64,000 nucleotides of DNA. Origin: an uncultured Clostridia bacterium. Its GTDB lineage: Bacteria > Bacillota > Clostridia > TANB77 > CAG-508. The translations under genes were made by a program, and so were the position numbers. Where the stretch lies: assembly GCA_963931155.1 (NCBI GenBank), contig OZ006978.1, positions 1,498,289 through 1,562,288 on the forward strand. The letters run 5' to 3'. Of the stretch, positions 1 to 64,000 are shown piece after piece; position 1 is the first letter of the stretch; the number at the start of each line of letters is the position of its first letter. The notes beneath the pieces were generated by a model, which saw only the letters and a program-made list of their open reading frames with translations, searched no databases and was not told the origin of the DNA.

Positions 1-2272
1 AAGCGGAGATACTTCTTTTGGACATGGATATGTTTATGGTGTTGAAGTAACTGGTCGTGATAATGTTGGTGGTGGTTTTGGTCGATTGGATTACGGTGGT
101 GTTGGCAACGTATATATAAATGCAAAAGTTAAGGCTGAAGGTACGAATGCTGGTGGTGCAGTTGGTTATATGGATAATACTGACATGACTGCTTCAAGAA
201 ATGCAATAAATATTAAAAATTCACTTATCGTTGATACAGAAGTTGAAGCACAATCTAATGCTGGTGGGTTAATTGGAAATATTGCTAAAGAAATATTTAG
301 AGATGAATCATTCTATTATAACAACTACATTGAAGCAGATGTAACAAGTGAAAATACATCAACTGGTTCATTAATAATAGGTGGAAGACCAGATGAAAAT
401 TCATACATTACAAATACATATGTATATAAATACAGCACATTAAATGGAGATTATGTATATGCATCAAATGATAATATAAATGATGAGCAATATTTAGTAA
501 GAGCGGACTTGGAACAAGAAAGTACGTTTAAAAATAAAGTAGGGTTAGTATCTGATGCTGCATGGGATTACACACCATTACAACAAGGAAAATACCCAAT
601 AATGAAAGATGCATACTTATATAAGCCGGAATTACAAACTGGTGTAGACTTACCAACAGACCCAGACATTACAATAATAAATTCATTAAATAGTATAGCT
701 GGAAATGGCTTAGATAATGAAAATGATATAGCAGTACAAAGTATAGAAACTTTACCAACTGTTTCAGCATATCCAGTATCAGTAAATGAAATAAACATAG
801 ACTTTAGTGCTGTACCTGAAAAAACAAGCTTCACATACTATGTAAATGGACAAGAAAAAGATATATTAGCATTAACTCAAAAAACATATACATTTAGATA
901 TAATTATCAAGATACAATAGAAATAAGATTAACAAACGAAAATAACAAAACTACAAGTGACGAAAATGAAAACACGATAACAATAACACCAGAAAGTGTA
1001 AGAAGTGAAGCAAGTTTAGTTGGAAATAACAATGCATATTTACTAGGAACAAGCTTATACATCAATGGTGAACTACAACAAGGCAACTATGTAAATGTAT
1101 ATGGAGGATATGCACTAGATAGTAGTGGACAGGTTGTGGATATCGCAACGAAAGAAATAGTACAAGATGCAAATGGAATTACAAATGAAACTTCAAATAA
1201 AAATGAAGCTTCACAGGCAACTATAAATGATAATGCAGAAACATCAGAGGGGACTATTACAACGACGCAAGACCATACTTACTTAGAACAAACCGCAAAA
1301 CCACTTCATACATACGATTACAAAGGCAACACAATAGAAACTTATGGAACATACAGTAAAGTAAATGACAATATAAAAACACAAATATACAATGTAAGAA
1401 GCGGTATATTATCAGCTATTTCAAATAATACAGATATGAAAATAGATAACAACATAACAGATAACTACAATAACAAAGAATATCAAACAATATTAAATAG
1501 ATCAGGAGAATTAGTAGACTTAAAAGAAAAACTACAATATCCATCAAACTTTTTAAGTAGCAACATTAAACAGATAGTACAAAACCAAGATACAGAGAAA
1601 CCAGAAATGATGGTATTGTACAACACAGGAAAAGTAATAGTATTCAACTATGTAAATGGAAACATAGTATACGAGAATAATGAAAAAGCAGATTCAAGCT
1701 TAGTAAATTACTTAACAAGAAGTTTTGCAAATATATGGAATGACTATGAAGATAAATATCAAGAATATGAAAAAAGCAAAGAATTAGAAACAAAACTTGC
1801 AAAACTACCAGTAGAGGAAGCAATAAAAGAAGCAACAAATAATGGATTAAATAACAGTATAGAAAACACAAGTAACAACGTTAACAATAATAATATAAAT
1901 GCAAATAATACAAATAATTCAAATATGAACACAAATGTAGAAGATGAAAATAATAGTTCAGCAAATACTACAACAAACATTGCAAATACAGACAACAACT
2001 ATATTACAGTATACAATGAAAACACAGGAGAATACGAAGTATATAGTGAGGATGAAATACTAAATGGAGAAGAAGAAAATCCAGTATCAGAAACAGAAAA
2101 AATAAAACAAAATGGACTAGAAGGAATATATGGATACAATGCACAGAAAGAAGAAATAAAACCACAAGCAAATGGTGCGATAATAGTTGTTTCGATAATA
2201 GGAATTGCGATAATAGCATTAGTTGTTTTGAGAAAAATCATTCTAAAAAACAACAAAAAGCAAAACAAATAA
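1..2272 (+). CDS. Giant cell-surface protein, paralog A, C-terminal ~750 aa (5' end lies outside the window)
   Basis: The frame is open from nt 2 (SGDTSFGHGYVYGVEVTG...). It aligns with the C-terminal quarter of the 3170-aa ORF at 4228..13740 (GG[IL][IV]G repeats, STGSLIIGGRPDEN, LYKPELQTGVDLP, EKIKQNGLEGIYGYNA). It ends KPQAN-G, then a hydrophobic helix, then a KNNKKQNK tail. Confidence 0.85.
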   Translation, partial: SGDTSFGHGYVYGVEVTGRDNVGGGFGRLDYGGVGNVYINAKVKAEGTNAGGAVGYMDNTDMTASRNAINIKNSLIVDTEVEAQSNAGGLIGNIAKEIFRDESFYYNNYIEADVTSENTSTGSLIIGGRPDENSYITNTYVYKYSTLNGDYVYASNDNINDEQYLVRADLEQESTFKNKVGLVSDAAWDYTPLQQGKYPIMKDAYLYKPELQTGVDLPTDPDITIINSLNSIAGNGLDNENDIAVQSIETLPTVSAYPVSVNEINIDFSAVPEKTSFTYYVNGQEKDILALTQKTYTFRYNYQDTIEIRLTNENNKTTSDENENTITITPESVRSEASLVGNNNAYLLGTSLYINGELQQGNYVNVYGGYALDSSGQVVDIATKEIVQDANGITNETSNKNEASQATINDNAETSEGTITTTQDHTYLEQTAKPLHTYDYKGNTIETYGTYSKVNDNIKTQIYNVRSGILSAISNNTDMKIDNNITDNYNNKEYQTILNRSGELVDLKEKLQYPSNFLSSNIKQIVQNQDTEKPEMMVLYNTGKVIVFNYVNGNIVYENNEKADSSLVNYLTRSFANIWNDYEDKYQEYEKSKELETKLAKLPVEEAIKEATNNGLNNSIENTSNNVNNNNINANNTNNSNMNTNVEDENNSSANTTTNIANTDNNYITVYNENTGEYEVYSEDEILNGEEENPVSETEKIKQNGLEGIYGYNAQKEEIKPQANGAIIVVSIIGIAIIALVVLRKIILKNNKKQNK

Positions 2273-2291
2273 AAAAACAATAAATTAAAAC

Positions 2292-2327
2292 ATGCCAAAA
2301 GGACAATATAATAAGTCTTTTTGGCAT
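2292..2327 (+). terminator. Stem-loop after paralog A
   Basis: ATGCCAAAAGGAC (10-nt loop) GTCTTTTTGGCAT, a 13-bp stem 20 nt after the stop codon. There is only a weak U tract outside the stem. Confidence 0.5.
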
Positions 2328-2435
2328 ATTTAAATGAATAATTTTTGTAAGATTAAATATAATATATTTACAACTGTGCTACAAAATGATAAAATATAAG
2401 CACAATTGTAAATATATTATACGAGGAGATTAGAT

Positions 2436-3020
2436 ATGATTGATAAAATTTTAAAAATAATGGAAAAAAACAATGAAATAATAACACCTGCACAACTAGA
2501 AAAAAATGGAATATCTAGGATATATTTATCAAAGATGGAAAAAGAAGGAATTATCGAAAGAATTGAAAGGGGAATATATGTAACAAAAAAATTTAAATAT
2601 GATGAATATTATTTATTTCAATTAAGATACCCAAAAACAATATTTTCTCATAACACAGCATTATATTTTTATGGAATGACAGAAAGAACACCAATAAAAA
2701 TGGATGTCACAGTTTATAGAGAGTATAATCCACATAGATTTAAAAATTTCGCAAATGTTTATAAGATTAATAGAGAACTATATGATATGGGGGTTGTAAA
2801 AAAAGAGTCACCACAAGGAATGTTAGTAAAAACATATAATCTAGAAAGAACTGTATGTGATATTATAAAAGATAAAAATAGTTTAGAGATTGAAATAAGA
2901 AATAAAGCAATAAAAAAATGTATTAAAAGTAAAGAATTTGATGCTAGTAAAATGTTTGATTATGCTAAAAAAATGAATGTATATGATAAAGTTAAAAGTC
3001 ATATGGAGGCAATTATATGA
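2436..3020 (+). CDS. AbiEi-family antitoxin / transcriptional regulator (type IV TA)
   Basis: 194 aa. The N-terminus (ITPAQLEKNGISRIYLSKMEKEGIIERIERGIYV) is the typical AbiEi wHTH signature. Its stop overlaps the downstream start by 4 nt (ATGA). Confidence 0.8.
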   Translation: MIDKILKIMEKNNEIITPAQLEKNGISRIYLSKMEKEGIIERIERGIYVTKKFKYDEYYLFQLRYPKTIFSHNTALYFYGMTERTPIKMDVTVYREYNPHRFKNFANVYKINRELYDMGVVKKESPQGMLVKTYNLERTVCDIIKDKNSLEIEIRNKAIKKCIKSKEFDASKMFDYAKKMNVYDKVKSHMEAII

Positions 3021-3850
3021 TAAAAAATGCTAAAAGCTTAATAGATAAATCAAAAAATTTAGCAACAAAGTATAATATTACAGTAAATGAAGTATTACAG
3101 AATTATATGTTTGAAAGAATACTAGAAAGATTATCTGTTTCAAAATATAAAAACAATTTTATATTAAAAGGAGGATTATTGCTATCTTCAATAATGGGAA
3201 TAGATACTAGAACTACTATGGATATGGATACTTGTATAAAAGGAATTAACTTAACTGAAGAACAACTATATAAAGTATTAACTGAAATTTTAAACATAGA
3301 TATACATGATAATGTAAATTTCATAATAGAGAATACTAAACCTATAAGAGAAGATGATGAATATGGAGGATTAAAATATAATATTGTAGCAAAATTTGAT
3401 AATCTTAGGGTAAATTTAAGTATAGATGTAGCAACAGGAGATTTAATAACTCCAAGTGAAATAGAATATGAATATAAAATGATATTTGAAAATAGATGCT
3501 TAAAAATAATGACTTATAATATAGAAAGTATCATAGCTGAAAAATTCCAAACATTAATATCAAGAGGAATATTAAATAGCAGGATGAAGGATTATTATGA
3601 CTTATATTATTTAATAAAATATAAAAGCTATTCAGAAGATATACTTCAAAATGCAATAGAAAAAACATTTAACAGAAGAAATACAGACATGCAAAGTATA
3701 AATAAAGTCCTTAAAGAAATAGAAAAAAGCGATTTTATAAAAGATTTATGGAAAAGATATTCACAAAAGTATCAATACACAAAAAATATAGAATTTAAGG
3801 AAATAATAAGTTATATAAATAAGTTAGGTAAAATAATTTACAAAAATTAA
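3017..3850 (+). CDS. AbiEii/AbiGii-family nucleotidyltransferase toxin (DUF1814)
   Basis: 277 aa, translationally coupled to the AbiEi gene. FILKGGLLL...MDMD... is an NTase-like motif layout typical of AbiEii. Confidence 0.75.
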   Translation: MIKNAKSLIDKSKNLATKYNITVNEVLQNYMFERILERLSVSKYKNNFILKGGLLLSSIMGIDTRTTMDMDTCIKGINLTEEQLYKVLTEILNIDIHDNVNFIIENTKPIREDDEYGGLKYNIVAKFDNLRVNLSIDVATGDLITPSEIEYEYKMIFENRCLKIMTYNIESIIAEKFQTLISRGILNSRMKDYYDLYYLIKYKSYSEDILQNAIEKTFNRRNTDMQSINKVLKEIEKSDFIKDLWKRYSQKYQYTKNIEFKEIISYINKLGKIIYKN

Positions 3851-3879
3851 AAAATAATGATACAATATAAAAAAAGTTA

Positions 3880-3888
3880 TGGTATAAT
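3880..3888 (+). promoter_or_regulatory. Extended -10 promoter (TGgTATAAT) of giant paralog B
   Basis: TGGTATAAT. The 16-nt context agttatgGtataataa is 15/16 identical to agttatgAtataataa at 15416..15431, upstream of paralog C. Confidence 0.6.
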
Positions 3889-3953
3889 AATTTTTGATAA
3901 AAAGAAGAAAGGAAAACAAGAAAAATGAGCAAGCTTGAAAGCCTTGGCGCTGT

Positions 3954-3975
3954 ACACACACACACACACACACAC
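3954..3975. repeat. (AC)11 dinucleotide microsatellite in the 5' leader of paralog B
   Basis: Read directly: gtACACACACACACACACACACACaat. Confidence 0.98.
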
Positions 3976-4095
3976 AATACGTTCTTACCAAAAGGAATGT
4001 TGGAAACAAAGTACGAGAATAGATAGAAGATTCTTCGGAAGAAGAATCCTATTAAACATGCCTCAAAGTTTTAATAGAATAGATAAAGTAACAAC

Positions 4096-4163
4096 AGGGA
4101 TAGACTGTATTACTGTAAATGTTAGTAAAAGGAACATTTATGGTGATATGGCCTATCCTTTTT
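4096..4163 (+). terminator. Candidate leader terminator/attenuator upstream of paralog B
   Basis: Outer stem AGGGATAG (4096-4103) / CTATCCT (4153-4159). Inner hairpin TAAATGTT (4116-4123) / AACATTTA (4133-4140). A T5 run follows at 4159-4163, 65 nt before the GTG start. Confidence 0.35.
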
Positions 4164-4227
4164 GCGTGTGAAAAGTAAGTATTTAAAGAAAAATAAGAAA
4201 TCAAAAGCAGAAAGGAATTGAGGTATA

Positions 4228-7200
4228 GTGAGAAAAGATAGAATAAATAAAACACAAGTGAATAATAAAAAGATACGTAAAGAAAAGAGAGGTTTGAACA
4301 ATAAAGGCAAAAGAGTAAATGTAAAGAATTTACCTACATTTATATTGATAGGACTAATTTTAATGATAATCATAATAGCAATAATCTATTATGTGTTTTT
4401 GAGATATGCACCAGAACAGATAATAACGTATAGTGGATATGCAATAGAGGGACAAGCATTAGCAGAAAACTTAAAAAATAGTGACATATCTAATGTTAAG
4501 CCATACTTGGATTTGGTAGAAGTACAAGAAAATGATTTACTATATAAACGCTTAAATTCATATTATGTAGGAGAAGATGATAAAAAAGAGATAGACATTA
4601 ATTATCCAATATACATAAATGAAGGAAATGCTCTTTTAAACATAGGAAAGAATACAAAATTAATAACAGTAAATTATGAAGAAGTAGCTGGATATCCAGA
4701 GTTCATGATGACAGATGGAGTAATGTATAATGGAGCAGATTTAACGAGAGCAGATGGGAATAAATATATATTCTTAAAGAGTGAAGATGAAATATATACA
4801 AATGTAGGAGCAATAAAGATAACAACTGCAACAAACACATACAACATAAAAGAATTTAGTAATATATATTTTACAGAAAATTCAATTACATATTATGAAA
4901 TGGAAGAAGATTCAAATGTACAAAATTGGTATATGAAATATAAAAGAATAGATGATATAGATAATAATTCGAAGATAGAAGTAAAAGGAGAAACTATTTC
5001 ATACAAAACATTTCTAGAAAGATTAGGTTTAATAGACTCAGAAGAAAACGTAAACAATACTGATAAAGAAAAAACAACAAACGAGATAAGTGAAAACACA
5101 GTAGAAAAACCAGAGCAAGTAAATGAAGAAAGCTCAGCAAATGAAAACAATAATATCACTACTGAAGCAACAACAGATAGCAAAGAAGAGAACAAAGAAC
5201 CAGAATGGCAAGAAGGAATGTGGGAGAAACCAGAAGTAAGTTGTACTGATTTTGAGGGAGAAGTATATACAATAAGAACAAACTTATCAGTAAGAGATAG
5301 AGCAGGAGTTATAACAAGAGGAATAACATTTGAAATATATTTAGATGGAAGACTAAATAGAAGAGTGCAAGTGGCACAGGCAGGAACACTAGAAATAACA
5401 AACTTAAGACCAAGTTCAGAATATGAGATAAGAGGAATATTCTACTACAATGATGAAAATGGAATAGAACAAGAGGAAGAATTCTACACAGGAAAAGTAA
5501 GTACAAAATCAATAGATACATTAGGAACACTAGACTTTAGCTTCCAAAACGGAGAAATATATTCAAATAAAATAGAAATAATACACTTAAAACTAAATAA
5601 CAATATAGATGAAGAAGTAGTAAGAGGAATATCAAGGCTACAAGTAGAAATAGGAGATGTAGCATATAGATTAACAAATGCACAAATAGATGAATTAAAA
5701 GCAGGAAAAGAAATAACATATCAAACAAGTGAAAACTTAACATCAAATAGTAAGATAAAATATGAGATAACAGCATTTGATAGATTTGGAAATGAACTAA
5801 AAGAGAAGAACAATGAAGGAGAGACAATAACCTCAAAGCAAATGCCAACAGCAAGTATAAGACCAACAAAACAAGATGTAACAGAAATAGAGATAGAAGT
5901 AGTATTAAACAATAAAGATAATGTAAAACTGGAAAATTATAGATATGAAATAACAAATCCAAGTGGAGATATAGTAAAACAAGGAATACTAGGAACTGGA
6001 AATAGTAATGGCTCAAACAACGGACAAGTTGGTGAAGATGGAAGTCTGATAGCAGGAGGCAACATAAATGACGGACACAAAGAAACACTAAAATTCAACG
6101 ACCTAGACCCAAATGGATATTATCAAATAGTAATCTATGGAGATTACGACTTAGAAGATGGAACAGGAATAAAAGAAAATGCAGAATTAGGAAGAGGAAG
6201 TTTTGTAACAAGACCAATAGCATCACTAGGATATATGCAAGTAAAAATAGATGATAAAGAAATAACACAAAACTCAATGGACTTAGGAATAAGTATAGAT
6301 GAAAATCAAACAGATGCAAGACTTTTAGCAATACTAGATAAAGTGGAAGTAGTTATATATGACGAAGGTAAAAATACAGATAACGATGGGCAACAAGGAC
6401 AAGAAGAACAAAGCAAAGAAACAGAAGTCCAACGCATAACCTTTATGCAAGAGCAAGTCCAACAAATAAAAACATCAGAAGAAGTGGAACTAAGTATAGA
6501 GCAACTAAACTCAAACACAAAATACAGAATAGATGTAATAACAACAGTAAGACAAGGAACAGTAGAAGAAGTAGTAGAAGATAAACAAAATATAGAACAA
6601 TTAATAACACTAAAAATGCCAGCAGAAGTACAAATAAAGAACCAATTTGTAATAGGTACAATGATAGACCTAGACATGAGAATAGAAGATATAGATAGTT
6701 CGGTATTAACAAACAAAGTAAGAATAGAGGTAAGAGATAAAGACAATAAATTAATAGACCTAAGTGAAATGTCAACAAATGCAGAATATGAAAGAAAAGT
6801 ATATGAAGACCTAACACCAAATGAAGAATATAGAATAATAGTATATGCACCACAATACAACATAGGAAGTACAGATAAAACATACAAAGCAGATTACATA
6901 TTAAAAGAAATAAAAATAGTAACAGAAACAGGAATAAGTGGAAGATTAGATTTAATAGGGCTAGAAAAAACACCAACGGGAAAAAACCTAATAGATGTAT
7001 CTTCTAAAGTAAATTGGTTTGAAAGATGTTTTAATATTAGTAATAAATATGGCTTAAGTTACAATGAAGAGAATAAGATACTTAAATTAGGTGGGTCTAT
7101 GTGGACTAATAATATAAATTATTATGATTTAAGCAAATATCTAGGACAACAAGTAACAATAAGTTTCAAAGCTAGAGAACAAAACAATACAAATTTAGAT

Positions 7201-10200
7201 ATATTAGAAATAAACAATAATGATTTTATAGAAACGAAATATACTGCGTATTATACAATTAATGATTTAAATAATGAATGGCAAGAATATAACTATACAG
7301 TAACATTAAGCAAAACAGGATATATAGGTTTTTATGTTACAGCTAACAATGCAGTTGTTGAAATGCAAGACCTTCAAATAGAACTAGGAAATAAGAAAAC
7401 AGATTACGAAGAATTCAAATATGATTACAATGCAAATATAGCAGTAACAGTAAATGATGAAAGAAACGAAATTGTAACCAATGATTACTATATACGAATT
7501 TACAAAAACAATGAACAAATACAGGAACTACGTTATGAAGAAATAGGAGAAAACAACAAAGTAGAAAATGCACAAAAAACATACAACATAGAACCAGATG
7601 CAAATTATAAAATAGAGCTTTTAGTAAAAATAGGAGAAAGATTTTATGAGCTAGACTCACAAGAATTCTCCACAGAAGGTTCAAGAGAAGTAAAAGGAAT
7701 ATTTAATTTACAAGATTACTTAAAAATACAACCATATGGAGAATATATAGTTTTAGATTACATAGATTTATCAAATGCAAAATATTCATTTGGAGTTGTA
7801 AATGTACTATCTTTTGATGGAACTATAGATTTTAATGGAAACAAATTAATAAATGCTGATTATTTCTCGGATGGCAATAGAGTATTTCAAGAAATGGGAA
7901 GTACAGGAATAATTGAAAATATTGTATTTGAAGTAAAAATAAATGGAAAAACACCAGTAAATGCATTTGGAGGACTAACACAAATAAATTATGGTACAAT
8001 AAGAAATGTACAAATAAATGTGATAGAATCTATAGAAAAAGCAAATTATACAGTTTTTCTAATGGCATATGATAATTATGGTACAATTGAGAATTTTGTA
8101 GTAAATTATCAAGAACCAATCTATGCAGAATATCCTTCTTTAACGTATGTAAACCATGGCATTTTAAGAAATGGATATATGTATGGAAAGAATATACAAG
8201 AAATAAGTCAGACGACTAAATTAACTGGAGCATTTACAAAAAGTAATAATGATAGTGGGATGATAGAAAACATATATACACTAGTAAACATAGATAATGT
8301 GTATAAAACACATCAAACTGCCAATATTGCAGGTAATAATAATAATAATGCAACAGTACAAAATGTATATTCTGTAGGTATAGGAAAAAATGTGACAGAT
8401 TTAACACGTGGACCTACTGTATACTCTAAAAATTCAACAAAAGTATATAATAATTATTATTTTGCAGATGAAATATTTACAAGTGAATTAGAAACAAAAG
8501 GAAATATGTTATCACTTTGGGATTCAACATTTCAAAATCAAATCTTAAATAGCGATGGAGCATTTATAGTAGATGAGCTAGTTAATGAAGGATATTATCC
8601 TCAAATAAAAATGCCAGAATGTATGCCTGCACAAGAATTTATAGAATTACCAGAAGTAAAAGACGCAGACTTACCAGATATATTATCAACTAAAATATTA
8701 GAGCAAGGAACAAATACAGTAAAAGTAGAGTTTAGCGTAAATAACCCAAATGCAGAAACAATAAGCAATATACAAATAGAAAATTTGGAAGTAGAAATAT
8801 TATCTCAAGAGTATAGTAATAAAAAAAGCACAGTAATAGCAGAATTAAAAAATCCATTAATTTGTGTTTCTAGTTATGATGTACTAAGTATAAGTACAAA
8901 AGGAGCATATGGAAGCTCATATACGAGACCATATGAAAAAGGAGAAAGAGTAATAAACGTAGATTTATACAAAGAAATATGGAATATAAATGACTGGAAA
9001 GCAATAAAAGATTCACCAACAGAAAATTATATGTTAATGGCAGATTTAAATTTTGCAAATGAAGGAAATGCGATTTATATAGACAGAGATATCTATGGAA
9101 TATTAAATGGAAACGGACATAGTATATCTAATATATACCTAACTGGAAATACACAGGTAATAAGAGGTGTATATGGAACAATTAAAAATTTAACCATTAA
9201 TAACTTTAATCAAGAAGAGGTAATTACGTTTGGAGGTTTTATAAATTATTTAGGTTCATCTTCTATAGTAGATAATGTTCACATGGTGGATGTTAAAATA
9301 CATAAAAGTGGAGATGGAAGAGCAGGTACTCTTTCTAATGATGCAGGTGCAAGTATGATAAAAAATTCATCAGCCCAAAACATAACAATAATAACAGAAG
9401 GAAATCAGAGTACCTTACATATTGGTGGCTTGATAGGTAGAATAAGTAATACTACAATAGAAAATTGCTATGTAAAAGGACTTAGTGTAAAAGATGAAAA
9501 AGCTATAAACTCAGGTATAGGAGGAATTGTAGGAGTGAGTGCAAATTCCAACAATATAGAAAATTGTTATGTAGAAGGAAAAATAAACTCAGCTAATTTA
9601 AATGTTGGTGGAATTATTGGAAACAGTAGTAATGATAATATAGAAAACTGCTATTCAAAAGTAGATATATCGGCTACAAACAATAACATAGGAGAAATAG
9701 TAGGCTCATATGCAGGAAGTAGTCTAGAGGCAATATCAAACAACTTAAGCATAGGAAATATATATACAAGTTCAGGATTAGATGGGATGAACAGAATATT
9801 AGGAAGTAATGAGGGAACAGAAAGCAACAACTATGCATATGAAAATCAATTATTAAATGGCTATATAAGAGAAGAAGCAAAAGGAGCAACATTGTTAGGA
9901 AAAGAAGAGGTACTAAATTTAAACTTAGGAGAAAGCTATAATTATGATAAAAAAGAAGAAGGTATATTACCAAAGCTATATAACACAGAGGGAACAGAAC
10001 TTTTACCAAACCAAGATGATATATTCTTAGATAATAGCGACACTATAGAAAATGTAGAATTAGAAGTAGAAAGCATTGAAGCTAGCAAGCCAAACACAAC
10101 AGAGGCAGAAGTAACAGTAAAAATAAAAAATCCAAAGGGAGTAGAAATAACAGGACTAGGAATAGAAGATATGGAAGTTACTGCTGTAACAAGAAATGTA

Positions 10201-13200
10201 ACACAAAATGGAATAACAAGTATAACAGTAAGTGCAACTCCAACAAGATACTATGATAGCTATAAATTAACAGGAATAAAATATAAAACAAAAAGTGTAG
10301 AAGAACAAACAAAAGAAATAGAAGTAGAAATACCAGTACAATTCTATAAAGAAATATATACATATGAAGATTGGCAGGGAATAGAAGAAGGAACATATCA
10401 GAATTACAGATTAATGGCAGATATAGATTTTAGTGGAAAATCAAGTATAAAAAATAATATAACAGTAAATAGACTAGAAGCTGAAAATAATTTATATACA
10501 TTAAAAAATATCACATTAGAATTTAATAAAGGAAATACAGGATTAATAAATAATGTAAAAACAAGCATAAAGAATATAGGATTTGAAAATATTACATTAA
10601 CTAATACAGGTTCTGGAAGTTATTTTGGAGTGATATCAAATAGCAATGCAGATATAGAAAACCTAAAATTTACCAATATAACCATAGATAACACAGGAGG
10701 AACTTTTGACGAAGTAGGTGTAATTGGAGGTACTACTTCGGGAAATATTAATAATGTAGAACTTAAAAATATAAATGTAAAAGGAAATACAGATGTAGGA
10801 GGATTTATAGGACAAATTAACATAGGGGTAGAAACAACAATTCAAAATATATCTGGAGATAACATAAATGTAGAAGGTAAAACAAATTATGCAGGAGGAA
10901 TAATAGGAAGACAAACAGGAACAAATATAAAAATAGAAAATATAAAAATAGAAAATTCTAATGTAAAAGGAAATGGTTATACTGGCGGTATTATTGGTGT
11001 AGTATATAATATAAGTTTAAAATATTTAGAAACTAATAACACGGAAATTTCCGGTGGCTCTTATGTAGGCGGTGTAATAGGTTTTTCTAGTATGAGTACT
11101 ATATGGTTCAGCCAAGTTAATTCGTCAAATATAAGTGGAACAGGCAATCTTATAGGCGGTGTGGTTGGACAATGTAGTAGTAGTTCTCCATATTATGTAG
11201 TTGTAAAAAATAGTAAAATTAATGCACTATCAACAAACTCAAAATATATTGGAGGTATTGCAGGAAATAATGCTTGGTGTGGAGTATATTATTATGCAGT
11301 AATTGATACAGAAATAATTAGTAATGGAACAAATGTAGGAGGAGTTACAAATAATTCAGAAGGAGAAAATGACACTAGTTCCGTAGAAGCTAAGTGGGGT
11401 TATGTAAAAAACACAGTTGTTCAAGGAAACTCAAGTGTTGGAGGAATAATTGGATACGGTAGAATGGTTGGAATTCAGGTGGTTTATGTAAATGCCGAGG
11501 TAAAAGCAAATATACATTCAGCAGGAGGACTTGTAGGATATGGAGATAATAAATATATGACAGGAGCAACTAATAGGTTAGTGGCAAATGGTTGTATGGT
11601 TATAGATAGTACTATAACAGCTCCAACAAAAGCAGGAGGATATTTTGGAGATATAGCAAAAGAGCTATATAGAACAGGAAATTATTATACTAATAATTAT
11701 ATTGAAGCAGATGTAATAAGTGAGAATAGTTCTACAGGTTCATTATTAATAGGCGGAAGACCTGATGAAAATGATTATGTACTAGCTACATATATATATA
11801 AGTATAGTACATTAAATGGAGATTATGTATATTCAACAAATGACAATATAGACAATAAACAATATTTAGTAAGAACAGATTTAGAGCAACAAAACACATA
11901 TTTAAGTAAAATAGGAATTGGAATAACATATTGGAATTATGCAAGTTTAACAGAAGGAAAATATCCTAAAATATTAGATTCATACCTATACAAACCAGAA
12001 TTACAAGAAGGAGTGGATTTACCAGTTGATCCAGAAATTTCCTCACTAAATATATTAAATGAGGAAAATGAGGACAATTTAAATTCAAATAATCAAAACA
12101 ACTTGACGGAGCAAAACGGTATAACAAGTGATAACGAAAAAGTAACAGAAGATGCAGGAGCATTACCAAGCTATACAGTATATCCTGTTTCTGTAAATGA
12201 AATAAATGTAGACTTTAGTGAAGTAGTAAATAATTATAAAGTAGAAGGAAATAATGAGCAACAAGGAGAACAAACAAGTAGTGCAGATACAAGAACATAC
12301 TTCACATACTACGTAAACGGAGAAGAAAAAGAAACGGTAGAATTAAGCAATAGCACAAAACAAACATATACATTTAAATATAATTTTAGAGATACATTAG
12401 AAATAAAGCTTACAAGAGAAGATAATGTAGATTTAAATAATGTGGTGGAAAATACTCAAACAAATTTAACATCAGACGAAAGTGCAAGTACAAAAATTAA
12501 TATGGAAACAAACGCAGAAATAGGCACAAAAACAAACATACACACAGAAATAATAATAATCAAACCAGAAGATGTAAGAAGTGAAGCAAGTTTAGTTGGT
12601 AGTATCAATGCATATTTATTAGGCACGAACTTATACATAAATGGAGAATTACAACAAGGAGAATATGTAAATGTATATGAAGGATTAGCTCTAAAAAGTG
12701 ATGGTACAGTAATAAATATAGCAACAAATGAAAATGTAGAACAAAATGTGGAAACAGTATTAGAAGAAAATGCGAAACCTTTAGAAACGCACAACTACAA
12801 GGACTACAGAATAAACACATATGGAACTTACAGCACAGTAAATGGAAATATAAAACTTCAAATATACAATGTAAGAAGCGGTAAGTTATCAGCTTTATCA
12901 AACACTATGGATATAAAAATAGGAAATAACATAACAGACAACTACAACGACAAAGAATATCAAACAATATTAGCAACAGAAGGAAACTTAGTGGACTTAA
13001 AAGAAATGCTAAAATATCCAGAGAATTTCCTAACAAGAAATATAAAACAAATAGCACAAAATACAGATGAAGAAAAAACAGAAATGATAGTATTATACAA
13101 TACTGGAAAAGTAATAGTATTTAACTATGTAACAGGAGAAGTAATTTATGAAAACAACGAAAAAGCAGATTCGGGATTAGTAGATTACTTAGAAGGAAGT

Positions 13201-13740
13201 ATTTCTAACATATGGAATGATTATGAAGAAAAACAGCAAGAATATGCAAAAAGTAAAGAGTTAGAACAAAAGCTTGCAAAATTACCAATAGAAGAAGCGT
13301 TAAAGGAAAATATAGATAATAGCACCGATAATACAAATGGTGTAAGCAAAAATCAAAATAAGCTAGAAGAAAACAATAATACTTCCAACAAAGATGTAGC
13401 GCATGGAACAACAAATGAAAACGATGATAGAAACTCAGGCAATAATTCAAATACAAGCACAGACAACAGTTACGTTTCAGTTTACAATGCGGAAACAAAA
13501 GAATATGAGGTATACAGCGAAAACGAAATACTAAACGAAAGTGGAGAAACACCAGTATCAGAAACAGAAAAGATAAAACAAAACGGATTAGAAGGAATAT
13601 ATGGATATAATGCAAAAGAAGAAACAAAGCCACAAACAAATGGAGCAATAATAGTAATAGCAACAATAGTTGTAGCAGTAATTGCGTTGGTTATTTTAAG
13701 AAAAATTGTTGTAAAAAATAATACAAAAAAGAAAAAATAA
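4228..13740 (+). CDS. Giant (3170 aa) cell-surface protein, paralog B: Ig/Fn3-like repeats, CBM-like jelly roll, three GLUG-like beta-helix modules, sorting signal
   Basis: GTG start 7 nt after GAGG. Basic N-terminus followed by a TM helix (LPTFILIGLILMIIIIAIIYYVF). Repeated beta-sandwich signatures (SSEYEIRGIFYY, NTKYRIDVITT, NEEYRIIVYA). Three copies of the ...DW..I......NY.LM.D(L/I).F... module, each followed by many GG[IL][IV]G repeats. C-terminus is KPQTN-G, then a hydrophobic helix, then KNNTKKKK. Confidence 0.9.
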   Translation: MRKDRINKTQVNNKKIRKEKRGLNNKGKRVNVKNLPTFILIGLILMIIIIAIIYYVFLRYAPEQIITYSGYAIEGQALAENLKNSDISNVKPYLDLVEVQENDLLYKRLNSYYVGEDDKKEIDINYPIYINEGNALLNIGKNTKLITVNYEEVAGYPEFMMTDGVMYNGADLTRADGNKYIFLKSEDEIYTNVGAIKITTATNTYNIKEFSNIYFTENSITYYEMEEDSNVQNWYMKYKRIDDIDNNSKIEVKGETISYKTFLERLGLIDSEENVNNTDKEKTTNEISENTVEKPEQVNEESSANENNNITTEATTDSKEENKEPEWQEGMWEKPEVSCTDFEGEVYTIRTNLSVRDRAGVITRGITFEIYLDGRLNRRVQVAQAGTLEITNLRPSSEYEIRGIFYYNDENGIEQEEEFYTGKVSTKSIDTLGTLDFSFQNGEIYSNKIEIIHLKLNNNIDEEVVRGISRLQVEIGDVAYRLTNAQIDELKAGKEITYQTSENLTSNSKIKYEITAFDRFGNELKEKNNEGETITSKQMPTASIRPTKQDVTEIEIEVVLNNKDNVKLENYRYEITNPSGDIVKQGILGTGNSNGSNNGQVGEDGSLIAGGNINDGHKETLKFNDLDPNGYYQIVIYGDYDLEDGTGIKENAELGRGSFVTRPIASLGYMQVKIDDKEITQNSMDLGISIDENQTDARLLAILDKVEVVIYDEGKNTDNDGQQGQEEQSKETEVQRITFMQEQVQQIKTSEEVELSIEQLNSNTKYRIDVITTVRQGTVEEVVEDKQNIEQLITLKMPAEVQIKNQFVIGTMIDLDMRIEDIDSSVLTNKVRIEVRDKDNKLIDLSEMSTNAEYERKVYEDLTPNEEYRIIVYAPQYNIGSTDKTYKADYILKEIKIVTETGISGRLDLIGLEKTPTGKNLIDVSSKVNWFERCFNISNKYGLSYNEENKILKLGGSMWTNNINYYDLSKYLGQQVTISFKAREQNNTNLDILEINNNDFIETKYTAYYTINDLNNEWQEYNYTVTLSKTGYIGFYVTANNAVVEMQDLQIELGNKKTDYEEFKYDYNANIAVTVNDERNEIVTNDYYIRIYKNNEQIQELRYEEIGENNKVENAQKTYNIEPDANYKIELLVKIGERFYELDSQEFSTEGSREVKGIFNLQDYLKIQPYGEYIVLDYIDLSNAKYSFGVVNVLSFDGTIDFNGNKLINADYFSDGNRVFQEMGSTGIIENIVFEVKINGKTPVNAFGGLTQINYGTIRNVQINVIESIEKANYTVFLMAYDNYGTIENFVVNYQEPIYAEYPSLTYVNHGILRNGYMYGKNIQEISQTTKLTGAFTKSNNDSGMIENIYTLVNIDNVYKTHQTANIAGNNNNNATVQNVYSVGIGKNVTDLTRGPTVYSKNSTKVYNNYYFADEIFTSELETKGNMLSLWDSTFQNQILNSDGAFIVDELVNEGYYPQIKMPECMPAQEFIELPEVKDADLPDILSTKILEQGTNTVKVEFSVNNPNAETISNIQIENLEVEILSQEYSNKKSTVIAELKNPLICVSSYDVLSISTKGAYGSSYTRPYEKGERVINVDLYKEIWNINDWKAIKDSPTENYMLMADLNFANEGNAIYIDRDIYGILNGNGHSISNIYLTGNTQVIRGVYGTIKNLTINNFNQEEVITFGGFINYLGSSSIVDNVHMVDVKIHKSGDGRAGTLSNDAGASMIKNSSAQNITIITEGNQSTLHIGGLIGRISNTTIENCYVKGLSVKDEKAINSGIGGIVGVSANSNNIENCYVEGKINSANLNVGGIIGNSSNDNIENCYSKVDISATNNNIGEIVGSYAGSSLEAISNNLSIGNIYTSSGLDGMNRILGSNEGTESNNYAYENQLLNGYIREEAKGATLLGKEEVLNLNLGESYNYDKKEEGILPKLYNTEGTELLPNQDDIFLDNSDTIENVELEVESIEASKPNTTEAEVTVKIKNPKGVEITGLGIEDMEVTAVTRNVTQNGITSITVSATPTRYYDSYKLTGIKYKTKSVEEQTKEIEVEIPVQFYKEIYTYEDWQGIEEGTYQNYRLMADIDFSGKSSIKNNITVNRLEAENNLYTLKNITLEFNKGNTGLINNVKTSIKNIGFENITLTNTGSGSYFGVISNSNADIENLKFTNITIDNTGGTFDEVGVIGGTTSGNINNVELKNINVKGNTDVGGFIGQINIGVETTIQNISGDNINVEGKTNYAGGIIGRQTGTNIKIENIKIENSNVKGNGYTGGIIGVVYNISLKYLETNNTEISGGSYVGGVIGFSSMSTIWFSQVNSSNISGTGNLIGGVVGQCSSSSPYYVVVKNSKINALSTNSKYIGGIAGNNAWCGVYYYAVIDTEIISNGTNVGGVTNNSEGENDTSSVEAKWGYVKNTVVQGNSSVGGIIGYGRMVGIQVVYVNAEVKANIHSAGGLVGYGDNKYMTGATNRLVANGCMVIDSTITAPTKAGGYFGDIAKELYRTGNYYTNNYIEADVISENSSTGSLLIGGRPDENDYVLATYIYKYSTLNGDYVYSTNDNIDNKQYLVRTDLEQQNTYLSKIGIGITYWNYASLTEGKYPKILDSYLYKPELQEGVDLPVDPEISSLNILNEENEDNLNSNNQNNLTEQNGITSDNEKVTEDAGALPSYTVYPVSVNEINVDFSEVVNNYKVEGNNEQQGEQTSSADTRTYFTYYVNGEEKETVELSNSTKQTYTFKYNFRDTLEIKLTREDNVDLNNVVENTQTNLTSDESASTKINMETNAEIGTKTNIHTEIIIIKPEDVRSEASLVGSINAYLLGTNLYINGELQQGEYVNVYEGLALKSDGTVINIATNENVEQNVETVLEENAKPLETHNYKDYRINTYGTYSTVNGNIKLQIYNVRSGKLSALSNTMDIKIGNNITDNYNDKEYQTILATEGNLVDLKEMLKYPENFLTRNIKQIAQNTDEEKTEMIVLYNTGKVIVFNYVTGEVIYENNEKADSGLVDYLEGSISNIWNDYEEKQQEYAKSKELEQKLAKLPIEEALKENIDNSTDNTNGVSKNQNKLEENNNTSNKDVAHGTTNENDDRNSGNNSNTSTDNSYVSVYNAETKEYEVYSENEILNESGETPVSETEKIKQNGLEGIYGYNAKEETKPQTNGAIIVIATIVVAVIALVILRKIVVKNNTKKKK

Positions 13741-13774
13741 AGTTAATGAATTACATACTTAATTAACACAAACA

Positions 13775-13832
13775 AGCAATTAGGATAGTGTGATGTGAAA
13801 AAAATTGCATTATGTACTAATTGCTTTTTTGT
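13775..13832 (+). terminator. Stem-loop after paralog B
   Basis: AAGCAATTAG (large loop) CTAATTGCTT followed by TTTTTG. Confidence 0.5.
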
Positions 13833-13881
13833 GCTAAATCTTGTTAACTAACGATAAAAATAGTACAAAAACAGACATTTT

Positions 13882-13961
13882 TCTAAAAATGTGATAAAAC
13901 TATCACTACTATCCTCTAAAAATGTGATGATTAATACTTGAAAACTTTCTAAAAATGTGAT
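13882..13961. repeat. Three direct copies of TCTAAAAATGTGAT at exact 33-bp spacing
   Basis: Copies at 13882-13895, 13915-13928 and 13948-13961, all identical over 14 nt. They lie upstream of the ATPase gene. Confidence 0.95.
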
Positions 13962-14029
13962 AAACTAATACTGAAGTATAAAAATATTCCCAAACGTAAT
14001 GATTTATGAAAGAAGGGAGAAAAACGAAG

Positions 14030-15364
14030 ATGGAAAGATTAAAAAGGAAAATTGATAATTATCTTATTGAGTGGAAAAAGAACAATGATAGCTTGCCATT
14101 AATTATAAAAGGAGCAAGACAAATAGGAAAAACCAATGCAATAAGAAACTTTGGGCAAAATAATTATCAAACTTTTGTTGAAATAAATTTTGCTTTACAA
14201 CCACAATTTAAAACAATTTTTGAAGAAGGATTTGAAGTCGACAATATAATAAAAAATATAACTCTAAAAATGCCTGAAATAGAAATAAACGAGCATGATA
14301 CATTAATCTTTTTTGATGAAATGCAAGAATGTGTAAGTATCGCAACTTCACTAAAAGCATTTAATGAAGATGGAAGATATGATGTTATTTGCTCAGGTTC
14401 TTTAATGGGAATTAACTACAAAGAAATTGAATCAAATAGTGTTGGAAACAAAGAAGATTACATTATGAAATCATTAGATTTTGAGGAATTTTTATGGGCT
14501 AAAGGATATTCAGATGAGCAAATAGAAGATTTGTATCAACATATGAAAAAACTAAAACCGCTAAGCAATATGCAGTATGATGTGATGATGGCTAATTTTA
14601 AAGAATATATGATAGTAGGAGGTATGCCTGCTATAGTAAGCAGATTTGTGGAGAACAGAAACTTTAGTGGAATTTTAAAAATGCAACAGCAAATTTTATT
14701 GGATTATGAAGAAGATATAACTAAGTATGCTGGAGGATTAGACAAAACTAAGATACTGAACTGTTATAGAAAAATACCAGTCTTTTTAGGAAATGAAAAT
14801 AAAAAATTTCAAATATCAAAAATTGCTGATGGTGCAAGAAATAGAGAATATGTAGGTGTTGTTGAATGGCTAGAAAATGCCGGAATTGTAAATATCTCAT
14901 ACGCTATGGAACAAGCTAGCCTTCCACTAAAAGGAAATTATAATCCGGATAATTATAGATTATATTTTGCAGATACTGGATTGTTAATTGGTTCACTAGA
15001 TGAAGAAGTTCAAGAAGATTTAAGAAATAACGAAAATATGAATACTTACAAAGGAGCATTATATGAAAATATTGTAAGTGATATGTTAGTGAAAGAAGGC
15101 TATAGCTTATATTTTTACAAAGATGATAGTAAAAAAATCGAAATGGACTTTATGGTAAGAGATAAAAATTCATTAATTCCAATCGAAGTTAAAGCAAATG
15201 ATAATGCAACAATTTCACTTAATAATTTAATAAACAATAATTTATATAAAGATATTAAATATGGTATAAAGTTTTGCAACAAAAATATAGGATTTAATGG
15301 AAAGTTTTACACATTTCCGTATTTCTTAACATTTTTATTAAAAAGATTTTTAAAGGAAAAATAA
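14030..15364 (+). CDS. AAA-family ATPase (AAA_14 N-terminal domain plus DUF4143-type C-terminus)
   Basis: Walker A is GARQIGKT; Walker B-like is LIFFDEMQ. The overall length and layout match DUF4143 ATPases. ATG 14030 has the RBS AAGGGAG 10 nt upstream; the tracked start at 14006 has none. Confidence 0.75.
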   Translation: MERLKRKIDNYLIEWKKNNDSLPLIIKGARQIGKTNAIRNFGQNNYQTFVEINFALQPQFKTIFEEGFEVDNIIKNITLKMPEIEINEHDTLIFFDEMQECVSIATSLKAFNEDGRYDVICSGSLMGINYKEIESNSVGNKEDYIMKSLDFEEFLWAKGYSDEQIEDLYQHMKKLKPLSNMQYDVMMANFKEYMIVGGMPAIVSRFVENRNFSGILKMQQQILLDYEEDITKYAGGLDKTKILNCYRKIPVFLGNENKKFQISKIADGARNREYVGVVEWLENAGIVNISYAMEQASLPLKGNYNPDNYRLYFADTGLLIGSLDEEVQEDLRNNENMNTYKGALYENIVSDMLVKEGYSLYFYKDDSKKIEMDFMVRDKNSLIPIEVKANDNATISLNNLINNNLYKDIKYGIKFCNKNIGFNGKFYTFPYFLTFLLKRFLKEK

Positions 15365-15420
15365 TTTTGTGATGAGAAATTAAAAAAAATACAAAATAGT
15401 ATTCAAAATTAAAATAGTTA

Positions 15421-15429
15421 TGATATAAT
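15421..15429 (+). promoter_or_regulatory. Extended -10 promoter (TGaTATAAT) of giant paralog C
   Basis: TGATATAAT with TTCAAA 16 nt upstream. Homologous to the promoter at 3880. Confidence 0.6.
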
Positions 15430-15441
15430 AAAAATGTCATC

Positions 15442-15470
15442 GTGCCACCCGGGACAGACCACATTGGCAC
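15442..15470. repeat. REP-like hairpin, copy 1 (GTGCCA-cccgggacagaccacat-TGGCAC)
   Basis: 6-bp stem. The loop motif GGGACAGACC is shared with copies at 29106, 31479 and 32910. Confidence 0.7.
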
Positions 15471-15529
15471 AGCAAACAAGAGAAAAGGAGACTAGAAAAT
15501 ATGAGAAAAGCTAAAAACCGCATGGCTCT

Positions 15530-15545
15530 AGAGAGAGAGAGAGAG
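15530..15545. repeat. (AG)8 dinucleotide tract inside the 5' coding region of paralog C
   Basis: Read directly: ctAGAGAGAGAGAGAGAGcta. It separates ATG 15501 (frame 0) from the body of the ORF (frame 2). Confidence 0.98.
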
Positions 15546-15595
15546 CTACACTATTAAATAACCTACCAGTATTTATACTAGTAGGAATAGTTGTA

Positions 15596-18500
15596 ATGCT
15601 AATAATACTAGTAGTAATATATTATATATTTTTAAGATATTCACCAGAACAAATAATAACATATAGTGGATATGCAATAGAAGGAAAAGAGATGGTGGAG
15701 AACTTAAAGAGTAGTGATAAGTCCAAGTTAGCACCATACTTGGGCTTAATTGCTGTGCAAGAGAATGATTTGATATATAAAAAATTAAATTCATATTACA
15801 TAGGAGAAGATGATAAAAAAGAGATAGATATAAATTATCCAATATACATAAATGAAGGAAATGCCTTACTTAATTTAGGAGAGAACACAAAACTAATAAC
15901 AGTAAATTATGAAGAAGTAGAAGGATATCCAGACTTCATGATGGCAGATGGAGTAATGTATAATGGAGTTGACATAACAAGAGCAGATGAAAACAAGTAT
16001 CTGTTCCTAAAAAGTGAAGATGAAATATACACAAATGTAGAACCAATAACCATAACAACAGCAAATGGAGAGTATACAATAAAAGAGTTTAGTAACATAT
16101 ATTTTGCAGAAGACCATATAGCATATTATGAAATGGAAGGTATGCAAGGAAAAAACGAGCGAAATGAAAATAATGAAAAAAATAACGGTACAGAAGATAG
16201 AACAAATAGTGAAGTAAATAATAATGCAGAAAGTAAACAAAAAGAAAATCAAGGGAATAATAAGAACGATAATTTAAAAGACAGCTATTTACAATACAAA
16301 GAAATAAAGCCAATAGACCCAGATTCAAAGACAAAGATAAATGGAGAAACAATAACATATAAAACATTGTTGGAGAGATTAGACATTTTACAAACAGAAG
16401 ATAACAACGCAAACAATAACAACGAAGAAAATGCAACAAACGAAACAAAAGAAGATGATGTAAAAAATACGACAAACGAAGAGAATACAACCACAGGAGA
16501 AACAACAGAGCAAAACAATAATATAAGCAATAATCAAAATACAACAAATACGGAAAATAACAATAGCAACAAGGATGAAGACGAATGGCAGGAAGGAATG
16601 TGGGAAAAACCAGAAGTAAGCTGTACAGATTTTGAAAGCGATGTGTATACAATAAGCACAAATCTATCAGTAAGAGATAGAGCAAATGTCATTTCAAGAG
16701 GAATTACATTTGAACTATACTTAGATGGAAGATTAAATAGAAGAGTATTTGCAACAAAAGTAGGAAAAGTAGAGATATCAAACTTACAACCAAGTTCAGA
16801 ATATGAGATAAAAGGAATATTCTACTATACAGATGAAAACGGAGTAGAACAACAAGAAGAATTTTACAATGGAAAAGTAACAACAGAATCAATAGACACA
16901 TTAGGAACAATAGATTTTAGTTTTCAAAATGGAGAAATATATTCAAATAAAATAGAATTAAAGAACTTAAAAATAAACAACAATATAGACGAAGAAGTAA
17001 TAAAAGGAATATCAAGGTTGCAAATAGAGATAGGAGATATAGCATATAGATTAAGCAATAACCAAGTAAATGATATAAAAGCAGGAAAAGAAATAACATA
17101 CCAAACAAGTGAAAGTCTAACATCAAATAGTAAAATAAAATACAAAATCACAGCATTTGATAGATTTGGAAATGAGCTAAAAGAGAAGAACAATGAAGGA
17201 GAGACAATAACATCAAAACAAATGCCAACAGCAAGTATAAGACCAACAAAACAAGATGTAACAGAAATAGAGATAGAAGTAGTACTAAATAATAAAGATA
17301 ATGTAAAACTAGAAAACTATAGATATGAAATAACAAACCCAAGTGGAGATATAGTAAAGAGTGGAGCATTAGGCAAAAACGATAATGGCACAGATGGTGG
17401 AAACTCCAATGAAGGGGAAAACATAAATGACGGACACAAAGAAACATTAAAATTCAACGACCTAGACCCAAATGGATATTATCAAATAGTAATCTATGGA
17501 GACTACGACTTAGAAGATGGAACAGGAATAAAAGAAAATGCAGAACTAGGAAGAGGAAGTTTTGTAACAAGACCACTAGCATCATTAGGATATATGCAAG
17601 TAAAAATAGATGATAAAGAAATAACACAAAATAGTATGAATCTTGGAATAAGCATAGATGAAAACCAAACAGATGCAAGACTTTTAGCAATACTAGATAA
17701 GGTAGAAGTAGTAATATATGATGAAGGTAAAAATTTAGATAACGGTGGGCAACAAGGAGAAGAAGAACAAAGTAAAGAAACCGAAGTACAATGCCACACC
17801 TTCACACAAGAACAAGTTTCACAACTAAAAACATCAGAAGAGGTAGAGTTAGATTTACAACAACTAAACTCAAACACAAAATACAGAATAGATGTAATAA
17901 CAACAGTAAGACAAGGAACGGTAGAAGAAGTAGTAGAAGACAAGCAAAACATAGAACAATTAATAACACTAAAAATGCCAGCAGAAGTACAAATAAAGAA
18001 CCAATTTGTAATAGGTACAATGATAGACCTGGATATGAGAATAGAAGATATAGATAATGCAGTATTAACAAACAAAGTAAGAATAGAAGTAAGAGATAAA
18101 GACAATAAATTAATAGACCTAAGTGAAATGCAAACAAATGCAGAATATGAAAGAAAAACATATGAAGACCTAACACCAAACGAAGAATATAGAATAATAG
18201 TATATGCACCACAATACAACATAGGAAGTACAGATGAAACATACGAAGCAGATTACATCTTAAAAGAAATAAAAATAGTAACAGAAACAGGAATAAGTGG
18301 AAGATTAGACTTAATAGGACTAGAAAAAACACCAACAGGAAAGAACCTAATAGATGTAAGCTCAAAAGTAAATTGGTATGAAAAGTGTTTTAATACAAAT
18401 AATAAATATGGTTTAATCTATAATGCAGAAACAAAAATAGTTACATTAGGTGGAACTACATGGCCGAATCATTTAACTTATTATGATTTAAGCAAATACT

Positions 18501-21500
18501 TAGGACAAGAAGTAACAATAAGTTTTAAAGCAAAATCTGAAAATGGAAAAATTTTAAATATAATAGAAAAAAAGAATGATGATTTTAATAACACAGATTT
18601 AACAACATATTATTGGATAAAGGACTTAAATAAAGAATGGCAAGAATATAGTTATACAACTATACTCAAAACAACAGGATATATTGGATTTTATGTAGAT
18701 GCTAATACATTAGTAGAAATACAAGACTTACAAATAGAACTAAGCGATAAAAAAACAGACTATGAAGAATTCAAGTATGACTACAATGCAATTGTAGCAG
18801 TAACGTTAAATGATGAAAGAGATGAAATAGCAACAAATGATTATTATATACGAATATACAAGAACGACGAACAAATTCAAGAAATAAGATATGAAGAAAT
18901 AGGAGAAGACAACAAAGTAGAAAATGCAGAAAAAACATACAACATAGAACCAAATGCAAATTATAAAATAGAGCTTTTAGTAAAAATTGGAGAACGATTC
19001 TATGAGTTAGATTCACAAGAGTTTTCAACAGAAGGTTCAAGCGAATTGAAAGGAATTCAGAACAAAAATGATTTCTTAAAAATACAACCATATGGACAAT
19101 ATATTGTATTAGACAACATAGATTTAACAAATAATAGTGGTATTATGTATCGATTTGGAAATACTAATTTAGAATTTGAGGGAAAGATAGATTTCAATGG
19201 AAAGACTCTATTTAAAGACTGGAGTGGGGACAATACTGTACCAGTTATTTATCAACTTGGAGATAATGGAACATTGGAAAATGCAGTACTTGATGTAAAA
19301 ATGAATAATAAAAATTCTTCCGCTTTTGCTACTACATCTGGATTAGTTAGTAGAAATTATGGAAATATACGAAACATGCAAATTAATTTAACAGAATCAA
19401 ATTATAATTCAAATAATGATGCGTGGATTTTTAGTTATGAAAACCATGGAATAATAGAAAACTTTGTAGTAAATTTTCAAGTGCCATTTTATTTATCCGG
19501 TCTTGGGGGGATTTTCGGTTATCAAAATTATGGTATAATAAAAAATGGATATATTTATGGCGAAAATATACAAAACATAAATAATACTAATTCTCCTTCA
19601 AAGGCAGCGGAAATTGTTGCTAACAATGCGGGAAATGGAGAAATAGAAAATATTTATACATTAATAAGCATAGATAACGTATATGAAAAATCAGGGTATG
19701 CGAAAAATATCGTATACAGCAATGTTAATAATGCAACAGTACATAATGTGTATTCCGTAAAAATAGGAAAGAATACTAGTTTGACAAACGGACCCAATAT
19801 TTATAATGGTTCTAAAAAAGTTTATAATAGTTACTATTTTACAGATGAGACTTTTACAAATTCTTCTGAAACAAAAGGTAATAAATTATCATTATGGGAT
19901 GCAGAATTCCAAAATCAACTAATAAATAGTGATAAAGTGTTTGTAGTAGATGAACTAGTAAATGAAGGATATTATCCTCAAATAAAAATGCCGGATTGTA
20001 TGCCAGTACAAGAATATATAGAATTGCCAGAAGTGGCTGATAGCGACCTTCCAGATATATTATCAACAAAGGTACTAGAACAAGGAACAAATACAGTAAA
20101 AGTAGAATTTAGTGTGAACAACCCATCAGCAGAAACAATAGATAATATACAAATAGAAAATATAAATGTAGATATTCTTTCACAAGAATATAGTAATGGA
20201 AAAAGTACAGTAATAGCAGAATTAAATAATCCTACTATTTGTGTATCAAGTTATGATGTATTAAGTATAAGTACAAAAGGTGCATTTGGAAGCTCATATA
20301 CAAGACCATATGAAAAAGGAGAAAGAGTAATAAATGTAGATTTATATAAAGAGGTATGGAATATAAATGACTGGAAAAGTATAAACGATTCTCCAACTGA
20401 AAACTATATGCTTATGGAAGACTTAGACTTTGTAAATGAAGGGAACACTATAAGACTAGAAGCTGTACATGGTATAATAAATGGCAATGACCATACAATA
20501 TCGAATATAACATTGAAGGATATATCACTTATATTAAATTGTTATGGAACATTAGAAAATTTATATATTTATAATTTCAAACAAGAGACATTATCAAGTA
20601 GAGGACTTATTACATATGCGAACCCTAATGCACTAATAGATAATGTTCATGTTACAAATAGTTCAATAATTGTAACAGGTTCTGGACGATTTGGAGGATT
20701 AATAAGTAGTACATCAGGCTGTATTATAAAAAATAGTTCTATTACAGATTTGAATATAAATGTAACTGCAGAACAAGATGAAATGTATATTGGAGGACTT
20801 GTTGGCTATATTTATACCACAAGCATAGAAAATTGCTATGTTCAAGGGCTAAACATAAAAGACTTAAAAGGAGTAAATGCAGGAATTGGAGGGCTTGTTG
20901 GAACGGGAACTGATGCAAATAGTATAATAAATTGTTATGCAGAAGGAAAAATAGATTCGAATAATTTAAATGTAGGAGGATTAATAGGTTCTACTACTAG
21001 TATTAATATTGAAAACTGTTACTCTAAAGTAAATATATCAACTACAAATAGTAATATAGGAGGTATAATAGGAAGTTACTCACTAACTGATTTAAGAACT
21101 ATTACAAACAATATAAGCATAGGAAACATATATACTACATCAGGATTGGATGCTTTGAATAGAATTGTTGGAAATAATGGAGAATTAACAACTAACAATT
21201 ATGCATACGAAAAACAATTATTAAATGGGTATGTAAGAGCGGATGAAAAAGGTGCTACCTTATTAAATAAAGAAGAAATATTAAACTTAAACTTAGGAAC
21301 AAAATATAATTATGAAGGAAAAACAGAAGGAATATTGCCTAAATTATATAACACAGAAGGTACTAAAATATTACCTAATCAAAAAGATATACTAATAGAA
21401 GATAATTCTTTATCAGGTGCAACGGGCTTGGAGATAGAAAGCATAGAAGCTACAAAGCCAAACACAACTGAAGCAGAAATATCAATTAGAATAAAAAATC

Positions 21501-22375
21501 CAGATGGAATAGATATTACAGGATTAGAAATAGAAGATATGGAAGTCACAGAAATAACAAGAAATGTAACACAAAAAGGGATGACAAATATTACAGTAAG
21601 CGCAGTTCCAACAAGATATTATGATACATATAAGCTTATTGGAATTAAATATAAAACTGGGGGTATACAAGAAGAACAAACAAAAGATGTAGAGGCAGAA
21701 GTAAAAGTGCAATTCTATAAGGAAATATATACATATGAAGATTGGCAGTCGATAGAAGACGGAACTTATCAAAATTACAGATTAATGGCAGACATAGATT
21801 TTAATGGCAGAACTAATATAAAGAATAATATAACAGTTAATAGATTAGAAGCTGAAAATAATATTTATACATTAAAAAATATTAACATATCATTTAATAA
21901 AGCTAATACGGGTTTAATAAACAATGTAAAAACAAGTATTAAAAATATAGGATTTGAAAATATTACATTAACAAACACAACGGGTACAGGAAATTATTTT
22001 GGAGTGATAGCAAGTAATAATGGAGAAGTAGAAAGTTTAAAGTTTACCAATATAACAATAAATGCATCTGGTATAAATTATTTAGGTGCTATAGGAGTAA
22101 TGAATTCCGGAAATATTGATAATATAGAAATTAACCATATGACCATAAATGGAAAAGGACAAATAGGAGGACTTTTGGGAAATATTGTTGTATCCGGTGA
22201 TGAACATATAAAAAATGTACAAGGAAATAACATAAATATAACAGGTACAGATATTTATATAGGTGGAATAATTGGTAAACAGACCAGCACCAGACTTGTA
22301 ATAGAAAATATACGGAATAAAAGATTCAAATATAACTGGAAAATCAGATTATGTAGGTGGAATTATAGGAAGTAA
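15596..22375 (+). CDS. Giant surface protein paralog C, N-terminal 2259-aa segment. The tracked ATG lies inside the signal-anchor helix and the 3' end is truncated by a frameshift.
   Basis: Collinear with paralog B residues ~46-2290. The homologous MRK start codon is at 15501 in another frame. The reading frame is lost near 22310. Confidence 0.8.
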   Translation: MLIILVVIYYIFLRYSPEQIITYSGYAIEGKEMVENLKSSDKSKLAPYLGLIAVQENDLIYKKLNSYYIGEDDKKEIDINYPIYINEGNALLNLGENTKLITVNYEEVEGYPDFMMADGVMYNGVDITRADENKYLFLKSEDEIYTNVEPITITTANGEYTIKEFSNIYFAEDHIAYYEMEGMQGKNERNENNEKNNGTEDRTNSEVNNNAESKQKENQGNNKNDNLKDSYLQYKEIKPIDPDSKTKINGETITYKTLLERLDILQTEDNNANNNNEENATNETKEDDVKNTTNEENTTTGETTEQNNNISNNQNTTNTENNNSNKDEDEWQEGMWEKPEVSCTDFESDVYTISTNLSVRDRANVISRGITFELYLDGRLNRRVFATKVGKVEISNLQPSSEYEIKGIFYYTDENGVEQQEEFYNGKVTTESIDTLGTIDFSFQNGEIYSNKIELKNLKINNNIDEEVIKGISRLQIEIGDIAYRLSNNQVNDIKAGKEITYQTSESLTSNSKIKYKITAFDRFGNELKEKNNEGETITSKQMPTASIRPTKQDVTEIEIEVVLNNKDNVKLENYRYEITNPSGDIVKSGALGKNDNGTDGGNSNEGENINDGHKETLKFNDLDPNGYYQIVIYGDYDLEDGTGIKENAELGRGSFVTRPLASLGYMQVKIDDKEITQNSMNLGISIDENQTDARLLAILDKVEVVIYDEGKNLDNGGQQGEEEQSKETEVQCHTFTQEQVSQLKTSEEVELDLQQLNSNTKYRIDVITTVRQGTVEEVVEDKQNIEQLITLKMPAEVQIKNQFVIGTMIDLDMRIEDIDNAVLTNKVRIEVRDKDNKLIDLSEMQTNAEYERKTYEDLTPNEEYRIIVYAPQYNIGSTDETYEADYILKEIKIVTETGISGRLDLIGLEKTPTGKNLIDVSSKVNWYEKCFNTNNKYGLIYNAETKIVTLGGTTWPNHLTYYDLSKYLGQEVTISFKAKSENGKILNIIEKKNDDFNNTDLTTYYWIKDLNKEWQEYSYTTILKTTGYIGFYVDANTLVEIQDLQIELSDKKTDYEEFKYDYNAIVAVTLNDERDEIATNDYYIRIYKNDEQIQEIRYEEIGEDNKVENAEKTYNIEPNANYKIELLVKIGERFYELDSQEFSTEGSSELKGIQNKNDFLKIQPYGQYIVLDNIDLTNNSGIMYRFGNTNLEFEGKIDFNGKTLFKDWSGDNTVPVIYQLGDNGTLENAVLDVKMNNKNSSAFATTSGLVSRNYGNIRNMQINLTESNYNSNNDAWIFSYENHGIIENFVVNFQVPFYLSGLGGIFGYQNYGIIKNGYIYGENIQNINNTNSPSKAAEIVANNAGNGEIENIYTLISIDNVYEKSGYAKNIVYSNVNNATVHNVYSVKIGKNTSLTNGPNIYNGSKKVYNSYYFTDETFTNSSETKGNKLSLWDAEFQNQLINSDKVFVVDELVNEGYYPQIKMPDCMPVQEYIELPEVADSDLPDILSTKVLEQGTNTVKVEFSVNNPSAETIDNIQIENINVDILSQEYSNGKSTVIAELNNPTICVSSYDVLSISTKGAFGSSYTRPYEKGERVINVDLYKEVWNINDWKSINDSPTENYMLMEDLDFVNEGNTIRLEAVHGIINGNDHTISNITLKDISLILNCYGTLENLYIYNFKQETLSSRGLITYANPNALIDNVHVTNSSIIVTGSGRFGGLISSTSGCIIKNSSITDLNINVTAEQDEMYIGGLVGYIYTTSIENCYVQGLNIKDLKGVNAGIGGLVGTGTDANSIINCYAEGKIDSNNLNVGGLIGSTTSINIENCYSKVNISTTNSNIGGIIGSYSLTDLRTITNNISIGNIYTTSGLDALNRIVGNNGELTTNNYAYEKQLLNGYVRADEKGATLLNKEEILNLNLGTKYNYEGKTEGILPKLYNTEGTKILPNQKDILIEDNSLSGATGLEIESIEATKPNTTEAEISIRIKNPDGIDITGLEIEDMEVTEITRNVTQKGMTNITVSAVPTRYYDTYKLIGIKYKTGGIQEEQTKDVEAEVKVQFYKEIYTYEDWQSIEDGTYQNYRLMADIDFNGRTNIKNNITVNRLEAENNIYTLKNINISFNKANTGLINNVKTSIKNIGFENITLTNTTGTGNYFGVIASNNGEVESLKFTNITINASGINYLGAIGVMNSGNIDNIEINHMTINGKGQIGGLLGNIVVSGDEHIKNVQGNNINITGTDIYIGGIIGKQTSTRLVIENIRNKRFKYNWKIRLCRWNYRK

Positions 22376-22380
22376 TTCAT

Positions 22381-25086
22381 ATGGTATTTTACGGATCTTT
22401 TAATTCTGAAAACACTAATGTAACAGGAGTTGCAAATGTAGGAGCAATTTTTGGAGCATGTTATGGTAATGAAAATGCATATATTAGGCATCAGATGCAA
22501 GTTGATTCTTGTACTGTTATAGGAACAGGAAATTATTTAGGCGGAATCTCTGGGTATCATCATGGTGGAAATAATTTAGGATGGAAAGTAATAGATACAA
22601 CAATTAGTGCAAATAATACATCATCTAAAAATGTTGGTGGCCTAGTAGGGTACTTAGGACAAACACCTATTGATCGTATACAAATAGATGGAATTACAAT
22701 AAAAGGAAATGCAACCAATGTGGGCGGAGCTGTAGGGACAAATGATTCTAGAACATGGATTACACTTGGGTATATTACGAATGCTATAATAGAAGGAAAT
22801 TCTAATGTGGGCGGAGTGTATGGTTATTCATCAGCCTCATATATTCATGATTTGTATATTGATGCGGAAATAAAAGCACATAGCAGTAGTGCTGGTGGAG
22901 TAATAGGGTATATGGATAATACCTATATGGAAGAATCAAGAAACATTATACAAATATATAGAGTTGCAGTAGTTAATAGCAATATAGTTGCTGAGTCAAA
23001 AGCTGGTGGTTTAATTGGAGACATTGCTACTAATATATTTAGAAACAAATCATTCTATTATGACAATTATGTTGAAACAAATGTAACAAGTACAAATTCG
23101 TCAACAGGTTCGCTAATAATTGGTGGTAGACCAGATGAAAACGATTACATTGATAATACGTATGTGTATAAATACAGCAAATTAAATAGCAATTACGTTT
23201 ATGCAACAAATGACAATATAAATAATAATCAATACTTAGTAAGAACCGACTTAGACAATCAAAGTACCTATTCAAACAAAATAAATTTAGGAACAACATT
23301 TTGGAGTTATACAAGTTTATCAGAAGGAAAATATCCAAAGATAAATGATGACTATGTATACCATCCAGAATTACAAACAGGAGTAAATTTACCAGTTGAC
23401 CCAGAAATTGCTGATATAAGCTTATTAAGTGAAGGTAATGAGAGTGATACCACAAGTCAAAATGAAGAAACTGATATAAAAATACAAAACAGTACTGTAA
23501 TAGACGCATTACCAAGTTATAAAGTATATCCAATTTCAGTAAATGAAATAAATATAGACTTTAGTGAAGTAATGAATAATTATAAAGTAGAAGAAAATAA
23601 TGGGCAACAAGGAGAACAATTAAGAAGTGCAGATACAAAAACATACTTCACATACTACGTAAACGGAGAGGAAAAAGAAACTATAGAATTAAGTAATACC
23701 ACAAAACAAACATATACGTTCAAATATAATTTTAAAGACACATTAGAAATAAAACTTACAAGAGAAGATAATGTAGATTTAAATAATGTGATGGAAAATA
23801 CTCAAACAAATTTAACCTCAGACGAAAGTGCAAGTACAAAAACTAATATGGAAACAAACGCAGAAACAGGCACAAAAACAAACATATACACAGAAACAAT
23901 AGTAATCAAACCAGAAGATGTAAGAAGTGAAGCAAGTTTAGTTGGAAGAAACAATGCATATATATTAGGCACAAACATATATGTTAATGGAGAATTGCAA
24001 CAAGGAGAATATGTAAATGTATATGAAGGATTAGCTCTAAAAAGTGATGGTACAGTAATAAATATAGCAACAAATGAAATTGTAGAACAAAATGTGGAAA
24101 CAGTATTAGAAGAAAATACAAAACCTTTAGAAACATACAACTACAAAGACTACAGAATAAACACATATGGAACTTACAGCACAGTAAATGGAAATATAAA
24201 ACTTCAAATATACAATGTAAGAAGCGGTAAGTTTTCAGTTTTGTCAAATGGTTTAGATATAAAAATTGGAAATAGCATAATAGATAATTACAATAATAAA
24301 GAATACCAAACAATCCTGTCAACAGAAGGAAATTTAGTGGACTTAAAAGAAATGCTAAAATATCCAGAGAATTTCTTAACAAGGAATATAAAACAAATAG
24401 CACAAAATACAGATGAAGAAAAAACAGAAATGATAGTATTATACAATACTGGAAAAGTAATAGTATTTAACTATGTAACAGGAGAAGTAATTTATGAAAA
24501 CAACGAAAAAGCAGACTCAGGATTAGTAGATTACTTAGAAGGAAGTATTTCTAACATATGGAATAATTATGAAGAAAAACAGCAAGAATATGCAAAGAGT
24601 AAAGAGTTAGAACAAAAGCTTGCAAAATTACCAATAGAAGAAGCGTTAAAGGAAATTATGGATAGTAGCACCGATGATACAAATGGTGTAAGCAGAAATC
24701 CAAATAAGCTAGAAGAAAACAATAATACTGCCAACAAAGATATAGCGCAAGGAACAACAAGTGGAAACGAAGATAGAAACTCAGGCAATAATTCAAATAC
24801 AAGCACAGACAACAGTTACGTTTCAGTTTACAATGCAGAAACAAAAGAATATGAGGTATACAGCGAAAACGAAATACTAAACGAAAGTGGAGAAACACCA
24901 GTATCAGAAACAGAAAAGATAAAACAAAACGGATTAGAAGGAATATATGGATATAATGCAAAAGAAGAAACAAAGCCACAAACAAATGGAGCAATAATAG
25001 TAATAGCAACAATAGTTATAGCAGTAATTGCGTTGGTTATTTTAAGAAAAATTGTTGTAAAAAATAATACAAAAAAGAAAAAATAA
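22381..25086 (+). CDS. Giant surface protein paralog C, C-terminal 901-aa segment
   Basis: Continues the alignment to paralog B (GLUG-like repeats ... STGSLIIGGRPDEN ... KPQTNGAIIVIATIVIAVIALVILRKIVVKNNTKKKK). The last ~520 aa are nearly identical to B. Confidence 0.8.
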   Translation: MVFYGSFNSENTNVTGVANVGAIFGACYGNENAYIRHQMQVDSCTVIGTGNYLGGISGYHHGGNNLGWKVIDTTISANNTSSKNVGGLVGYLGQTPIDRIQIDGITIKGNATNVGGAVGTNDSRTWITLGYITNAIIEGNSNVGGVYGYSSASYIHDLYIDAEIKAHSSSAGGVIGYMDNTYMEESRNIIQIYRVAVVNSNIVAESKAGGLIGDIATNIFRNKSFYYDNYVETNVTSTNSSTGSLIIGGRPDENDYIDNTYVYKYSKLNSNYVYATNDNINNNQYLVRTDLDNQSTYSNKINLGTTFWSYTSLSEGKYPKINDDYVYHPELQTGVNLPVDPEIADISLLSEGNESDTTSQNEETDIKIQNSTVIDALPSYKVYPISVNEINIDFSEVMNNYKVEENNGQQGEQLRSADTKTYFTYYVNGEEKETIELSNTTKQTYTFKYNFKDTLEIKLTREDNVDLNNVMENTQTNLTSDESASTKTNMETNAETGTKTNIYTETIVIKPEDVRSEASLVGRNNAYILGTNIYVNGELQQGEYVNVYEGLALKSDGTVINIATNEIVEQNVETVLEENTKPLETYNYKDYRINTYGTYSTVNGNIKLQIYNVRSGKFSVLSNGLDIKIGNSIIDNYNNKEYQTILSTEGNLVDLKEMLKYPENFLTRNIKQIAQNTDEEKTEMIVLYNTGKVIVFNYVTGEVIYENNEKADSGLVDYLEGSISNIWNNYEEKQQEYAKSKELEQKLAKLPIEEALKEIMDSSTDDTNGVSRNPNKLEENNNTANKDIAQGTTSGNEDRNSGNNSNTSTDNSYVSVYNAETKEYEVYSENEILNESGETPVSETEKIKQNGLEGIYGYNAKEETKPQTNGAIIVIATIVIAVIALVILRKIVVKNNTKKKK

Positions 25087-25115
25087 GGCTAATGAATTTA
25101 AATTTTCTTAACTAA

Positions 25116-25141
25116 AAAGATGCCAGAGATGGCATCTTTTT
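25116..25141 (+). terminator. Rho-independent terminator of paralog C
   Basis: AAAGATGCCA-gaga-TGGCATCTTT followed by TT. Confidence 0.8.
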
Positions 25142-25289
25142 ATGGAGTGGGCAAGATAAAGAACGACCAGGTTTTATTTTGATTTTGGATTTTTTAAAAC
25201 AGAAAAAGTATAAAAAAAGTTTGCCTCTAAATTTAAATTATGATAATATAATAGTGGAATTTTTATAATGAGAAATTTAGGAGGAAACA

Positions 25290-25919
25290 ATGGATAAAAA
25301 TAAAAATAACGGAACAGGAATTATGTTTGGAGCTATTATATTAATGGTAGTTATATTTGCTATTATACTTGTTGTATTTTTTGTAAATGGTGCAAAGAAT
25401 GGTAGCAGAATAGGACAAGTGTATAGCAATAGTTTACAAGAAAATGCGGCAAATGAAGACACAAATGAGATAGATGCTAATAATACTAATAATGTAGAAT
25501 ATGTATCTTTAAATAATGGGCTTGATCAAGGAAATTCTGTAGATATGCCAATTAATGCAGATAATGCTAAAAAATTTGATAAAAGCTATATAGGCAAATA
25601 TACTTGGAAGGATGGAGATAATTCTATATCATTTGAATTATCTGAAGAAAATGGAGAAACAAAATATAGATTGTTATACTATCCAAATGAAGTGGCTCAT
25701 GCAAGTGAGGAATTGTGGGGGGATTGGAGTACTAGTTTAAATATAGTACTTGTGGATAATGAGAATGAAGATGCAATAGCTACATATAGTTTTAATGATA
25801 TTACATATAACGAGAATAAGAGTATAAGTATTTCTATTCAAGTAAGAGATGTTATAAATAAGCAATTAGAAATGTATAAAATACCGGATGGAAAATACAC
25901 ATTTAAAAAAGCAGACTAG
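25290..25919 (+). CDS. Hypothetical membrane-anchored protein
   Basis: RBS AGGAGG is present. N-terminal TM helix (IMFGAIILMVVIFAIILVVFFV). No family recognised. Confidence 0.6.
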   Translation: MDKNKNNGTGIMFGAIILMVVIFAIILVVFFVNGAKNGSRIGQVYSNSLQENAANEDTNEIDANNTNNVEYVSLNNGLDQGNSVDMPINADNAKKFDKSYIGKYTWKDGDNSISFELSEENGETKYRLLYYPNEVAHASEELWGDWSTSLNIVLVDNENEDAIATYSFNDITYNENKSISISIQVRDVINKQLEMYKIPDGKYTFKKAD

Positions 25920-26063
25920 TAGTTGAGAATGGTGAATGAATATTTTATAAATTAATTAAGTAATGGTAGTTTGAAATATGTGCAAAATGATTTTCAAACT
26001 ACTATTAAATTAATTCGCGAAAAAAACAAAGAGTATTATGAGAAAAATATAAGGAGGGAAAAA

Positions 26064-26159
26064 ATGGACAAGGATAAGATGAAAAAAATTTTAGCAATAA
26101 TCTTAGGTGTTATAGTGTTATTCATAATTATAAGGGCTTTAATAATATGGGTAATTTAA
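26064..26159 (+). CDS. Small (31 aa) single-TM protein
   Basis: ATG preceded by AAGGAGGG. The RBS-plus-start string ggagggaaaaaatggacaagga is repeated at the next gene (26237). TM helix is ILAIILGVIVLFIIIRALIIWVI. Confidence 0.4.
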   Translation: MDKDKMKKILAIILGVIVLFIIIRALIIWVI

Positions 26160-26236
26160 TGTGTTGTATCAAAGAAAAAATACGTTCATCGAAGTAAAAA
26201 GAAAGAAACAGTTTATAAATATAATAGGAGGGAAAA

Positions 26237-26878
26237 ATGGACAAGGAAGTAAATGAAGAAATAAAAGAAGAAAAAGCCGAAGATAAAAGCAAAAAAATAA
26301 ATTTATGGAGAAAATTAAAGAAAAATATTAAGCTAATAATTGCATTAATAATTATCCTATGTATAGCTTTATTCATGATTTTTGGTGTTAATAGAAAAGC
26401 AGATGTTGATACTGCACTTCTAACTCAGCTATTAACAAAATCTAGCGAATTAACAACTGCAAAACTTAAGTTGACAGGATTATCAGAATATAATGATGAA
26501 GGAGTATATATTCTAAATAGGTCTGATTTTACAATGTACTTTACAGCAACAGTAAGAGCAGGTATCAACTTAGAAAATGTAAAAATAGAATCAGATTCAA
26601 TACAGAAAAAAATATTTATTACAATACCAGCTGCTGAAATATTTGAGGTTAAGGTAGATCCAGAAAATATTAGATTCTATGATACAGGATTTGCATTATT
26701 TAATGTTGATGAAAAAGAGGATTTAGCAAAGGCATTGTCTCTTACAGAAAAGGATGCAAGGGAACAAGCCGCTGGGACAGGCATATTGGAGCTAGCAAAT
26801 CAACAATCAGAAATTTTAATAAAGGGAATATTGGCTAATGCTATACCTGATGGATATACAATTGAAGTGAAGAAATAG
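26237..26878 (+). CDS. Membrane-anchored protein, DUF4230-like
   Basis: 213 aa. Charged N-terminus, one TM helix, then a soluble domain. The layout resembles DUF4230, but the assignment is from memory. Confidence 0.5.
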   Translation: MDKEVNEEIKEEKAEDKSKKINLWRKLKKNIKLIIALIIILCIALFMIFGVNRKADVDTALLTQLLTKSSELTTAKLKLTGLSEYNDEGVYILNRSDFTMYFTATVRAGINLENVKIESDSIQKKIFITIPAAEIFEVKVDPENIRFYDTGFALFNVDEKEDLAKALSLTEKDAREQAAGTGILELANQQSEILIKGILANAIPDGYTIEVKK

Positions 26879-26962
26879 AAGGTGAGACCATGATTATAGA
26901 CAATAATGGATTAAATGTAGCTGAAAATAATTAAAAATTCCGCAAAAAAGGAGTGATGAGTT

Positions 26963-27148
26963 ATGGCAAAGAGTAAATGGGTATCGTTTTTCCTATGTTT
27001 GTTCTTAGGAATATTTGGAGCACATAAATTCTATGAAGGTAGAATATTGTTTGGAATTATTTACATATTTACAGGAGGCTTATTTGGAGTAGGAGTTATA
27101 GTTGACCTAATTATTCTTATACTAAAACCTAATCCATATTATCCATAG
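26963..27148 (+). CDS. TM2 domain-containing protein
   Basis: FLGIFGAHKFYEGRILFGIIYIFTGGLFGVGVIVDLI is the classic TM2 signature. Confidence 0.8.
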   Translation: MAKSKWVSFFLCLFLGIFGAHKFYEGRILFGIIYIFTGGLFGVGVIVDLIILILKPNPYYP

Positions 27149-27299
27149 TAATTATTTTAAGAAAATTAAAAAGAGCTGGTAAAAATAAGCTATGAAGGAA
27201 AGAGTATATTGTAGCTATATTAAAAATGAGAAATTTGCAAAATATATAGTAAAAAACTAATTTATATGGTAAAATAAAGATAGATTGGAGGAGATATAT

Positions 27300-27467
27300 A
27301 TGAGCGATAAACAATTGATAATAAATACAGTTCAAAATATAGATGATAAAACAAGTTATGAAGAAATATTATATACATTATATATACAATTAGAAATTCG
27401 AAAAGGTATAAAGGATATGGAATCAGGCAATACAAAGACTAGCAATGAAGTAAAGGAAAAGCTTTAA
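27300..27467 (+). CDS. Small hypothetical protein (55 aa), possibly antitoxin-like
   Basis: ATG 27300 is preceded by GGAGGAG. Small, acidic and helical. No partner toxin is evident. Confidence 0.4.
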   Translation: MSDKQLIINTVQNIDDKTSYEEILYTLYIQLEIRKGIKDMESGNTKTSNEVKEKL

Positions 27468-27527
27468 GAAAATTGAAAAGGGATATGAGTAATTAAAGAC
27501 TAGATTGAAAAATCTAGTCTTTAATGT

Positions 27528-29009
27528 TTATAAAATAATGCAAATCAATCCGCCACTGCCTTCATTTACAATACGTTCTAATGTTTCTTGCAATTTTCCT
27601 TGGGCATCTACAGGCATCTTAGCAAGTTTTGCTTGAAGTCCTTCATTTACTAATTCATGTAAGCTTCTTCCAAAAATATTTGATTCCCATATTTTTGTTG
27701 GGTCATCTTCAAAGTTTGAAAGCAAATAATTTACTAATTCTTCAGATTGCTTTTCACTTCCGACAATAGGAGATACTTCAGTTTCTATTTCTGCTTTAAT
27801 CATGTGAACCGATGGGGCACGAGCATGTAGTTTAACACCAAATCTGGTTCCTTGTTTTATAATTTCAGGTTCATCTAATATTAATTCATCAATTGAAGGT
27901 GTTACAATTCCATAACCAGTAGCTTTAACTTCTTCCAATGCATGTGATACTTTATCGTATTCTTTTTTTACATTTGCAAGTTCTGTAATTGTAGCAAATA
28001 GGTCGCCTTCATTAGATATAGAAACACCAGATATTTCTGTAAGTACTTTATAAAATAGTTCGTCATAAAGATTGATAGAAATATTAACAGTACCTTCTCC
28101 AAGCTTAATTTCATCTACTACAGTTTTATCGATAATTTGAGTTTTTTGTAATTGTTGAATACCACCATCTACTTGTTTTAAAACAGAAACATTTTCAAAA
28201 CCAGTCTTTATTTCTGAATATAATTCTTCTTTTAACCAATGAGAAGAATCTAAACCATCAATCCATTTAGGAAAATTAATATTAACCTTTTCAATAGGAA
28301 ACTCATAAAGTATTTTACTAAATATATCTGTTATATCTTCCATATCTAATCTTAAACAATCAGCAGGAATAACAGAAGTTTCATATTTTTCTTCTAATTC
28401 ACGAGCTAAGTTTTTGGTATAATCAGAAAATGGGTCATCAGAATTTAAAACAATAACAAAAGGTTTATGTAATTCTTTTAATTCTTTAACAATTCTTTCT
28501 TCAGCAGAAACGTAATCTTCTCTTGGAATATCAGTAATACTACCATCAGAAGTAACCAAAATACCAATAGTTGAATGTTCTTCTATAACTTTTTTAGTGC
28601 CAATCTCGGCAGCTTGTTCAAAAGGAATCTCCTCATCAAACCATGGTGTCTTAACCATTCTAGGAACGTCATCTTCAAGATAACCAATAGCATTATTTAC
28701 TAAATAGCCAACACAATCAACTAATCTAGTTTTAAGTTTTAAATTATCACCAATAGTGATTTCAACAGCTTCATTAGGAATAAATTTAGGCTCTGTAGTC
28801 ATAATAGTTCTGCCACCAGCACTTTGAGGAAGTTCATCCTGAGCACGTTCCCTTTTATATTCATTATCTATATTAGGAATAACAAGTAAATCCATAAATC
28901 TTTTAATAAAAGTAGATTTACCAGTACGCACAGGACCAACAACACCAATATAAATATCACCTTGAGTTCGATTAGCTATATCTTGATATAATTTTAAATT
29001 TTCATCCAT
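27528..29009 (-). CDS. spoIVA: Stage IV sporulation protein A (spore coat morphogenetic ATPase)
   Basis: GDIYIGVVGPVRTGKSTFIKRFMD Walker A region. The 493-aa length and overall sequence are typical of SpoIVA. Confidence 0.95.
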   Translation of the reverse strand: MDENLKLYQDIANRTQGDIYIGVVGPVRTGKSTFIKRFMDLLVIPNIDNEYKRERAQDELPQSAGGRTIMTTEPKFIPNEAVEITIGDNLKLKTRLVDCVGYLVNNAIGYLEDDVPRMVKTPWFDEEIPFEQAAEIGTKKVIEEHSTIGILVTSDGSITDIPREDYVSAEERIVKELKELHKPFVIVLNSDDPFSDYTKNLARELEEKYETSVIPADCLRLDMEDITDIFSKILYEFPIEKVNINFPKWIDGLDSSHWLKEELYSEIKTGFENVSVLKQVDGGIQQLQKTQIIDKTVVDEIKLGEGTVNISINLYDELFYKVLTEISGVSISNEGDLFATITELANVKKEYDKVSHALEEVKATGYGIVTPSIDELILDEPEIIKQGTRFGVKLHARAPSVHMIKAEIETEVSPIVGSEKQSEELVNYLLSNFEDDPTKIWESNIFGRSLHELVNEGLQAKLAKMPVDAQGKLQETLERIVNEGSGGLICIIL

Positions 29010-29105
29010 TAATTAAATAACCCCCTTAAAAAATGTTTGTACTAAACTTTATTTAATATATATTAAGATATTTTTAACTTATGACAAAAATTTTAAAAAA
29101 TAAAA

Positions 29106-29133
29106 ATGCCATCCAGGCAGACCCCGTTGGCAT
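29106..29133 (-). terminator. REP-like hairpin copy 2, acting as terminator of the DUF402 gene
   Basis: Minus strand reads ATGCCAacggggtctgcctggaTGGCAT followed by TTTTTATTTTTT. Confidence 0.7.
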
Positions 29134-29134
29134 A

Positions 29135-29644
29135 TTAATCTAAATAATTTTCTATATCAAGTTTTATATATTTATTGCTTTTATTTTTTATACTTTCTAT
29201 AAGTGAGTTTTTTGAGCTTATAGCTAAATCATATTGTGCTTTAGTGATGTTTTTTTGATTTAAAGCATCTAATAGTTCGTTTTCATCTAAAACTTCAATA
29301 CTATCATCGGTTCTTAAAACAACATCTAAGTATAAATCATCATAAAAAGGAATTTTAGTTTCTTTGTCCAAACCATTTTCTAAAGTTATATCAAAATAAT
29401 ATAGTAGACGTTCTTTTTTGTTATTAAAAAAGATTCGCATAGTGTATTTTTCGCCTTTAGGTATTACTTCAGCTATATAATAGTTATTATCTATTAAACA
29501 AAAGTCTGTTGTACTAATAAAAGGTTCTTTAATTTTTATAATTTTTTTTATAGCTAGATAATAATCATCAAAATTATAAAATATTTGTAGTTTATATTTT
29601 TCAACATCTTTTAAAAATGTTTTACTTATTAATTTTTTTTTCAT
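29135..29644 (-). CDS. DUF402 (Ntdp/FomD-like nucleoside phosphatase) domain protein
   Basis: YYFDITLENG...FYDDLYLDVVL...VLDENELLDA matches the DUF402 core pattern. Confidence 0.6.
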   Translation of the reverse strand: MKKKLISKTFLKDVEKYKLQIFYNFDDYYLAIKKIIKIKEPFISTTDFCLIDNNYYIAEVIPKGEKYTMRIFFNNKKERLLYYFDITLENGLDKETKIPFYDDLYLDVVLRTDDSIEVLDENELLDALNQKNITKAQYDLAISSKNSLIESIKNKSNKYIKLDIENYLD

Positions 29645-29783
29645 GTGTATTAATTTTCTATGCTATACTTAATAATTTAAAACTAGCATAGCTCCTTTCT
29701 AATTAATTTATATTTCTTATTTAATTTAAGTTATATATGAAAAGTTTTTATATTGCAAATTATTTTAAATAATTAAAGTTATC

Positions 29784-30368
29784 TTATCTAAAGCTTATAT
29801 CTTTCTGAACTTTGGCTGTGCTAGTTCTTTCAGTAGATGTTTCTCGCATAGCTTTGTACTTTTTATATTCAGAGATTACATATAGCATTTCATCTGTGAT
29901 AAATTCACGTTTGGCTTGCTTTGCAACAGGTCTATTTTGATTTAATACATTTTCAATTTCATCGAAAGGAACATAAGCTAAGCTAAAATCTTTTTTGGCT
30001 TCTTTGCTATCTAATTGTCTCTTAGAATAGTCAAAATGTACATCTGTATTTCCTTCCATAAAATATATAGTTGTTAAGTAATTTTTTCCTAAATTATAAT
30101 AATTTTGTTCATATTGTTGTAATTCAAAAAAAGGTGTAAATCTTGATGGGTCTAGTCTAATTCCAGTTTCTTCAAGTAATTCTCTTTGGGCACAAACACC
30201 TAATGTTTCACCATTTTCTATATGACCACCTACAAAATTGTATACTCCGTTTACTCTGCATAATAGTAATTCACCTCTAGAGTTAAACATTAAAATTTTT
30301 ACTCTTTTTTCTTCTTTATCTATGTCGCTATCAGATAAATCATATTTGTTAACTACTACTTTTTTCAT
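29784..30368 (-). CDS. NUDIX hydrolase
   Basis: Nudix box GGHIENGETLGVCAQRELLEETGI (GX5EX7REUXEEXGU). Confidence 0.85.
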   Translation of the reverse strand: MKKVVVNKYDLSDSDIDKEEKRVKILMFNSRGELLLCRVNGVYNFVGGHIENGETLGVCAQRELLEETGIRLDPSRFTPFFELQQYEQNYYNLGKNYLTTIYFMEGNTDVHFDYSKRQLDSKEAKKDFSLAYVPFDEIENVLNQNRPVAKQAKREFITDEMLYVISEYKKYKAMRETSTERTSTAKVQKDISFR

Positions 30369-30575
30369 ATAGACACCTTCCTAAATAAATATTTTTCTAT
30401 TTTATCATATAAAGTGGAAAAAAGTCAATAAAAAGCAAAAATAGCAATGGAAATATATACCAAATGTATTGACATAATTAGAACAAAGTGCTATTCTATA
30501 AATCAGCAAAAGGAGTTAACATACTCCAATATGCTATCCTACTGTTATAATTAGCAAGAAGGAAGGAGTGGCATC

Positions 30576-31409
30576 ATGTCCGGAAGGAACAATGCTATCA
30601 CCATGCACCCTCGTGAGAGGCTGGACTTGAACGAGTTCTTCACGCTTCTTACGTATAGGTGCAACGGCAACTGTCCGTTCTGCATTGAAACCAGGATTAA
30701 CGAAAAGGAGGATCTTACCGCAGAGAGTTTTGAGAAGGCACTTGCCTTTGCGCACGAGCACGATTTGCCCCATTTCTTCCTCCATGGAGGAGAGCCGACG
30801 ATGCATCCTTTGGTCGCCGATTTTGCTCGTAGGGCAAAGGAGGAAGGGTTTACCCTGGAGATGTTCACGAATGGCATCAAGTTTTACAAGATTCGTGAAC
30901 TCAACGGCTTGCTTGACGAGCTGAAGATTTCCTATAGGGGTGAACTTTCCCTTGAGTATCGGCAGGCCGACTGGAAGCCTCGCATTGTCCTCGAGGTTCT
31001 GGCAACGGTAGAAAGGTTTCCTACACTTGAAGACCTCTTGGGGTTCATCAAGTATGCCAGGGAAAAGACTGGTGTGGTGGTATTTGTCAATACCCTCAAT
31101 CCGGTCAACCAGTACTCCTATGATAGGCAGTACGTTCCGTATCTCGAAAGGATGTTCATGGAATTGCCACCTGACGAGATCTACTGTTACAGCAATAAGG
31201 CAACATTCAAGTTGCCGGACGGAACGAACGCTAGGCTTGGCAACAAGAACTTGAATCCGGGTCATGCTAAGTACAGCATGTCTCCAGACGGTGTTATCCA
31301 TGGCAGGTTTACGCGTCATCTGGATACCATCCGCAAGGATCCTGAGTTGGAAGCCAAGCTCGAGCTTGCACAGGAGAAGGTGATGCTTCTCAGAAGTGTT
31401 GCGTGCTAG
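30576..31409 (+). CDS. Radical SAM enzyme (orphan, 277 aa) in a GC-rich islet
   Basis: CNGNCPFC is a CX3CX2C cluster motif. HGGEPTMHP is the GGE SAM-binding motif. RBS GGAAGGAG is present. Confidence 0.85.
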   Translation: MSGRNNAITMHPRERLDLNEFFTLLTYRCNGNCPFCIETRINEKEDLTAESFEKALAFAHEHDLPHFFLHGGEPTMHPLVADFARRAKEEGFTLEMFTNGIKFYKIRELNGLLDELKISYRGELSLEYRQADWKPRIVLEVLATVERFPTLEDLLGFIKYAREKTGVVVFVNTLNPVNQYSYDRQYVPYLERMFMELPPDEIYCYSNKATFKLPDGTNARLGNKNLNPGHAKYSMSPDGVIHGRFTRHLDTIRKDPELEAKLELAQEKVMLLRSVAC

Positions 31410-31424
31410 TTGCATGTAGCATCG

Positions 31425-31471
31425 CCCTGCACTGATCTACATTAAAGTGGATTAGTGCAGGGCAATTTTTA
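31425..31471 (+). terminator. Rho-independent terminator of the radical SAM gene
   Basis: GCCCTGCACT (20-nt loop) AGTGCAGGGC followed by AATTTTT. Confidence 0.8.
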
Positions 31472-31478
31472 TGTTCTA

Positions 31479-31502
31479 CCCAGGACAGACCCCATTAGCA
31501 CA
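31479..31502. repeat. REP-like element, partial copy 3
   Basis: cccaggacagaccccattagcac. It shares the loop and 3' arm with the other copies; the 5' arm is missing. Confidence 0.5.
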
Positions 31503-31614
31503 TTGGAACAAAAAATAAAATTTGCTAAAAAATTTTTTATATGATAAAATAAGGACGTTTAATAAATAACATCATAAAATATTACTAAAACAGAAAAAAG
31601 GAGAAGTGATTTTA

Positions 31615-32877
31615 ATGGAAAAGAATATTATGGCAATTGTAATGGCAGCAGGAAAAGGAACTAGAATGAAATCTAAAAAATCAAAATTAGTTCAAAAAAT
31701 ATATGGCAAGGAAATTGTAAAAAGAGCTGTAGAAAATGCTCAAAAAGCAGGAATACATGATATAGTTGCAGTAGTAGGGTATCAAAAAGAAGAAGTAATG
31801 GAAGTACTAGGAGATTCAGTAAAATATGCATATCAAGATGAAATGCTTGGTACTGGTCATGCAGTTATGCAAGCAAAAGAATTTTTAGCAGGAAAAAAAG
31901 GAAAAGTTTTAGTATTAAATGGAGATGTACCACTTTTAAGACCAGACACATTAAATAAATTAGTAGAAAAAAGCATAGAAAACAGAGAATATGCCACTTT
32001 ATTAACTGCAATTTACGAAAACCCAACAGGATATGGAAGAATTATAAGAGACGAAGGTGGAAATATTAAAGGAATAGTAGAAGAAAAAGATACTAAACCT
32101 AGCCAAAGAAAAATAAAAGAAATAAATGCAGGTATATACTGCTTTGATGTAGAAGAATTATTTGCTGCACTTGATAAAATAAAGCCAAATAATGCTCAAG
32201 GAGAGTATTACATTACAGATGTAATAAGCATTATGAATAAAAAAGGGCTAAAAACAGGAGCCGTAATAGTAGAAGATAATACAGAAATATTAGGTATAAA
32301 TGATAGAATACAACTTGAAATGCTTACAAAAGTATTACAAATGAGAATAAATACAGAGCATATGAAAAATGGCGTAACAATAGAAGATGTTAACAATACA
32401 TATATATATGATGATGTTCAAATAGGAATGGATACAGTAATACATCCTAACACAATAATAAAATCTGGAGTTGAAATAGGAGAAGATTGTGAAATAGGAC
32501 CAAACTCATACATAAGAGAAGGTTGCAAACTATCAAATAAAGTAAAAATAGGAAGTTTTGTAGAAATTAAAAAAGCAATAATAGGAGAAGGTACAAAAGT
32601 ACCACATTTATCATATATGGGAGACTGTGAAATAGGAGAAAAATGCAACATTGGCTGTGGAACAATAACATGCAACTATGATGGATTCCATAAAAGCAAA
32701 ACAATTATAGGAAATCATTCATTTATAGGATCAAACACAAATTTAGTAGCACCAGTAACATTAGGAGATGAAACATTTGTAGCAGCAGGATCAACAATAA
32801 CAGATAATGTACCAGATTATGCATTAGCAATAGCAAGACAAAGACAAACAAACAAAGAAGGCTGGAACAAAAAGTAA
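31615..32877 (+). CDS. glmU: Bifunctional UDP-N-acetylglucosamine pyrophosphorylase / GlcN-1-P acetyltransferase
   Basis: N-terminal AIVMAAGKGTRMKS nucleotidyltransferase motif. C-terminal hexapeptide (left-handed beta-helix) repeats. ATG 31615 is better spaced from the AAGGAGA RBS than the tracked GTG 31606. Confidence 0.85.
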   Translation: MEKNIMAIVMAAGKGTRMKSKKSKLVQKIYGKEIVKRAVENAQKAGIHDIVAVVGYQKEEVMEVLGDSVKYAYQDEMLGTGHAVMQAKEFLAGKKGKVLVLNGDVPLLRPDTLNKLVEKSIENREYATLLTAIYENPTGYGRIIRDEGGNIKGIVEEKDTKPSQRKIKEINAGIYCFDVEELFAALDKIKPNNAQGEYYITDVISIMNKKGLKTGAVIVEDNTEILGINDRIQLEMLTKVLQMRINTEHMKNGVTIEDVNNTYIYDDVQIGMDTVIHPNTIIKSGVEIGEDCEIGPNSYIREGCKLSNKVKIGSFVEIKKAIIGEGTKVPHLSYMGDCEIGEKCNIGCGTITCNYDGFHKSKTIIGNHSFIGSNTNLVAPVTLGDETFVAAGSTITDNVPDYALAIARQRQTNKEGWNKK

Positions 32878-32909
32878 AATCTATTTTGTGAATTTTATGC
32901 AAATCAATT

Positions 32910-32947
32910 GTGCCAATGAGGACAGTACATAGAGACCCCATTGGCAC
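32910..32947. repeat. REP-like hairpin copy 4 (bidirectional terminator position)
   Basis: GTGCCAATG-aggacagtacatagagaccc-CATTGGCAC, between the convergent glmU and traX-like genes. Confidence 0.7.
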
Positions 32948-32950
32948 TAA

Positions 32951-33655
32951 TTAAAATAATAAATATAATAGTAATAAGTGAACAGGGTAGAAGAAATATA
33001 GTAAATATTTAATCTTCTTACCTTGTTTTCCTTTGTATAGGCTAATAAAGATAATTGGCAAAATAGTAAATATGCCTAATAGAAATGTTGGTGTGTTAAA
33101 TCCGTAGATAATTAATCTATAACCATATTTCACTATGCAAAGTGTTATAAATGAAATTATCATTGCAAGTTTATTTTCTTTAAATAAATAAAACATAAAT
33201 ACAATAATAACTCCCCAAAAATCATAATCAGTATGTATTAATTTAGCTATGTAGCCAATGAAACAAGCAATTATTATTCCTACAATTACTTCTAAATGAT
33301 ATTTGCTTTTGAAACTATTTTCAAAACGTTTTTTCAACCAATCATAAATCCATATAGCAACTAGACCAAGTAATAAAGTGAAAAATACATTTAGAGCTAT
33401 GTTACTTGAATCTATATATTTATAATGAAACAATTGATAAGGTATTTGTGAAATTAATGCAAATAATCCAAGACGTAACATGTATTTTTTTACGCTTTTT
33501 GTGTGTATAAATCCTTCACTTATTTGAAAGGCGAATATTGGAAATGCGATTCTACCAAGTAGATTAAGAAAACTATATCCACCAAATATTGGATAACTTA
33601 TATGGTCTAAAAACATTGATACTAAAGCAATAATTTTTAAAGTAAAACTTGTCAT
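32951..33655 (-). CDS. TraX-family membrane protein
   Basis: LKIIALVSMFLDHI at the N-terminus and a polytopic membrane profile, typical of the TraX family. Confidence 0.7.
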   Translation of the reverse strand: MTSFTLKIIALVSMFLDHISYPIFGGYSFLNLLGRIAFPIFAFQISEGFIHTKSVKKYMLRLGLFALISQIPYQLFHYKYIDSSNIALNVFFTLLLGLVAIWIYDWLKKRFENSFKSKYHLEVIVGIIIACFIGYIAKLIHTDYDFWGVIIVFMFYLFKENKLAMIISFITLCIVKYGYRLIIYGFNTPTFLLGIFTILPIIFISLYKGKQGKKIKYLLYFFYPVHLLLLYLLF

Positions 33656-33757
33656 TATAAAATCTCCTATAAAATATTATGTTATATTTTTATCATAAAC
33701 GCTTTTATAAGTAAAGTTTATTTTTTCATGAAATTCTCAAAAAATCAAAATTCGTAC

Positions 33758-33786
33758 TTGCACATTATGTAAAAATGTGATAATAT
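33758..33786 (+). promoter_or_regulatory. ileS leader promoter
   Basis: TTGCAC, a 17-nt spacer, then TGaTAATAT (extended -10). Confidence 0.6.
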
Positions 33787-33789
33787 ATT

Positions 33790-34205
33790 GCCATTAAAGT
33801 GTAAAAACTATGATAAAGGACACGGTAAATATATTAGCATTTTACAGAGAACCAAGATAGCTGAGATTTGGTAAATAAGCATATATTTATTATCACCTTT
33901 TAGTTGCTTTATTGAACAAATAAATATTGCATAAAAGCTTAATTATTTAACTGATTTGAGGACAATAAACACATATAAATTATTTTATTAAATAAAGCCG
34001 TATACTTGCGTTAAAAGTATTTGAGAGAAAAGAATGTATAACAATCTGCTTTTTAAATTATATATAGCTTGCAATACAACATGTTTAGCTAAAAAATTGT
34101 ATAGTTTTAAAAAGTAAATTATTTAATATAAATTCTTTTAAAATAGGTGGTACCGCGGAAAATCAAAGCTATTTCGTCCTAGTTACGATGTAGCTTTTTT
34201 TTGTT
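33790..34205 (+). promoter_or_regulatory. T-box riboswitch leader (Ile specifier)
   Basis: AGAGA box at 33846. Candidate AUC-A specifier at 33892. T-box sequence AATAGGTGGTACCGCGG at 34142-34158. Terminator AAAGCTA...TAGCTTT plus a T run at 34165-34203. Confidence 0.85.
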
Positions 34206-34282
34206 TTTTATGTAATAGGAAATGTATATTATATAAAAAAGCTATAATTTTATTAAAACATTACTTTGGAGGAGGATTTTTT

Positions 34283-37054
34283 ATGAGTGAAGAAAAGAAA
34301 GATTATGGAAAAACATTAAATTTGCCAAAAACAGACTTTCCTATGAGAGCCAATTTGCCTGAGAGAGAACCACAAGTTCTAAAAGATGTTTTTGAAAATG
34401 GCTTGTACGAAAAAATATTAAAGAAAAACGAAGGGCACAAAAGTTTTGTGCTTCATGATGGACCACCATATGCAAATGGAGAGATTCATGCCGGACATGC
34501 TTTAAATAAAATATTAAAAGATACAATAGTAAGATATAAATCTATGAGAGGTTATTATGCCCCATATATACCAGGATATGATACACATGGCATGCCTACA
34601 GAGAAAAAGGCTATAGAGAAATTAGGATTAGATAGAGATAAAATACCTGTAACTAAATTTAGAGATACTTGTAAAGATTTTACAAGCAAGTATAAAGAAA
34701 TGCAAACAGAAGGGTTTAAAAGACTAGGTGTTTTAGGAGATTGGAAACATCCTTATGTCACATATGATCCAAAAATGGAAGCAAGACAACTAGGCGTATT
34801 TGGTGATATGTATAAAAAAGGTTATATATATAAAGGATTAAAGCCTGTATATTGGTGTACTGATTGTGAAACAGCTTTAGCAGAGGCAGAAATTGAATAC
34901 AAAGATGTTTCTGGAACATCTATATATGTAAAATTTCCAGTAATTGATAGCAAAGGAAAATTTGATGCAAAAGATACATTTGTTGTAATCTGGACAACAA
35001 CACCGTGGACACTTCCTGGCAATTTAGCTATAACAGTTGGACCAGAGTTTGATTATAGTATAGTTGATTGTGGAAAAGAAAAATATATAATGGCAACAGA
35101 ACTTGTTAAAAAAGTTATGGAACTTGCAGAAATAAAAGATTATAAAGAAATAAAGAAAATCAAAGGTGAGGAATTAGAAGGTGTTCTTTGTCGTCATCCA
35201 TTCTTAGATAGAGATTCAGTAGTTATAATGGGGAGTGAAGATACTGTAGATGTACAATTAACAGAAGGTACAGGTGCAGTTCATACAGCTCCTGGATATG
35301 GTAAAGAAGACTATTTAGCAGGACTAAAAAATGGACTAGATATAGTAGTTACTGTTGATGCTAAAGGTCATCAAACAGAAGGTGCAGGACCTTTTGCAGG
35401 AATGTTTTATGCTAAATCAAACAAAGAAATTACAAAATGGCTTGATGAAAATGGATATTTACTAAAAGCAGTTGAAGTATTCCACTCTTATCCTCATTGT
35501 TGGAGATGTAAAAAACCAGTTATATATAGAGCGACACCACAATGGTTTGCTTCAGTTGATGGTTTTAGAGAAGAAGTGTTAAAAGCTATAAAAACAGTTA
35601 AATGGCATCCTGGTTGGGGCGAAGAGAGAATGACTGAAATGATAAAAGGTAGAAATGATTGGTGTATTTCTAGACAACGTACATGGGGTGTTCCACTTCC
35701 AATATTCTATTGTAAAGATTGCGAAGAACCTTATGTTACAGAAGAGTCTATAAAGAAAGTGCAAGACATAGTAAGGGAAAAAGGAACAAATGCATGGTAT
35801 GCAATGACTGAAGAAGAGCTAATGCCAGATGGTGCAAAATGTTCTAAATGTGGTGGTACTCATTTTAAGAAAGAAACAGATATAATGGATGTATGGTTTG
35901 ATTCTGGTTCAACTCATCAAAGTGTTTTAGTAGAACGTGGACTTCCATATCCTGCAGATATGTATCTTGAAGGAAATGACCAATATAGGGGATGGTTCCA
36001 ATCATCACTTTTAACAAGTGTTGCAACAAATGGTGTAGCCCCATATAAAGAAGTGCTAAGCTGTGGATTTGTTGTTGATGGACAAGGTAGAAAGATGTCT
36101 AAGAGCTTAGGAAATGGTATTTCACCAATAGATGTATGTAACAAATATGGTGCAGATATTTTAAGATTATGGGCATTATCTGCTGACTATACTATGGATG
36201 TAAGTATTTCAGATGATATATTAAAGGGAATATCTGATGTTTATAGAAAAATAAGAAACACAGCAAGATATATTTTGGGAAATACAGATGATTATAATCC
36301 AGAGCAACCAGTTGATTATAAAGATTTAGAAGAAATTGATAAATGGGCATTAACAAGACTTAATAAATTAGTTAAGGATTGTATAAAAGATTATGATGAA
36401 TATAATTTTGCAAGTTGCTATCATGATATAAATCAATTCTGCGTTGTAGATATGAGTAGTTTTTATCTAGACATTATTAAAGATAGATTATATACATCTA
36501 AAAAAGATTCTTTAGCTAGAAGAGCAGCTCAAACAACAATGTACACTATATTAGATGCATTAGTTAAATTGCTTACACCAATGATACCTTTTACAGCTGA
36601 AGATATTTGGAAAACAATGAAACATACAGCAAACGAAGAAGTAGAGAGTGTAATGCTTACAGATTATCCAGAGCCAAACGATATGTATGATAATCAAGAA
36701 TTAACAGAAAAATGGAATAAGATTTTAAGGGTTAAAGATGTTGTTGCAAAAGAATTAGAAAATGCAAGAGCAGAAAAGAAAATCGGTTCTTCTTTAAATG
36801 CAAAAGTTACAATATTTGCAGAAGGTGAAACATATAAATTTTTAAAAGCAAATGAAGAATTATTAAAAACTGTGTTTATAGTTTCTGCAATTGATATTGA
36901 AGAAAATGCAAGAAAAGATGAATTAAAACTTGGGGTAAAAGTAGAGCAAGCTCCAGGTGAAAAATGTGAAAGATGTTGGATGTATTCTGAAACAGTAGGA
37001 GAAGATAAAGACAACCCTACAATTTGCCATAAATGTAGTGAGGCTTTAAAATAG
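34283..37054 (+). CDS. ileS: Isoleucine--tRNA ligase
   Basis: PPYANGEIHAGHALNK (HIGH motif), KMSKS, and a C-terminal Zn-finger CxxC...CxxC. 923 aa. Confidence 0.97.
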   Translation: MSEEKKDYGKTLNLPKTDFPMRANLPEREPQVLKDVFENGLYEKILKKNEGHKSFVLHDGPPYANGEIHAGHALNKILKDTIVRYKSMRGYYAPYIPGYDTHGMPTEKKAIEKLGLDRDKIPVTKFRDTCKDFTSKYKEMQTEGFKRLGVLGDWKHPYVTYDPKMEARQLGVFGDMYKKGYIYKGLKPVYWCTDCETALAEAEIEYKDVSGTSIYVKFPVIDSKGKFDAKDTFVVIWTTTPWTLPGNLAITVGPEFDYSIVDCGKEKYIMATELVKKVMELAEIKDYKEIKKIKGEELEGVLCRHPFLDRDSVVIMGSEDTVDVQLTEGTGAVHTAPGYGKEDYLAGLKNGLDIVVTVDAKGHQTEGAGPFAGMFYAKSNKEITKWLDENGYLLKAVEVFHSYPHCWRCKKPVIYRATPQWFASVDGFREEVLKAIKTVKWHPGWGEERMTEMIKGRNDWCISRQRTWGVPLPIFYCKDCEEPYVTEESIKKVQDIVREKGTNAWYAMTEEELMPDGAKCSKCGGTHFKKETDIMDVWFDSGSTHQSVLVERGLPYPADMYLEGNDQYRGWFQSSLLTSVATNGVAPYKEVLSCGFVVDGQGRKMSKSLGNGISPIDVCNKYGADILRLWALSADYTMDVSISDDILKGISDVYRKIRNTARYILGNTDDYNPEQPVDYKDLEEIDKWALTRLNKLVKDCIKDYDEYNFASCYHDINQFCVVDMSSFYLDIIKDRLYTSKKDSLARRAAQTTMYTILDALVKLLTPMIPFTAEDIWKTMKHTANEEVESVMLTDYPEPNDMYDNQELTEKWNKILRVKDVVAKELENARAEKKIGSSLNAKVTIFAEGETYKFLKANEELLKTVFIVSAIDIEENARKDELKLGVKVEQAPGEKCERCWMYSETVGEDKDNPTICHKCSEALK

Positions 37055-37148
37055 TTTTAGCGTTGTAACAAAAAATATATTTTAGAAAAAAGTTTGAAAG
37101 AAACATATGTAACAGAACCTACTAAAAAAGAGAGGATATATTAAACAA

Positions 37149-38066
37149 ATGAATAATACTGGGAAAATAAAAATTAAAACCATATTATATTTTATTGTGT
37201 TAATATTAATAATTTATGCCGGAGTAACCATTTATTCAAAATATAATTTTTATGATTTTACAAAAGGAGTTCGTGAAGGAGGGGGTAAAACCTCTTTTTC
37301 ACGAGATTCTAATGTTAAGTATTCGGAAAAAGCTAGTTATGAAATAGAAAACGAAGAATTTAATGATGCTATTTTTTTTCAAAAAATATCTGTTACACCT
37401 AATACGGCATATAAAGTTACATGTATGGTAAAAACAGAAAATATAGTAACTAAAGATGGAAAACTTTCTGGTGGTGCACAAATTGCCATAAATAATACTA
37501 CGGAATGTTCAAAAGCTTTAACTGGAACTAATGATTGGACTGAGCTTACTTTTATGTTTAATTCAAATAATCGTACAGAAATAGAAATAGGATTTAGACT
37601 AGGTGGTTATGAAGAATATTGTAAAGGAAAGGCTTGGTTCTCTGATTTTAAAATGGAAAAGGGAAGCATAGATAAAGATAAAAATTGGCACATGGCATGT
37701 TTTATAATAGAAAATATTGATTTAAAAGTAGATGGCAAAAGTGTAAAAATAGGCATGTCTGATAAAGATAAAAGTACAATAGAAAATAATATGGCTAGAT
37801 TACAAGATTCAATTAAAGAAATAAGCGGAAATAAAATGAGCATATCTTATGATATAATAGACATTGAAAAACCATTAAAAACTATTTCATATGATAATGA
37901 AAATGAATATTATGTAGCACCAGATGATGTGGAGTCTCTAATTAATTCATATGTAAATAAAAAGGAATATGATTACATTTACGTAGCAGTAAGATTAGGA
38001 GATTTAAATAAAAGTAAAGATGTTCTAGTACATGATTGGATAGGACTTCGGAGCAATGGAATATGA
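37149..38066 (+). pseudogene. Membrane-anchored CBM-like/HExxH metalloprotease, N-terminal part (frame broken near 38049)
   Basis: TM anchor plus a jelly-roll-like segment (TPNTAYKVTCMVKT...NDWTELTFMF...AWFSDFKMEKG). The ORF is continued in another frame by 38056..38487. Confidence 0.6.
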
Positions 38067-38487
38067 CCAAATTGGATTCTCAAATATAAGACTTCCAGAT
38101 GACCAAAACAGTAGTATTTACACATATTCTTCATATAATACTTTTCCGGAAGAAGTTTTTGTTCATGAGTTTTTACACACATTAGAAAGAAATGAAACAG
38201 AAAATGGAAATAATGTTATAAGATTACATGATTACGAAGATTATGGATATGAAAAAAGCGATGTAGAAGGATTAAAGGATTGGTATAGTGATTATATGCA
38301 AAATAAAATAAAAGGTGGAAAAAATAATGGGCTTACTGAATTTGCATATAAATCAAAACCAATACATGAAAGCAATTTTAAAAATCCAGTAGAATTAGAG
38401 ATCTTAGATGAGCCAGATAATATTATAGAAGAAATAGAAAGTATAATAAATAGAATTAAGCAGTTGTTTGTGGGAGATAATGCATAG
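38056..38487 (+). pseudogene. Same gene, C-terminal part carrying the HExxH motif
   Basis: VHEFLHTLE zinc-protease motif. Deleting one nt in ggacttCggagca gives a continuous ...HDWIGLGAMEYDQIGF... Confidence 0.6.
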
Positions 38488-38555
38488 ATTCAAATAAATA
38501 AGTTGAAAATTATACCGAAACTAAATTAGCAAGAAAGGAAGATTTCAAGTATTAA

Positions 38556-39578
38556 ATGAAAGTATCAGATTTTAATTATGATTTACCAGAAGAATTAATT
38601 GCACAAGTACCAATTGAAAAAAGAGATGAATCAAGGTTAATGATTTTAAATAGAAAAGACCAAACAATAGAGCATAAAACATTCAAAGATATAATAGATT
38701 ATCTAGAGCCAGGTGACTGCTTAGTAAGAAATAACACGAAAGTAATACCAGCTAGAATTTATGGAAAAAAAGAAACAGGTGCAAAAGTAGAATTTCTATT
38801 ATTAAATAATATAGAAGGAGACATTTGGGAAAGTATTGTAAGACCAGGAAATAAACTTCATGTAGGTGCAAAAGTTATATTTGGAGATGGATTATTAAAA
38901 GCAAAAATACTAGAAACAATGCCAGGAGGAACAAGAAAAGTAAAATTCGAATATAGCGGTATTTTTAATGAAATACTAGATAAAATAGGTTTAATGCCAC
39001 TACCACCATATATACACGAAGAATTAAAAGAAAAAGATAGATATCAAACAGTATATGCAAAATATGATGGATCAGCAGCAGCTCCAACAGCAGGATTGCA
39101 TTTTACACCAGAATTATTAAAGAAAATAGAAGAAAAAGGTGTAGATATAGCGAATGTAACATTACATGTAGGAATTGGAACATTCAGACCAGTTAAAGAA
39201 AAAAATGTAGAAGACCACGATATGCACTCAGAACACTTCTATATAAAAAAAGAAGATGTAGAAAAAATAAATAAAGCAAAAAGAAATGGAAAAAGAGTAA
39301 TATCAGTTGGAACTACATCATGTAGAGTATTAGAAACAATAGCTGATGAAAAAGGAATGGTAAAAGAGACAGAAGGAGACACAAGTATATTTATATATCC
39401 AGGATACAAGTTTAAATGTTTAGATGGGTTGATAACAAATTTTCACTTACCACAATCTACATTACTAATGCTAGTGTCAGCATTAGCAGGCAAAGATTTC
39501 ATACTAAAAGCATATAATATGGCAGTAAAAGAGAAATATAGATTTTTCAGTTTTGGAGACGCAATGTTTATAAATTAA
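38556..39578 (+). CDS. queA: S-adenosylmethionine:tRNA ribosyltransferase-isomerase
   Basis: [29 protein letters not shown] and the rest of the sequence are typical of QueA. Confidence 0.95.
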
Positions 39579-40820
<1,242 letters not shown>

Positions 40821-40834
40821 AAGAGGAGGTTTTT

Positions 40835-42472
40835 ATGAATCTGATAGAGAATGAAGAACAACTAAAAAAGAAGAAAAAGGCTAAAATTATAATGATTTTT
40901 ATAATTGTACTAATAGTATTATTGCTAATTATTAGTGGCTTTTTAGCTGTTCAAATTGGAAATATTCAAAATAGTAAATTGAAGCTTGTTGTTGATAAAC
41001 AAAGTAAAACAGTACCTGAGGATATGTTTATTATAGAAAATGGTAAGGTTTATATTAATATAAAAGAATTTGCAGAAATGGTAGGATATCACACATATAA
41101 TGGAGATTTCAAAACGAAGTATTCGGAGGATACAACAAATTGTTATATAAGTAGTGGTACGGATTTAACGACATCGGAAGAAGTTGCTTCGTATGCACTA
41201 AACTCAGCAACTATGTACAAGCAAGTTCAAGCAATATCAACTAGTGGTACTGTTAATAAAGATACTACTTATGATTATGAATATTTTGATTTAGATGAAC
41301 CAGTACAGTTGATGCGTAATCACGGCGAGGCATTATTTACAACTATAGAAGGAATGGAGATTGGTACGAATTGTATTATAGATTATAATACCTCAAACAA
41401 TACAATTACAGTAAACACATTAAATAATATTGTAAATACATATGCAGCTGCTTTCCCAAATGCAGCAGTAAACATAGATGGTGATAAAGTGTTATTTAAT
41501 AATAAAAAAGCACTTAGACAAGGATTAGTGGTTATTGAAAGTGAAAATAATCAGTATGGTGTTGTTAATGCAGAAGGAAAAGAAATTATAGGTACCAAAT
41601 ATGCGAGTATCGAATATAAAGAAGGAAGTAGTGAGTTTACTGTAACAACAGCTGAAGGGAAAATGGGCATCTTGTCTGCTGATGGAAAGACTAAAATAGA
41701 ACCAAATTACACAGAAATAAAACAAATAAGCAAAGATTTGAATTATTATTTAGTAAATAATAATGATAAATATGGTGTGATTAATCAAAATGGAAATCCA
41801 GTTATATTCTTAGAATATGATCAAATAGGAATAGATGAAGAAGATTTTATTTCAAATGATATTGAAAATCCATATATTTTATTTGACTCATGTATTCCTG
41901 TTATGCAAAATGGTAAATGGGGAGTATTTAATATAGAAGGTCAATTAGTTATTCCACTTGATTATACAACAATGGGATGCACTAATAAAGTAAATAAAGA
42001 TATAGTAAGTAATAATGTTGTAATAATACCACAATATGAGGCGTTTGTTATGGGAAATGCTGACGATAAATATTCAATTATAAGTTCAACAGGGGAGATT
42101 TATGTACCGGCAGTATTAGATTCTGTATATTCAGTAACTACTTCAGGTGAAGATGAATATTCTATGACATTTACAATACAACAAGAGCAAAATGGTAAAA
42201 TGGTAGATGTAACACAAACATATGATGTTGATCAATATTTTACAGAACATAACATTGTGCCACAACCACAACAGCCACAACTTAATACAAATACTATAGC
42301 AGAACAAAATAACCAAAATAACCAAGCTGGACAGAACGTACAAACAACAACCCAGGAAGGAACTGCTACTACTCAGCAACCTTCAACAGATCCAAATGCT
42401 GGTCAGACACAACAACAACAAACAGAGCAAACACAACCACAGCAAACGCAAGTACAACAACCAGCTATGTAA
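40835..42472 (+). CDS. Membrane-anchored WG/KWG-repeat protein with a Q/T-rich tail
   Basis: N-terminal TM helix. Repeats NQYGVVNAEGKEII, NDKYGVINQNGNPVI and NGKWGVFNIEGQLVIP. C-terminal low-complexity Q/T/P region. Confidence 0.7.
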   Translation: MNLIENEEQLKKKKKAKIIMIFIIVLIVLLLIISGFLAVQIGNIQNSKLKLVVDKQSKTVPEDMFIIENGKVYINIKEFAEMVGYHTYNGDFKTKYSEDTTNCYISSGTDLTTSEEVASYALNSATMYKQVQAISTSGTVNKDTTYDYEYFDLDEPVQLMRNHGEALFTTIEGMEIGTNCIIDYNTSNNTITVNTLNNIVNTYAAAFPNAAVNIDGDKVLFNNKKALRQGLVVIESENNQYGVVNAEGKEIIGTKYASIEYKEGSSEFTVTTAEGKMGILSADGKTKIEPNYTEIKQISKDLNYYLVNNNDKYGVINQNGNPVIFLEYDQIGIDEEDFISNDIENPYILFDSCIPVMQNGKWGVFNIEGQLVIPLDYTTMGCTNKVNKDIVSNNVVIIPQYEAFVMGNADDKYSIISSTGEIYVPAVLDSVYSVTTSGEDEYSMTFTIQQEQNGKMVDVTQTYDVDQYFTEHNIVPQPQQPQLNTNTIAEQNNQNNQAGQNVQTTTQEGTATTQQPSTDPNAGQTQQQQTEQTQPQQTQVQQPAM

Positions 42473-42499
42473 ATGTGAAATATATTTTTTAAAATTAAA

Positions 42500-42535
42500 A
42501 AGCATGTTAAATTAAAAAATTTAACATGCTTTTTC
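42500..42535 (+). terminator. Rho-independent terminator
   Basis: AAAAAGCATGTTAAATT-aaaa-AATTTAACATGCTTTTT. Confidence 0.8.
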
Positions 42536-42660
42536 TTTTGTATAGTTATATAAAATATAAATTCTGAATAAATTATAGATATATTAAATATTTTAAGTGA
42601 ATTTAATATAAGAAATTAAGATAAACGAATTTAGAAAAGATAATTTATTCGTTTATAAAG

Positions 42661-43095
42661 ATGGGGGGATTGAATATATTGGAAATAAAAAAGAGTATAA
42701 ATAATATTACTGGTGGAGAGACATTAAATGAAAACAAGAATATTTTCATAATAATTAAAGGTAGTATAATTGCATTAATATTAACCATAATAATGTTAAC
42801 GATTTATGCACTAATTTTATCATATACAAATGTATCTGAAAATTCAATGGTGGCTGTAATTATGACTATAATAGGAATGAGCATCTTAATTAGTAGTTCA
42901 CTTTCAAATTTGAAAATAAAAAAGAAAGGTATATTTAATGGCGCTATTATAGGTTTAATATACATATTGGGTATTTATCTAATATCTAGTATAATAACTG
43001 GAGTATTTAGTTTAAATTCTAATTCTATAATTATGATTATAGTAAGTATATTAACAGGAATGATAGGTGGAATAATAGGAGTAAATATAAAATAA
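42661..43095 (+). CDS. Small polytopic membrane protein (TIGR04086/YrzE-like)
   Basis: Four predicted TM helices, ending GGIIGVNIK. The start is uncertain: TTG 42679 sits better behind GGGGGGA. Confidence 0.45.
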   Translation: MGGLNILEIKKSINNITGGETLNENKNIFIIIKGSIIALILTIIMLTIYALILSYTNVSENSMVAVIMTIIGMSILISSSLSNLKIKKKGIFNGAIIGLIYILGIYLISSIITGVFSLNSNSIIMIIVSILTGMIGGIIGVNIK

Positions 43096-43224
43096 TAATC
43101 AAAAATTTTGTGAATATTTTATATTAAAAGGAATTCTAACTAAATTATATTTTTTTAATAAAAACTGTTGATATTTTTGTGTAATTAATATAAAATCATA
43201 GGGTATATGAAAGAGAGGAATTAA

Positions 43225-43884
43225 ATGATAACTTTTGAAGATGTAAAAAACAATATAGAAGTAAAAGCATTAGTAGTTGGTGCTCAGAAACAGCTAAATG
43301 CACTAGGTTATACAGAACACTCTGTAAGGCATGTTACAATGGTAGCAAATAGGGCAGCAGAAGTTTTACAAACTTTAGGTTATCCAGAAGATAGAATAGA
43401 ACTTGCCAAAATTGCAGGATATATGCACGATATTGGAAATTGCATAAATAGGGTTGATCATGCCCATACAGGAGCAATTCTAGCTTATCAAATTTTAAAA
43501 AGTATGGGAATGGATGCAGATAAAAGAACAGAAATAATGATGGCAATAGGAAACCATGATGAACAAACAGGAACAGCAGTTAGCGATATTTCAGCAGCAC
43601 TTATTCTAGCAGATAAATCTGATGTGCATAGATCTAGAGTTGTAAATAAAAACATATCAAGTTTTGATAAGCATGATAAAGTAAATTATGCAGTTACAGA
43701 TTCAGAGTTTAAAATAAGCAAAGATGAAAGAAAAGCAACATTAAATTTAACAATAGACACTAAAATATCACCGGTTTTAGATTATTTTGAAATTTTTATG
43801 GATAGAACAATGATGAGTAAACATGCTGCAAAATATTTAGGAATATGGTTTGAATTGATTATTAATGATACAAAGTTATTATAA
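43225..43884 (+). CDS. HD-domain phosphohydrolase
   Basis: H...HD motif (HSVRHV...GYMHDIGN...GNHD). Confidence 0.7.
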   Translation: MITFEDVKNNIEVKALVVGAQKQLNALGYTEHSVRHVTMVANRAAEVLQTLGYPEDRIELAKIAGYMHDIGNCINRVDHAHTGAILAYQILKSMGMDADKRTEIMMAIGNHDEQTGTAVSDISAALILADKSDVHRSRVVNKNISSFDKHDKVNYAVTDSEFKISKDERKATLNLTIDTKISPVLDYFEIFMDRTMMSKHAAKYLGIWFELIINDTKLL

Positions 43885-43971
43885 AAAATTAGAAAATATA
43901 AGAAAAAAAGGTTAAAATTATTAAGAATTAGTGTAAAAGCACAAAATTAATATAAAGAAGGGAAGAAAAAA

Positions 43972-45330
43972 ATGAACAGAGGACTAAAAATAACATTTAT
44001 TACATTATTAATTGTATTACTATCAATAATTTCTTTTGTAGGATTATTTGTACAAGATACAAAAGACATGAAAAATTTACTTCCAGATTATGTTTTTGGA
44101 ATGGACTTAACAGGCTATAGAGTACTTACAGTTAAAGTAAGTGATGCAAGCAACACGGTATATTATGATAAAGATGGAAATGAAGTAGATGAAGAGCAAA
44201 AAGATGGAACATCAAAAGAAGTTCCTGTAAATAGTGAAGAAGTACTTAATAAAGATAATTACTTAAAAGTTAAAAAAATTGTACAAGCTAGACTTAATGA
44301 TGCAGGAATTTCAGAATATCTAATTAGATTAAATGAAAAAGATGGTACAATGACTGTAGAATTGCCACAAAATGATATGACGAACACAGCAGCTCAATTT
44401 ATATATACAATAGGTAAATTTACTATAGAAGATGAAGATGGAAATGTATTATTAGATAATTCAAATTTGGACAAGGTACAAGTTGGGTACTCAAATTCAT
44501 CAACAACAAGTTCAGTAGGTACATCAGTTTATATGAGTTTTATGTTCAATGATGATTCTAAAGAAAAATTAAAAGAAATAACTAATACTTATGTTGCTTC
44601 AACTGATGAATCAGGAAATGAAGTAGAGAAAAAAATATCTATGAAAATTGATGGCACAACACTATTAGAAACAAGTTTTGATGAAGAAATATCAAATGGA
44701 GTGTTACCTATATCACTAGGAACATCATCTGATGAAGAAACATTATCATCATATATAGAGCAAGCCTCAGATACAGCTGTATTGCTAAATAATGGACCAC
44801 TACCTATAACATATACTGTAGAGCAAAATAGATTTATTAATTCTGATTTAGAATTAAATGACTTTTTAATACCAGCAATAGTTGTTGGAATAATTTTATT
44901 AATAGCATTTATTGTTTTATTAATTAAATATAAAAAATTAGGTTTATTAGGAATAATTTCATATATCGGGTATTTAGCAATGTTACTAGTTATAATAAGA
45001 TACACAAACTTAGTAATAACAATTGAAGGAATATTTGGTATATTAATATCAGCAATACTAAATTATATATTATTAGTATATATATTACATTGTCTAAAGA
45101 AAAAGGAAAAAGAATTAAAAGTATATAAAAGTGAATATAACAAATCTATGCTATCAATGGTATTAGTTTTATTCCCAATATTAATTATAGGAATAGTTTT
45201 ATGTTTTGCAGAATGGCTTCCTATATATAGTTTTGGAACGATAATCTTCTGGGGAGTATTAGTAATGGCAATATGGAATTCTATTGTTACTAGAATATTA
45301 TTTTTAAACAGTATAAAGGAGAAAAATTAA
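43972..45330 (+). CDS. SecD-like membrane protein (divergent)
   Basis: N-terminal TM helix, GMDLTGY (compare GLDLxGG), a large extracytoplasmic domain and a C-terminal TM bundle. It occupies the conserved queA-tgt-(yajC)-secDF position. Confidence 0.5.
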   Translation: MNRGLKITFITLLIVLLSIISFVGLFVQDTKDMKNLLPDYVFGMDLTGYRVLTVKVSDASNTVYYDKDGNEVDEEQKDGTSKEVPVNSEEVLNKDNYLKVKKIVQARLNDAGISEYLIRLNEKDGTMTVELPQNDMTNTAAQFIYTIGKFTIEDEDGNVLLDNSNLDKVQVGYSNSSTTSSVGTSVYMSFMFNDDSKEKLKEITNTYVASTDESGNEVEKKISMKIDGTTLLETSFDEEISNGVLPISLGTSSDEETLSSYIEQASDTAVLLNNGPLPITYTVEQNRFINSDLELNDFLIPAIVVGIILLIAFIVLLIKYKKLGLLGIISYIGYLAMLLVIIRYTNLVITIEGIFGILISAILNYILLVYILHCLKKKEKELKVYKSEYNKSMLSMVLVLFPILIIGIVLCFAEWLPIYSFGTIIFWGVLVMAIWNSIVTRILFLNSIKEKN

Positions 45331-45358
45331 TACTAAATAGAAAGGATTGATAATTGAA

Positions 45359-46021
45359 ATGAAGAAAGTACTATATGCAATTTTAATATGTATAATAATT
45401 GCGGGAATTGTAGTTGTTGCAACAATTGGGTTAAATGTTGATTTAATCTACAGTAAAAATGTAGAATTAGATGTGTCTATAGAAAAAGAATTTAATAAAT
45501 CAGATATTGAAGCTATAGCAAAAGAAGTATTCGGAGGAGAAGATGTTATAGTTCAAGAAATAGAACTATATGGAGATATGGTTTCTATAAAAGTACCAGA
45601 TAATTTATCAGAAGAGGATTTAAAAGCAAAAACAGAAGAGCTTAATAATAAAATAAACGAAAAATATGAACTAGAAAATAAAGTAGATGATATAGTTGTT
45701 ACACATAATCCTAAAATAAAATTATCTAGTATGATTTTGCCATATACTGTTACATTATCAATTAGTATGGTGATAATTTTAGTATATGTTGCAATTAGAT
45801 ATAAAAAATTAGGTGTTTTAAAAACTCTAGCAACATATATTTTATGGATTTTAGCATCAGAATTAATTTTACTAAGCATTATTGCAATAACAAGATATCC
45901 TGTAGACAGAATAGTAATACCAATGGGGCTATTGTTATTGGTTGCAATATTAACAATTTTAGGATTTATAAATGAAAGCAAACTAGCAAAATTATCATTG
46001 GATGATAAGAATAAACAATAA
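45359..46021 (+). CDS. SecF-like membrane protein (short, divergent)
   Basis: Follows the SecD-like gene. N-terminal TM helix, a small external domain and 3 further TM helices. ATG 45359 is preferred over the tracked TTG 45347, which abuts the RBS. Confidence 0.4.
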   Translation: MKKVLYAILICIIIAGIVVVATIGLNVDLIYSKNVELDVSIEKEFNKSDIEAIAKEVFGGEDVIVQEIELYGDMVSIKVPDNLSEEDLKAKTEELNNKINEKYELENKVDDIVVTHNPKIKLSSMILPYTVTLSISMVIILVYVAIRYKKLGVLKTLATYILWILASELILLSIIAITRYPVDRIVIPMGLLLLVAILTILGFINESKLAKLSLDDKNKQ

Positions 46022-46216
46022 TAAAAATTTAACAAAAAAACAGATAAAAAAATTTAGTTGATTAACCAAAAAAAGATATTATTAGTATTATATATTAATA
46101 GTATCTTTTTTGTTATTATGTGGAAAAATACTACAAAGACAATAAGTTTATAAGTTATACATTAAAAGCAAAACTTTATATGAATAGAAAAAGTTTTTTA
46201 AAGAGGGTGAAATTTA

Positions 46217-46558
46217 ATGCTTGGCAGAATCAGAAAAATACTTTATAGAAGTATTGATAATAAAGAAATTTCTTATGATGGTTTAAAAAAATTAACAAAA
46301 GAAAAAGAGGTAATTTTAATTGATGTTCGAAGCAATCAAGAATATGAAGAAGGACATTTAAATGGAGCTATAAATATATCTGTATATAATTTGAAAAATG
46401 AAATAGAAAATTTGGTTAAGGATAAAGAAAAAGTAATTATACTTTATTGTTCAAGTGGACATAGAAGCAAAAAAGCAAAAGAAATATTAGAAAATTTAGA
46501 ATATAAAAATGTATATAATTTAAAAAACGGAATTGATGATTTATGGGTTAAAGGTTAA
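46217..46558 (+). CDS. Rhodanese-like domain protein
   Basis: LIDVRSNQEYEEGHLNGAINI ... active-site loop YCSSGHRS. Confidence 0.85.
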   Translation: MLGRIRKILYRSIDNKEISYDGLKKLTKEKEVILIDVRSNQEYEEGHLNGAINISVYNLKNEIENLVKDKEKVIILYCSSGHRSKKAKEILENLEYKNVYNLKNGIDDLWVKG

Positions 46559-46649
46559 TAGCACAATTTAGCTTCATTTAGAATAAAATATGTATATCTA
46601 ATAAAGGTTTAGTAGATAATATTAATTATAAGAAAGGAGAAAATCCTGT

Positions 46650-47495
46650 ATGAAATCATATTGCATTAAAACAAATAATAAAGAAATAATAAAATATCTA
46701 CTAAATAAATTTAATGAAATAACTTTTCCTAATATATATTATTGTGAGAAATCATTTAACAAATATGATAATTTTATTATGCATTATAAAGAAAACGATG
46801 TATGGGCTTTTGAAAATGTTGTCTCTAGCATAGTTTCAAATGTCATAGTAGATTTTTATGAAGATAAATTAATTAAAAGATTAATAAACATAAATTATTT
46901 TTATTTTGAAACAGTTGAGAGAGAAATAATTTATAATAATTGTACAAATTTTATATGTGAACAAAGAGAAGAAATATATGAAACTTTATTTATGAATATA
47001 AAAAAATATTTACAAGAGAATAAAAGAATATATCTAGATGGAATTGTTAATTTTAGATTAACTGATTATATAAAGAAAATAGATAGTATAGTAGACCTTG
47101 GAGTTAATCAGTACATTATTGAAAAAGAATATAAGGAATTTATAAGTTTGTTAAAAATTTACGTGAATTCATCTACTAATAAGTCAGAGACAATTCATTT
47201 GGTGTATGTAAACGGAGAATCAATTTTACTTGATAAAGATAAGAATTTAATAAAATTAAACAAAAATATAAACACAGTACAGTATTTATCAGATATAAGC
47301 TTTTCTTCAAATGATATCGCATTAAACACATTATTAAGTATACTTCCAAGCAAAATAGAAGTTCACATTATAGATAAAGAAGATGAATTTATAAATACTT
47401 TAAAACTTATTTTTGAGGACAGAATAAGAATTTGCAATGATTGTAATATTTGTAGGACATATAGAAAGATAAATGACGCAAAAATAATAAAGTAA
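46650..47495 (+). CDS. Putative sporulation protein YtxC-like
   Basis: 281 aa, the same length as YtxC. The central ...YIIEKEYKEFISLLKIYV... region resembles that family. The assignment is from memory. Confidence 0.4.
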   Translation: MKSYCIKTNNKEIIKYLLNKFNEITFPNIYYCEKSFNKYDNFIMHYKENDVWAFENVVSSIVSNVIVDFYEDKLIKRLININYFYFETVEREIIYNNCTNFICEQREEIYETLFMNIKKYLQENKRIYLDGIVNFRLTDYIKKIDSIVDLGVNQYIIEKEYKEFISLLKIYVNSSTNKSETIHLVYVNGESILLDKDKNLIKLNKNINTVQYLSDISFSSNDIALNTLLSILPSKIEVHIIDKEDEFINTLKLIFEDRIRICNDCNICRTYRKINDAKIIK

Positions 47496-47624
47496 TAAAA
47501 TTGTTATAATTTCTGTTGCATCTGTAGAAACACTATACATTTTTTATTACAAATAATATTTACTATTTAGGTTAATTGTGATAATATAGTTTCAGACAGT
47601 AAGAGAGGAAGGATAGGAAGTATT

Positions 47625-48608
47625 ATGGATGGAGAAAAGAAATTAATAACAATACTTGTACCAGCATATAACGAACAAGAAGTATTAGATATGTTATATG
47701 AAAGATTAAAAAAAATAATGGATGAAAATATTAAATATGACTTTGAAGTTCTACTTGTTAATGATGGAAGTTCTGATAATACGTTAAATTTAATGCAAGA
47801 ACTTAGAAAAAAAGATAAAAGAATTTGTTATTTGAGCTTATCAAGAAATTTTGGGAAAGAAACAGCTATGATAGCAGGACTTGATTATTGTAAAGGTGAT
47901 GCTGTAATAATAATTGATGCAGATCTTCAGGATCCTCCTGAGTTAATACCAGAGATGATTAAATATTGGGAAGAGGGATATGATGATGTTTATGCCAAAA
48001 GAAGATCTAGAAAAGGTGAAACTTGGCTAAAAAAATTTACATCTAGTATGTATTATAAAGTATTACAAGCATTTACAAAGATTCAAATTCAAAAAGATAC
48101 TGGTGATTTTAGATTATTAGACAGAAGATGTGTGGAAGCATTAAAATCTATAAGAGAATCACAAAGATATACAAAAGGCTTATTTAGCTGGATTGGATAT
48201 AATAAAAAAGAGATATTGTATGATAGAGATCCAAGAGCTGCAGGAAAAACTAAATGGAATTATAAAAATTTAGTTAACTTATCTATAGATGGAATTACAT
48301 CATTTACAACTTCTCCACTTAGATGGTCTGCTATCCTTGGAATTTTGGTGTCTATAATAGGATTTATTTACATGATATATATAATTATAAAAACTATTGT
48401 ATCTGGTGTAGATGTACCTGGATATGCCTCAACAATGGTTGTAATATTGTTCTTAGGGGGAATACAACTTATTTTCTTGGGAGTAATAGGTGAATACCTA
48501 GGAAGAGCCTTCTATGAAACAAAACAAAGACCTTTGTATTTTATTGATAGATACAACGAAGAAAAAGAAACTAATAAAAATTTAAATAAACCTAGAAATT
48601 TATTATAA
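47625..48608 (+). CDS. Family-2 glycosyltransferase (polyprenyl-phosphate glycosyltransferase, GtrB/CsbB-like)
   Basis: ILVPAYNEQE, VNDGSSDNT, DADLQDPPE, and two C-terminal TM helices. Confidence 0.85.
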   Translation: MDGEKKLITILVPAYNEQEVLDMLYERLKKIMDENIKYDFEVLLVNDGSSDNTLNLMQELRKKDKRICYLSLSRNFGKETAMIAGLDYCKGDAVIIIDADLQDPPELIPEMIKYWEEGYDDVYAKRRSRKGETWLKKFTSSMYYKVLQAFTKIQIQKDTGDFRLLDRRCVEALKSIRESQRYTKGLFSWIGYNKKEILYDRDPRAAGKTKWNYKNLVNLSIDGITSFTTSPLRWSAILGILVSIIGFIYMIYIIIKTIVSGVDVPGYASTMVVILFLGGIQLIFLGVIGEYLGRAFYETKQRPLYFIDRYNEEKETNKNLNKPRNLL

Positions 48609-48672
48609 TATGTGATATAATAATACGCGTTGAAAAAAAGCCAAGAGAAAAAAAGAAAGGAAATGATAAAAA

Positions 48673-50112
48673 ATGCCAAGAAAAACAAAAATTATATGTA
48701 CTTTAGGACCAGCAGTAGAAGAACAAGAGAAAATGGAAGAATTAATAAAGGCTGGAATGAATGTTGCAAGATTTAACTTCTCACATGGAGATTATGAAGA
48801 GCAAGGTTCAAGAATTGAAACTTTGAAAAAAGCAAGAGAAAGTGTTGGACTACCAGTTGCAATGCTTCTTGATACAAAAGGACCAGAAATAAGAATAGGA
48901 AAATTTGCTACAGGCGAAGCTTTCTTAAAAGAAGGAGATACATTTACATTATTAAATGAAGACACAATAGAAGGTGACAATACAAGAGTTTCTGTTTCAT
49001 ATAAAAATTTATATAAAGAAGTTCAAGTTGGAACAAGAATACTTATAAATGATGGATTAATTGAAGTAATAGTTGAAAAGATTGATGGAAAAGATGTTGT
49101 ATGTAGAGTTCAAAATGGTGGAAGATTAACAAACAAAAAAAGTATAAATATTCCAAATTCAAAAATACAATTACCAAGTATGACAGATAAAGACAAATCT
49201 GACATATTATTTGGAATAAAAAATGGATTTGATTTTATAGCTGCATCATTTATAAGAAAAGCACAAGATGTATTAAACATTAAAAAAGTTTTAAGAGAAA
49301 ACGGTGGAGAATATATAAAAGTAATTTCAAAAATAGAAAATAGAGAAGGAATTGAAAACTTTGACCAAATCTTAGAAGTATCTGATGGAATAATGGTAGC
49401 TAGAGGGGACTTAGGTGTTGAGATTCCTATGGAAGAAGTTCCAATCAGACAAAAACAATTTATAAAAAAATGTAATAGAGCAGGAAAAATAGTTGTTACT
49501 GCAACACAAATGTTAGAATCAATGGTAAATAATCCAAGACCAACAAGAGCAGAAGTAAGTGATGTTGCAAATGCTATATATGACCAAACAAGTGCAATAA
49601 TGCTTTCTGCAGAAACAGCAGCAGGAAAGTACCCAATAGATTGTGTAAAAACAATGGATATAATTGCAAGATCAATAGAAGGCTCTATTAAATATTGGAA
49701 AAGATTTAAGAGAAGAGAATTTCCAACAACAGTAAAAGATTATGAATTTAATTTAAATTATTCAACATGTATGACAGCAATGAACCTAGATACTAAAGCA
49801 ATTTTTGCTTATACTAACACAGGTAGAACAGCTATGAATTTAGCAGGATTTATGCCTAAATGCCCAATTTATGCAATAACTCCAAATGAAGAAGTATGCA
49901 AACAATTAGCAATAGTATGTAATGTACATCCAATATTAATAGAAAAGAAAGGCTCTGTAGATGATATGTTACAAGATGGAGTAGAAAAAGCTAAAAGATT
50001 AGGAATACTAGAAAAAGGAGAGTTAATTGCGATAGCAGGAGGTTCTTCAATCTTATCTGGACAATATTCAGAAATGAACAAAACAATAGGAGGAATCTTA
50101 AGAGTAGAATAG
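48673..50112 (+). CDS. pyk: Pyruvate kinase
   Basis: KTKIICTLGPA...MNVARFNFSHG...MVARGDLGVEIP. Confidence 0.95.
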   Translation: MPRKTKIICTLGPAVEEQEKMEELIKAGMNVARFNFSHGDYEEQGSRIETLKKARESVGLPVAMLLDTKGPEIRIGKFATGEAFLKEGDTFTLLNEDTIEGDNTRVSVSYKNLYKEVQVGTRILINDGLIEVIVEKIDGKDVVCRVQNGGRLTNKKSINIPNSKIQLPSMTDKDKSDILFGIKNGFDFIAASFIRKAQDVLNIKKVLRENGGEYIKVISKIENREGIENFDQILEVSDGIMVARGDLGVEIPMEEVPIRQKQFIKKCNRAGKIVVTATQMLESMVNNPRPTRAEVSDVANAIYDQTSAIMLSAETAAGKYPIDCVKTMDIIARSIEGSIKYWKRFKRREFPTTVKDYEFNLNYSTCMTAMNLDTKAIFAYTNTGRTAMNLAGFMPKCPIYAITPNEEVCKQLAIVCNVHPILIEKKGSVDDMLQDGVEKAKRLGILEKGELIAIAGGSSILSGQYSEMNKTIGGILRVE

Positions 50113-50261
50113 TAAAGCTCTTAGGGTAAGGTTTGAGAATATCTCCAAAAACATCCCTAAAAATGATGTGGAAAGTTAACTTTTTCACATCATTTTCTGT
50201 TAGTAAGCCCAGGTCAACTTGCGGATAATTACTATTATAAGAAAGGAATGATATAAAAACC

Positions 50262-50462
50262 ATGGAAAATATTAGTCTTAATACAAAATTAGAAATAGCT
50301 GTAGAAGTTATTGCTGCCCAAATTGCAAAAACTTCAAATGAAGGCTATACAATAAAGGATAAAAAAATGCAGGAGCTTATTGAGGAAAGAAATCAAATGT
50401 ATAAAGGAAATGAAAATATAATTAATAAAATAATAAAAAAATATGGAAAAGTAGGTGAGTAA
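50262..50462 (+). CDS. Small protein upstream of the zeta toxin (putative epsilon-like antitoxin)
   Basis: 66 aa, helical. Its stop is 2 nt before the zeta-family gene. The function is assigned from position only. Confidence 0.45.
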   Translation: MENISLNTKLEIAVEVIAAQIAKTSNEGYTIKDKKMQELIEERNQMYKGNENIINKIIKKYGKVGE

Positions 50463-50464
50463 TA

Positions 50465-51331
50465 TTGGAAGATAGAATTAAATCACTTGAAGAAGCATTC
50501 GAATATTATAAACTTACACAGGAAGAGCATGAACAAATTGGAAAACGCATAAATGAAATTATGATGTTTGGAAAAAAGCCTGAAGAAAACCCAATAGCAG
50601 TTATAGACATTGCTCCTCCTGGCTCTGGAAAAACAGGTTTAAATGGATATGTTTTAAGACAATTTCCAAATGGCAATTTAATAATTGTTAATAATGATGA
50701 ATTTAAACCATTTCATCCAAAAGCAGATGAGATAGCACAAAAATATCCGGAATATTATATTAAAGTTACAAATGAAGAAAGTAAACGTTGGACTGATGAA
50801 CTTGTAGATACTGCAATTGAAGGAAAATACAATCTTTTATATGAAGGAACAGGAAGAAAAATAACAATTTTTCAAAGAATGATAGAGCAAATGAGAAAGC
50901 AAGGTTATAAAATAATAGTAAGAGCTATGGCTGTAAATGAACTTAATTGTTTAATGTCCATAGTGGAAAGATATGAAGGACAAGTTGCTGAAAAAGGATG
51001 GGGAAGGCTTGTATCTGCAAAAACTTTCTATAAAGCTTATGATGAGGAAATGCTAAATACATTAAATACATTTGAAGCGACAGATTTGGCAGATGTTGTT
51101 GAGGTTTATGTAAGAGGAGATAATCCAGCAGAGCCAATTAGGATATATGGTGATAAAAGTAGAGAATACAAAGATGCGAGAACAGCAGTTATAGAAGGTA
51201 GAAATCGAGATAGAAGAAGAGCAATACAATATTATGAACAAGTATTTAGTAAAGCAATGAAAAATTATAGAAACACAGAAGAAGAACAAGAACTAATTGA
51301 GAAAATAGAAGGCTTATACAGAGAAAGATAA
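50465..51331 (+). CDS. Zeta-toxin family kinase
   Basis: Walker A APPGSGKTGL, followed by NNDEFKPFHP as in the Zeta_toxin family. TTG start. Confidence 0.75.
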   Translation: MEDRIKSLEEAFEYYKLTQEEHEQIGKRINEIMMFGKKPEENPIAVIDIAPPGSGKTGLNGYVLRQFPNGNLIIVNNDEFKPFHPKADEIAQKYPEYYIKVTNEESKRWTDELVDTAIEGKYNLLYEGTGRKITIFQRMIEQMRKQGYKIIVRAMAVNELNCLMSIVERYEGQVAEKGWGRLVSAKTFYKAYDEEMLNTLNTFEATDLADVVEVYVRGDNPAEPIRIYGDKSREYKDARTAVIEGRNRDRRRAIQYYEQVFSKAMKNYRNTEEEQELIEKIEGLYRER

Positions 51332-51420
51332 AGGAGTAGAAAAATAAGTGGTTTATTATGTATTCTAAGGCATAAAAAAAGGATGTTTTATGGTGTGTCT
51401 CCAAAAACATCCTTAAATTA

Positions 51421-51828
51421 TTAATTACAATTCATATTATTCATATAAAATTTCTTTTCTGCAAGTTTGTCTTGTACACCACGAAGAGCTTCACCAAATC
51501 TTTGGAAGTGAACTATTTCTCTTTGACGTAAGAATTTAAGTGGATCTAATACATCTGGATCATCTCTACATAAATCAATTAACTTTTCGTAGGTAGCTCG
51601 TGCTTTTTGTTCGGCAGAAAGATCCTCTTGAAGATTTGCAATAGGGTCTCCCTTACAAGCTATATATGCTGCAGTCCAAGGGGTTCCTGCTGCACTTTGA
51701 GGATATACATCTACACCATGATCTGTATAATATGCTCCTAGTCCAGCTTTTTCTATTTCTTCTATAGATGCTCCATCTGTTAATTGATGAACTATAGTTC
51801 CAACCATTTCTAAATGGGCAAGTTCTTC
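51421..51828 (-). pseudogene. cotJC: cotJC (Mn-catalase-family spore coat protein), C-terminal segment
   Basis: (G)TEELAHLEMVGTIVHQL...GDPIANLQEDLSAEQKARATYEKL...LKFLRQREIVHFQRFGEAL is collinear with residues ~62-189 of CotJC. There is no start codon at the conserved N-terminus. Confidence 0.9.
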
Positions 51829-51928
51829 TGTACCATAATGTTGTCAATTTAAAAATTTATAGTTATTGGCTGTAAAAATAAATAGAGTTCACGAAGTGAA
51901 TTAAAGTACACTTAGTGAACTTTTATAC

Positions 51929-52948
51929 TTATTTATTATTATTTTCTTTTAAATATCTTTGATACATTTCGTCCATACTAGAAATATATTGCATATCTTG
52001 TTTTACTCTGAATTTTTCATACTCTTTCTCTGCTTTTTCAATAGCTTGCTTATGTGAAATTTTCCCTGAATCCTTTAATATTTCTTTCTTTCTAAATTTT
52101 AAAAGATTATCTGTTTCATTTATCCAGTCTTTCATTGTCATAACTTGATTTTCTTCTGCCATTGATTCTGCATAATCTAAAAAGAAATTTGTTAAATTAT
52201 TTAGCTTTTTTAATTCATCTTCATTTAAATAGTTTTTCGCTATACTAACATCATATTTATATATCATTCCATCTGGAGCTTCTTTCCAAGTAGTTAGTCC
52301 CATATTTTCTTTTTCTGCATTTACTCTATTATAAATTAGTTCTGCCGCAGTATGACCCGTTATTGCATAATGTAATTTATTTTGAACTATTTTGAAAAAT
52401 GTATATGCTTCTTCTGATTTTTTATCATAGTCAATAGATGTTGCTATAAATAAGTCTGTTATTTTTTGATAAGCCATTCTTTCACTTGTACGAATTACTT
52501 TAATTCTTTCTAATAACTCGTCAAAATATTGCCTATTTACTTTGCCACCTTTTAAGAATCTATCATCATCTAAAGCAAAACCTTTTACCATATATTCTTT
52601 TATTATTTTGTTTGCCCATTGCCTAAATTTTACTGCTTTTTTTGAGTTTACTCTATATCCAATTGATATAATCATATCTAAATTATAGTATTTCGTTTTA
52701 TATTTATGTCCATTTTTTCCAATAGTCTCCAAAATGGAGAATGTTGAATCTTCTTCTAATTCCTTTTGTTCATAGATATTTGCTATATGTTTATAAATTG
52801 CTTTATCATTAACATCAAATAATTCTGCAATAGCTTGTGCATTTAGCCAAACATCTTCATTTTGTAAAATTACTTCTATATTAGTATTTCCTTCTTCATT
52901 CGTATAAAATACAATATTATTTTTATTTCCAATTAGTTTGTTGCTCAT
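51929..52948 (-). CDS. RhuM-family protein
   Basis: The sequence ...VWLNAQAIAELFDVNDKAIYKHI...YYNLDMIISIGYRVNSKKAVKFRQWANKIIKEY is characteristic of the RhuM family. Confidence 0.8.
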   Translation of the reverse strand: MSNKLIGNKNNIVFYTNEEGNTNIEVILQNEDVWLNAQAIAELFDVNDKAIYKHIANIYEQKELEEDSTFSILETIGKNGHKYKTKYYNLDMIISIGYRVNSKKAVKFRQWANKIIKEYMVKGFALDDDRFLKGGKVNRQYFDELLERIKVIRTSERMAYQKITDLFIATSIDYDKKSEEAYTFFKIVQNKLHYAITGHTAAELIYNRVNAEKENMGLTTWKEAPDGMIYKYDVSIAKNYLNEDELKKLNNLTNFFLDYAESMAEENQVMTMKDWINETDNLLKFRKKEILKDSGKISHKQAIEKAEKEYEKFRVKQDMQYISSMDEMYQRYLKENNNK

Positions 52949-53372
52949 AATAAACCAACTCCGTTTCTTGTTTGTTATATATTATCAAACAATTGTTCTT
53001 TTGTCAATTGATTTATTATATTTTTATCAATAGTTTTTATCAATACACTAAGTGAACTTTTACATTAAAAATAGTAAATTATAAATTCATTTAGTGAACT
53101 TACATACTCTAACAAGCATTTTTTAGTAGTTCATTTGGTGAATTTTTACATCAAATTTACTTAAAATTTTTGTTCTTTTAATAACTCTAGGAGGCTTGTC
53201 CTTCTATGTATATAGGTAATGTGTTAAGCATTACTATCCTGCCTTTAGTTTCACTTGTCCTTCTTGATATTTATAAACCAATATTCGACTTTTATTGACT
53301 TTTTATCTTAAAAATAATATAATTAGCAAAGCAACGAATAAATTGCTAATTAATAATTAAGGAGAGTTTAAT

Positions 53373-54461
53373 ATGTTGTCTTATCAACTTTTAGAATATT
53401 ATAAATTAGTTTTACAAGAATTAAATAAATTTAAAGAAAGTATGAATTTTTTATTAGAATGGGAAAATGATTATAGTAAAACTATTGTAACTATTTTACC
53501 AAAAATTCTTTCTTCTCGTACTTCAACTTCTGGAAATGATGTACATTATATCATAAGGGATGGAAAAATAATCTCAGATTTTGATGCCATAATGAAAAAT
53601 TTTAAAAATAATTTTAAGTTTGTTGATACTTTAACCATTTATGGAAGTATAAAACAAAATATAGGACAATACAAAGAAATAAATAATATAGAAAAAGATT
53701 ATATAGATATTTTCTTTAATGAAACAGATTCATTATTTGCTGTTTATCAAGATTTTATACAAAATGATAATTTAAAAGAAAAAGCAGTAGCATTTGGACA
53801 AGAAGTTTGTAAATACAAAAATACATTTAATACATGTCAACATACTTATCAAAATCTTATAAACCTTTTAACAATTAATAAAAATATGATTAATGAAAAT
53901 TCAAATTATAAGGAAATTACAATTCAGCTCTTAAATGTTGAATATAATCTACAGGAATTCTCAGAAAAATTAAATAATATAAATGAGGTTTATACAGAAA
54001 TAGGAAATCTACTTCTAAAAGACGGTAATAGCATTGAATTTGAAAAATTAAGAATAGTTAAAATTGAGTCAGGTTCACTATTATCTGATATAATTGGTAA
54101 CACAGCTATTATTGGAGTTTTAGCACTACTTTTGACCAAAACAATTCAATGGGCTTTTAATAAATTTACTACTGAAGGAAAGATTGGCAGACATACAGAA
54201 CTTTCTAAATGCTTAAAGGAAGAAATTAATTTAGGAGAAGAAATGAAAAAATATGGATATGATATAAGTGACTCAAAACAAACTATAGAAAAAACATATA
54301 ATGCTATAAGTAAAAATCTTTTAGATTTAGCTAGAAGTAGTGCGAAAATCAAAGTTGATGATGAGGTATATTCTATTAAAGATAATCTATCTATTAGCTA
54401 TTTACAAGAATCTACAAAATTATATTTGCAAGAAAGTAATGATAAAAAAGATATGGAATAA
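53373..54461 (+). CDS. Hypothetical protein (362 aa) with a central TM helix; element cargo
   Basis: RBS AAGGAGAG. Helical N-terminal half, TM segment IIGNTAIIGVLALLLTKTI. No family recognised. Confidence 0.6.
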   Translation: MLSYQLLEYYKLVLQELNKFKESMNFLLEWENDYSKTIVTILPKILSSRTSTSGNDVHYIIRDGKIISDFDAIMKNFKNNFKFVDTLTIYGSIKQNIGQYKEINNIEKDYIDIFFNETDSLFAVYQDFIQNDNLKEKAVAFGQEVCKYKNTFNTCQHTYQNLINLLTINKNMINENSNYKEITIQLLNVEYNLQEFSEKLNNINEVYTEIGNLLLKDGNSIEFEKLRIVKIESGSLLSDIIGNTAIIGVLALLLTKTIQWAFNKFTTEGKIGRHTELSKCLKEEINLGEEMKKYGYDISDSKQTIEKTYNAISKNLLDLARSSAKIKVDDEVYSIKDNLSISYLQESTKLYLQESNDKKDME

Positions 54462-54538
54462 AAACTAAGCTCTCTGCTAAGAGAGCTTTTTAATTAGATT
54501 ATATTAAAACCACTTCCGTTTTAAAAGAAATTCGTTTT

Positions 54539-55090
54539 CTAAAGATAACTTACTATATCTTCGAATGCATCATATCCACTTTCACTATTAATATGTCCAC
54601 CATTTGGTATTATAATTTGTTCTGTAGCAATTGTATCTGCAAACTCTTTTTCAACTTCATATTTTACATATGGGTCATTATCTGAATAAAAACAAATTAT
54701 TTCATCAACATACTGTTTTACATCTTTCAAATTATCAAAGTACATTGATTCATTGACATTATCATATTCTTCATTTATTCCTAAATAATTATTAAATCCA
54801 CATACAGATATTAATTTTTTAATCTTTATTTTGTTTTCAGTTAAAAATTTTGAAACGAAAACTGGTGCTATACTGTGAGCAATAATAGTTGTGTTCTCAT
54901 TTATTAGTCCTAAATCTAAATAATATTTTAGTAATTTACTCCAATTTTCATAATTTTGATATCCTACTCCTATTGAAAATTGAGGTACATAGCATTGTTT
55001 ACCATCATCTTCAATAAAATCATGTAACCAACCAAACCAATTTTCAAATGGACTTCCAAATGAACCATGTATTATAAAATAATTTTCCAT
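54539..55090 (-). CDS. Alpha/beta hydrolase, YdeN/RBBP9-like serine hydrolase
   Basis: FIIHGSFGSPFENWFGWL..., nucleophile elbow AHSIA, ...GGHIN. 183 aa. Confidence 0.65.
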   Translation of the reverse strand: MENYFIIHGSFGSPFENWFGWLHDFIEDDGKQCYVPQFSIGVGYQNYENWSKLLKYYLDLGLINENTTIIAHSIAPVFVSKFLTENKIKIKKLISVCGFNNYLGINEEYDNVNESMYFDNLKDVKQYVDEIICFYSDNDPYVKYEVEKEFADTIATEQIIIPNGGHINSESGYDAFEDIVSYL

Positions 55091-55306
55091 AAACTTCCAC
55101 TCCTTATAACTTTTTTAGAAATATTTATATCTCTTTTTTACACCTAAAATATATCATAAAATCCAGTAATTTACAACTTAGAACAGATATTAGTATCCAA
55201 TATTTCTCTAATTCCTATTAACAATAATATGAAAGTAAATTTAATTTGATATTATTTTTATAATAGGTTAGATTTTCTAAATAGAATCATGGGAAATAAA
55301 AAGGAA

Positions 55307-55335
55307 TTGATTTTATAAATCACACATCATATAAT
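55307..55335 (+). promoter_or_regulatory. Near-consensus sigma-A-type promoter inside the element
   Basis: TTGATT, a 17-nt spacer, then TATAAT. Confidence 0.5.
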
Positions 55336-55359
55336 GTTACTATAGAAAATATGAATTTA

Positions 55360-55390
55360 CTCAAGACAGCTTGTCTTGGGTATTTTTTTA
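55360..55390 (+). terminator. Intrinsic terminator ~20 nt downstream of that promoter
   Basis: CTCAAGACA-gct-TGTCTTGGG followed by TATTTTTTTAT. Confidence 0.65.
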
Positions 55391-55424
55391 TGTTTTTCTC
55401 ATAAATTTTAGAGAGGCGATTTAT

Positions 55425-55562
55425 ATGATGTTAGAAGAATATACTATTGAAAATACTAAAGTAAAATTTTATGATGATTACATTGTAGAAAGTGTAACTA
55501 CTCAAAAAGAATATATAGACAATATTATAATTAATTTGATAAATAAATCCTCTTTATTGTAA
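55425..55562 (+). CDS. Small hypothetical protein (45 aa)
   Basis: ATG preceded by GAGAGG at 8-nt spacing. The tracked TTG 55371 start lies inside the terminator. Confidence 0.35.
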   Translation: MMLEEYTIENTKVKFYDDYIVESVTTQKEYIDNIIINLINKSSLL

Positions 55563-55625
55563 TTTGTACTGTTTTCATATATACTATCTGCAAGTTAAAG
55601 ACAAATTACAAGGAAAGGAGGAACT

Positions 55626-57188
55626 GTGCTAAGTCAGGGCACATATGCAATATATTTAAGAAAATCAAGAGAAGATATTGAAGCGGAAAAATATGGTGAG
55701 GGTGAAACTTTAGCAAGACATGAAAAAATTCTAACTACTTTAGCTAAAAAAAGAAAACTACATATTTCAAAAATTTATAGAGAAGTTGTAAGTGGCGAAA
55801 CAATTAGTGAAAGAAAAGAAATGCAAAAACTACTTAGAGATGTTGAAAATGAAAAATGGACAGGTGTTTTAGTTGTTGAGGTAGAAAGACTTGCTCGTGG
55901 AGACACCGCCGACCAAGGTAGAGTTTCAAAAGCATTTAAATATTCTCATACAAAGATAATTACTCCTGTTAAAACATATGACCCAGATAATGAATTTGAT
56001 GAAGAATATTTCGAGTTTGGCTTGTTTATGTCTAGGAGAGAATACAAGACTATAAATAGACGTTTACAAAGAGGCCGTGAACTTTCCGTATCAGAAGGTA
56101 AATTTGTTGGAAATATTGCTCCTTTTGGTTATGATAGAATAAAACTAAAAAATTCAAAAGGCTATACCTTATCTATAAATCAAGATGAAGCACCTATTGT
56201 TAAAGAAATCTTTAGATTATATGCTTTTGAAAATACCTCTATAAATTCAGTTGCAAAACAATTAAATAAACTAAATTTAAAACCTAGAATTGCAAATGAG
56301 TGGTCTATTTCTTCTGTTAAAGATATTCTCTCTAACCCTACCTATATTGGTAAAATTGTATGGAATAGAAGAAAGCAAAAAAAGAAAACAAAAAATGGAC
56401 ATCTTATTATTAGTAGACCTCGCAATCAAGATTATTTAATTTATGACGGATTGCATGAGCCTATTATTGATAATAAGACTTGGGAATTCGTACAAGAAAA
56501 AAGAAAGCAAAATACTCCAAAAGTAAAACATAATAACGCTATTCAAAATCCATTAGTTGGTTTAGTATTTTGTGAAAAATGTGGTAAACCTATGCAAAGG
56601 CGACCATATACCAAAGATGACAAGCCTGCTACTCTTATGTGTTCTAATTCTAAATGTGATAATATAAGCTCTAAACTTTATATTGTAGAAGATAAAATCA
56701 TCGAGGCTTTAAAAATATGGCTTGAAAATTATAAAGTAGATTATTCAAGAAAAAATAATCTAAACTCTGATAATAACAAAATAATAGAAAAGTCTGTTAG
56801 CACGACTAAAAAAGAATTAGAAAAAGAAAATGCTAAACTTAATAAAATATATGAATTTTTAGAAAATGGAATATATAACAATGACGAATTTATAAAACGT
56901 TCTAAAGCAATAAAAGACAATATTCAATGTTTAGAAAGTAAGTTAAAAGAATACAATTCTATATTACAAAAAAATCTAGAAATACAAAATCAAAAAGAAA
57001 TTATAATACCAAAGCTAGAAAATATTATAGATTTATATTATAATTTAGAAACAGCTGAAGATAAAAATATTTTATTAAAAAGTATAATTAGCAAAGTTAC
57101 TTATTTAAAAACAGAAAAGGCTATAAAAAAGGATTCTGACCCAACCAACTTTGAGTTACATATTTTCCCTAAAATAGCTAAACTATAA
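55626..57188 (+). CDS. Large serine recombinase (resolvase catalytic domain, recombinase domain, zinc ribbon, coiled coil)
   Basis: YAIYLRKSREDIE (catalytic Ser context), VVEVERLARG, CEKCGKPM...CSNSKCDN Zn ribbon, 520 aa. RBS AAGGAGG. Confidence 0.9.
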   Translation: MLSQGTYAIYLRKSREDIEAEKYGEGETLARHEKILTTLAKKRKLHISKIYREVVSGETISERKEMQKLLRDVENEKWTGVLVVEVERLARGDTADQGRVSKAFKYSHTKIITPVKTYDPDNEFDEEYFEFGLFMSRREYKTINRRLQRGRELSVSEGKFVGNIAPFGYDRIKLKNSKGYTLSINQDEAPIVKEIFRLYAFENTSINSVAKQLNKLNLKPRIANEWSISSVKDILSNPTYIGKIVWNRRKQKKKTKNGHLIISRPRNQDYLIYDGLHEPIIDNKTWEFVQEKRKQNTPKVKHNNAIQNPLVGLVFCEKCGKPMQRRPYTKDDKPATLMCSNSKCDNISSKLYIVEDKIIEALKIWLENYKVDYSRKNNLNSDNNKIIEKSVSTTKKELEKENAKLNKIYEFLENGIYNNDEFIKRSKAIKDNIQCLESKLKEYNSILQKNLEIQNQKEIIIPKLENIIDLYYNLETAEDKNILLKSIISKVTYLKTEKAIKKDSDPTNFELHIFPKIAKL

Positions 57189-57428
57189 ATGGAGGTGAAT
57201 TTAGAAATGCTTAAAAGTGAAGAAATTATAATATTAAAAATATTAAATAATATTAGAGATAATAATTTCGTTACTATAGAAGAATTAAAAGATTCCTATA
57301 AAAATGAATATGATAAAATTATAGTAGCACTATTTAAATCTGATTATATTACAGATAAAACAGTACATTTAACAGATACAGGCATATCATATTTAGAACA
57401 ATTAGAAAAGAAAAACAAACAAAATTAA
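57189..57428 (+). CDS. Small (79 aa) protein translationally coupled to the recombinase (wHTH-like)
   Basis: Its ATG immediately follows the recombinase TAA. The EEIIILKILNN...FVTIEELK pattern suggests a winged helix. Confidence 0.5.
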   Translation: MEVNLEMLKSEEIIILKILNNIRDNNFVTIEELKDSYKNEYDKIIVALFKSDYITDKTVHLTDTGISYLEQLEKKNKQN

Positions 57429-57503
57429 ATTGTACATTTACAGTCAATAGCTAAGATTGTAATCCCTGTCTTTAGCTATTGACAACATCGTGGTACACAT
57501 TCT

Positions 57504-57695
57504 TCAGTTCCGTATGTCATTTAATATGGCTTTTGATTTTTGATCAGGCATTCCGAATTTTTGAGATAAATATCTAAGTGAAGCAGCAAGTTCTCCATCT
57601 GGACCACCATATTGAGATATTATAAACTTAGCAAGTTTTGGATTAGGACATTTTATATTTATAGGGTATTGTAATACTTTATTATAAGTCCACAT
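57504..57695 (-). pseudogene. cotJC: cotJC, N-terminal segment (61 conserved codons, then a premature stop)
   Basis: MWTYNKVLQYPINIKCPNPKLAKFIISQYGGPDGELAASLRYLSQKFGMPD...LNDI matches the CotJC/Mn-catalase N-terminus. It directly follows cotJB. Confidence 0.9.
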
Positions 57696-58111
57696 TAAAA
57701 ATCACTCCTTTCCCATGGCCATGGTTCTTCTAACCATCTCCACTTATTGCATGGATAATAAATATCAAGTGGCCCAAATATTTTTTGATATTTATCTTTT
57801 AATACTTTAAGCTCATTTGTATATTCTCTATGCAAACAAAGAGCTTTCCTATCTGTTGGATGGGTATCTAAATATTCGGCAATATCTACAACAGCAAAAT
57901 TTAAGCACTTTATTTGTTTCATCATATCTTGTCTTACTTTATTTCTATGTTGCATACATTCTGAATCGTCGTCACATTCACAGCAATTCATGTCGTCCAT
58001 TAACTGTGATGCTGTATTATATCCAAATGCAGCATTTATTCCTTGAGGCATATAGCTACAATCATTTTCGTCATTATAGCACATACAGTTTTTTTCATCA
58101 TTATTATCCAT
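57695..58111 (-). CDS. cotJB: Spore coat protein CotJB
   Basis: FAVVDIAEYLDTHPTD...KYQKIFGPL...WLEEPWPWE signature. Confidence 0.9.
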   Translation of the reverse strand: MDNNDEKNCMCYNDENDCSYMPQGINAAFGYNTASQLMDDMNCCECDDDSECMQHRNKVRQDMMKQIKCLNFAVVDIAEYLDTHPTDRKALCLHREYTNELKVLKDKYQKIFGPLDIYYPCNKWRWLEEPWPWERSDF

Positions 58112-58473
58112 TATTCATTACACCCCTCTCCAATTTCATTTCTTTTTTTCAAATAATTAATAAATTGCATACTTTGACATGGTTCATATGGGCTAACTAA
58201 TTCTGGAAAAATTGTTCCATTTTTTAATCCACAGCATGGGGTAAATGTCTTATCTAGTTTTTGGATAGGAACATAACTTTGTGCAAGCATTGGATTGTTT
58301 GGAAATACGTTATATTCTTCATCGAAACCACACTTGCAATTTTCTTTTTTAATAGAACAATTATTACCACACTTGCAATTTATATCTGCATCATTAGTAT
58401 AATCATCGCATACATCTTCTAGAGATTTATTATTAGAATTCATGCAACAAACTCCTCTGAATCTATTATACAT
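58111..58473 (-). CDS. cotJA: Spore coat-associated protein CotJA
   Basis: LAQSYVPIQKLDKTFTP...GLKNGTIFPELVSPY signature. RBS GGAGG 7 nt upstream. Confidence 0.85.
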   Translation of the reverse strand: MYNRFRGVCCMNSNNKSLEDVCDDYTNDADINCKCGNNCSIKKENCKCGFDEEYNVFPNNPMLAQSYVPIQKLDKTFTPCCGLKNGTIFPELVSPYEPCQSMQFINYLKKRNEIGEGCNE

Positions 58474-58829
58474 ATTTTATCCTCCTATTCATAAAGTATA
58501 CTATATTATATGTATACTTTATGTAAATGGTGAAAAATCATGTTTTTAGTAAAACGAGAGAAATAAAGAATATAAATATGAATATTTATAAATTATCAAT
58601 CTAGATATAGAGATTTAACAGTAAAATTAAACTACAAAAATTAGTATTTGAGTAAATATAAGTTTAAATAATATGGAAAAAATATAAATAAACAAAAGCT
58701 TGAGTTAAGCAAAGTTGATGTTTACATAAGATTGTAGTATAATAAAAAATATACCATTCCTTGCTTGATAGCAAGTGTAGATAGTTTGACAACATAATTG
58801 TTTCGAACAACTAAGTGAAAGGACTAACA

Positions 58830-59561
58830 ATGGAGAAGTTCTATTCAGCCAAGACCCTGAAAGATAAGCCGAGGTTCGACAAGCCTGCTATGAGCGTAAT
58901 CATAACTCCAATTGCACTGATTTTGTACTTGTCTGTTATTGTGTTCCTCTTTTTGGATAGCTCGATTGCTACTGACCTGCTGTCTACTGACTGGCAAACG
59001 GAGGAACTCAGATATGTGGCAAGCGATATAGCATTTTGGACCACATTTGTTACAGGCTTTATATTGTGGTTTTTCGTACAAATTTCAAAAGGCATACAAC
59101 CTGACCAGGAGAAGCAAAAGGTAGAGATAAAACAAAAAATTAAAATCATCGCAATGGAGCTACTTAGGTTTGTTCCGTTCATGTTCTTGTTTTGGATTAT
59201 TAGCATGCTTTCTCAGATGCTATTTGATTTCGTACCTAGCAATCAAGAGGGAATTGGGGAGATAATAACAAATTACAGAGAAGAGGTAATCGTATTCTTG
59301 ATGCTGGTGGCTCCGATGTATGAGGAGTTCATGTTCAGATACGCACCATCACGTTTTATAAGGGATAAACGGATTTTCATAGTTGTTACTTCAACAGTGT
59401 TTGCAATGGCACATGTTGTTGCTGATCCGAATTTCCCGATTAGTTTGATAACATATCTCCCCAGAGCAATATACGTTTCGCATAGGTACGCAGTAACCGA
59501 GAACATTTGGGTGGCTATTACCATGCACATGCTTAACAACGTGGTTGCTTTGTTGATTTAG
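58830..59561 (+). CDS. CPBP-family intramembrane metalloprotease (CAAX/Abi)
   Basis: EEFMFRY, FAMAH and HMLNN motifs in a polytopic membrane protein. ATG 58830 lies behind AAAGGA. Confidence 0.8.
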   Translation: MEKFYSAKTLKDKPRFDKPAMSVIITPIALILYLSVIVFLFLDSSIATDLLSTDWQTEELRYVASDIAFWTTFVTGFILWFFVQISKGIQPDQEKQKVEIKQKIKIIAMELLRFVPFMFLFWIISMLSQMLFDFVPSNQEGIGEIITNYREEVIVFLMLVAPMYEEFMFRYAPSRFIRDKRIFIVVTSTVFAMAHVVADPNFPISLITYLPRAIYVSHRYAVTENIWVAITMHMLNNVVALLI

Positions 59562-59569
59562 TTCTAAAT

Positions 59570-59592
59570 GGCGGCTCTCAATGAGAGCCGCC
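59570..59592 (+). terminator. GC-rich stem-loop after the CPBP gene
   Basis: GGCGGCTCTC-aat-GAGAGCCGCC. There is no U tract, so terminator function is uncertain. Confidence 0.45.
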
Positions 59593-59746
59593 TAAAAATA
59601 TGTTAAAAATAAATGAAAGTTGCAGAAATAAGTAGAAAAATAAGAATTAAAATAATAAAAAAAGAAAAAATTTCCAAAAAAGTATTGCAAAAATATAAAA
59701 AGAAGTATATTATCAATATGTAAAAAATAAATTATAAGGAGGAAAA

Positions 59747-60859
59747 ATGATGCAAAAAGTACAAAAGATTATGATTGTATTCGCACTTGTTTTTGTATTA
59801 ATATTTGCGTATTCAATCAATGTTAAAGCAGCTACATTGTCAGATCTTGAAGACTGGAATGTTGCAACAAGAGATGGAAACGTATATACTTTAAATGAAA
59901 GTGAAACTGAAGTAAAACAAGATATAGAAGTTCAAGATGGAGAACGTGTAGTTCTTGACTTAAACGGACAAACTTTAACCAATTTTACAGATGGATGTTC
60001 AACAATTACTGTTGAAGAAGGTGGTCTATTGACCATTATGGGAGAGGGTACAATAACTAATACATCAAGTAATAATGTACCAACAATTACTAACAATGGA
60101 GATTTAGTAATTGTAAACGGAAATATAACTTCAAACAATACAAATTATGCAGTATGTGTTCTAAATAATGGATATGTAAGAATAACAGGAGGAACAATTA
60201 CAACAACAACACAAAACTGTTGGGGACTTACAAATAGTGGAACTGCAGAAATAACAGGAGGAACATTTGAACAAAAAGGTAATTTCTCAGTTATTTTAAA
60301 TGCTGCTAATATGGAAATTTCAGGAGGTACTGTAGCAGTTTCAAGTGGATATTCTGCTATAACAAATGAATCTCCAGATGGAACATCAGCTTCATTAACA
60401 ATAACAGATGTTACAGTTACAGGAGCTAAATCTATTATTTCAAATCCTGAAGGAGAAAGCGTAGTTGTAACAGGAGGAAATTATGGTACAGATTCAAACA
60501 TATCAGATTATTTAGATGAATCATATGTGATTGATGAAAATGGTGATGTTGTAGAGGCACCAGAAATAGAAGAGCCAACTCCAGGAGAACCATCAGAAGA
60601 TGAAGACTTAACTGATGAAAAACCTACAACAGATGAAGATATAACAGATGGTGAAACAACAGATGAAGAAGTTACAGACGAAGAAACTACAAGTGAAGAG
60701 CCTACTACAGATGAAGAAACAACAGATAATGAAGTAGTAGAAGACGAAGTAAGTGAAAATCCACAAACAGGTGATACAATAATAGTATTTGCAACTATAT
60801 TTGCAGTTGCCATAGTTGGATTAGTTGCAACAATCATTGTAAAAAGAAAAATGAAATAA
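59747..60859 (+). CDS. Secreted, cell-wall-sorted surface protein (beta-helix-like repeats, acidic T/E/D stalk, NPQTG signal)
   Basis: Signal peptide ...INVKA/A. GGT-repeat region. (TDEE)n-like stalk. ENPQTGD, then a hydrophobic helix, then KRKMK. Confidence 0.85.
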   Translation: MMQKVQKIMIVFALVFVLIFAYSINVKAATLSDLEDWNVATRDGNVYTLNESETEVKQDIEVQDGERVVLDLNGQTLTNFTDGCSTITVEEGGLLTIMGEGTITNTSSNNVPTITNNGDLVIVNGNITSNNTNYAVCVLNNGYVRITGGTITTTTQNCWGLTNSGTAEITGGTFEQKGNFSVILNAANMEISGGTVAVSSGYSAITNESPDGTSASLTITDVTVTGAKSIISNPEGESVVVTGGNYGTDSNISDYLDESYVIDENGDVVEAPEIEEPTPGEPSEDEDLTDEKPTTDEDITDGETTDEEVTDEETTSEEPTTDEETTDNEVVEDEVSENPQTGDTIIVFATIFAVAIVGLVATIIVKRKMK

Positions 60860-61017
60860 TTTATTTAAAAAAATATAATATTAGGGAAAAATGTTATAAA
60901 TTAAAATATCAAGAAATAATTTAGTTTTTCCTATACAATAAAATGAACTTACTTTATTATAAAAAATATAGTAAGTTCATTTTAAGTAATTAAAAATATG
61001 ATGTGGGAGAATAATTA

Positions 61018-61821
61018 ATGGAAAATCAAGGGAAACATATAAAAAGAAAAGAAGGTGCATCAAAGAAAAAAGGTTTAACAAATACTATCTTAACACTCCT
61101 AATATTTTTCTTTATTATATTAATAGTTGCTTCAGGATTACAAATATATAAATGGTATAATAACAATCAAAAAAATAAAGAAATATTAAATGAGATTAAA
61201 TCCGAAAACATTATAATGTATGATGAAGCAGAGGATGAAGTTGCTGTTGATTTTGATGCCTTAAAAAAAATAAATTCAGATGTAGTTGGATATGTTGAGG
61301 TAAATAATACAAATATTTCTTATCCAGTAGTGAAGGCAACTGATAATAATTATTATCTTACACATAATTTAAAGAAGGAATATAATGGTTCTGGTTGGGT
61401 TTTTATGGATTATAGAAACGATTTAGATGGCAAAGACAAAAACATAATTATATATGGTCACAACATGAGAGATGGCAGTATGTTTGGAAGCTTAAAAGAA
61501 ATTTTGAGTGCTAATTGGTATAAGAATGAAGAAAATAAATATATTACATTTATAACCGAAGGTGGAACATCAGTATATGAAGTATTTTCTGTATATCAAG
61601 TAGAGAAGGAAGATTATTATATAACAACTGGTTTTAGTAACAATGAAGAATATGAAGGATTTTTAAAAACTATAAAAGATAGAAGTATTTATAATTTTGG
61701 GACTGAACCAAGCGTAGATGATACAATTTTAACACTCTCAACATGTGCTAATGATAATACATACAGAGTAGTGTTGCATGCAAAAAAAGTAAATATAGAT
61801 GTGAAAAAAAGTAGCTCATAG
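61018..61821 (+). CDS. srtB: Class B sortase
   Basis: N-terminal anchor. DVVGYVEVNNTNISYPVV, YGHNMRDGSMFGSL, LTLSTC catalytic Cys motif, VVLHA. Confidence 0.9.
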   Translation: MENQGKHIKRKEGASKKKGLTNTILTLLIFFFIILIVASGLQIYKWYNNNQKNKEILNEIKSENIIMYDEAEDEVAVDFDALKKINSDVVGYVEVNNTNISYPVVKATDNNYYLTHNLKKEYNGSGWVFMDYRNDLDGKDKNIIIYGHNMRDGSMFGSLKEILSANWYKNEENKYITFITEGGTSVYEVFSVYQVEKEDYYITTGFSNNEEYEGFLKTIKDRSIYNFGTEPSVDDTILTLSTCANDNTYRVVLHAKKVNIDVKKSSS

Positions 61822-61863
61822 GTGAAACCTATAAGCCACTTTTTTTGTTGTAGAAAAATCCTT

Positions 61864-62019
61864 TCACTTCACAGAACTGACAATGACTGCTGACATCAGG
61901 AAAATGATACAAACGAGTGCAATACCGATGGAAATCGGCATGTTATATACCAACCCAAATGTCAAAAAAAGCAATGATGCGATAGCCAAGCCAGCACAAA
62001 TCGAATTATACTTCGACAT
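61864..62019 (-). CDS. Untracked small ORF: 51-aa two-TM hydrophobic peptide
   Basis: Minus strand has AAGGAGGatct-ATG, encoding MSKYNSICAGLAIASLLFLTFGLVYNMPISIGIALVCIIFLMSAVIVSSVK*. It is below the 60-aa ORF-track threshold. The local G+C is higher than the flanks. Confidence 0.5.
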   Translation of the reverse strand: MSKYNSICAGLAIASLLFLTFGLVYNMPISIGIALVCIIFLMSAVIVSSVK

Positions 62020-62161
62020 AGATCCTCCTTATTAATTAACTTGGAGGGCTGCCCTCCAAGAACTTACAAATCCGTGGTGGGCAATTGAAAATTTCCACTA
62101 TACTATTTATTATATCATTTTTTTATTATAATAAGCAAGAATAATTCTAGAAAGAATTCTA

Positions 62162-63019
62162 TTAGTTTAAATTATATAAGTTTCCTTCCACAAGAAGTTT
62201 GGCTCTTTTTGCAGTTTTTTCATCAGAGTTTAGAGCATTTTCTATAAAGTCTGGATGACCTACTAAAAAGTTTCTCATTGTTCCATCAGGATCTTTATAA
62301 AAGCCTTCTAACATTTCTAATTGTGAATTGTTTATAATTCCTTTATTTAATGCAGTTTCAAATAAAGAGTTATCTACTTGTACCAAAGAATATGATTTTA
62401 CACCTTCATTTTCAATTCTTTCTTTACCACCTTGCATACGATCCACAACAACGCAAGAATACTCCATTGTTCCACCAAGTAATCTGATTGCTGGAATCCA
62501 AGCTCGAATATAGCTAGATGCAACTGTTACTAAGTCTGCAATATGTAATACTTTTTGGCCAAGAATTTTTTCAGCATATTTTGTATTTTCAAAATTGCTA
62601 TCACTTATAACTGTTGATAAATCTTTATAAATAGATATATGTGGCTTATTCAAAAGATGTGCAATCATATTAGAAAAGAACCAATCTCTTCTTTCACCAC
62701 CAGAAATATAATCTACATCAGATAAATCTATGTTGTTTTCTATATATTCTTTCATTGAATTTATTACATTACGATATATTTCGTTAGTATTGTATTGTTC
62801 TAAAACTTTTGCAAAAACTTTTTGAGGCAATGTGTTTTTATCAGCTAAACATTCATCAATATATGATAATAAATTATTTGCATCTGTTTCATTACCATAT
62901 ACAAAGTGAGTGTTTATAAAATATGGACCAATTTTTCCTGAAGTGTACCAAAAAGGTTTATTTTCTTCGCAAAATTTTATTGCTTTTGTTTCAAATAGAT
63001 ATGACATTATATCAGACAT
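62162..63019 (-). CDS. Phosphoribosyltransferase-fold protein (orotate PRTase-like)
   Basis: FWYTSGKIGPYFIN resembles the OPRT PRPP-loop region. VLHIADLVTVASS is a PRTase-like motif. It lies next to pyrC. Confidence 0.45.
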   Translation of the reverse strand: MSDIMSYLFETKAIKFCEENKPFWYTSGKIGPYFINTHFVYGNETDANNLLSYIDECLADKNTLPQKVFAKVLEQYNTNEIYRNVINSMKEYIENNIDLSDVDYISGGERRDWFFSNMIAHLLNKPHISIYKDLSTVISDSNFENTKYAEKILGQKVLHIADLVTVASSYIRAWIPAIRLLGGTMEYSCVVVDRMQGGKERIENEGVKSYSLVQVDNSLFETALNKGIINNSQLEMLEGFYKDPDGTMRNFLVGHPDFIENALNSDEKTAKRAKLLVEGNLYNLN

Positions 63020-63291
63020 AACTACAAGACCTCCTTATATTTATTTACCTGAATCATATTATAAAACTTGTGATAAGTCAATAATTTATCAGTCGAGTTT
63101 TGTCTAAAATTTGCTATTGACTTTTATTATCTAGTTAATATATATTTATATTAGATTTTTAATTTTATTAATATCAAATATTATTTAAAATCTATAGTTT
63201 ACAGGGTTTTCAATTTTTTCTTATGTGATATCAATAATATTAATTCATAATAAATAAAAAGTAAAATATTTAAAAGAAAGGGAGCGGATAT

Positions 63292-64000
63292 ATGAAAATT
63301 TTATTAAAAAATGGCAGATTAATAGATTACAAAAATAAAATTGACGGAATGTATGATGTGTTAATAGAAGATGAAAAAATTACTAAAGTGGAAAAAGATT
63401 TAGAAGAGAAAGTAGATAAAGAAATAAATTGTAAAGGGTTAAATATAATACCTGGAATGATAGATATGCATTGTCATTTAAGAGAACCTGGCTTCGAATA
63501 TAAAGAAACTATTGAGACAGGTTCAAAAAGTGCAGTAGCAGGAGGATTTACAACAATTTGCCCAATGCCTAATACTAAGCCAACTCCAGATAATGAAGAA
63601 ACATTAGAAAAAATAATTAAAGAAGCACAAAGAGTAAATTTGTGTAATGTGCTTCCATATGCATCTGTAACGAAAGGAGAAAAAGGAGAAGAATTAGTAA
63701 ACTTTGAGAAACTAAGAGATGCAGGGGCAATTGCATTTTCTGATGATGGTATGCCAGTTGAAAATAGTAGATTGATGAGAGAAGCAATGATAGAAGCAGA
63801 TAAACTTGGTACTTTTGTTGCATCACATTGTGAAGAAAAATCTGTTGCAAAAGGGGCTATTAATGCAGGAGAGATTGCCGAGAGACTTGGAGTAGAAGGG
63901 GTGTTGCCAGAAGCAGAAGAGATTATGGCAGCTAGAGAAATAGTAATATCTGAAACAAATAAAATTAGAGGGCATATTTGCCATATTAGTACAAAAACAA
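63292..64000 (+). CDS. pyrC: Dihydroorotase (3' end outside the window)
   Basis: RBS AAGGGAG. The MKILLKNGRLID...IPGMIDMHCHLREPG...TICPMPNTKP sequence is typical of PyrC. The frame is open to the window end. Confidence 0.9.
   Translation, partial: MKILLKNGRLIDYKNKIDGMYDVLIEDEKITKVEKDLEEKVDKEINCKGLNIIPGMIDMHCHLREPGFEYKETIETGSKSAVAGGFTTICPMPNTKPTPDNEETLEKIIKEAQRVNLCNVLPYASVTKGEKGEELVNFEKLRDAGAIAFSDDGMPVENSRLMREAMIEADKLGTFVASHCEEKSVAKGAINAGEIAERLGVEGVLPEAEEIMAAREIVISETNKIRGHICHISTKT

Follow-up and report, generated by a model that had tools for sequence, protein, structure and literature searches.

The locus studied here raises the question of what a pure dinucleotide repeat does in the leader of a giant gene. 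This gene, gene B, is 9.5 kb in length, starts with a GTG called weak and encodes a protein with one transmembrane (TM) segment at the N-terminus and another at the C-terminus, the latter followed by a KKKK tail without LPXTG; the protein also contains a GLUG motif. An earlier note on this DNA had proposed that repeat length could set expression of the gene by translation-coupled attenuation, or simply by changing the folding of the leader. The window, that is, the whole stretch of 64,000 nucleotides that was analysed, is AT-rich (GC content 28.5%) and contains genes for SpoIVA, IleS, QueA, Tgt and pyruvate kinase; its source is a spore-forming bacterium. The 3' end of a paralog of gene B, paralog A, occupies positions 86-2272, and another paralog, C, is located downstream. 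The window sequence was found again in chicken-gut metagenomes. A megablast search of a plasmid collection gave 0 matches to the window, and in JGI metagenomes neither the DNA pattern of the terminator arm nor the N-terminal 400 amino acids of the gene B protein were found. A scan of genome contigs with the palindromic 20-mer of hairpin H1 (see below) gave seven matches to unrelated high-GC genomes without similarity to the window, which were set aside as chance matches. In public RNA runs, gene B is represented by sparse, scattered Logan contigs, of which none is informative for 3880-4230.

Anatomy of the gene B leader

The leader and its surroundings contain the following features:

3858-3866 (+), upstream extended -10-like element TGATACAAT, a sequence match only
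3880-3888 (+), predicted extended -10 promoter TGGTATAAT
3908-3916 (+), Shine-Dalgarno (SD) region of the leader open reading frame (ORF), AAAGGAAAA, about 11 nt before ATG 3925
3925-4026 (+), leader ORF at (AC)11, 33 codons and TAG; short frame, predicted OFF
3935-4171 (+), long frame, entered from ATG 3925 if the number n of AC units is 9, 12 or 15; crosses both hairpins
3954-3975 (+), pure (AC)11 tract, putative hypermutable element
4020-4026 (+), double stop TAGATAG, shuts both non-long frames, just 5' of H1
4029-4048 (+), hairpin H1, GATTCTTC-ggaa-GAAGAATC, 8 bp with a 4-nt loop
4049-4095 (+), variable linker, open in the long frame, with a conserved in-frame ATG/GTG at 4058-4060
4096-4159 (+), long terminator-like hairpin, 27 bp with a 9-nt loop
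4159-4163 (+), T5 run, right after the G-C base of the stem, 65 nt before GTG 4228
4207-4223 (+), SD region of gene B, GCAGAAAGGAATTGAGG, in which 4207-4216 forms the complement of 4156-4165 (foot of the terminator-like hairpin)
4228-13740 (+), gene B, GTG start, 3170-aa protein
15501-15557 (+), start of paralog C, with homologous SD and ATG; (AG)8 at 15530-15545 is joined directly to the TM-coding region

The predicted promoter is common to genes B and C, as the earlier note had held: the 16-mer AGTTATGGTATAATAA of the B leader (3875-3890) and AGTTATGATATAATAA of paralog C (15416-15431) are identical at 15 of 16 positions. The motif TGGTATAAT or TGTTATAAT is also present upstream of related cassettes at loci L021, L022 and L018. 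The element at 3858-3866 is possibly a second promoter; in the variants L006-L008 and L022 it reads TGCTATAAT or differs. The 33-codon leader ORF, which runs from ATG 3925 across the repeat to the stop at 4024-4026, was re-found, and so were the (AC)11 tract and the 8-bp hairpin with its GGAA loop. In dinucleotide-preserving shuffles of the window, 0.00 tracts of (AC)8 or longer are expected, and the sole other dinucleotide tract that long in the window is the (AG)8 at the 5' end of paralog C.

The long hairpin at 4096-4159 contains a single 1x1 internal mismatch and five G-U pairs. The earlier note had described a branched stem ending in T5; its position, the T5 and the distance of 65 nt to the GTG are correct, while the branching is not, the structure being a single 27-bp hairpin. 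A simple terminator scan does not call this hairpin, because its loop is 9 nt long. The TGA that ends the long frame (4169-4171) is located 6 nt past the T-run. Covariance-model searches of Rfam gave 0 matches at the gathering threshold for the whole window and, for 3800-4300, a single chance match to a miRNA (E = 10); the leader is without a family at E <= 10, and no known riboswitch, T-box or leader family was recognised in it.

Simulation of the frame that is read from ATG 3925 gives three outcomes. With n = 8, 11 or 14, the ORF ends at TAG 4024-4026, and with n = 7, 10 or 13 at TAG 4020-4022; with n = 9, 12 or 15, the frame is open for the ribosome up to TGA 4169-4171. The earlier statements that one AC unit more leads into the 3935-4171 frame and through the terminator-like stem, and that one unit fewer leads to a stop at 4020, thus hold in the simulation, the exact stop codon in the latter case being 4020-4022. 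Because the window allele, with AC11, is in the short frame, it is predicted to be OFF.

A family of related cassettes

To place the leader among its relatives, contigs encoding the neighbouring AbiEii/AbiEi proteins were fetched, which gave near-identical loci. In these loci paralog A has the same leader as gene B, with (AG)n replacing (AC)n. A search with the long-frame peptide gave eight called small proteins of 71-88 aa, which start with M...(ER)n or M...(HT)n and end in ...TGIDCITVNVSKRNIYGDMAYPFCV. An exhaustive profile search of 1.84 billion representatives gave no more than eight clusters of such small proteins and one further weak match, inside a 4041-aa protein, from which it follows that the element belongs to a narrow lineage. 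From chicken-gut assemblies, 12 distinct, diverged cassettes were recovered, each located 5' of the gene for a membrane-anchored protein of about 3000 aa or of another cassette. Their elements always come in the same order. An SD and ATG are followed after about 30 nt by the tract and the double stop; next come H1, a variable linker of some 47 nt and the 27-bp hairpin with its T5-6 run, and last the start of the gene. By this comparison of sequences, the leader of gene B is one member of a set of repeated cassettes.

A leader ORF with SD and ATG, which in B lies between promoter and gene, is arranged in this way in 12/12 cassettes, and AAAGGA(G/A)A is present at equal spacing in every one. The tract inside it has a unit that is not divisible by three, (AC)11 in B and (AC) or (AG) in other copies; the tracts are pure, (AC)10-15 or (AG)10-16. 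The double stop reads TAGATAG, TAGATAA, TAAATAA, TAAGTAA or TAGCTAG, shutting both non-long frames, and throughout alignments A1 and A3 its T13, A14, T17 and A18 do not vary. The T5-T6 run is likewise invariant (12/12 cassettes). At three loci (L021, L022 and L031), two cassettes are located in series before one gene, and at L032 the end of one giant gene and the leader ORF of the next overlap, this leader ORF being without a promoter of its own; such cassettes must therefore act inside a transcript. Cassette lengths are 167, 170 or 173 nt, so that indels come in threes, with the exception of one 171-nt cassette (L020_u2), which was left out of the alignments and whose locus has paralog A broken into many small ORFs. 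Several giant genes are fragmented in the assemblies; at L019/L022 both paralog A cassettes are in the long frame, yet the reading frame of A is fragmented. Pseudogenes or donors for recombination may therefore be present among the family members.

Across the 12 cassettes of alignment A3, 98.6% of cells in H1 and the long hairpin are paired. Compensatory double changes are present in five pairs, and ten more have changed on one side through G-U. These values were reached by 0 of 500 column shuffles, and controls in which the pairing was slid gave 43-56%. H1 taken separately is paired in 99% of cells, with two compensatory pairs (GC/AU/GU/UA and UA/AU) and a free energy of -6.7 to -9.0 kcal/mol. 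The long hairpin is paired in 98.4% of cells, with 10 pairs changed on one side via G-U and three compensatory ones (again 0/500 shuffles), and its free energy in 11 cassettes ranges from -25.6 to -35.9 kcal/mol. Since G-U pairs are tolerated only in the RNA of the plus strand, the conserved element is an RNA structure. The cassettes differ at 16% of alignment columns, yet they retain the double stop and the hairpins, and their long frame has stayed open. A covarying stem-loop with T5-6 is thus present between leader-ORF start and gene, termination itself being predicted only. A further hairpin, at 4046-4080, is paired in 72% of cells and not conserved, and was dropped from the model.

Over 133-139 nt, 0 stops are present in the long frame, whereas the two others contain 5-7 and 3-7. 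A single exception, L022_u1, has its long-frame stop inside the 3' arm, so that the conserved tail is lost and the hairpin is kept. Long-frame stops are located inside the hairpin or 6-45 nt after it, and short-frame stops 68-78 nt before it; both in the simulation and in the cassette comparison, the frame decides whether the leader ORF stops well upstream of the hairpin or in or after it. The linker is as variable at codon position 1 as at positions 2 and 3 (0.228, 0.264 and 0.252), and the stems show low variability at all three. The AlphaFold model of the long-frame peptide has no confident fold (pLDDT 46.6, pTM 0.18, from a shallow alignment). Equal variability at the codon positions and the lack of a confident fold indicate that the openness of the frame is conserved, and not the peptide. 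A stop-creation test, in which one stop was found among 74 distinct substitutions (P about 0.2), is too weak to be used alone.

The length of the B tract varies between near-identical assemblies. It is AC11 in the window, L001 and L003-L005, AC10 in L002/L019 and AC13 in L009; in L008 it has at least 9 units. Over 10,585 bp, L019 and the window differ by 0 mismatches and one 2-nt gap, which is one AC unit. A change of one AC unit at this tract is a polymorphism between assemblies, in agreement with the expectation of the earlier note that repeat length varies, although AC10 against AC11 could in principle result from a slip in assembly. Logan contigs end at the tract, and (AC)n repeats of the host inflate depth there. 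The leader of paralog A is in a short frame in L018, where its tract is AG11, and in the long frame in L019/L022, where it is AG16. Most long copies were retrieved through called long-frame proteins, which biases the share of long frames upward; among distinct loci or alleles not retrieved in this way, 2 are long and about 8 short. In public assemblies, the B allele of the window was never seen in the long frame. An exact look-up of the leader peptides of this allele (n = 8-16) in a protein collection gave none, a result uninformative for the short forms.

Proposed mechanism and alternative explanations

We think that the B leader is probably a phase-variable attenuator, in which the length of a simple sequence repeat (SSR) determines the frame in which a leader ORF located before a terminator is read. 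Transcription would start from the extended -10 promoter at 3880-3888, and ribosomes would start at ATG 3925 and pass over (AC)n. If n is 1 or 2 modulo 3 (here 11), they would halt at TAGATAG 4020-4026 and leave the RNA about 70 nt before the 27-bp hairpin. This hairpin would then form, followed by its T5, and most transcripts would end 5' of gene B, giving an OFF or low state. If n is 0 modulo 3 (9, 12 or 15), the ribosome would cross H1, the linker and both arms of the hairpin down to TGA 4169-4171, which would block hairpin formation and let RNA polymerase enter the 9.5-kb gene (ON). Slipped-strand gain or loss of one AC unit would switch randomly between these states. That the hairpin terminates transcription, that translation relieves this termination and that the switch has this direction is what we infer. 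The length and the AU/GU-richness of the hairpin are unusual for an intrinsic terminator and count against the termination reading. The fragmented reading frame of A behind two long-frame cassettes (L019/L022) and the lack of a long-frame copy of the window's B allele in public assemblies count against the proposed switch. H1 may cause RNA polymerase to pause until the leading ribosome arrives, or may block re-initiation at the in-frame ATG/GTG (4058-4060). In addition, the pairing of 4156-4165 with the SD region (4207-4216) may be opened by a ribosome that stops at 4169-4171.

The chain proposed in the earlier note, from repeat length to leader frame to ribosomes crossing the terminator, is the reading best supported by comparison and analogy. 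It gains its support from the 12 diverged cassettes, which share one architecture with two different repeat units, and from the invariant double stop, the open and unconstrained long frame, the compensatory changes in the hairpins and the variation in tract length. Its fallback, that the repeat merely alters leader folding, is disfavoured by the conserved SD and ATG and the conserved double stop. In a wider form, repeat length might act without translation altogether, via loading of Rho onto an untranslated leader, leader folding or mRNA stability, for instance through RNase III acting on the 27-bp duplex. Strong structure in the leader, which folds better than shuffled sequences (z = -4.5), would fit this, and RNase III finds a substrate of sufficient length in a 27-bp duplex. 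An action without translation would however leave unexplained why an SD and ATG are conserved, why a double stop is present in exactly the two non-long frames and why the long frame is open. Furthermore, AC and AG tracts are interchangeable between cassettes, the tract pairs with nothing conserved in the predicted folds, and the leader is A-rich and C-poor, a composition that predicts a poor Rho site; we regard this explanation as most improbable.

An effect mainly on translation appears unlikely as well. Here the stretch 4156-4165 would pair with the SD at 4207-4216, and a long-frame ribosome reaching 4169-4171 would open this pairing or re-initiate. The 10-nt complementarity between UCCUUUUUGC and GCAGAAAGGA is present in the minimum-free-energy fold, the cassette comparison shows conservation of the motif ATCAAAAGC.GAAAGGAA before the main starts, and the main start of B is a weak GTG. 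However, complementarity between a U-run and an A/G-rich SD is nearly unavoidable, it is weaker in other cassettes (7-9 of 10 positions), and it leaves a second SD of gene B (GAGG, 4219-4222) unpaired. The distance from the long-frame stop or the end of the hairpin to the start of the giant TM-anchored gene ranges from 37 to 103 nt, and in the tandem pairs the first cassette is followed by the next leader ORF more than 150 nt away, a poor fit to coupling.

Two further explanations, both of which we hold to be very unlikely, take the leader ORF or its repeat to be something other than a regulator of gene B. According to one, the long frame is a real small protein of 71-88 aa, itself phase-variable, the hairpin is its terminator and the giant gene is independent. 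In its favour, these ORFs are called as genes in many assemblies, their tail TGIDCITVNVSKRNIYGDMAYPFCV shows high conservation, and the frame is open, with indels in threes. On the other hand, neither the linker nor the stems show an excess of third-position changes, so that conservation follows the RNA stems, and L022_u1 has lost the tail and retained the hairpin. Neither the AlphaFold model nor the Pfam record, which holds no domain for these proteins, speaks for a folded product, no promoter-like element was found between the terminator and GTG 4228, and the cassettes are only located upstream of giant genes. According to the other, leader ORF and repeat are the relic of an N-terminus like that of paralog C, displaced by insertion of the module, which brought a start of its own, and the repeat controls nothing. 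The homologous SD, ATG and (AG)n of paralog C, joined directly to its TM region, would fit such an origin, and so would the many fragmented family members. A relic would not be expected to have long and pure tracts in all copies, to keep double stop, open frame and hairpins at the observed column divergence, or to be duplicated in tandem. None of the four alternatives accounts easily for the conserved SD and ATG, the double stop, the covarying hairpins and a frame that is open yet unconstrained.

Relation to known systems and to paralog C

The closest parallel to the proposed attenuator is the regulation of the Streptococcus gallolyticus pil1 and pil3 loci (Danne et al. 2014, PMC3894217), where a (GCAGA)n repeat is located in a leader ORF followed by a premature stem-loop terminator. 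There, short peptides, which end at least 28-39 nt upstream of the hairpin, go with low expression, and long peptides, with a stop in or after the hairpin, with high expression (ON); in pil1, both out-of-frame changes lengthen the peptide. The repeat has 13-22 pentanucleotide copies, whose number varies between isolates, and the mechanism was shown by experiment with start-codon (ATG), triple-stop and terminator-deletion mutants (PMC3894217). Both systems have a promoter, a leader ORF with SD and ATG, an SSR with a unit that is not a multiple of three, a stem-loop, which for the cassettes is a predicted terminator, and a gene for a surface structure. In both, repeat number varies (between isolates there and between assemblies here), the short-frame stop is located upstream of the hairpin (39 nt there and 68-78 nt here) and the long-frame stop in or after it, and the energies of the hairpins are comparable, the -18.7 and -28.2 kcal/mol of pil1 and pil3 (PMC3894217) standing beside the -25.6 to -35.9 kcal/mol of the cassettes.

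The differences are also clear. The repeat here is a dinucleotide, AC or AG, of 10-16 units, and only one frame in three is long, because the invariant double stop shuts the other two. An extra conserved hairpin, H1, is present right after the double stop, cassettes occur in tandem and at many paralogous loci, and the targets are TM-anchored proteins of about 3000 aa, while those in S. gallolyticus are sortase-assembled pili. Regulation of pil1 and pil3 was shown by experiment, and the cassette is known from its sequence alone. The resemblance therefore is best seen as an analogy: no relationship in sequence is apparent, and repeat unit, organism and downstream genes set the two apart. Within the literature searched, pil1 and pil3 are the only case in which SSR-controlled leader-peptide attenuation was demonstrated by experiment. 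By analogy, our cassettes suggest that such attenuation arose a second time and independently, in a gut bacterium that is uncultured and spore-forming.

Terminators whose formation depends on the position of the leading ribosome on a leader ORF are also the basis of ribosome-mediated attenuation, as in the trp, his and pyrBI leaders of E. coli and the antibiotic-sensing bmrCD and vmlR leaders of Bacillus. H1 could act like the 1:2 pause hairpin of trp. The input to our leader would be a heritable DNA length and not amino-acid supply or stalling by a drug, and no alternative antiterminator pairing was found in the B leader, which would leave the role of antiterminator to the ribosome itself. 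A point against this reading is that RNA polymerase can outrun ribosomes in Firmicutes, so that tight coupling would need a pause.

In Clostridioides difficile, a clostridial relative, expression of the large cell-wall protein CwpV is phase-variable through recombinase-driven site-specific inversion between inverted repeats, a terminator in the leader of cwpV being formed or not. As is proposed here, the long 5' leader of a large surface-protein gene contains a terminator that decides between ON and OFF, but the variable element in our case would be an SSR read by ribosomes. An invertible leader of the cwpV type was rejected for B: the sole strong inverted repeats are the arms of the hairpins, and no inverted form was found among the 12 cassettes or at contig joints.

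In Neisseria opa and Haemophilus lic1, the SSR is located inside the structural gene. These systems, which are also discussed in PMC3894217, resemble the B locus in having a slipped-strand short repeat near the 5' end of a surface-protein gene and one productive frame in three. In B, however, 250 nt separate the repeat from the gene, and the ORF that contains it is a distinct one, closed before the SD and GTG of the gene; the repeat therefore cannot shift the frame of the gene B protein. An intragenic SSR switch was accordingly rejected for B, all three frames from ATG 3925 stopping at or before 4171, upstream of GTG 4228. Paralog C, on the other hand, matches the classical opa/lic1 type. It is without the hairpin module, and its (AG)8 is inside its own N-terminal coding region, that is, in the reading frame of the protein that would be regulated. 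In the window, C is out of frame at (AG)8 and predicted to be OFF; a frame of about 2290 aa is regained with AG7 or AG10. With the attenuator predicted for B and the in-frame repeat of C, both forms would coexist in one window. Their leaders suggest that the B and C forms differ by a single insertion or deletion, bounded by AAATAAC and AAAGAAC.

Taken further, the cassette may be a portable and stackable random gate, in which a pause at H1 supplies the coupling and which one deletion converts into an in-frame switch; this combination is a tentative proposal, which we consider possible rather than probable. Where two cassettes are in series (L021, L022 and L031), two independent repeats would both need to be in the long frame, and stacking, if the proposal is right, would give graded or much rarer ON states across the family of giant surface proteins. 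In the same way, the AAATAAC-AAAGAAC deletion would make two kinds of SSR phase variation interconvertible in evolution, and the pause at H1 would provide a coupling otherwise absent in Firmicutes.

Relative to pil1 and pil3, the features that appear to be new in the cassette sequences are dinucleotide repeats, stacking in tandem and a predicted ON frame that is one in three. The device would be a modular cassette, reused and stacked before a family of surface proteins of about 3000 aa. Other genomes can be searched for its signature, in which an SD and ATG precede a pure dinucleotide tract and a double stop, followed by a first hairpin and then a long one with a U-run, the third frame being open. 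A search of the literature on the segmented filamentous bacterium (SFB) of chicken gave nothing relevant on phase variation; if the organism is a host-attached commensal such as SFB, which is a guess, the giant genes would be candidates for variable adhesins or immune-exposed antigens. The predicted ON or OFF state of each giant gene follows from the sequence alone and could be read from metagenomes. For annotators, the 'hypothetical proteins' of 71-88 aa at these loci are probably regulatory reading frames.

Start codons, promoters and pairing in the leader of gene B

The leader of the giant gene B is preceded by two extended -10-like elements, which are 22 nt apart and may be tandem promoters.

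3858–3866, extended -10-like element TGATACAAT, upstream of the B leader
3880–3888, extended -10-like element TGGTATAAT, upstream of the B leader

About 10 nt 3' of hairpin H1, which follows the double stop of the leader ORF, an ATG or GTG is located at positions 4058–4060 in the long frame, the frame that stays open through the terminator hairpin. Of the 12 cassettes recovered, 11 have such a codon; of its columns, T52 is invariant and G53 is shared by 11 of 12, with the divergent cassette of locus L032 having ATA. This codon may be an internal start normally masked by H1, or a site of re-initiation. Further downstream, the foot of the terminator with its U-run (4156–4165, UCCUUUUUGC) can pair along its full length, one of the pairs being G-U, with GCAGAAAGGA (4207–4216) in the Shine-Dalgarno region of gene B. 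This pairing could give the switch an additional, translational level of control.

Reading frame of paralog C

In paralog C, the repeat is located within the gene's own amino-terminal coding region and is followed, as in the cassettes, by a double stop, here TAAATAA.

15501, ATG start of paralog C (region 15501–15561)
15530–15545, (AG)8, in the amino-terminal coding region

The ATG and (AG)8 do not share the frame of the main ORF (15596–22375); AG7 or AG10 would bring them back into it. Judged from its sequence, paralog C is a classical in-frame SSR switch, adjoining the proposed attenuator-type switch of B. Relative to B, a second frameshift is found near 22375/22381 (region 22360–22400), around the T-run of TATGGTATTTTACGG. 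Because the last 901 amino acids are thus encoded in a different frame (22381–25086), paralog C may be a pseudogene, or a second correction may be needed. Its short leader contains a G+C-rich hairpin (GUGCCA...UGGCAC, 15442–15470) in AT-rich surroundings; the fold is no improvement over shuffled sequences (z = -0.8).

Tandem and displaced cassettes

Three loci from chicken-gut assemblies contain tandem cassettes, with two leader ORFs and two terminators ahead of one giant gene.

L021, 1025–1800
L022, 9607–10280
L031, 1418–1964

The first cassette of L022 matches the window's promoter and (AC)n leader ORF of B almost exactly, yet it precedes paralog A and is absent from L018; cassettes are therefore shuffled among loci. 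The divergent L032 cassette (883–1130) is promoterless, and there is an overlap between its leader ORF and the 3' end of the giant gene before it. Such an arrangement suggests that read-through from one giant gene to the next is controlled here.

Toxin-antitoxin or defence-like modules are located between giant genes (window 2436–3850 and 14006–15364; L022 8459–9203; L024 2911–3467). Those in the window are AbiEi/AbiEii, while other loci contain a nucleotidyltransferase/HEPN pair and a DUF4258 pair; AAA_14/DUF4143 ATPases are also among the separating modules.

Other features of the window

Between queA and tgt, a G+C-rich 36-nt tandem repeat (39588–39682, 2.6 copies, consensus GAGCCTGTCCCCAAAGGTGACAAAAATGGCAGAAAA) is present, for which no Rfam match was found. 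Positions 55626–57188 encode a large serine recombinase (CcrB/XisF-like), which may mark an integrated or sporulation-excised element.

Follow-up and report, generated by a model that had tools for sequence, protein, structure and literature searches.

A giant surface-protein gene carries a dinucleotide tract between its start codon and its membrane anchor: does the tract switch that gene on and off, and how did it come to lie there? The question arises at paralog C of the window (a 64,000-nt stretch of contig OZ006978.1 from an uncultured Clostridia bacterium), where a preliminary description proposed that an (AG)8 tract is a slipped-strand ON/OFF switch, currently OFF. We favour, with a probability of roughly 0.65, the reading that (AG)8 is a slippage-prone frame setter between the start and the anchor of C, and that it was captured by a deletion from a leader/terminator switch. 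The features on which this reading rests are collected in Table 1.

Table 1. Features of paralogs B and C and of the sequences preceding them (positions in the window)
Feature	Position	Strand	Remarks
Extended −10 of B leader, TGGTATAAT	3880–3888	+	
Leader ORF of B, present OFF phase, MSKLESLGAVHTHTHTHNTFLPKGMLETKYENR	3925–4026	+	TAG stop at base of hairpin P1
(AC)11 tract within B leader ORF	3954–3975	+	
Hairpin P1, AGAAGATTCTTCGGAAGAAGAATCCT	4025–4050	+	In every leader, just past early stops
Long hairpin, about 27 bp, about −31 kcal/mol, then TTTTT	4097–4163	+	Intrinsic-terminator-like attenuator
Paralog B, intact 3,170-aa membrane-anchored giant protein	4228–13740	+	GTG start; uninterrupted
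Promoter-like site of paralog C, TTCAAA, 16 nt, TATAAT, GTTATGATATAAT	15402–15429	+	
Shine-Dalgarno sequence GGAG	15487–15490	+	10 nt 5′ of ATG 15501
Short ORF, present OFF phase, MRKAKNRMALERERELHY, 18 codons	15501–15557	+	Stop TAA 15555–15557
(AG)8 tract, AGAGAGAGAGAGAGAG	15530–15545	+	Candidate hypermutable element; sequence and allele series
17 nt of leader sequence, CTACACTATTAAATAAC	15546–15562	+	Found after the repeat in other paralogs; alignment
Membrane-anchor coding segment, LPVFILVGIVVMLIILVVIYYIFL	15563–15634	+	Homologous to B's LPTFILIGLILMIIIIAIIYYVFL; contains annotated ATG 15596
Called body ORF of C, 2,259 aa	15596–22375	+	68% identical to B residues 10–2240; GLUG motif
Two frame breaks and ORF boundary	22305–22400	+	Near 22312, shift from frame 2 to 3; near 22395, from 3 to 1
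Tail ORF, 901 aa	22381–25086	+	Homologous to B residues 2258–3162

The tract of paralog C and its reading frames

The frame anatomy given in the preliminary description agrees with sequence and translation. The frame opened by ATG 15501 is closed by TAA 15555, and the C body lies in another frame, which is open from 15515, reads ...RERERATLLNNLPVFILVGIVVMLIIL..., and stops at 22373–22375. The tract sits within the frame, between a start codon with a Shine-Dalgarno sequence and the anchor codons. In silico, the ORF from ATG 15501 comprises 2,290 aa with 7 units, 18 aa with 8 units, 20 aa with 9 units, and 2,292 aa with 10 units, as expected from the claim that one AG fewer or two more fuses the frames; the tract phase is ON with 7, 10 or 13 units and OFF with 8, 9, 11 or 12. 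In first-order Markov simulations of the window (300 runs), the longest dinucleotide tract, whatever its sequence, attained 8 units in 3 cases, and the sole other long tract in the window is (AC)11, before paralog B. The promoter-like site upstream of C shows 10 of 12 matches, has TG preceding its −10 element, and is homologous, by sequence comparison, to GTTATGGTATAAT before the leader of B.

One element of the preliminary description does not stand. It had equated ATG 15501 with the GTG start of B; alignment instead matches it to the leader-ORF ATG of other paralogs, and the ATG, ribosome-binding site, and first codons of the short ORF are all homologous to those leaders.

We propose that slipped-strand changes at the C tract set the frame between GGAG with ATG 15501, presumably the start codon in use, and the membrane anchor. 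With 8 units, ribosomes would halt at TAA 15555 and the C protein would not be made; in the ON phases, the start would be joined to the anchor and the C protein would be made. Slippage within a population would presumably occur at a high rate.

The leader/terminator element and the junction in paralog C

Leader ORFs with a Shine-Dalgarno sequence, an ATG, and (AG)n or (AC)n are present 200–310 nt upstream of the gene in 23 other paralogs, including B (21 leaders from one set and two in L030). Repeat phase in these unfused leaders sets whether the leader stop falls before, or within or after, the terminator. Specifically, the stop of the long frame lies at −10, +10 or +34 to +70 nt relative to the start of the T-run in 23/23 leaders, and never upstream of the terminator, and the other two frames stop 9–51 nt after the repeat. 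The probability of one fully open leader frame arising by chance is 0.002–0.03 per leader. Every leader contains a terminator hairpin of 28–30 bp (that of B was entered as about 27 bp) with a folding energy of −28 to −38 kcal/mol, followed by T5–7, and a terminator was assigned in B and 22 other leaders. Within 16 similar terminator sequences, to which the pair count was confined, 95.8% of cells are paired in the hairpin versus 43–57% in slid controls. When both terminator types were aligned together with MAFFT, the inner stem came out wrongly aligned, and RNAalifold then kept only the outer 12 pairs.

The leader of B illustrates the arrangement. It has a folding z-score of −6.6, and its putative terminator sits 65 nt 5′ of the GTG start. 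With (AC)12 in place of (AC)11, the leader would contain an 82-aa ORF running through the terminator to TGA 4169–4171. Repeat number in an unfused leader is observed to vary: three assemblies, whose flanks match exactly over 800 nt on the upstream side and 1,200 nt on the downstream side, have 11, 12 and 13 units in one such paralog, and with 13 units its leader ORF is 71 aa long. Just 3 of the 21 leaders read as ON in consensus assemblies, which fits a mostly-OFF family but also fits neutral drift.

The long leader frame was also considered as a conserved small protein, and this candidate was rejected. Its pN/pS is 0.64, versus 0.87 and 0.47 in the other frames, and its variable sites are distributed over the three codon positions as 15/19/19; there is no synonymous excess, no third-position bias, and no family match. 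The candidate is further disfavoured by the hairpin's 3′ arm, which is read in different frames in different leader types with openness kept. Scanned over its full length at gathering thresholds, the window matched no Rfam family, and the leader is therefore not a described riboswitch or RNA family. Two scans of JGI metagenomes, one directed at the C junction and one at the general AG leader, had no matches.

Paralog C appears to have arisen from this element. Its ribosome-binding site, ATG, repeat and next 17 nt (16/17 identical to leader L003) form a colinear alignment with leader ORFs from other paralogs, and the alignment then passes directly into anchor sequence, which places the deletion junction between 15562 and 15563. 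No hairpin with a T-run follows the C tract, because that segment was deleted; C is therefore a derivative of the leader/terminator family, not a working member. As judged from these alignments, both the terminator and the true start were lost in a deletion, which putatively fused the leader ATG, with its repeat, straight to the anchor codons and left what would be a classical translational switch.

The usual order before the giant genes of this family, found at most copies, is: promoter, short leader ORF with (AG)n or (AC)n, small hairpin, and strong intrinsic terminator. Only in one of the three frames would ribosomes that have passed the repeat enter or cross the terminator. By analogy with leader-peptide attenuation of the pil1 type, ribosome transit presumably blocks hairpin formation, defeating the terminator, and transcription would then proceed into the giant gene. 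In the C lineage, the deletion would have taken the remainder of the leader together with the terminator and the original start and N-terminus, joining leader position +17 after the repeat to anchor codons and converting transcriptional attenuation into a direct translational switch.

Tract-length alleles and the integrity of paralog C

C orthologues with conserved flanks carry 8, 10, 11 or 13 AG units, two of these four distinct lengths being in frame. The preliminary description had suggested comparing tract length across isolates, and the comparison reveals the variation it anticipated; no orthologue with non-repetitive sequence at the tract site is among those found. In particular, (AG)8 is present in the window and in a public contig (L040, ena:ERZ21549425:s371.ctg000486l) that is 100% identical over 20,630 nt; (AG)11, out of frame, is present in L002, L028 and L029, which are Canu contigs with many broken genes; and the in-frame lengths (AG)10 and (AG)13 are present in the Illumina assemblies L001 (product P0001) and L050 (product P0029), respectively. 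The 13-unit allele is in frame from the same ATG and shows 4 mismatches in the 300 nt downstream of the tract. Both in-frame alleles encode MRKAKNRMAL(ER)nATLLNNLPVF..., a basic N-terminus plus membrane anchor, exactly the fusion peptide predicted beforehand. A further assembly, L039, yields no tract count, as a 534-nt N run covers the tract. The claim of an ON/OFF switch thus holds in that the tract varies and in-frame alleles exist, but not in its B-like start, nor in its treatment of the tract as special to C. From its sequence and allele series, we judge the C tract probably hypermutable.

The ON product anticipated at C likewise needs qualification: the start would be fused to the anchor, but two further frame breaks lie near the end of the body. 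TAA 22373–22375 closes the body ORF, and AGGA with ATG 22381 opens the tail ORF. Because of the two breaks, a tract in the ON phase in this genome would give a protein of only about 2,290 aa, without the last about 900 residues, not the full 3,170-aa form. TACGGA occurs at both breaks and was rejected as a special signal, since it encodes YG of a repeated motif. L002 is too diverged or mosaic to be usable as a comparison at these breaks. Pfam, NCBIfam and PDB sequence searches with the giant protein returned only the GLUG motif and a marginal match to a putative IgA1 protease. The exact 452-aa DUF4143 ATPase product adjoining C is not on record, by look-up.

These breaks bear on the foremost competing explanation, that paralog C is a decaying pseudogene, with the fusion deletion, the frame breaks and the out-of-frame tract alike taken as lesions and the tract differences as neutral slippage with no regulatory role. 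We regard this explanation as unlikely, though it deserves serious weight. The locus may be decaying, with length variation in a relic tract looking alike, because the two frame breaks are fixed and do not lie at a long repeat (L039, assembled independently from 41x Illumina data of a strain with 99.3% identity, has both in identical form), and because the 10-unit ON allele of L001 has an in-frame TAA at codon 318. Many family members are also truncated in public assemblies (on 7 contigs P0003 stops after 353 aa, and truncation also affects P0006 and P0008), and the OFF product of 2,259 aa, found on 9 contigs, is the sole form of this gene version on record, in a collapsed look-up entry that leaves individual tract lengths unread.

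Against decay stands a dN/dS of 0.22 between the window C gene and that of L001, indicating purifying selection on C-lineage genes after the fusion; both genes carry the fusion, and the fused form has therefore been kept by selection for most of its history. In addition, half of the distinct tract lengths keep the frame, and with 13 units it stays open for 393 aa, i.e., all codons available before the end of the contig. Body and tail are still long open frames, the tail protein cluster comprising a 901-aa form in four sequence variants and a fifth member of 442 aa, and the promoter and Shine-Dalgarno sequence of C are intact.

Very improbable, by comparison, is the explanation that the annotated ATG 15596 is the real start, the tract lying in an untranslated or leader region where it would not gate the protein. 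Gene callers do start the ORF there in the window lineage, P0002 and P0030, but the codon is preceded by GGAATAGTTGTA, which contains no Shine-Dalgarno sequence, and the in-frame alleles reach exactly to the ATG that has one. As the preliminary description had noted for the TM helix, the position falls within the hydrophobic segment; the product would begin in mid-segment, without the basic N-terminus present before NLP.FIL in 25/25 paralogs. Scarcely credible is the explanation that the 8 units were miscounted in sequencing or assembly and that the gene is really in frame: some long-read data are error-prone at repeat tracts, and the 11-unit alleles are from the Canu contigs, but the identical public contig includes (AG)8, the 2,259-aa call recurs on 9 contigs, the Illumina assemblies show clean 10- and 13-unit alleles, and gene B next to it, with 3,170 aa, has no interruption in the window.

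For the family as a whole, we give even odds to a broader proposition: that one genome has at least 13 genes for giant surface proteins, each of which would be independently switched by a dinucleotide repeat in a leader ORF, the repeat determining if ribosomes enter and disarm a terminator, which would generate combinatorial surface variation, and that C would show one deletion converting a transcriptional into a translational switch with the same repeat, promoter and start codon. On the frame-setter reading, the C locus constitutes a natural experiment, one repeat with two different read-outs. Gene callers mis-start or split the giant genes of this family, and tract length is worth recording in genome comparisons.

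Relation to known switches

Repeat-driven phase variation is textbook knowledge for Neisseria, Haemophilus, Helicobacter, Campylobacter and mycoplasmas. To our knowledge, it has hardly been described in Clostridia, where invertible DNA switches dominate. A literature search for leader-peptide-repeat attenuators found only one such system, in one streptococcus; the same logic in a family of membrane-anchored proteins of about 3,000 aa, in uncultured animal-gut Clostridia, suggests that the mechanism is more general. It further suggests that bacteria with leader switches may vary their surface stochastically, with a bearing on host colonisation and immune evasion.

In Streptococcus gallolyticus pil1 and pil3, leader-peptide phase variation with transcription attenuation has been demonstrated experimentally (Danne et al. 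2014, PMC3894217). There, repeat number sets the frame, a leader stop within or after the hairpin being ON and one upstream being OFF; the pil3 stem-loop terminator has a folding energy of −28.2 kcal/mol; and the pil1 repeat is the pentanucleotide GCAGA, in which out-of-frame changes yield a longer peptide (PMC3894217). The unfused leaders described here, including that of B (3925–4171), share the order of promoter, repeat-bearing leader ORF, terminator and surface gene. They differ from pil1 in having a dinucleotide repeat and in that one of three frames is long, and from both systems in several respects: the target is a single gene for a 3,000-aa membrane-anchored protein and not an operon for pili; copies of the element stand at no fewer than 13 paralogs within a single genome; the early stops are followed by an additional hairpin, P1; and the host belongs to the class Clostridia. 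Paralog C, having no terminator, would no longer work by attenuation.

In its present mode, paralog C resembles the outer-membrane protein genes of Helicobacter pylori. The sabA and hopZ genes of that species carry dinucleotide repeats in their 5′ coding regions. The oipA gene likewise has CT repeats in its 5′ coding region (PMC10564699). In the oipA type, as in C, a CT/AG tract separates the start codon from the export signal or mature part, unit number sets ON or OFF, and strains differ. In contrast to H. pylori, the host of C is a Gram-positive-type spore-former, the tract would have been captured from a leader ORF by deletion, not being resident in a signal-peptide region, and the product is a giant signal-anchored protein. 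The M.MmyCI methyltransferase gene of Mycoplasma mycoides, with 12 AG repeats (PMC3498834), is similar in having an AG tract in the coding region, in a low-GC bacterium, with an off phase that ends early at TAA; it differs in encoding a cytoplasmic methyltransferase, not a surface protein, and has no leader/terminator ancestry.

A further comparison is offered by cwpV of Clostridioides difficile. As in the unfused leaders, a large cell-surface protein gene of a member of the Clostridia is switched by terminator formation in the 5′ leader. The cwpV switch, however, uses inversion of a DNA segment by a recombinase; it involves no repeat tract and is not coupled to translation, whereas the switch proposed here would depend on both.

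The AG tract of paralog C and its origin

Paralog C, one of the giant surface-protein genes of the window, carries an (AG)8 tract near its start. The preliminary description placed the tract, a GGAG motif, the ATG, the stop, and the body frame, and each of these positions checks out in the sequence (table). Its expectation that one AG unit fewer or two more would fuse the two frames is borne out in silico: 7 or 10 units yield ORFs of 2,290 or 2,292 aa, and 8 or 9 units yield 18 or 20 aa. The tract length is unusual: of 300 simulations of the AT-rich window (GC about 28%) under a first-order Markov model, just 3 contained a dinucleotide run that reached 8 units. The window is chromosomal, because SpoIVA, GlmU, IleS, QueA, Tgt, and SecD genes lie downstream. 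In a GC-richer patch of the window, the minus-strand ORF is probably spurious, as judged from the match of the plus-strand ORF to a radical SAM gene.

Features of the window and their coordinates
Feature	Position	Detail
AbiEi/AbiEii toxin-antitoxin pair	2436-3850	between paralogs A and B
Putative repeat switch of B	3925-4171	(AC)11 at 3954-3975 in leader ORF, then P1 and strong terminator
Terminator hairpin of B	4097-4158	TTTTT at 4159-4163
DUF4143 AAA ATPase gene	14006-15364	between B and C; ATPase-to-C order same in L028, L029, and L040
Short hairpin	15442-15470	GTGCCA...TGGCAC, 5′ untranslated part of C between promoter and SD; kept with substitutions in L050
GGAG of C	10 nt 5′ of ATG 15501	from sequence
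Short ORF of C	ATG 15501 to TAA 15555-15557	translation MRKAKNRMALERERELHY
Body frame of C	open 15515 to 22375	two bases ahead of ATG 15501 frame; encodes ...RERERATLLNNLPVFILVGIVVMLIILVVIYYIFLRY...
(AG)8 tract of C	15530-15545	from sequence
10-bp palindromic hairpin	15562-15585	CCTACCAGTATTTATACTAGTAGG; anchor-coding segment directly past deletion junction
Second frame break of C	near 22312	frame 2 to 3; no long repeat there
Third frame break of C	near 22395	frame 3 to 1; no long repeat there
Tail ORF of C	22381-25086	901 aa
GC-richer patch (38%)	30534-31415	long ORFs on both strands
Plus-strand ORF in patch	30576-31409	radical SAM gene in related contigs

To collect alleles of the C lineage, we used the fused N-terminus as a protein-search query and retrieved the contigs underlying the matches. 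The comparison of tract length that the preliminary description had called for reveals different alleles: 8 units in the window and in public ENA contig L040, 100% identical over 20,630 nt (OFF); 10 units in L001, an Illumina SPAdes contig (ON, MKGKSKKMKKRKNRIALERERERATLLNNLPVF...); 11 units in Canu contigs L002, L028, and L029 (OFF); and 13 units in L050, an Illumina SPAdes contig (ON, MRKAKNRMALERERERERATLLNNLPVF...), in which the ORF begins at the ATG that corresponds to that of the window and is open across all 393 codons on the contig. A non-repetitive sequence at the tract position, named beforehand as contrary to a switch, is present in none of the orthologues found. The outcome favours a tract that is prone to slippage and toggles the reading frame.

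Alignment reveals that the SD, ATG 15501, pre-tract codons, tract, and next 17 nt (CTACACTATTAAATAAC) of C are colinear with the leader ORFs of other paralogs, short repeat-containing ORFs upstream of giant genes, and that from 15563 the sequence changes to anchor codons aligning with NLPTFILIG of B. ATG 15501 is thus the start of a leader ORF and not, as had been proposed, the counterpart of the GTG start of B. By this alignment, C originated in a deletion that brought leader and anchor together, and ATLLNN of the ON protein derives from the leader long frame (GTLLNN...). No terminator was found 3′ of the C tract, so the repeat would act classically, its length deciding whether the start codon shares the reading frame of the protein.

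Condition of paralog C

In tblastn, C is homologous along its whole length to paralog B (4228-13740), which is intact and encodes 3,170 aa, and C is broken at three places, the first being the AG tract. Both internal breaks have exactly the same sequence in L039 (41x Illumina, other sample, 99.3% identical over 4.8 kb) and are therefore real. TAA 22373-22375 closes the body ORF, and the tail begins 5 nt further on, at ATG 22381 behind AGGA; the tail ORF is represented in public data by four distinct full-length sequence variants. The split gene may comprise two expressed cistrons or may be dead. The giant proteins have a basic N-terminal stretch and one hydrophobic anchor, and the GLUG motif is the sole domain that domain and sequence searches recognise.

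We put at about two-thirds the probability that the C switch still operates, giving a C-terminally shortened protein in the window strain. In favour of a working gene, dN/dS between the window and L001, which have the fusion in common, is 0.22, promoter and SD are intact, two in-frame alleles are known, and the remaining ORFs are long. The less likely reading is that the tract is a relic in a dying gene. To this point the two fixed internal breaks, an in-frame TAA at codon 318 of the ON allele L001, the presence on record of the window version of the gene solely as OFF product (9 contigs, one of 1.75 Mb), and the frequency of truncated members in the family.

In many members of the family, frameshifts or a nonsense codon cut the ORF short after 300-350 codons (P0003 on L003, L032, and L033; P0006; P0008; L001 1846-1850). 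Since 7 contigs, drawn from several samples, share an identical P0003 truncation, this one is not an assembly error. Such truncations may mark additional switch sites, or pseudogenes may be widespread in the family.

Unfused leaders of the giant-gene family

In genomes of uncultured Clostridia from metagenomes, the family has undergone a huge expansion, with at least 13 copies in BRZ_MF bin81, some in arrays at about 11-kb spacing, and at least 7 in BRZ_FH bin30. A repeat, (AG)9-17 or (AC)8-15, lies 200-310 nt upstream of the giant-gene start, within a short ORF having its own SD and ATG, in 21 of the copies, two L030 leaders, and B of the window. The L030 leaders are in tandem before one giant gene (880-1501; (AG)9 at 922-939 and (AG)12 at 1221-1244), and both have a separate hairpin and T-run. 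A repeat leader is lacking in more distant relatives of the giant gene (L017, L023, L024, L026, and L027; 51-65% identity), where the gene comes directly after an upstream ORF, so the leader switch seems to have arisen within a single clade.

Every leader contains a small hairpin, P1, just 3′ of the repeat, and a 28-30-bp hairpin (−28 to −38 kcal/mol) directly followed by T5-7, with about 40-150 nt from T-run to giant-gene start. The folding z of the B leader is −6.6; standard pairs occupy 95.8% of pair cells in 16 similar leaders, versus 43-57% with partners slid; and bin30-type leaders have another inner-stem sequence and the same hairpin. Of the three post-repeat frames, two run into a stop codon after 9-51 nt, no later than P1. 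The third is open for 137-256 nt and ends, in 23 of 23 leaders, 10 nt before the T-run (in the 3′ arm), 10 nt past the start of the T-run, or beyond. Per leader, just 0.2-3% of dinucleotide shuffles would keep one frame fully open for that long. Conservation of the leader peptide as a protein is ruled out by a long-frame pN/pS of 0.64, versus 0.87 and 0.47 for the other frames, and by variable sites distributed 15/19/19 over codon positions. From one leader type to another, the frame that crosses the 3′ arm changes and its openness is kept. Because openness is retained while protein constraint is absent, the conserved property appears to be that ribosomes of one phase reach the terminator.

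The leader repeats are hypervariable as well. Three assemblies give 11, 12, and 13 AG units for one paralog, with flanks free of mismatches over 800 nt upstream and 1,200 nt downstream, and its 13-unit version gives a 71-aa leader ORF picked up by a gene caller. Consensus assemblies place 3 of 21 leaders in the long phase, presumed ON. The (AC)11 tract of B puts its leader in the OFF, short-ORF phase, and a single additional unit would create an 82-aa ORF: (AC)12 would read through the terminator to TGA 4169-4171, just past the T-run.

Relation to known switches

From the anatomy of the unfused leaders, we infer ribosome-mediated anti-termination, in which long-phase ribosomes would prevent the terminator hairpin; P1 may, speculatively, be a pause site coupling ribosome and polymerase. 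The leaders match Streptococcus gallolyticus pil1/pil3 part for part: there, the reading frame depends on GCAGA repeats inside a leader-peptide gene, and a long leader peptide stopping within or after a stem-loop terminator has ribosomes block the hairpin, turning the pilus operon ON (Danne et al. 2014, PMC3894217). The evidence is experimental there and anatomical here. That streptococcus was the sole case found in the literature searched for leader-repeat attenuation, and a dinucleotide leader attenuator spread across a whole family would be a novel form of its mechanism. Conversion between switch types by a single deletion had no match in the literature searched. The translational switch of C is of an ordinary kind in an unusual host and resembles, as far as their abstracts describe them, the CT repeats of Helicobacter pylori oipA (PMC10564699) and the AG repeats in a Mycoplasma methyltransferase gene (PMC3498834).

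Follow-up and report, generated by a model that had tools for sequence, protein, structure and literature searches.

A large-serine-recombinase element interrupts the spore coat gene cotJC in an uncultured gut Clostridium and belongs to a horizontally mobile family

In a window of 64,000 nucleotides from an uncultured gut Clostridium, an organism known from metagenomes only, cotJC is interrupted by a site-specific element with attP-like ends that encodes a large serine recombinase. This had been proposed in a first-pass annotation made from the sequence alone, and it is borne out by precise empty sites and by the same architecture in 78 of 80 related loci from other species. It adds a new case to the "intervening elements" already known from sporulation genes (skin, SPβ, vfbin, vrin, gin, and yin).

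The cotJA-cotJB-cotJC operon is situated on the minus strand, cotJA and cotJB being identified by Pfam (Table 1). The first-pass annotation had described cotJC as split, with the rest of the gene on the same strand behind an element encoding a 520-aa large serine recombinase; the coordinates of both pieces were reproduced, and the recombinase was located and recognized by its Pfam domains. The 20-nt inverted repeats of 18/20 identity and the direct repeat TTCTTC, which had been reported for the element ends, were found again on re-reading the sequence, and none of 300 shuffles gave an inverted repeat as good at both split points. Eight same-species element-free contigs (L008, L011, L013-L016, L101, and L103) read ...AATGA[C/T]ATACGGAACTGAAGAACTTGCCCATTTAGAAATGG. 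Because they read exactly across the predicted joint, the element boundaries are proven, and the two pieces are parts of one gene and not of two paralogues. The empty site (attB) is precise and without target duplication beyond the core. Empty and occupied cotJC alleles coexist in the host species, the 5' ORF being identical in both, and in the occupied state the earliest in-frame start of the 3' part is an internal ATG at 51807. Excision would take out 5,677 bp, one core copy counted. The insertion site lies within the metal-ligand helix of CotJC, a Mn-catalase-type coat protein.

Table 1. Features of the interrupted cotJ operon and its element, with positions in the window.
Feature	Positions	Strand	Remarks
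cotJC 3' part	51421..51828	-	EELAHLEM... to stop; ORF list, Pfam
attL	51805..51850		host arm, core TTCTTC (51823-51828), then element arm TGTACCATAATGTTGTCAAT (51829-51848)
Intervening element	51829..57499		G+C 21-27% vs ~30% in flanks
RhuM/Bro-N family protein (cargo)	51929..52948	-	Pfam PF13310, E 2e-101
362-aa protein (cargo)	53373..54461	+	ORF list
Serine hydrolase, alpha/beta fold (cargo)	54539..55090	-	Pfam PF06821, E 2.4e-16
Sigma-70-type promoter-like site	55307..55335	+	TTGATT-17 nt-TATAAT; conserved in most family members
Terminator-like hairpin and run of seven T	55358..55389	+	11 pairs; between promoter-like site and small ORF
Conserved box TCATAAATTTTA	55399..55410	+	starts 26 nt upstream of ATG of small ORF; weakly like -10 box of host cotJA promoters
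Acidic 45-aa ORF	55425..55562	+	in 42/42 complete elements, always with recombinase
Large serine recombinase, 520 aa	55626..57188	+	Pfam Resolvase (PF00239, N-terminal resolvase catalytic, serine nucleophile), Recombinase (PF07508), Zn_ribbon_recom (PF13408, zinc ribbon)
79-aa ORF after recombinase	57189..57428	+	73 aa from start at 57207, as in gene calls
13-14-bp inverted repeat GTCAATAGCTAAG...CTTTAGCTATTGAC	57443..57483		abuts and overlaps right arm; read from sequence and family comparison
attR	57476..57525		element arm ATTGACAACATCGTGGTACA (57478-57497), spacer CA, core TTCTTC (57500-57505), then host arm
cotJC 5' part, 63-aa ORF	57504..57695	-	residues 1-61 canonical CotJC, then R-N-stop in 0 frame
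Extra base C	57512..57512	-	AUA-C-GGA on coding strand; pushes GTEE... continuation into +1 frame
cotJB	57695..58111	-	Pfam CotJB, E 3.8e-24
cotJA	58111..58473	-	Pfam CotJA, E 1.8e-14

The recombinase recognizes a stretch of ~40-50 bp in the codons for ...NDIGTEELAHLE... of cotJC and recombines inside the shared TTCTTC. Variants of the attL core (AAAGAA, TACGAA) narrow the common core to GAA around the geometric centre, and the crossover would take place at the central dinucleotide TC, which is GA on the coding strand. Both element arms are conserved in the 42 complete elements; the right (attR) arm is kept across the family as TGTCAATAG...GTACC, and the motif TGTCAATAGCTAAAG near it is likewise kept within the family.

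Among uncultured gut Clostridia, recombinases of 79-96% identity are encoded in at least 206 genomes of species level, and related recombinases are located in or adjoining cotJC at 78 of the 80 loci examined. All readable junctions, from 42 complete elements and 16 metagenome contigs, are at the GTEE codons. Complete elements measure 3.2-11.1 kb and carry variable cargo including a candidate anti-phage gene, and the cotJC pieces that flank them are readable (72-98% identity by tblastn), some C parts being shortened by further insertions. Relatedness of the recombinases does not track that of their hosts (Spearman -0.04 and 0.01 vs 0.70 between the two host proteins), which shows that the elements are mobile, and in one species three different element variants are found together with empty sites. 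The elements are gained and lost often, and the family spreads horizontally. Because of this spread, it is not a fixed, domesticated remnant as is skin of B. subtilis, although the first-pass annotation had called the element skin-like. Altogether, four recombinase families are each specific for conserved codons of the cotJ operon.

The conserved core of the family consists of the recombinase and the 45-aa ORF just upstream of it, and a promoter-like site, a terminator hairpin, this ORF, and the recombinase form its fixed module. The ORF evolves as coding sequence, its third codon positions being twice as variable as first and second positions, and a 34%-identical counterpart precedes the ~55%-identical recombinase of locus L012. 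For the encoded protein, three strands and a helix are predicted (pLDDT 82), and no known relatives were identified by PHROG search or by sequence or fold search of the PDB. It may act as a recombination directionality factor or as a regulator. In two unrelated recombinase families inserted elsewhere in the cotJ operon, the recombinase is likewise immediately preceded by a small ORF. The 95-nt leader containing the hairpin (55336-55430) folds with z = -3.7; the hairpin loop varies, and four elements have a different hairpin and T-run instead. The box upstream of the small ORF scores 5.9, a score equalled by 3% of random windows, whereas host cotJA boxes have a median of 15.9. The similarity of this TCATAAA box to the promoters of host cotJA is weak, and four elements lack it. 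No convincing sporulation promoter was found upstream of the recombinase module, and the well-conserved promoter-like element is the sigma-70-type site alone, which is followed by the terminator.

Small clostridial elements with a single large serine recombinase are also known from the Tn4451/Tn5397 type (TnpX, TndX), which use a GA crossover dinucleotide, as the cotJC element would on the coding strand. TnpX and TndX are not known to need a directionality factor, are looser in their target choice, and travel with mobilization or conjugation genes. By this description the cotJC element is set apart, no relaxase or conjugation domain being detected by Pfam among its ORFs. SPβ, in turn, is a functional phage of 134 kb. 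It is an active mobile element that resides in spsM of Bacillus subtilis and is developmentally excised to rebuild this spore-envelope gene (SprA/SprB; PMC4191935, PMC5499854). The recombinase of the cotJC element aligns over its full length with SprA/YokA of SPβ (PDB 9dxh, E 1e-49), its YLRKSRED being aligned to YLRRSRQD of SprA. For the 45-aa ORF, the PDB, in which SprB/YotN is present in a fusion chain (9dxh, 9dxd), gave no match by sequence or by fold.

The gin element in gerE of Bacillus cereus ATCC 10987 comprises 28.6 kb and three recombinases, and its excision depends on the recombinase GirC together with GirX, a small additional factor (Abe et al., 2017, PMC5595907). Like the present family, gin is a non-phage large-serine-recombinase element in a small mother-cell sporulation gene with a short overlapping core at both junctions. 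In contrast, the present elements measure 3-11 kb, encode one recombinase and a 45-aa partner of no known family, and target cotJC in uncultured gut Clostridia rather than gerE in Bacilli. In Clostridioides difficile, the skin recombinase CD1231 is made constitutively from a sigma-A promoter, and it is CD1234, an acidic protein of 72 aa without database relatives, that restricts excision to the mother cell (Serrano et al., 2016, PMC5025042). This skin is also a clostridial large-serine-recombinase element in a mother-cell gene, and the 45-aa ORF is small, acidic, and orphan as well. However, skin is prophage-like and resides in sigK, and CD1234 has its own sigE/SpoIIID promoter, whereas the present ORF immediately precedes the recombinase and is itself preceded by a terminator; a clear sigE promoter was not found for it, the box upstream having the score given above.

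The literature already lists cotJC among the targets of such elements, namely in Laceyella sacchari FBKL4.010 (Galperin et al., 2022, preprint) and in a list credited to Abe et al. (2013). These cases are in Bacilli and are given as one-line notes, and the Laceyella N-terminal piece of 231 nt suggests that the split may lie elsewhere in cotJC. No literature description of the clostridial cotJC family, its conserved module, or its mobility was found.

That cotJ is expressed in the mother cell under sigma-E has been established in B. subtilis alone and is taken to hold for the present host. By analogy with the known systems, we give an even chance to the explanation that this site-specific integrative element is excised in the mother cell with the aid of the 45-aa factor, thereby restoring the species' normal cotJC allele. 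Excision (attL x attR) would require the recombinase and the 45-aa protein as directionality factor; it would take place during sporulation in the mother cell, the compartment that needs cotJ, and the forespore copy would stay integrated. Since the mother-cell chromosome is not inherited, element loss is costless there. Specificity for the mother cell is what we infer. In favour of the explanation as a whole are the exact ends and empty sites, the homology of the recombinase to SprA and to the PhiS63 integrase, the common split point across the family, the small ORF that is universal and evolves as coding sequence, its counterparts in the two unrelated families, the readable cotJC pieces, and the precedents of C. 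difficile skin, SPβ, and gin, all with mother-cell-only excision under a small directionality factor. Searches for the attP or circular junction gave 0 matches in IMG/VR or the metagenome collection, where a control pattern gave 16 attR; because circles that are rare seldom appear in assemblies, this speaks only weakly against excision.

The frequent gain and loss of elements implies that readable cotJC halves could simply reflect recent insertion, and in B. subtilis cotJ mutants have mild phenotypes, so that permanent disruption may be tolerated. It is thus a serious possibility, if one to which we incline less, that cotJC is a safe harbour for a mobile element without developmental role, targeted because its site is extremely conserved, giving a broad host range, and because the gene is dispensable; carriers would then lack functional CotJC, and excision would be sporadic and serve transfer. 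The decoupling of recombinases from hosts agrees with this, as do the three element variants beside empty sites within one species, the conserved sigma-70-like promoter with no significant sporulation promoter, and the piling up of several recombinase elements in one operon, which is expected once the gene is broken. Nevertheless, all experimentally studied recombinase elements in mother-cell sporulation genes excise during sporulation, and four recombinase families specific for one operon are easier to understand if insertion is cost-free. Also, the terminator directly upstream of the small-ORF/recombinase module, found in two unrelated families, points to tight conditional rather than constitutive control.

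The recombinase matches the integrase PHROG 95 (E 2e-99) and shares ~41% identity with the integrase of PhiS63, a phage that integrates in sigK. In the phage collection, its nearest relatives are phage integrases, with 48% identity for a faecal phage and Paenibacillus phage phiIBB_P123 and 41% for PhiS63 and C. tetani phages. These matches might suggest that the element is what is left of a temperate phage with cotJC as its integration site, as skin is a decayed prophage, or a satellite of such a phage. This origin is improbable, as phage structural, packaging, or lysis genes were not found in the element (PHROGs matches integrase alone), as the elements are small (3.2-11.1 kb), and as the attR and attP patterns remained unmatched in the 2.9 million viral contigs of IMG/VR. 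Among the cargo, the RhuM/Bro-N protein matches the candidate anti-phage system PDC-S05 (PADLOC, E 5e-132) and is present in 15 of the 42 complete elements. The 362-aa protein has no significant match in Pfam, PHROG, or PADLOC, and the 79-aa ORF after the recombinase is not conserved in the family.

At the joint the coding strand reads GAC ATA C GGA ACT GAA GAA, where an additional base precedes the crossover by 12 nt. Because of it, the two parts of cotJC are out of frame, the 5' part reading ...NDIRN-stop and the GTEE... continuation lying in the +1 frame. The first-pass annotation had predicted an empty site GACAT(A)GGAACT and a cotJC rebuilt by excision. This left out the extra C, which is present in every empty allele seen and is thus neither a sequencing error nor caused by the element; the joined allele keeps the +1 frameshift and consists of two ORFs of 63 and 140 aa. 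At 85 other junctions or empty sites the extra base is absent and the GTEE codons are in frame with the cotJC 5' part; one other, divergent species (L123) has it in the same place. Dropping it gives the canonical ...NDIGTEEL... without a gap, and in the 0 frame it creates the rare codon CGG (0.58 per 1000 codons). Two sublineages that both carry the frameshift differ in the 3' part by 24-26 synonymous vs 1-3 non-synonymous codons and in the 5' part by 2-6 synonymous and 0 non-synonymous ones, and no additional stop or indel was seen in either part. From these codon differences, both parts are under strong purifying selection despite the frameshift. That cotJC is a dead gene in this species, making insertion and any excision functionally irrelevant here, would agree with the two ORFs even in empty alleles but is scarcely credible in view of this codon pattern, the lack of further stops or indels, the gap-free canonical sequence on removal of the base, and the identical C in L123. 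Excision here would restore the species' normal cotJC allele, which either needs +1 recoding or acts as two polypeptides. Apart from the element, this frameshifted yet selectively kept gene may exemplify programmed +1 frameshifting or a Mn-catalase-type protein that is split by nature.

More tentatively, one may picture cotJ as an "assembly-required" locus in many uncultured gut Clostridia, in which up to three unrelated elements, at four target sites in cotJB and cotJC, would each be excised in the mother cell. Such elements would be horizontally mobile carriers of defence-type cargo, cost-free by virtue of the dead-end mother-cell chromosome, and the rebuilt cotJC of the present species would need a conserved +1 recoding at AUA-CGG-A, which lies 12 nt from the crossover and in which CGG is a "hungry" codon that is used very rarely. 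We consider this wider picture doubtful.

If mother-cell excision is true, developmentally excised elements extend from a few cultured Bacilli and pathogenic Clostridia to a widespread and moving family of gut commensals, and the cotJC family is a test case for the use of the disposable mother-cell genome by mobile elements. The recombination module is compact, with the 45-aa ORF and the recombinase, an attP of ~48 bp, and an attB inside a highly conserved coding motif, which makes the family a natural source of recombinase, att-site, and directionality-factor sets for genome engineering. Two side findings deserve attention, namely that the frameshift is conserved and that a single cotJ operon can hold as many as three different recombinase elements. 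The element at L012, which differs from the present one but occupies its site, has ORFs with Sigma70_r4 and HTH_16.

The cotJC gene of the window is split on the minus strand behind cotJA-cotJB, as the first-pass annotation had read it, and both pieces were located (table below). The insert ends in 20-nt inverted repeats matching at 18 of 20 positions, has TTCTTC on either side and is lower in G+C than its flanks; an inverted repeat of equal quality within 30-50 nt of both split points appeared in none of 300 shuffles. Searching public assemblies with the exact 63-aa ORF and, as a second and independent route, with the exact CotJB yielded same-species contigs with the element (L001-L003, L007, L009, L010, L098-L100, and L102; L-numbers denote loci or contigs from other assemblies or metagenomes) and without it (L008, L011, L013-L016, L101, and L103). 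Metagenomes containing this species include ERR11860618, SRR26926533, and the runs underlying ERZ21549450. Because the element-free contigs read ...AATGA[C/T]ATACGGAACTGAAGAACTTGCCCATTTAGAAATGG, i.e., as both flanks joined at a single core copy, the cotJC pieces belong to one gene and the element ends are exact. The structure of the cotJC-splitting element is genuine and clearly delimited, and the earlier reading of a recombinase element interrupting cotJC was right in kind. With excision, 5,677 bp would be lost. At window 57443-57483, an inverted repeat of 13-14 bp (GTCAATAGCTAAG / CTTTAGCTATTGAC) extends into the outer part of the right att arm, its motif TGTCAATAGCTAAAG being kept family-wide; the repeat might serve as an accessory binding site or else terminate transcription entering from cotJ.

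Features of the split cotJC locus (window coordinates unless a locus is named) and target sites of further elements in cotJ operons of relatives; a slash marks the split
Feature	Location	Strand	Remarks
cotJA	58111-58473	minus	
cotJB	57695-58111	minus	
cotJC 5' part, 63-aa ORF	57504-57695	minus	first 61 residues are the N-terminus of CotJC/Mn-catalase protein
cotJC 3' part	51828-51421	minus	EELAHLEM... to stop
One-base insertion in cotJC, AUA-C-GGA	57506-57518	minus	also L008, L011, L013-L016, L101, L103; L123:243-265
Small ORF	55425-55562	plus	ends ~60 nt upstream of recombinase
Sigma-70-like promoter, hairpin ~20 nt on, T-run	55307-55410		upstream of small ORF; conserved
Predicted attP (joined element ends)			ATTGACAACATCGTGGTACACATTCTTCTGTACCATAATGTTGTCAAT
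Cargo gene 1			RhuM/Bro-N protein; match to candidate defence system PDC-S05
Cargo gene 2			362-aa protein of unknown function
Cargo gene 3			serine hydrolase
Target site in cotJC, ...DHG/V...	~residue 100		core CATGG; L051, L053, also L023, L025, L046, L060
Target site in cotJC, ...AAE/QKA...	~residue 136		core GAAC; L028
Target site in cotJB, ...EEPW/PWE...	C-terminus		L023-L025, L032, L033, L057
Additional elements	L051:5338-8597, L053:1903-5701, L028:1100-6939, L023:12188-17538		

Intervening elements are known in sigK, spsM, spoVFB, spoVR, gerE, and yabG, an interruption of cotJC has been noted in Laceyella sacchari (CP025943.1, element at 2604290-2612416; Galperin et al., 2022, preprint), and cotJC, gerE, yaaH as well as yhbH have been named as frequent integration targets in a preprint crediting Abe et al. 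(2013). In the literature searched, which includes Abe et al. (2013) as conveyed by the citing preprint, we found neither the clostridial family, with its module and mobility, nor the frameshift described. The class to which the element belongs is known; within it, the element is a new and very widespread member. The protein collection holds more than 120 recombinase clusters at 85-96% identity, and at least 206 stretches encoding a relative occur in GTDB contigs with one genome per species. The best 80 of these 206 relatives (79-96% identical) all come from metagenome-assembled genomes (MAGs) of uncultured Clostridia living in the guts of mouse, chicken, rabbit, and human. The recombinase adjoins cotJC pieces in 78 of the 80 loci and, wherever both sides are on the contig, the gene order is that of the window, i.e., cotJC from residue 62 to the end, element, cotJC residues 1-65, cotJB, and cotJA.

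Junctions are superimposable across the family, with a right end GAAGAA-TGNGTACCATGATGTTGTCAATAGCTAAAGACA and a left-end junction TTGACA[A/T]CATCATGG[A/T]ACNGAAGAA. Some elements have AAAGAA or TACGAA as left junctions, which narrows the obligatory identity to GAA. The geometric midpoint of the 48-bp attP falls within this triplet (GA in coding-strand orientation, TC on the plus strand), and judging from the sequence this GA/TC would be the crossover dinucleotide. At four loci (L035:6055-6125, L046:11604-11674, L049:12018-12088, and L068:7073-7143) the right arm and core abut sequence other than the cotJC 5' part; in L049 and L068 this neighbor resembles the arm of another att site, so elements may be tandem or nested. 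Two relatives of the recombinase, L089 (81% identical) and L082 (84%), have no cotJ sequence in the locus DNA available, which for L082 extends only 120 bases beyond the recombinase. L089 stems from the same MAG as L038, whose copy sits in cotJC, and may represent a second copy at another target.

In some relatives, cotJC or cotJB is parted at further places, each gap with its own large serine recombinase. These other-site recombinases are about 24% identical to that of the window and 30-39% identical to each other, and L023 and L025 harbor three different recombinase elements within one cotJ operon. A small ORF lies directly 5' of the recombinase in the cotJB-end and residue-100 families, and the cotJB-end family has a hairpin and T-run followed by a TTCATAAAC box.

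Complete elements (n = 42) range from 3.2 to 11.1 kb, and the only universal genes are the recombinase and an ORF of 45-47 aa; cargo differs among family members, with three cargo genes in the window element. Substitutions in the small ORF follow the pattern of a coding sequence, third positions being twice as variable as first and second ones and many codons showing synonymous change only. It encodes an acidic product, for which the AlphaFold model predicts three strands and one helix. No relatives were found in Pfam, PHROGs or PDB sequences, and Foldseek with the AlphaFold model gave no meaningful match. L012, in which the insertion position is identical to that of the window, encodes a recombinase 48-69% identical over two aligned segments (about 55% overall) and, at the equivalent place, its own small ORF (34% identical). 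A 79-aa ORF 3' of the recombinase was rejected as directionality factor as it is not conserved in the family. Most elements share an order 5' of the small ORF consisting of TTGATT-17 nt-TATAAT, a short leader, a stable hairpin with seven T, TCATAAATTTTA, and a ribosome-binding site. As the hairpin is swapped in four elements for an unrelated hairpin and T-run, a terminator at that position seems to be the kept feature. From its sequence the region looks like a short terminated transcript or attenuator, and neither the element nor the whole window gave an Rfam match.

Vertical inheritance of the element is ruled out by the comparison of 1,830 locus pairs, in which recombinase identity is uncorrelated with that of the adjacent host proteins (Spearman -0.04 for CotJB, 0.01 for CotJA); between the two host proteins the coefficient is 0.70. 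The recombinase of L019 is 96% identical to that of the window, yet its CotJB only 59%. In the window's species, empty sites coexist with the window's variant and with a 3.9-kb variant (L009) whose recombinase is 93% identical and whose host CotJA, CotJB, and CotJC are identical to those of the window; the near relative L012 (CotJB 95%, CotJA 78% identical) has a third, more distant element at the same site. Missing correlation and coexisting variants and empty sites indicate that the family is often gained and lost and is not a fixed relic.

Mother-cell excision is the predicted key function of the element, and we put the chances of developmental excision from cotJC at about even. Over its full length the recombinase is homologous to SprA, the SPbeta recombinase rebuilding spsM, and its identity to the integrase of the sigK-integrating phage PhiS63 is about 41%. 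Such elements, wherever studied, are excised in the mother cell, with a small factor giving direction and timing (PMC5595907, PMC4191935, PMC5499854, PMC5025042). The terminator ahead of the small-ORF/recombinase module suggests a tight off state, and we would count the repeated targeting of the cotJ operon in favor of developmental excision as well. Alternatively, carriers might simply do without CotJC. The attP pattern was matched neither in viral_contigs (IMG/VR) nor in metagenome_contigs, while the right-end pattern, used as control, matched 16 attR sites in the latter and 0 in IMG/VR. Host cotJA promoters commonly possess a strong TCATAWWATGTA box, to which the TCATAAATTTTA box of the element is a weak match (score 5.9 versus a host median of 15.9; 3% of random windows score as high), and we therefore do not claim a sigma-E promoter there. 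Given the frequent turnover of elements, intact cotJC halves are no evidence of continued use either.

The expectation that rejoining would yield a single cotJC ORF was not borne out. The joint of the two flanks occurs exactly in the element-free contigs of the same species and contains an extra base that breaks the reading frame, the coding strand reading GAC ATA C GGA ACT GAA GAA. The 5' part runs on as CGG AAC TGA (R-N-stop), the GTEE... part lies in the +1 frame, and empty alleles are called as the 63-aa ORF and an overlapping 140-aa ORF (MTYGTEEL...) with 17 nt in common. The extra base is fixed in the window's species, being present in every informative contig recovered by the CotJB look-up, a route unbiased towards frameshifted alleles. 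A sequencing error is ruled out by more than 20 independent contigs, including these empty alleles. The closest intact CotJC proteins in a collection of 5.8 billion proteins are 93-94% identical; P0002, the nearest (93%) and the one protein whose context was checked, has an unrelated genomic context and was rejected as an intact allele of this species.

Comparison of two frameshifted sublineages gives 24-26 synonymous versus 1-3 non-synonymous codon differences in the cotJC 3' part and 2-6 versus 0 in the 5' part. By these counts cotJC is not decaying, both halves being under strong purifying selection despite the extra base, and ...NDIGTEELAHLE... is regained without gap once the single base is removed. 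In the long ORFs of the window, the 0-frame codon CGG created by the extra base is used 0.58 times per 1000 codons and the +1-frame GGA 38.6 times; a 0-frame stop follows two codons beyond CGG. L123, from a clearly divergent species (N-terminal 61 CotJC residues about 79% identical by manual count), shares the extra C at this position (GAT ATT C GGA ACT GAA), and 85 other readable junctions or empty sites are in frame. The site is a candidate for programmed +1 ribosomal frameshifting at a hungry codon and likewise for a naturally split protein, made as two polypeptides by termination-reinitiation. Under either reading, what excision would give back is the normal, functional allele of the species and not an intact ORF, so that a "rebuilt cotJC" in this genome needs the frameshift caveat.

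In L012 (L012:9232-10224) the 183-nt cotJC 5' part, frameshift included, is nucleotide-identical to that of the window, although its host differs in CotJA and CotJB; this points to the cotJC region having recombined or been transferred between lineages, perhaps with elements. A low-coverage human-gut contig (L113:4600-4790) has a frame disruption near residue 30 in the cotJC 5' part upstream of the element, which might stem from a sequencing error or mark a copy in true decay. Directly beyond the cotJC 3' end, a zeta-toxin family gene (288 aa, window 50262-51331) lies on the opposite strand, convergent with cotJC, with a 66-aa ORF immediately upstream; the two are probably a chromosomal toxin-antitoxin pair, and the locus is kept in both empty and occupied alleles. 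The plus strand of the window also contains two very long ORFs, at 4228-13740 (3,170 aa) and 15596-22375 (2,259 aa).
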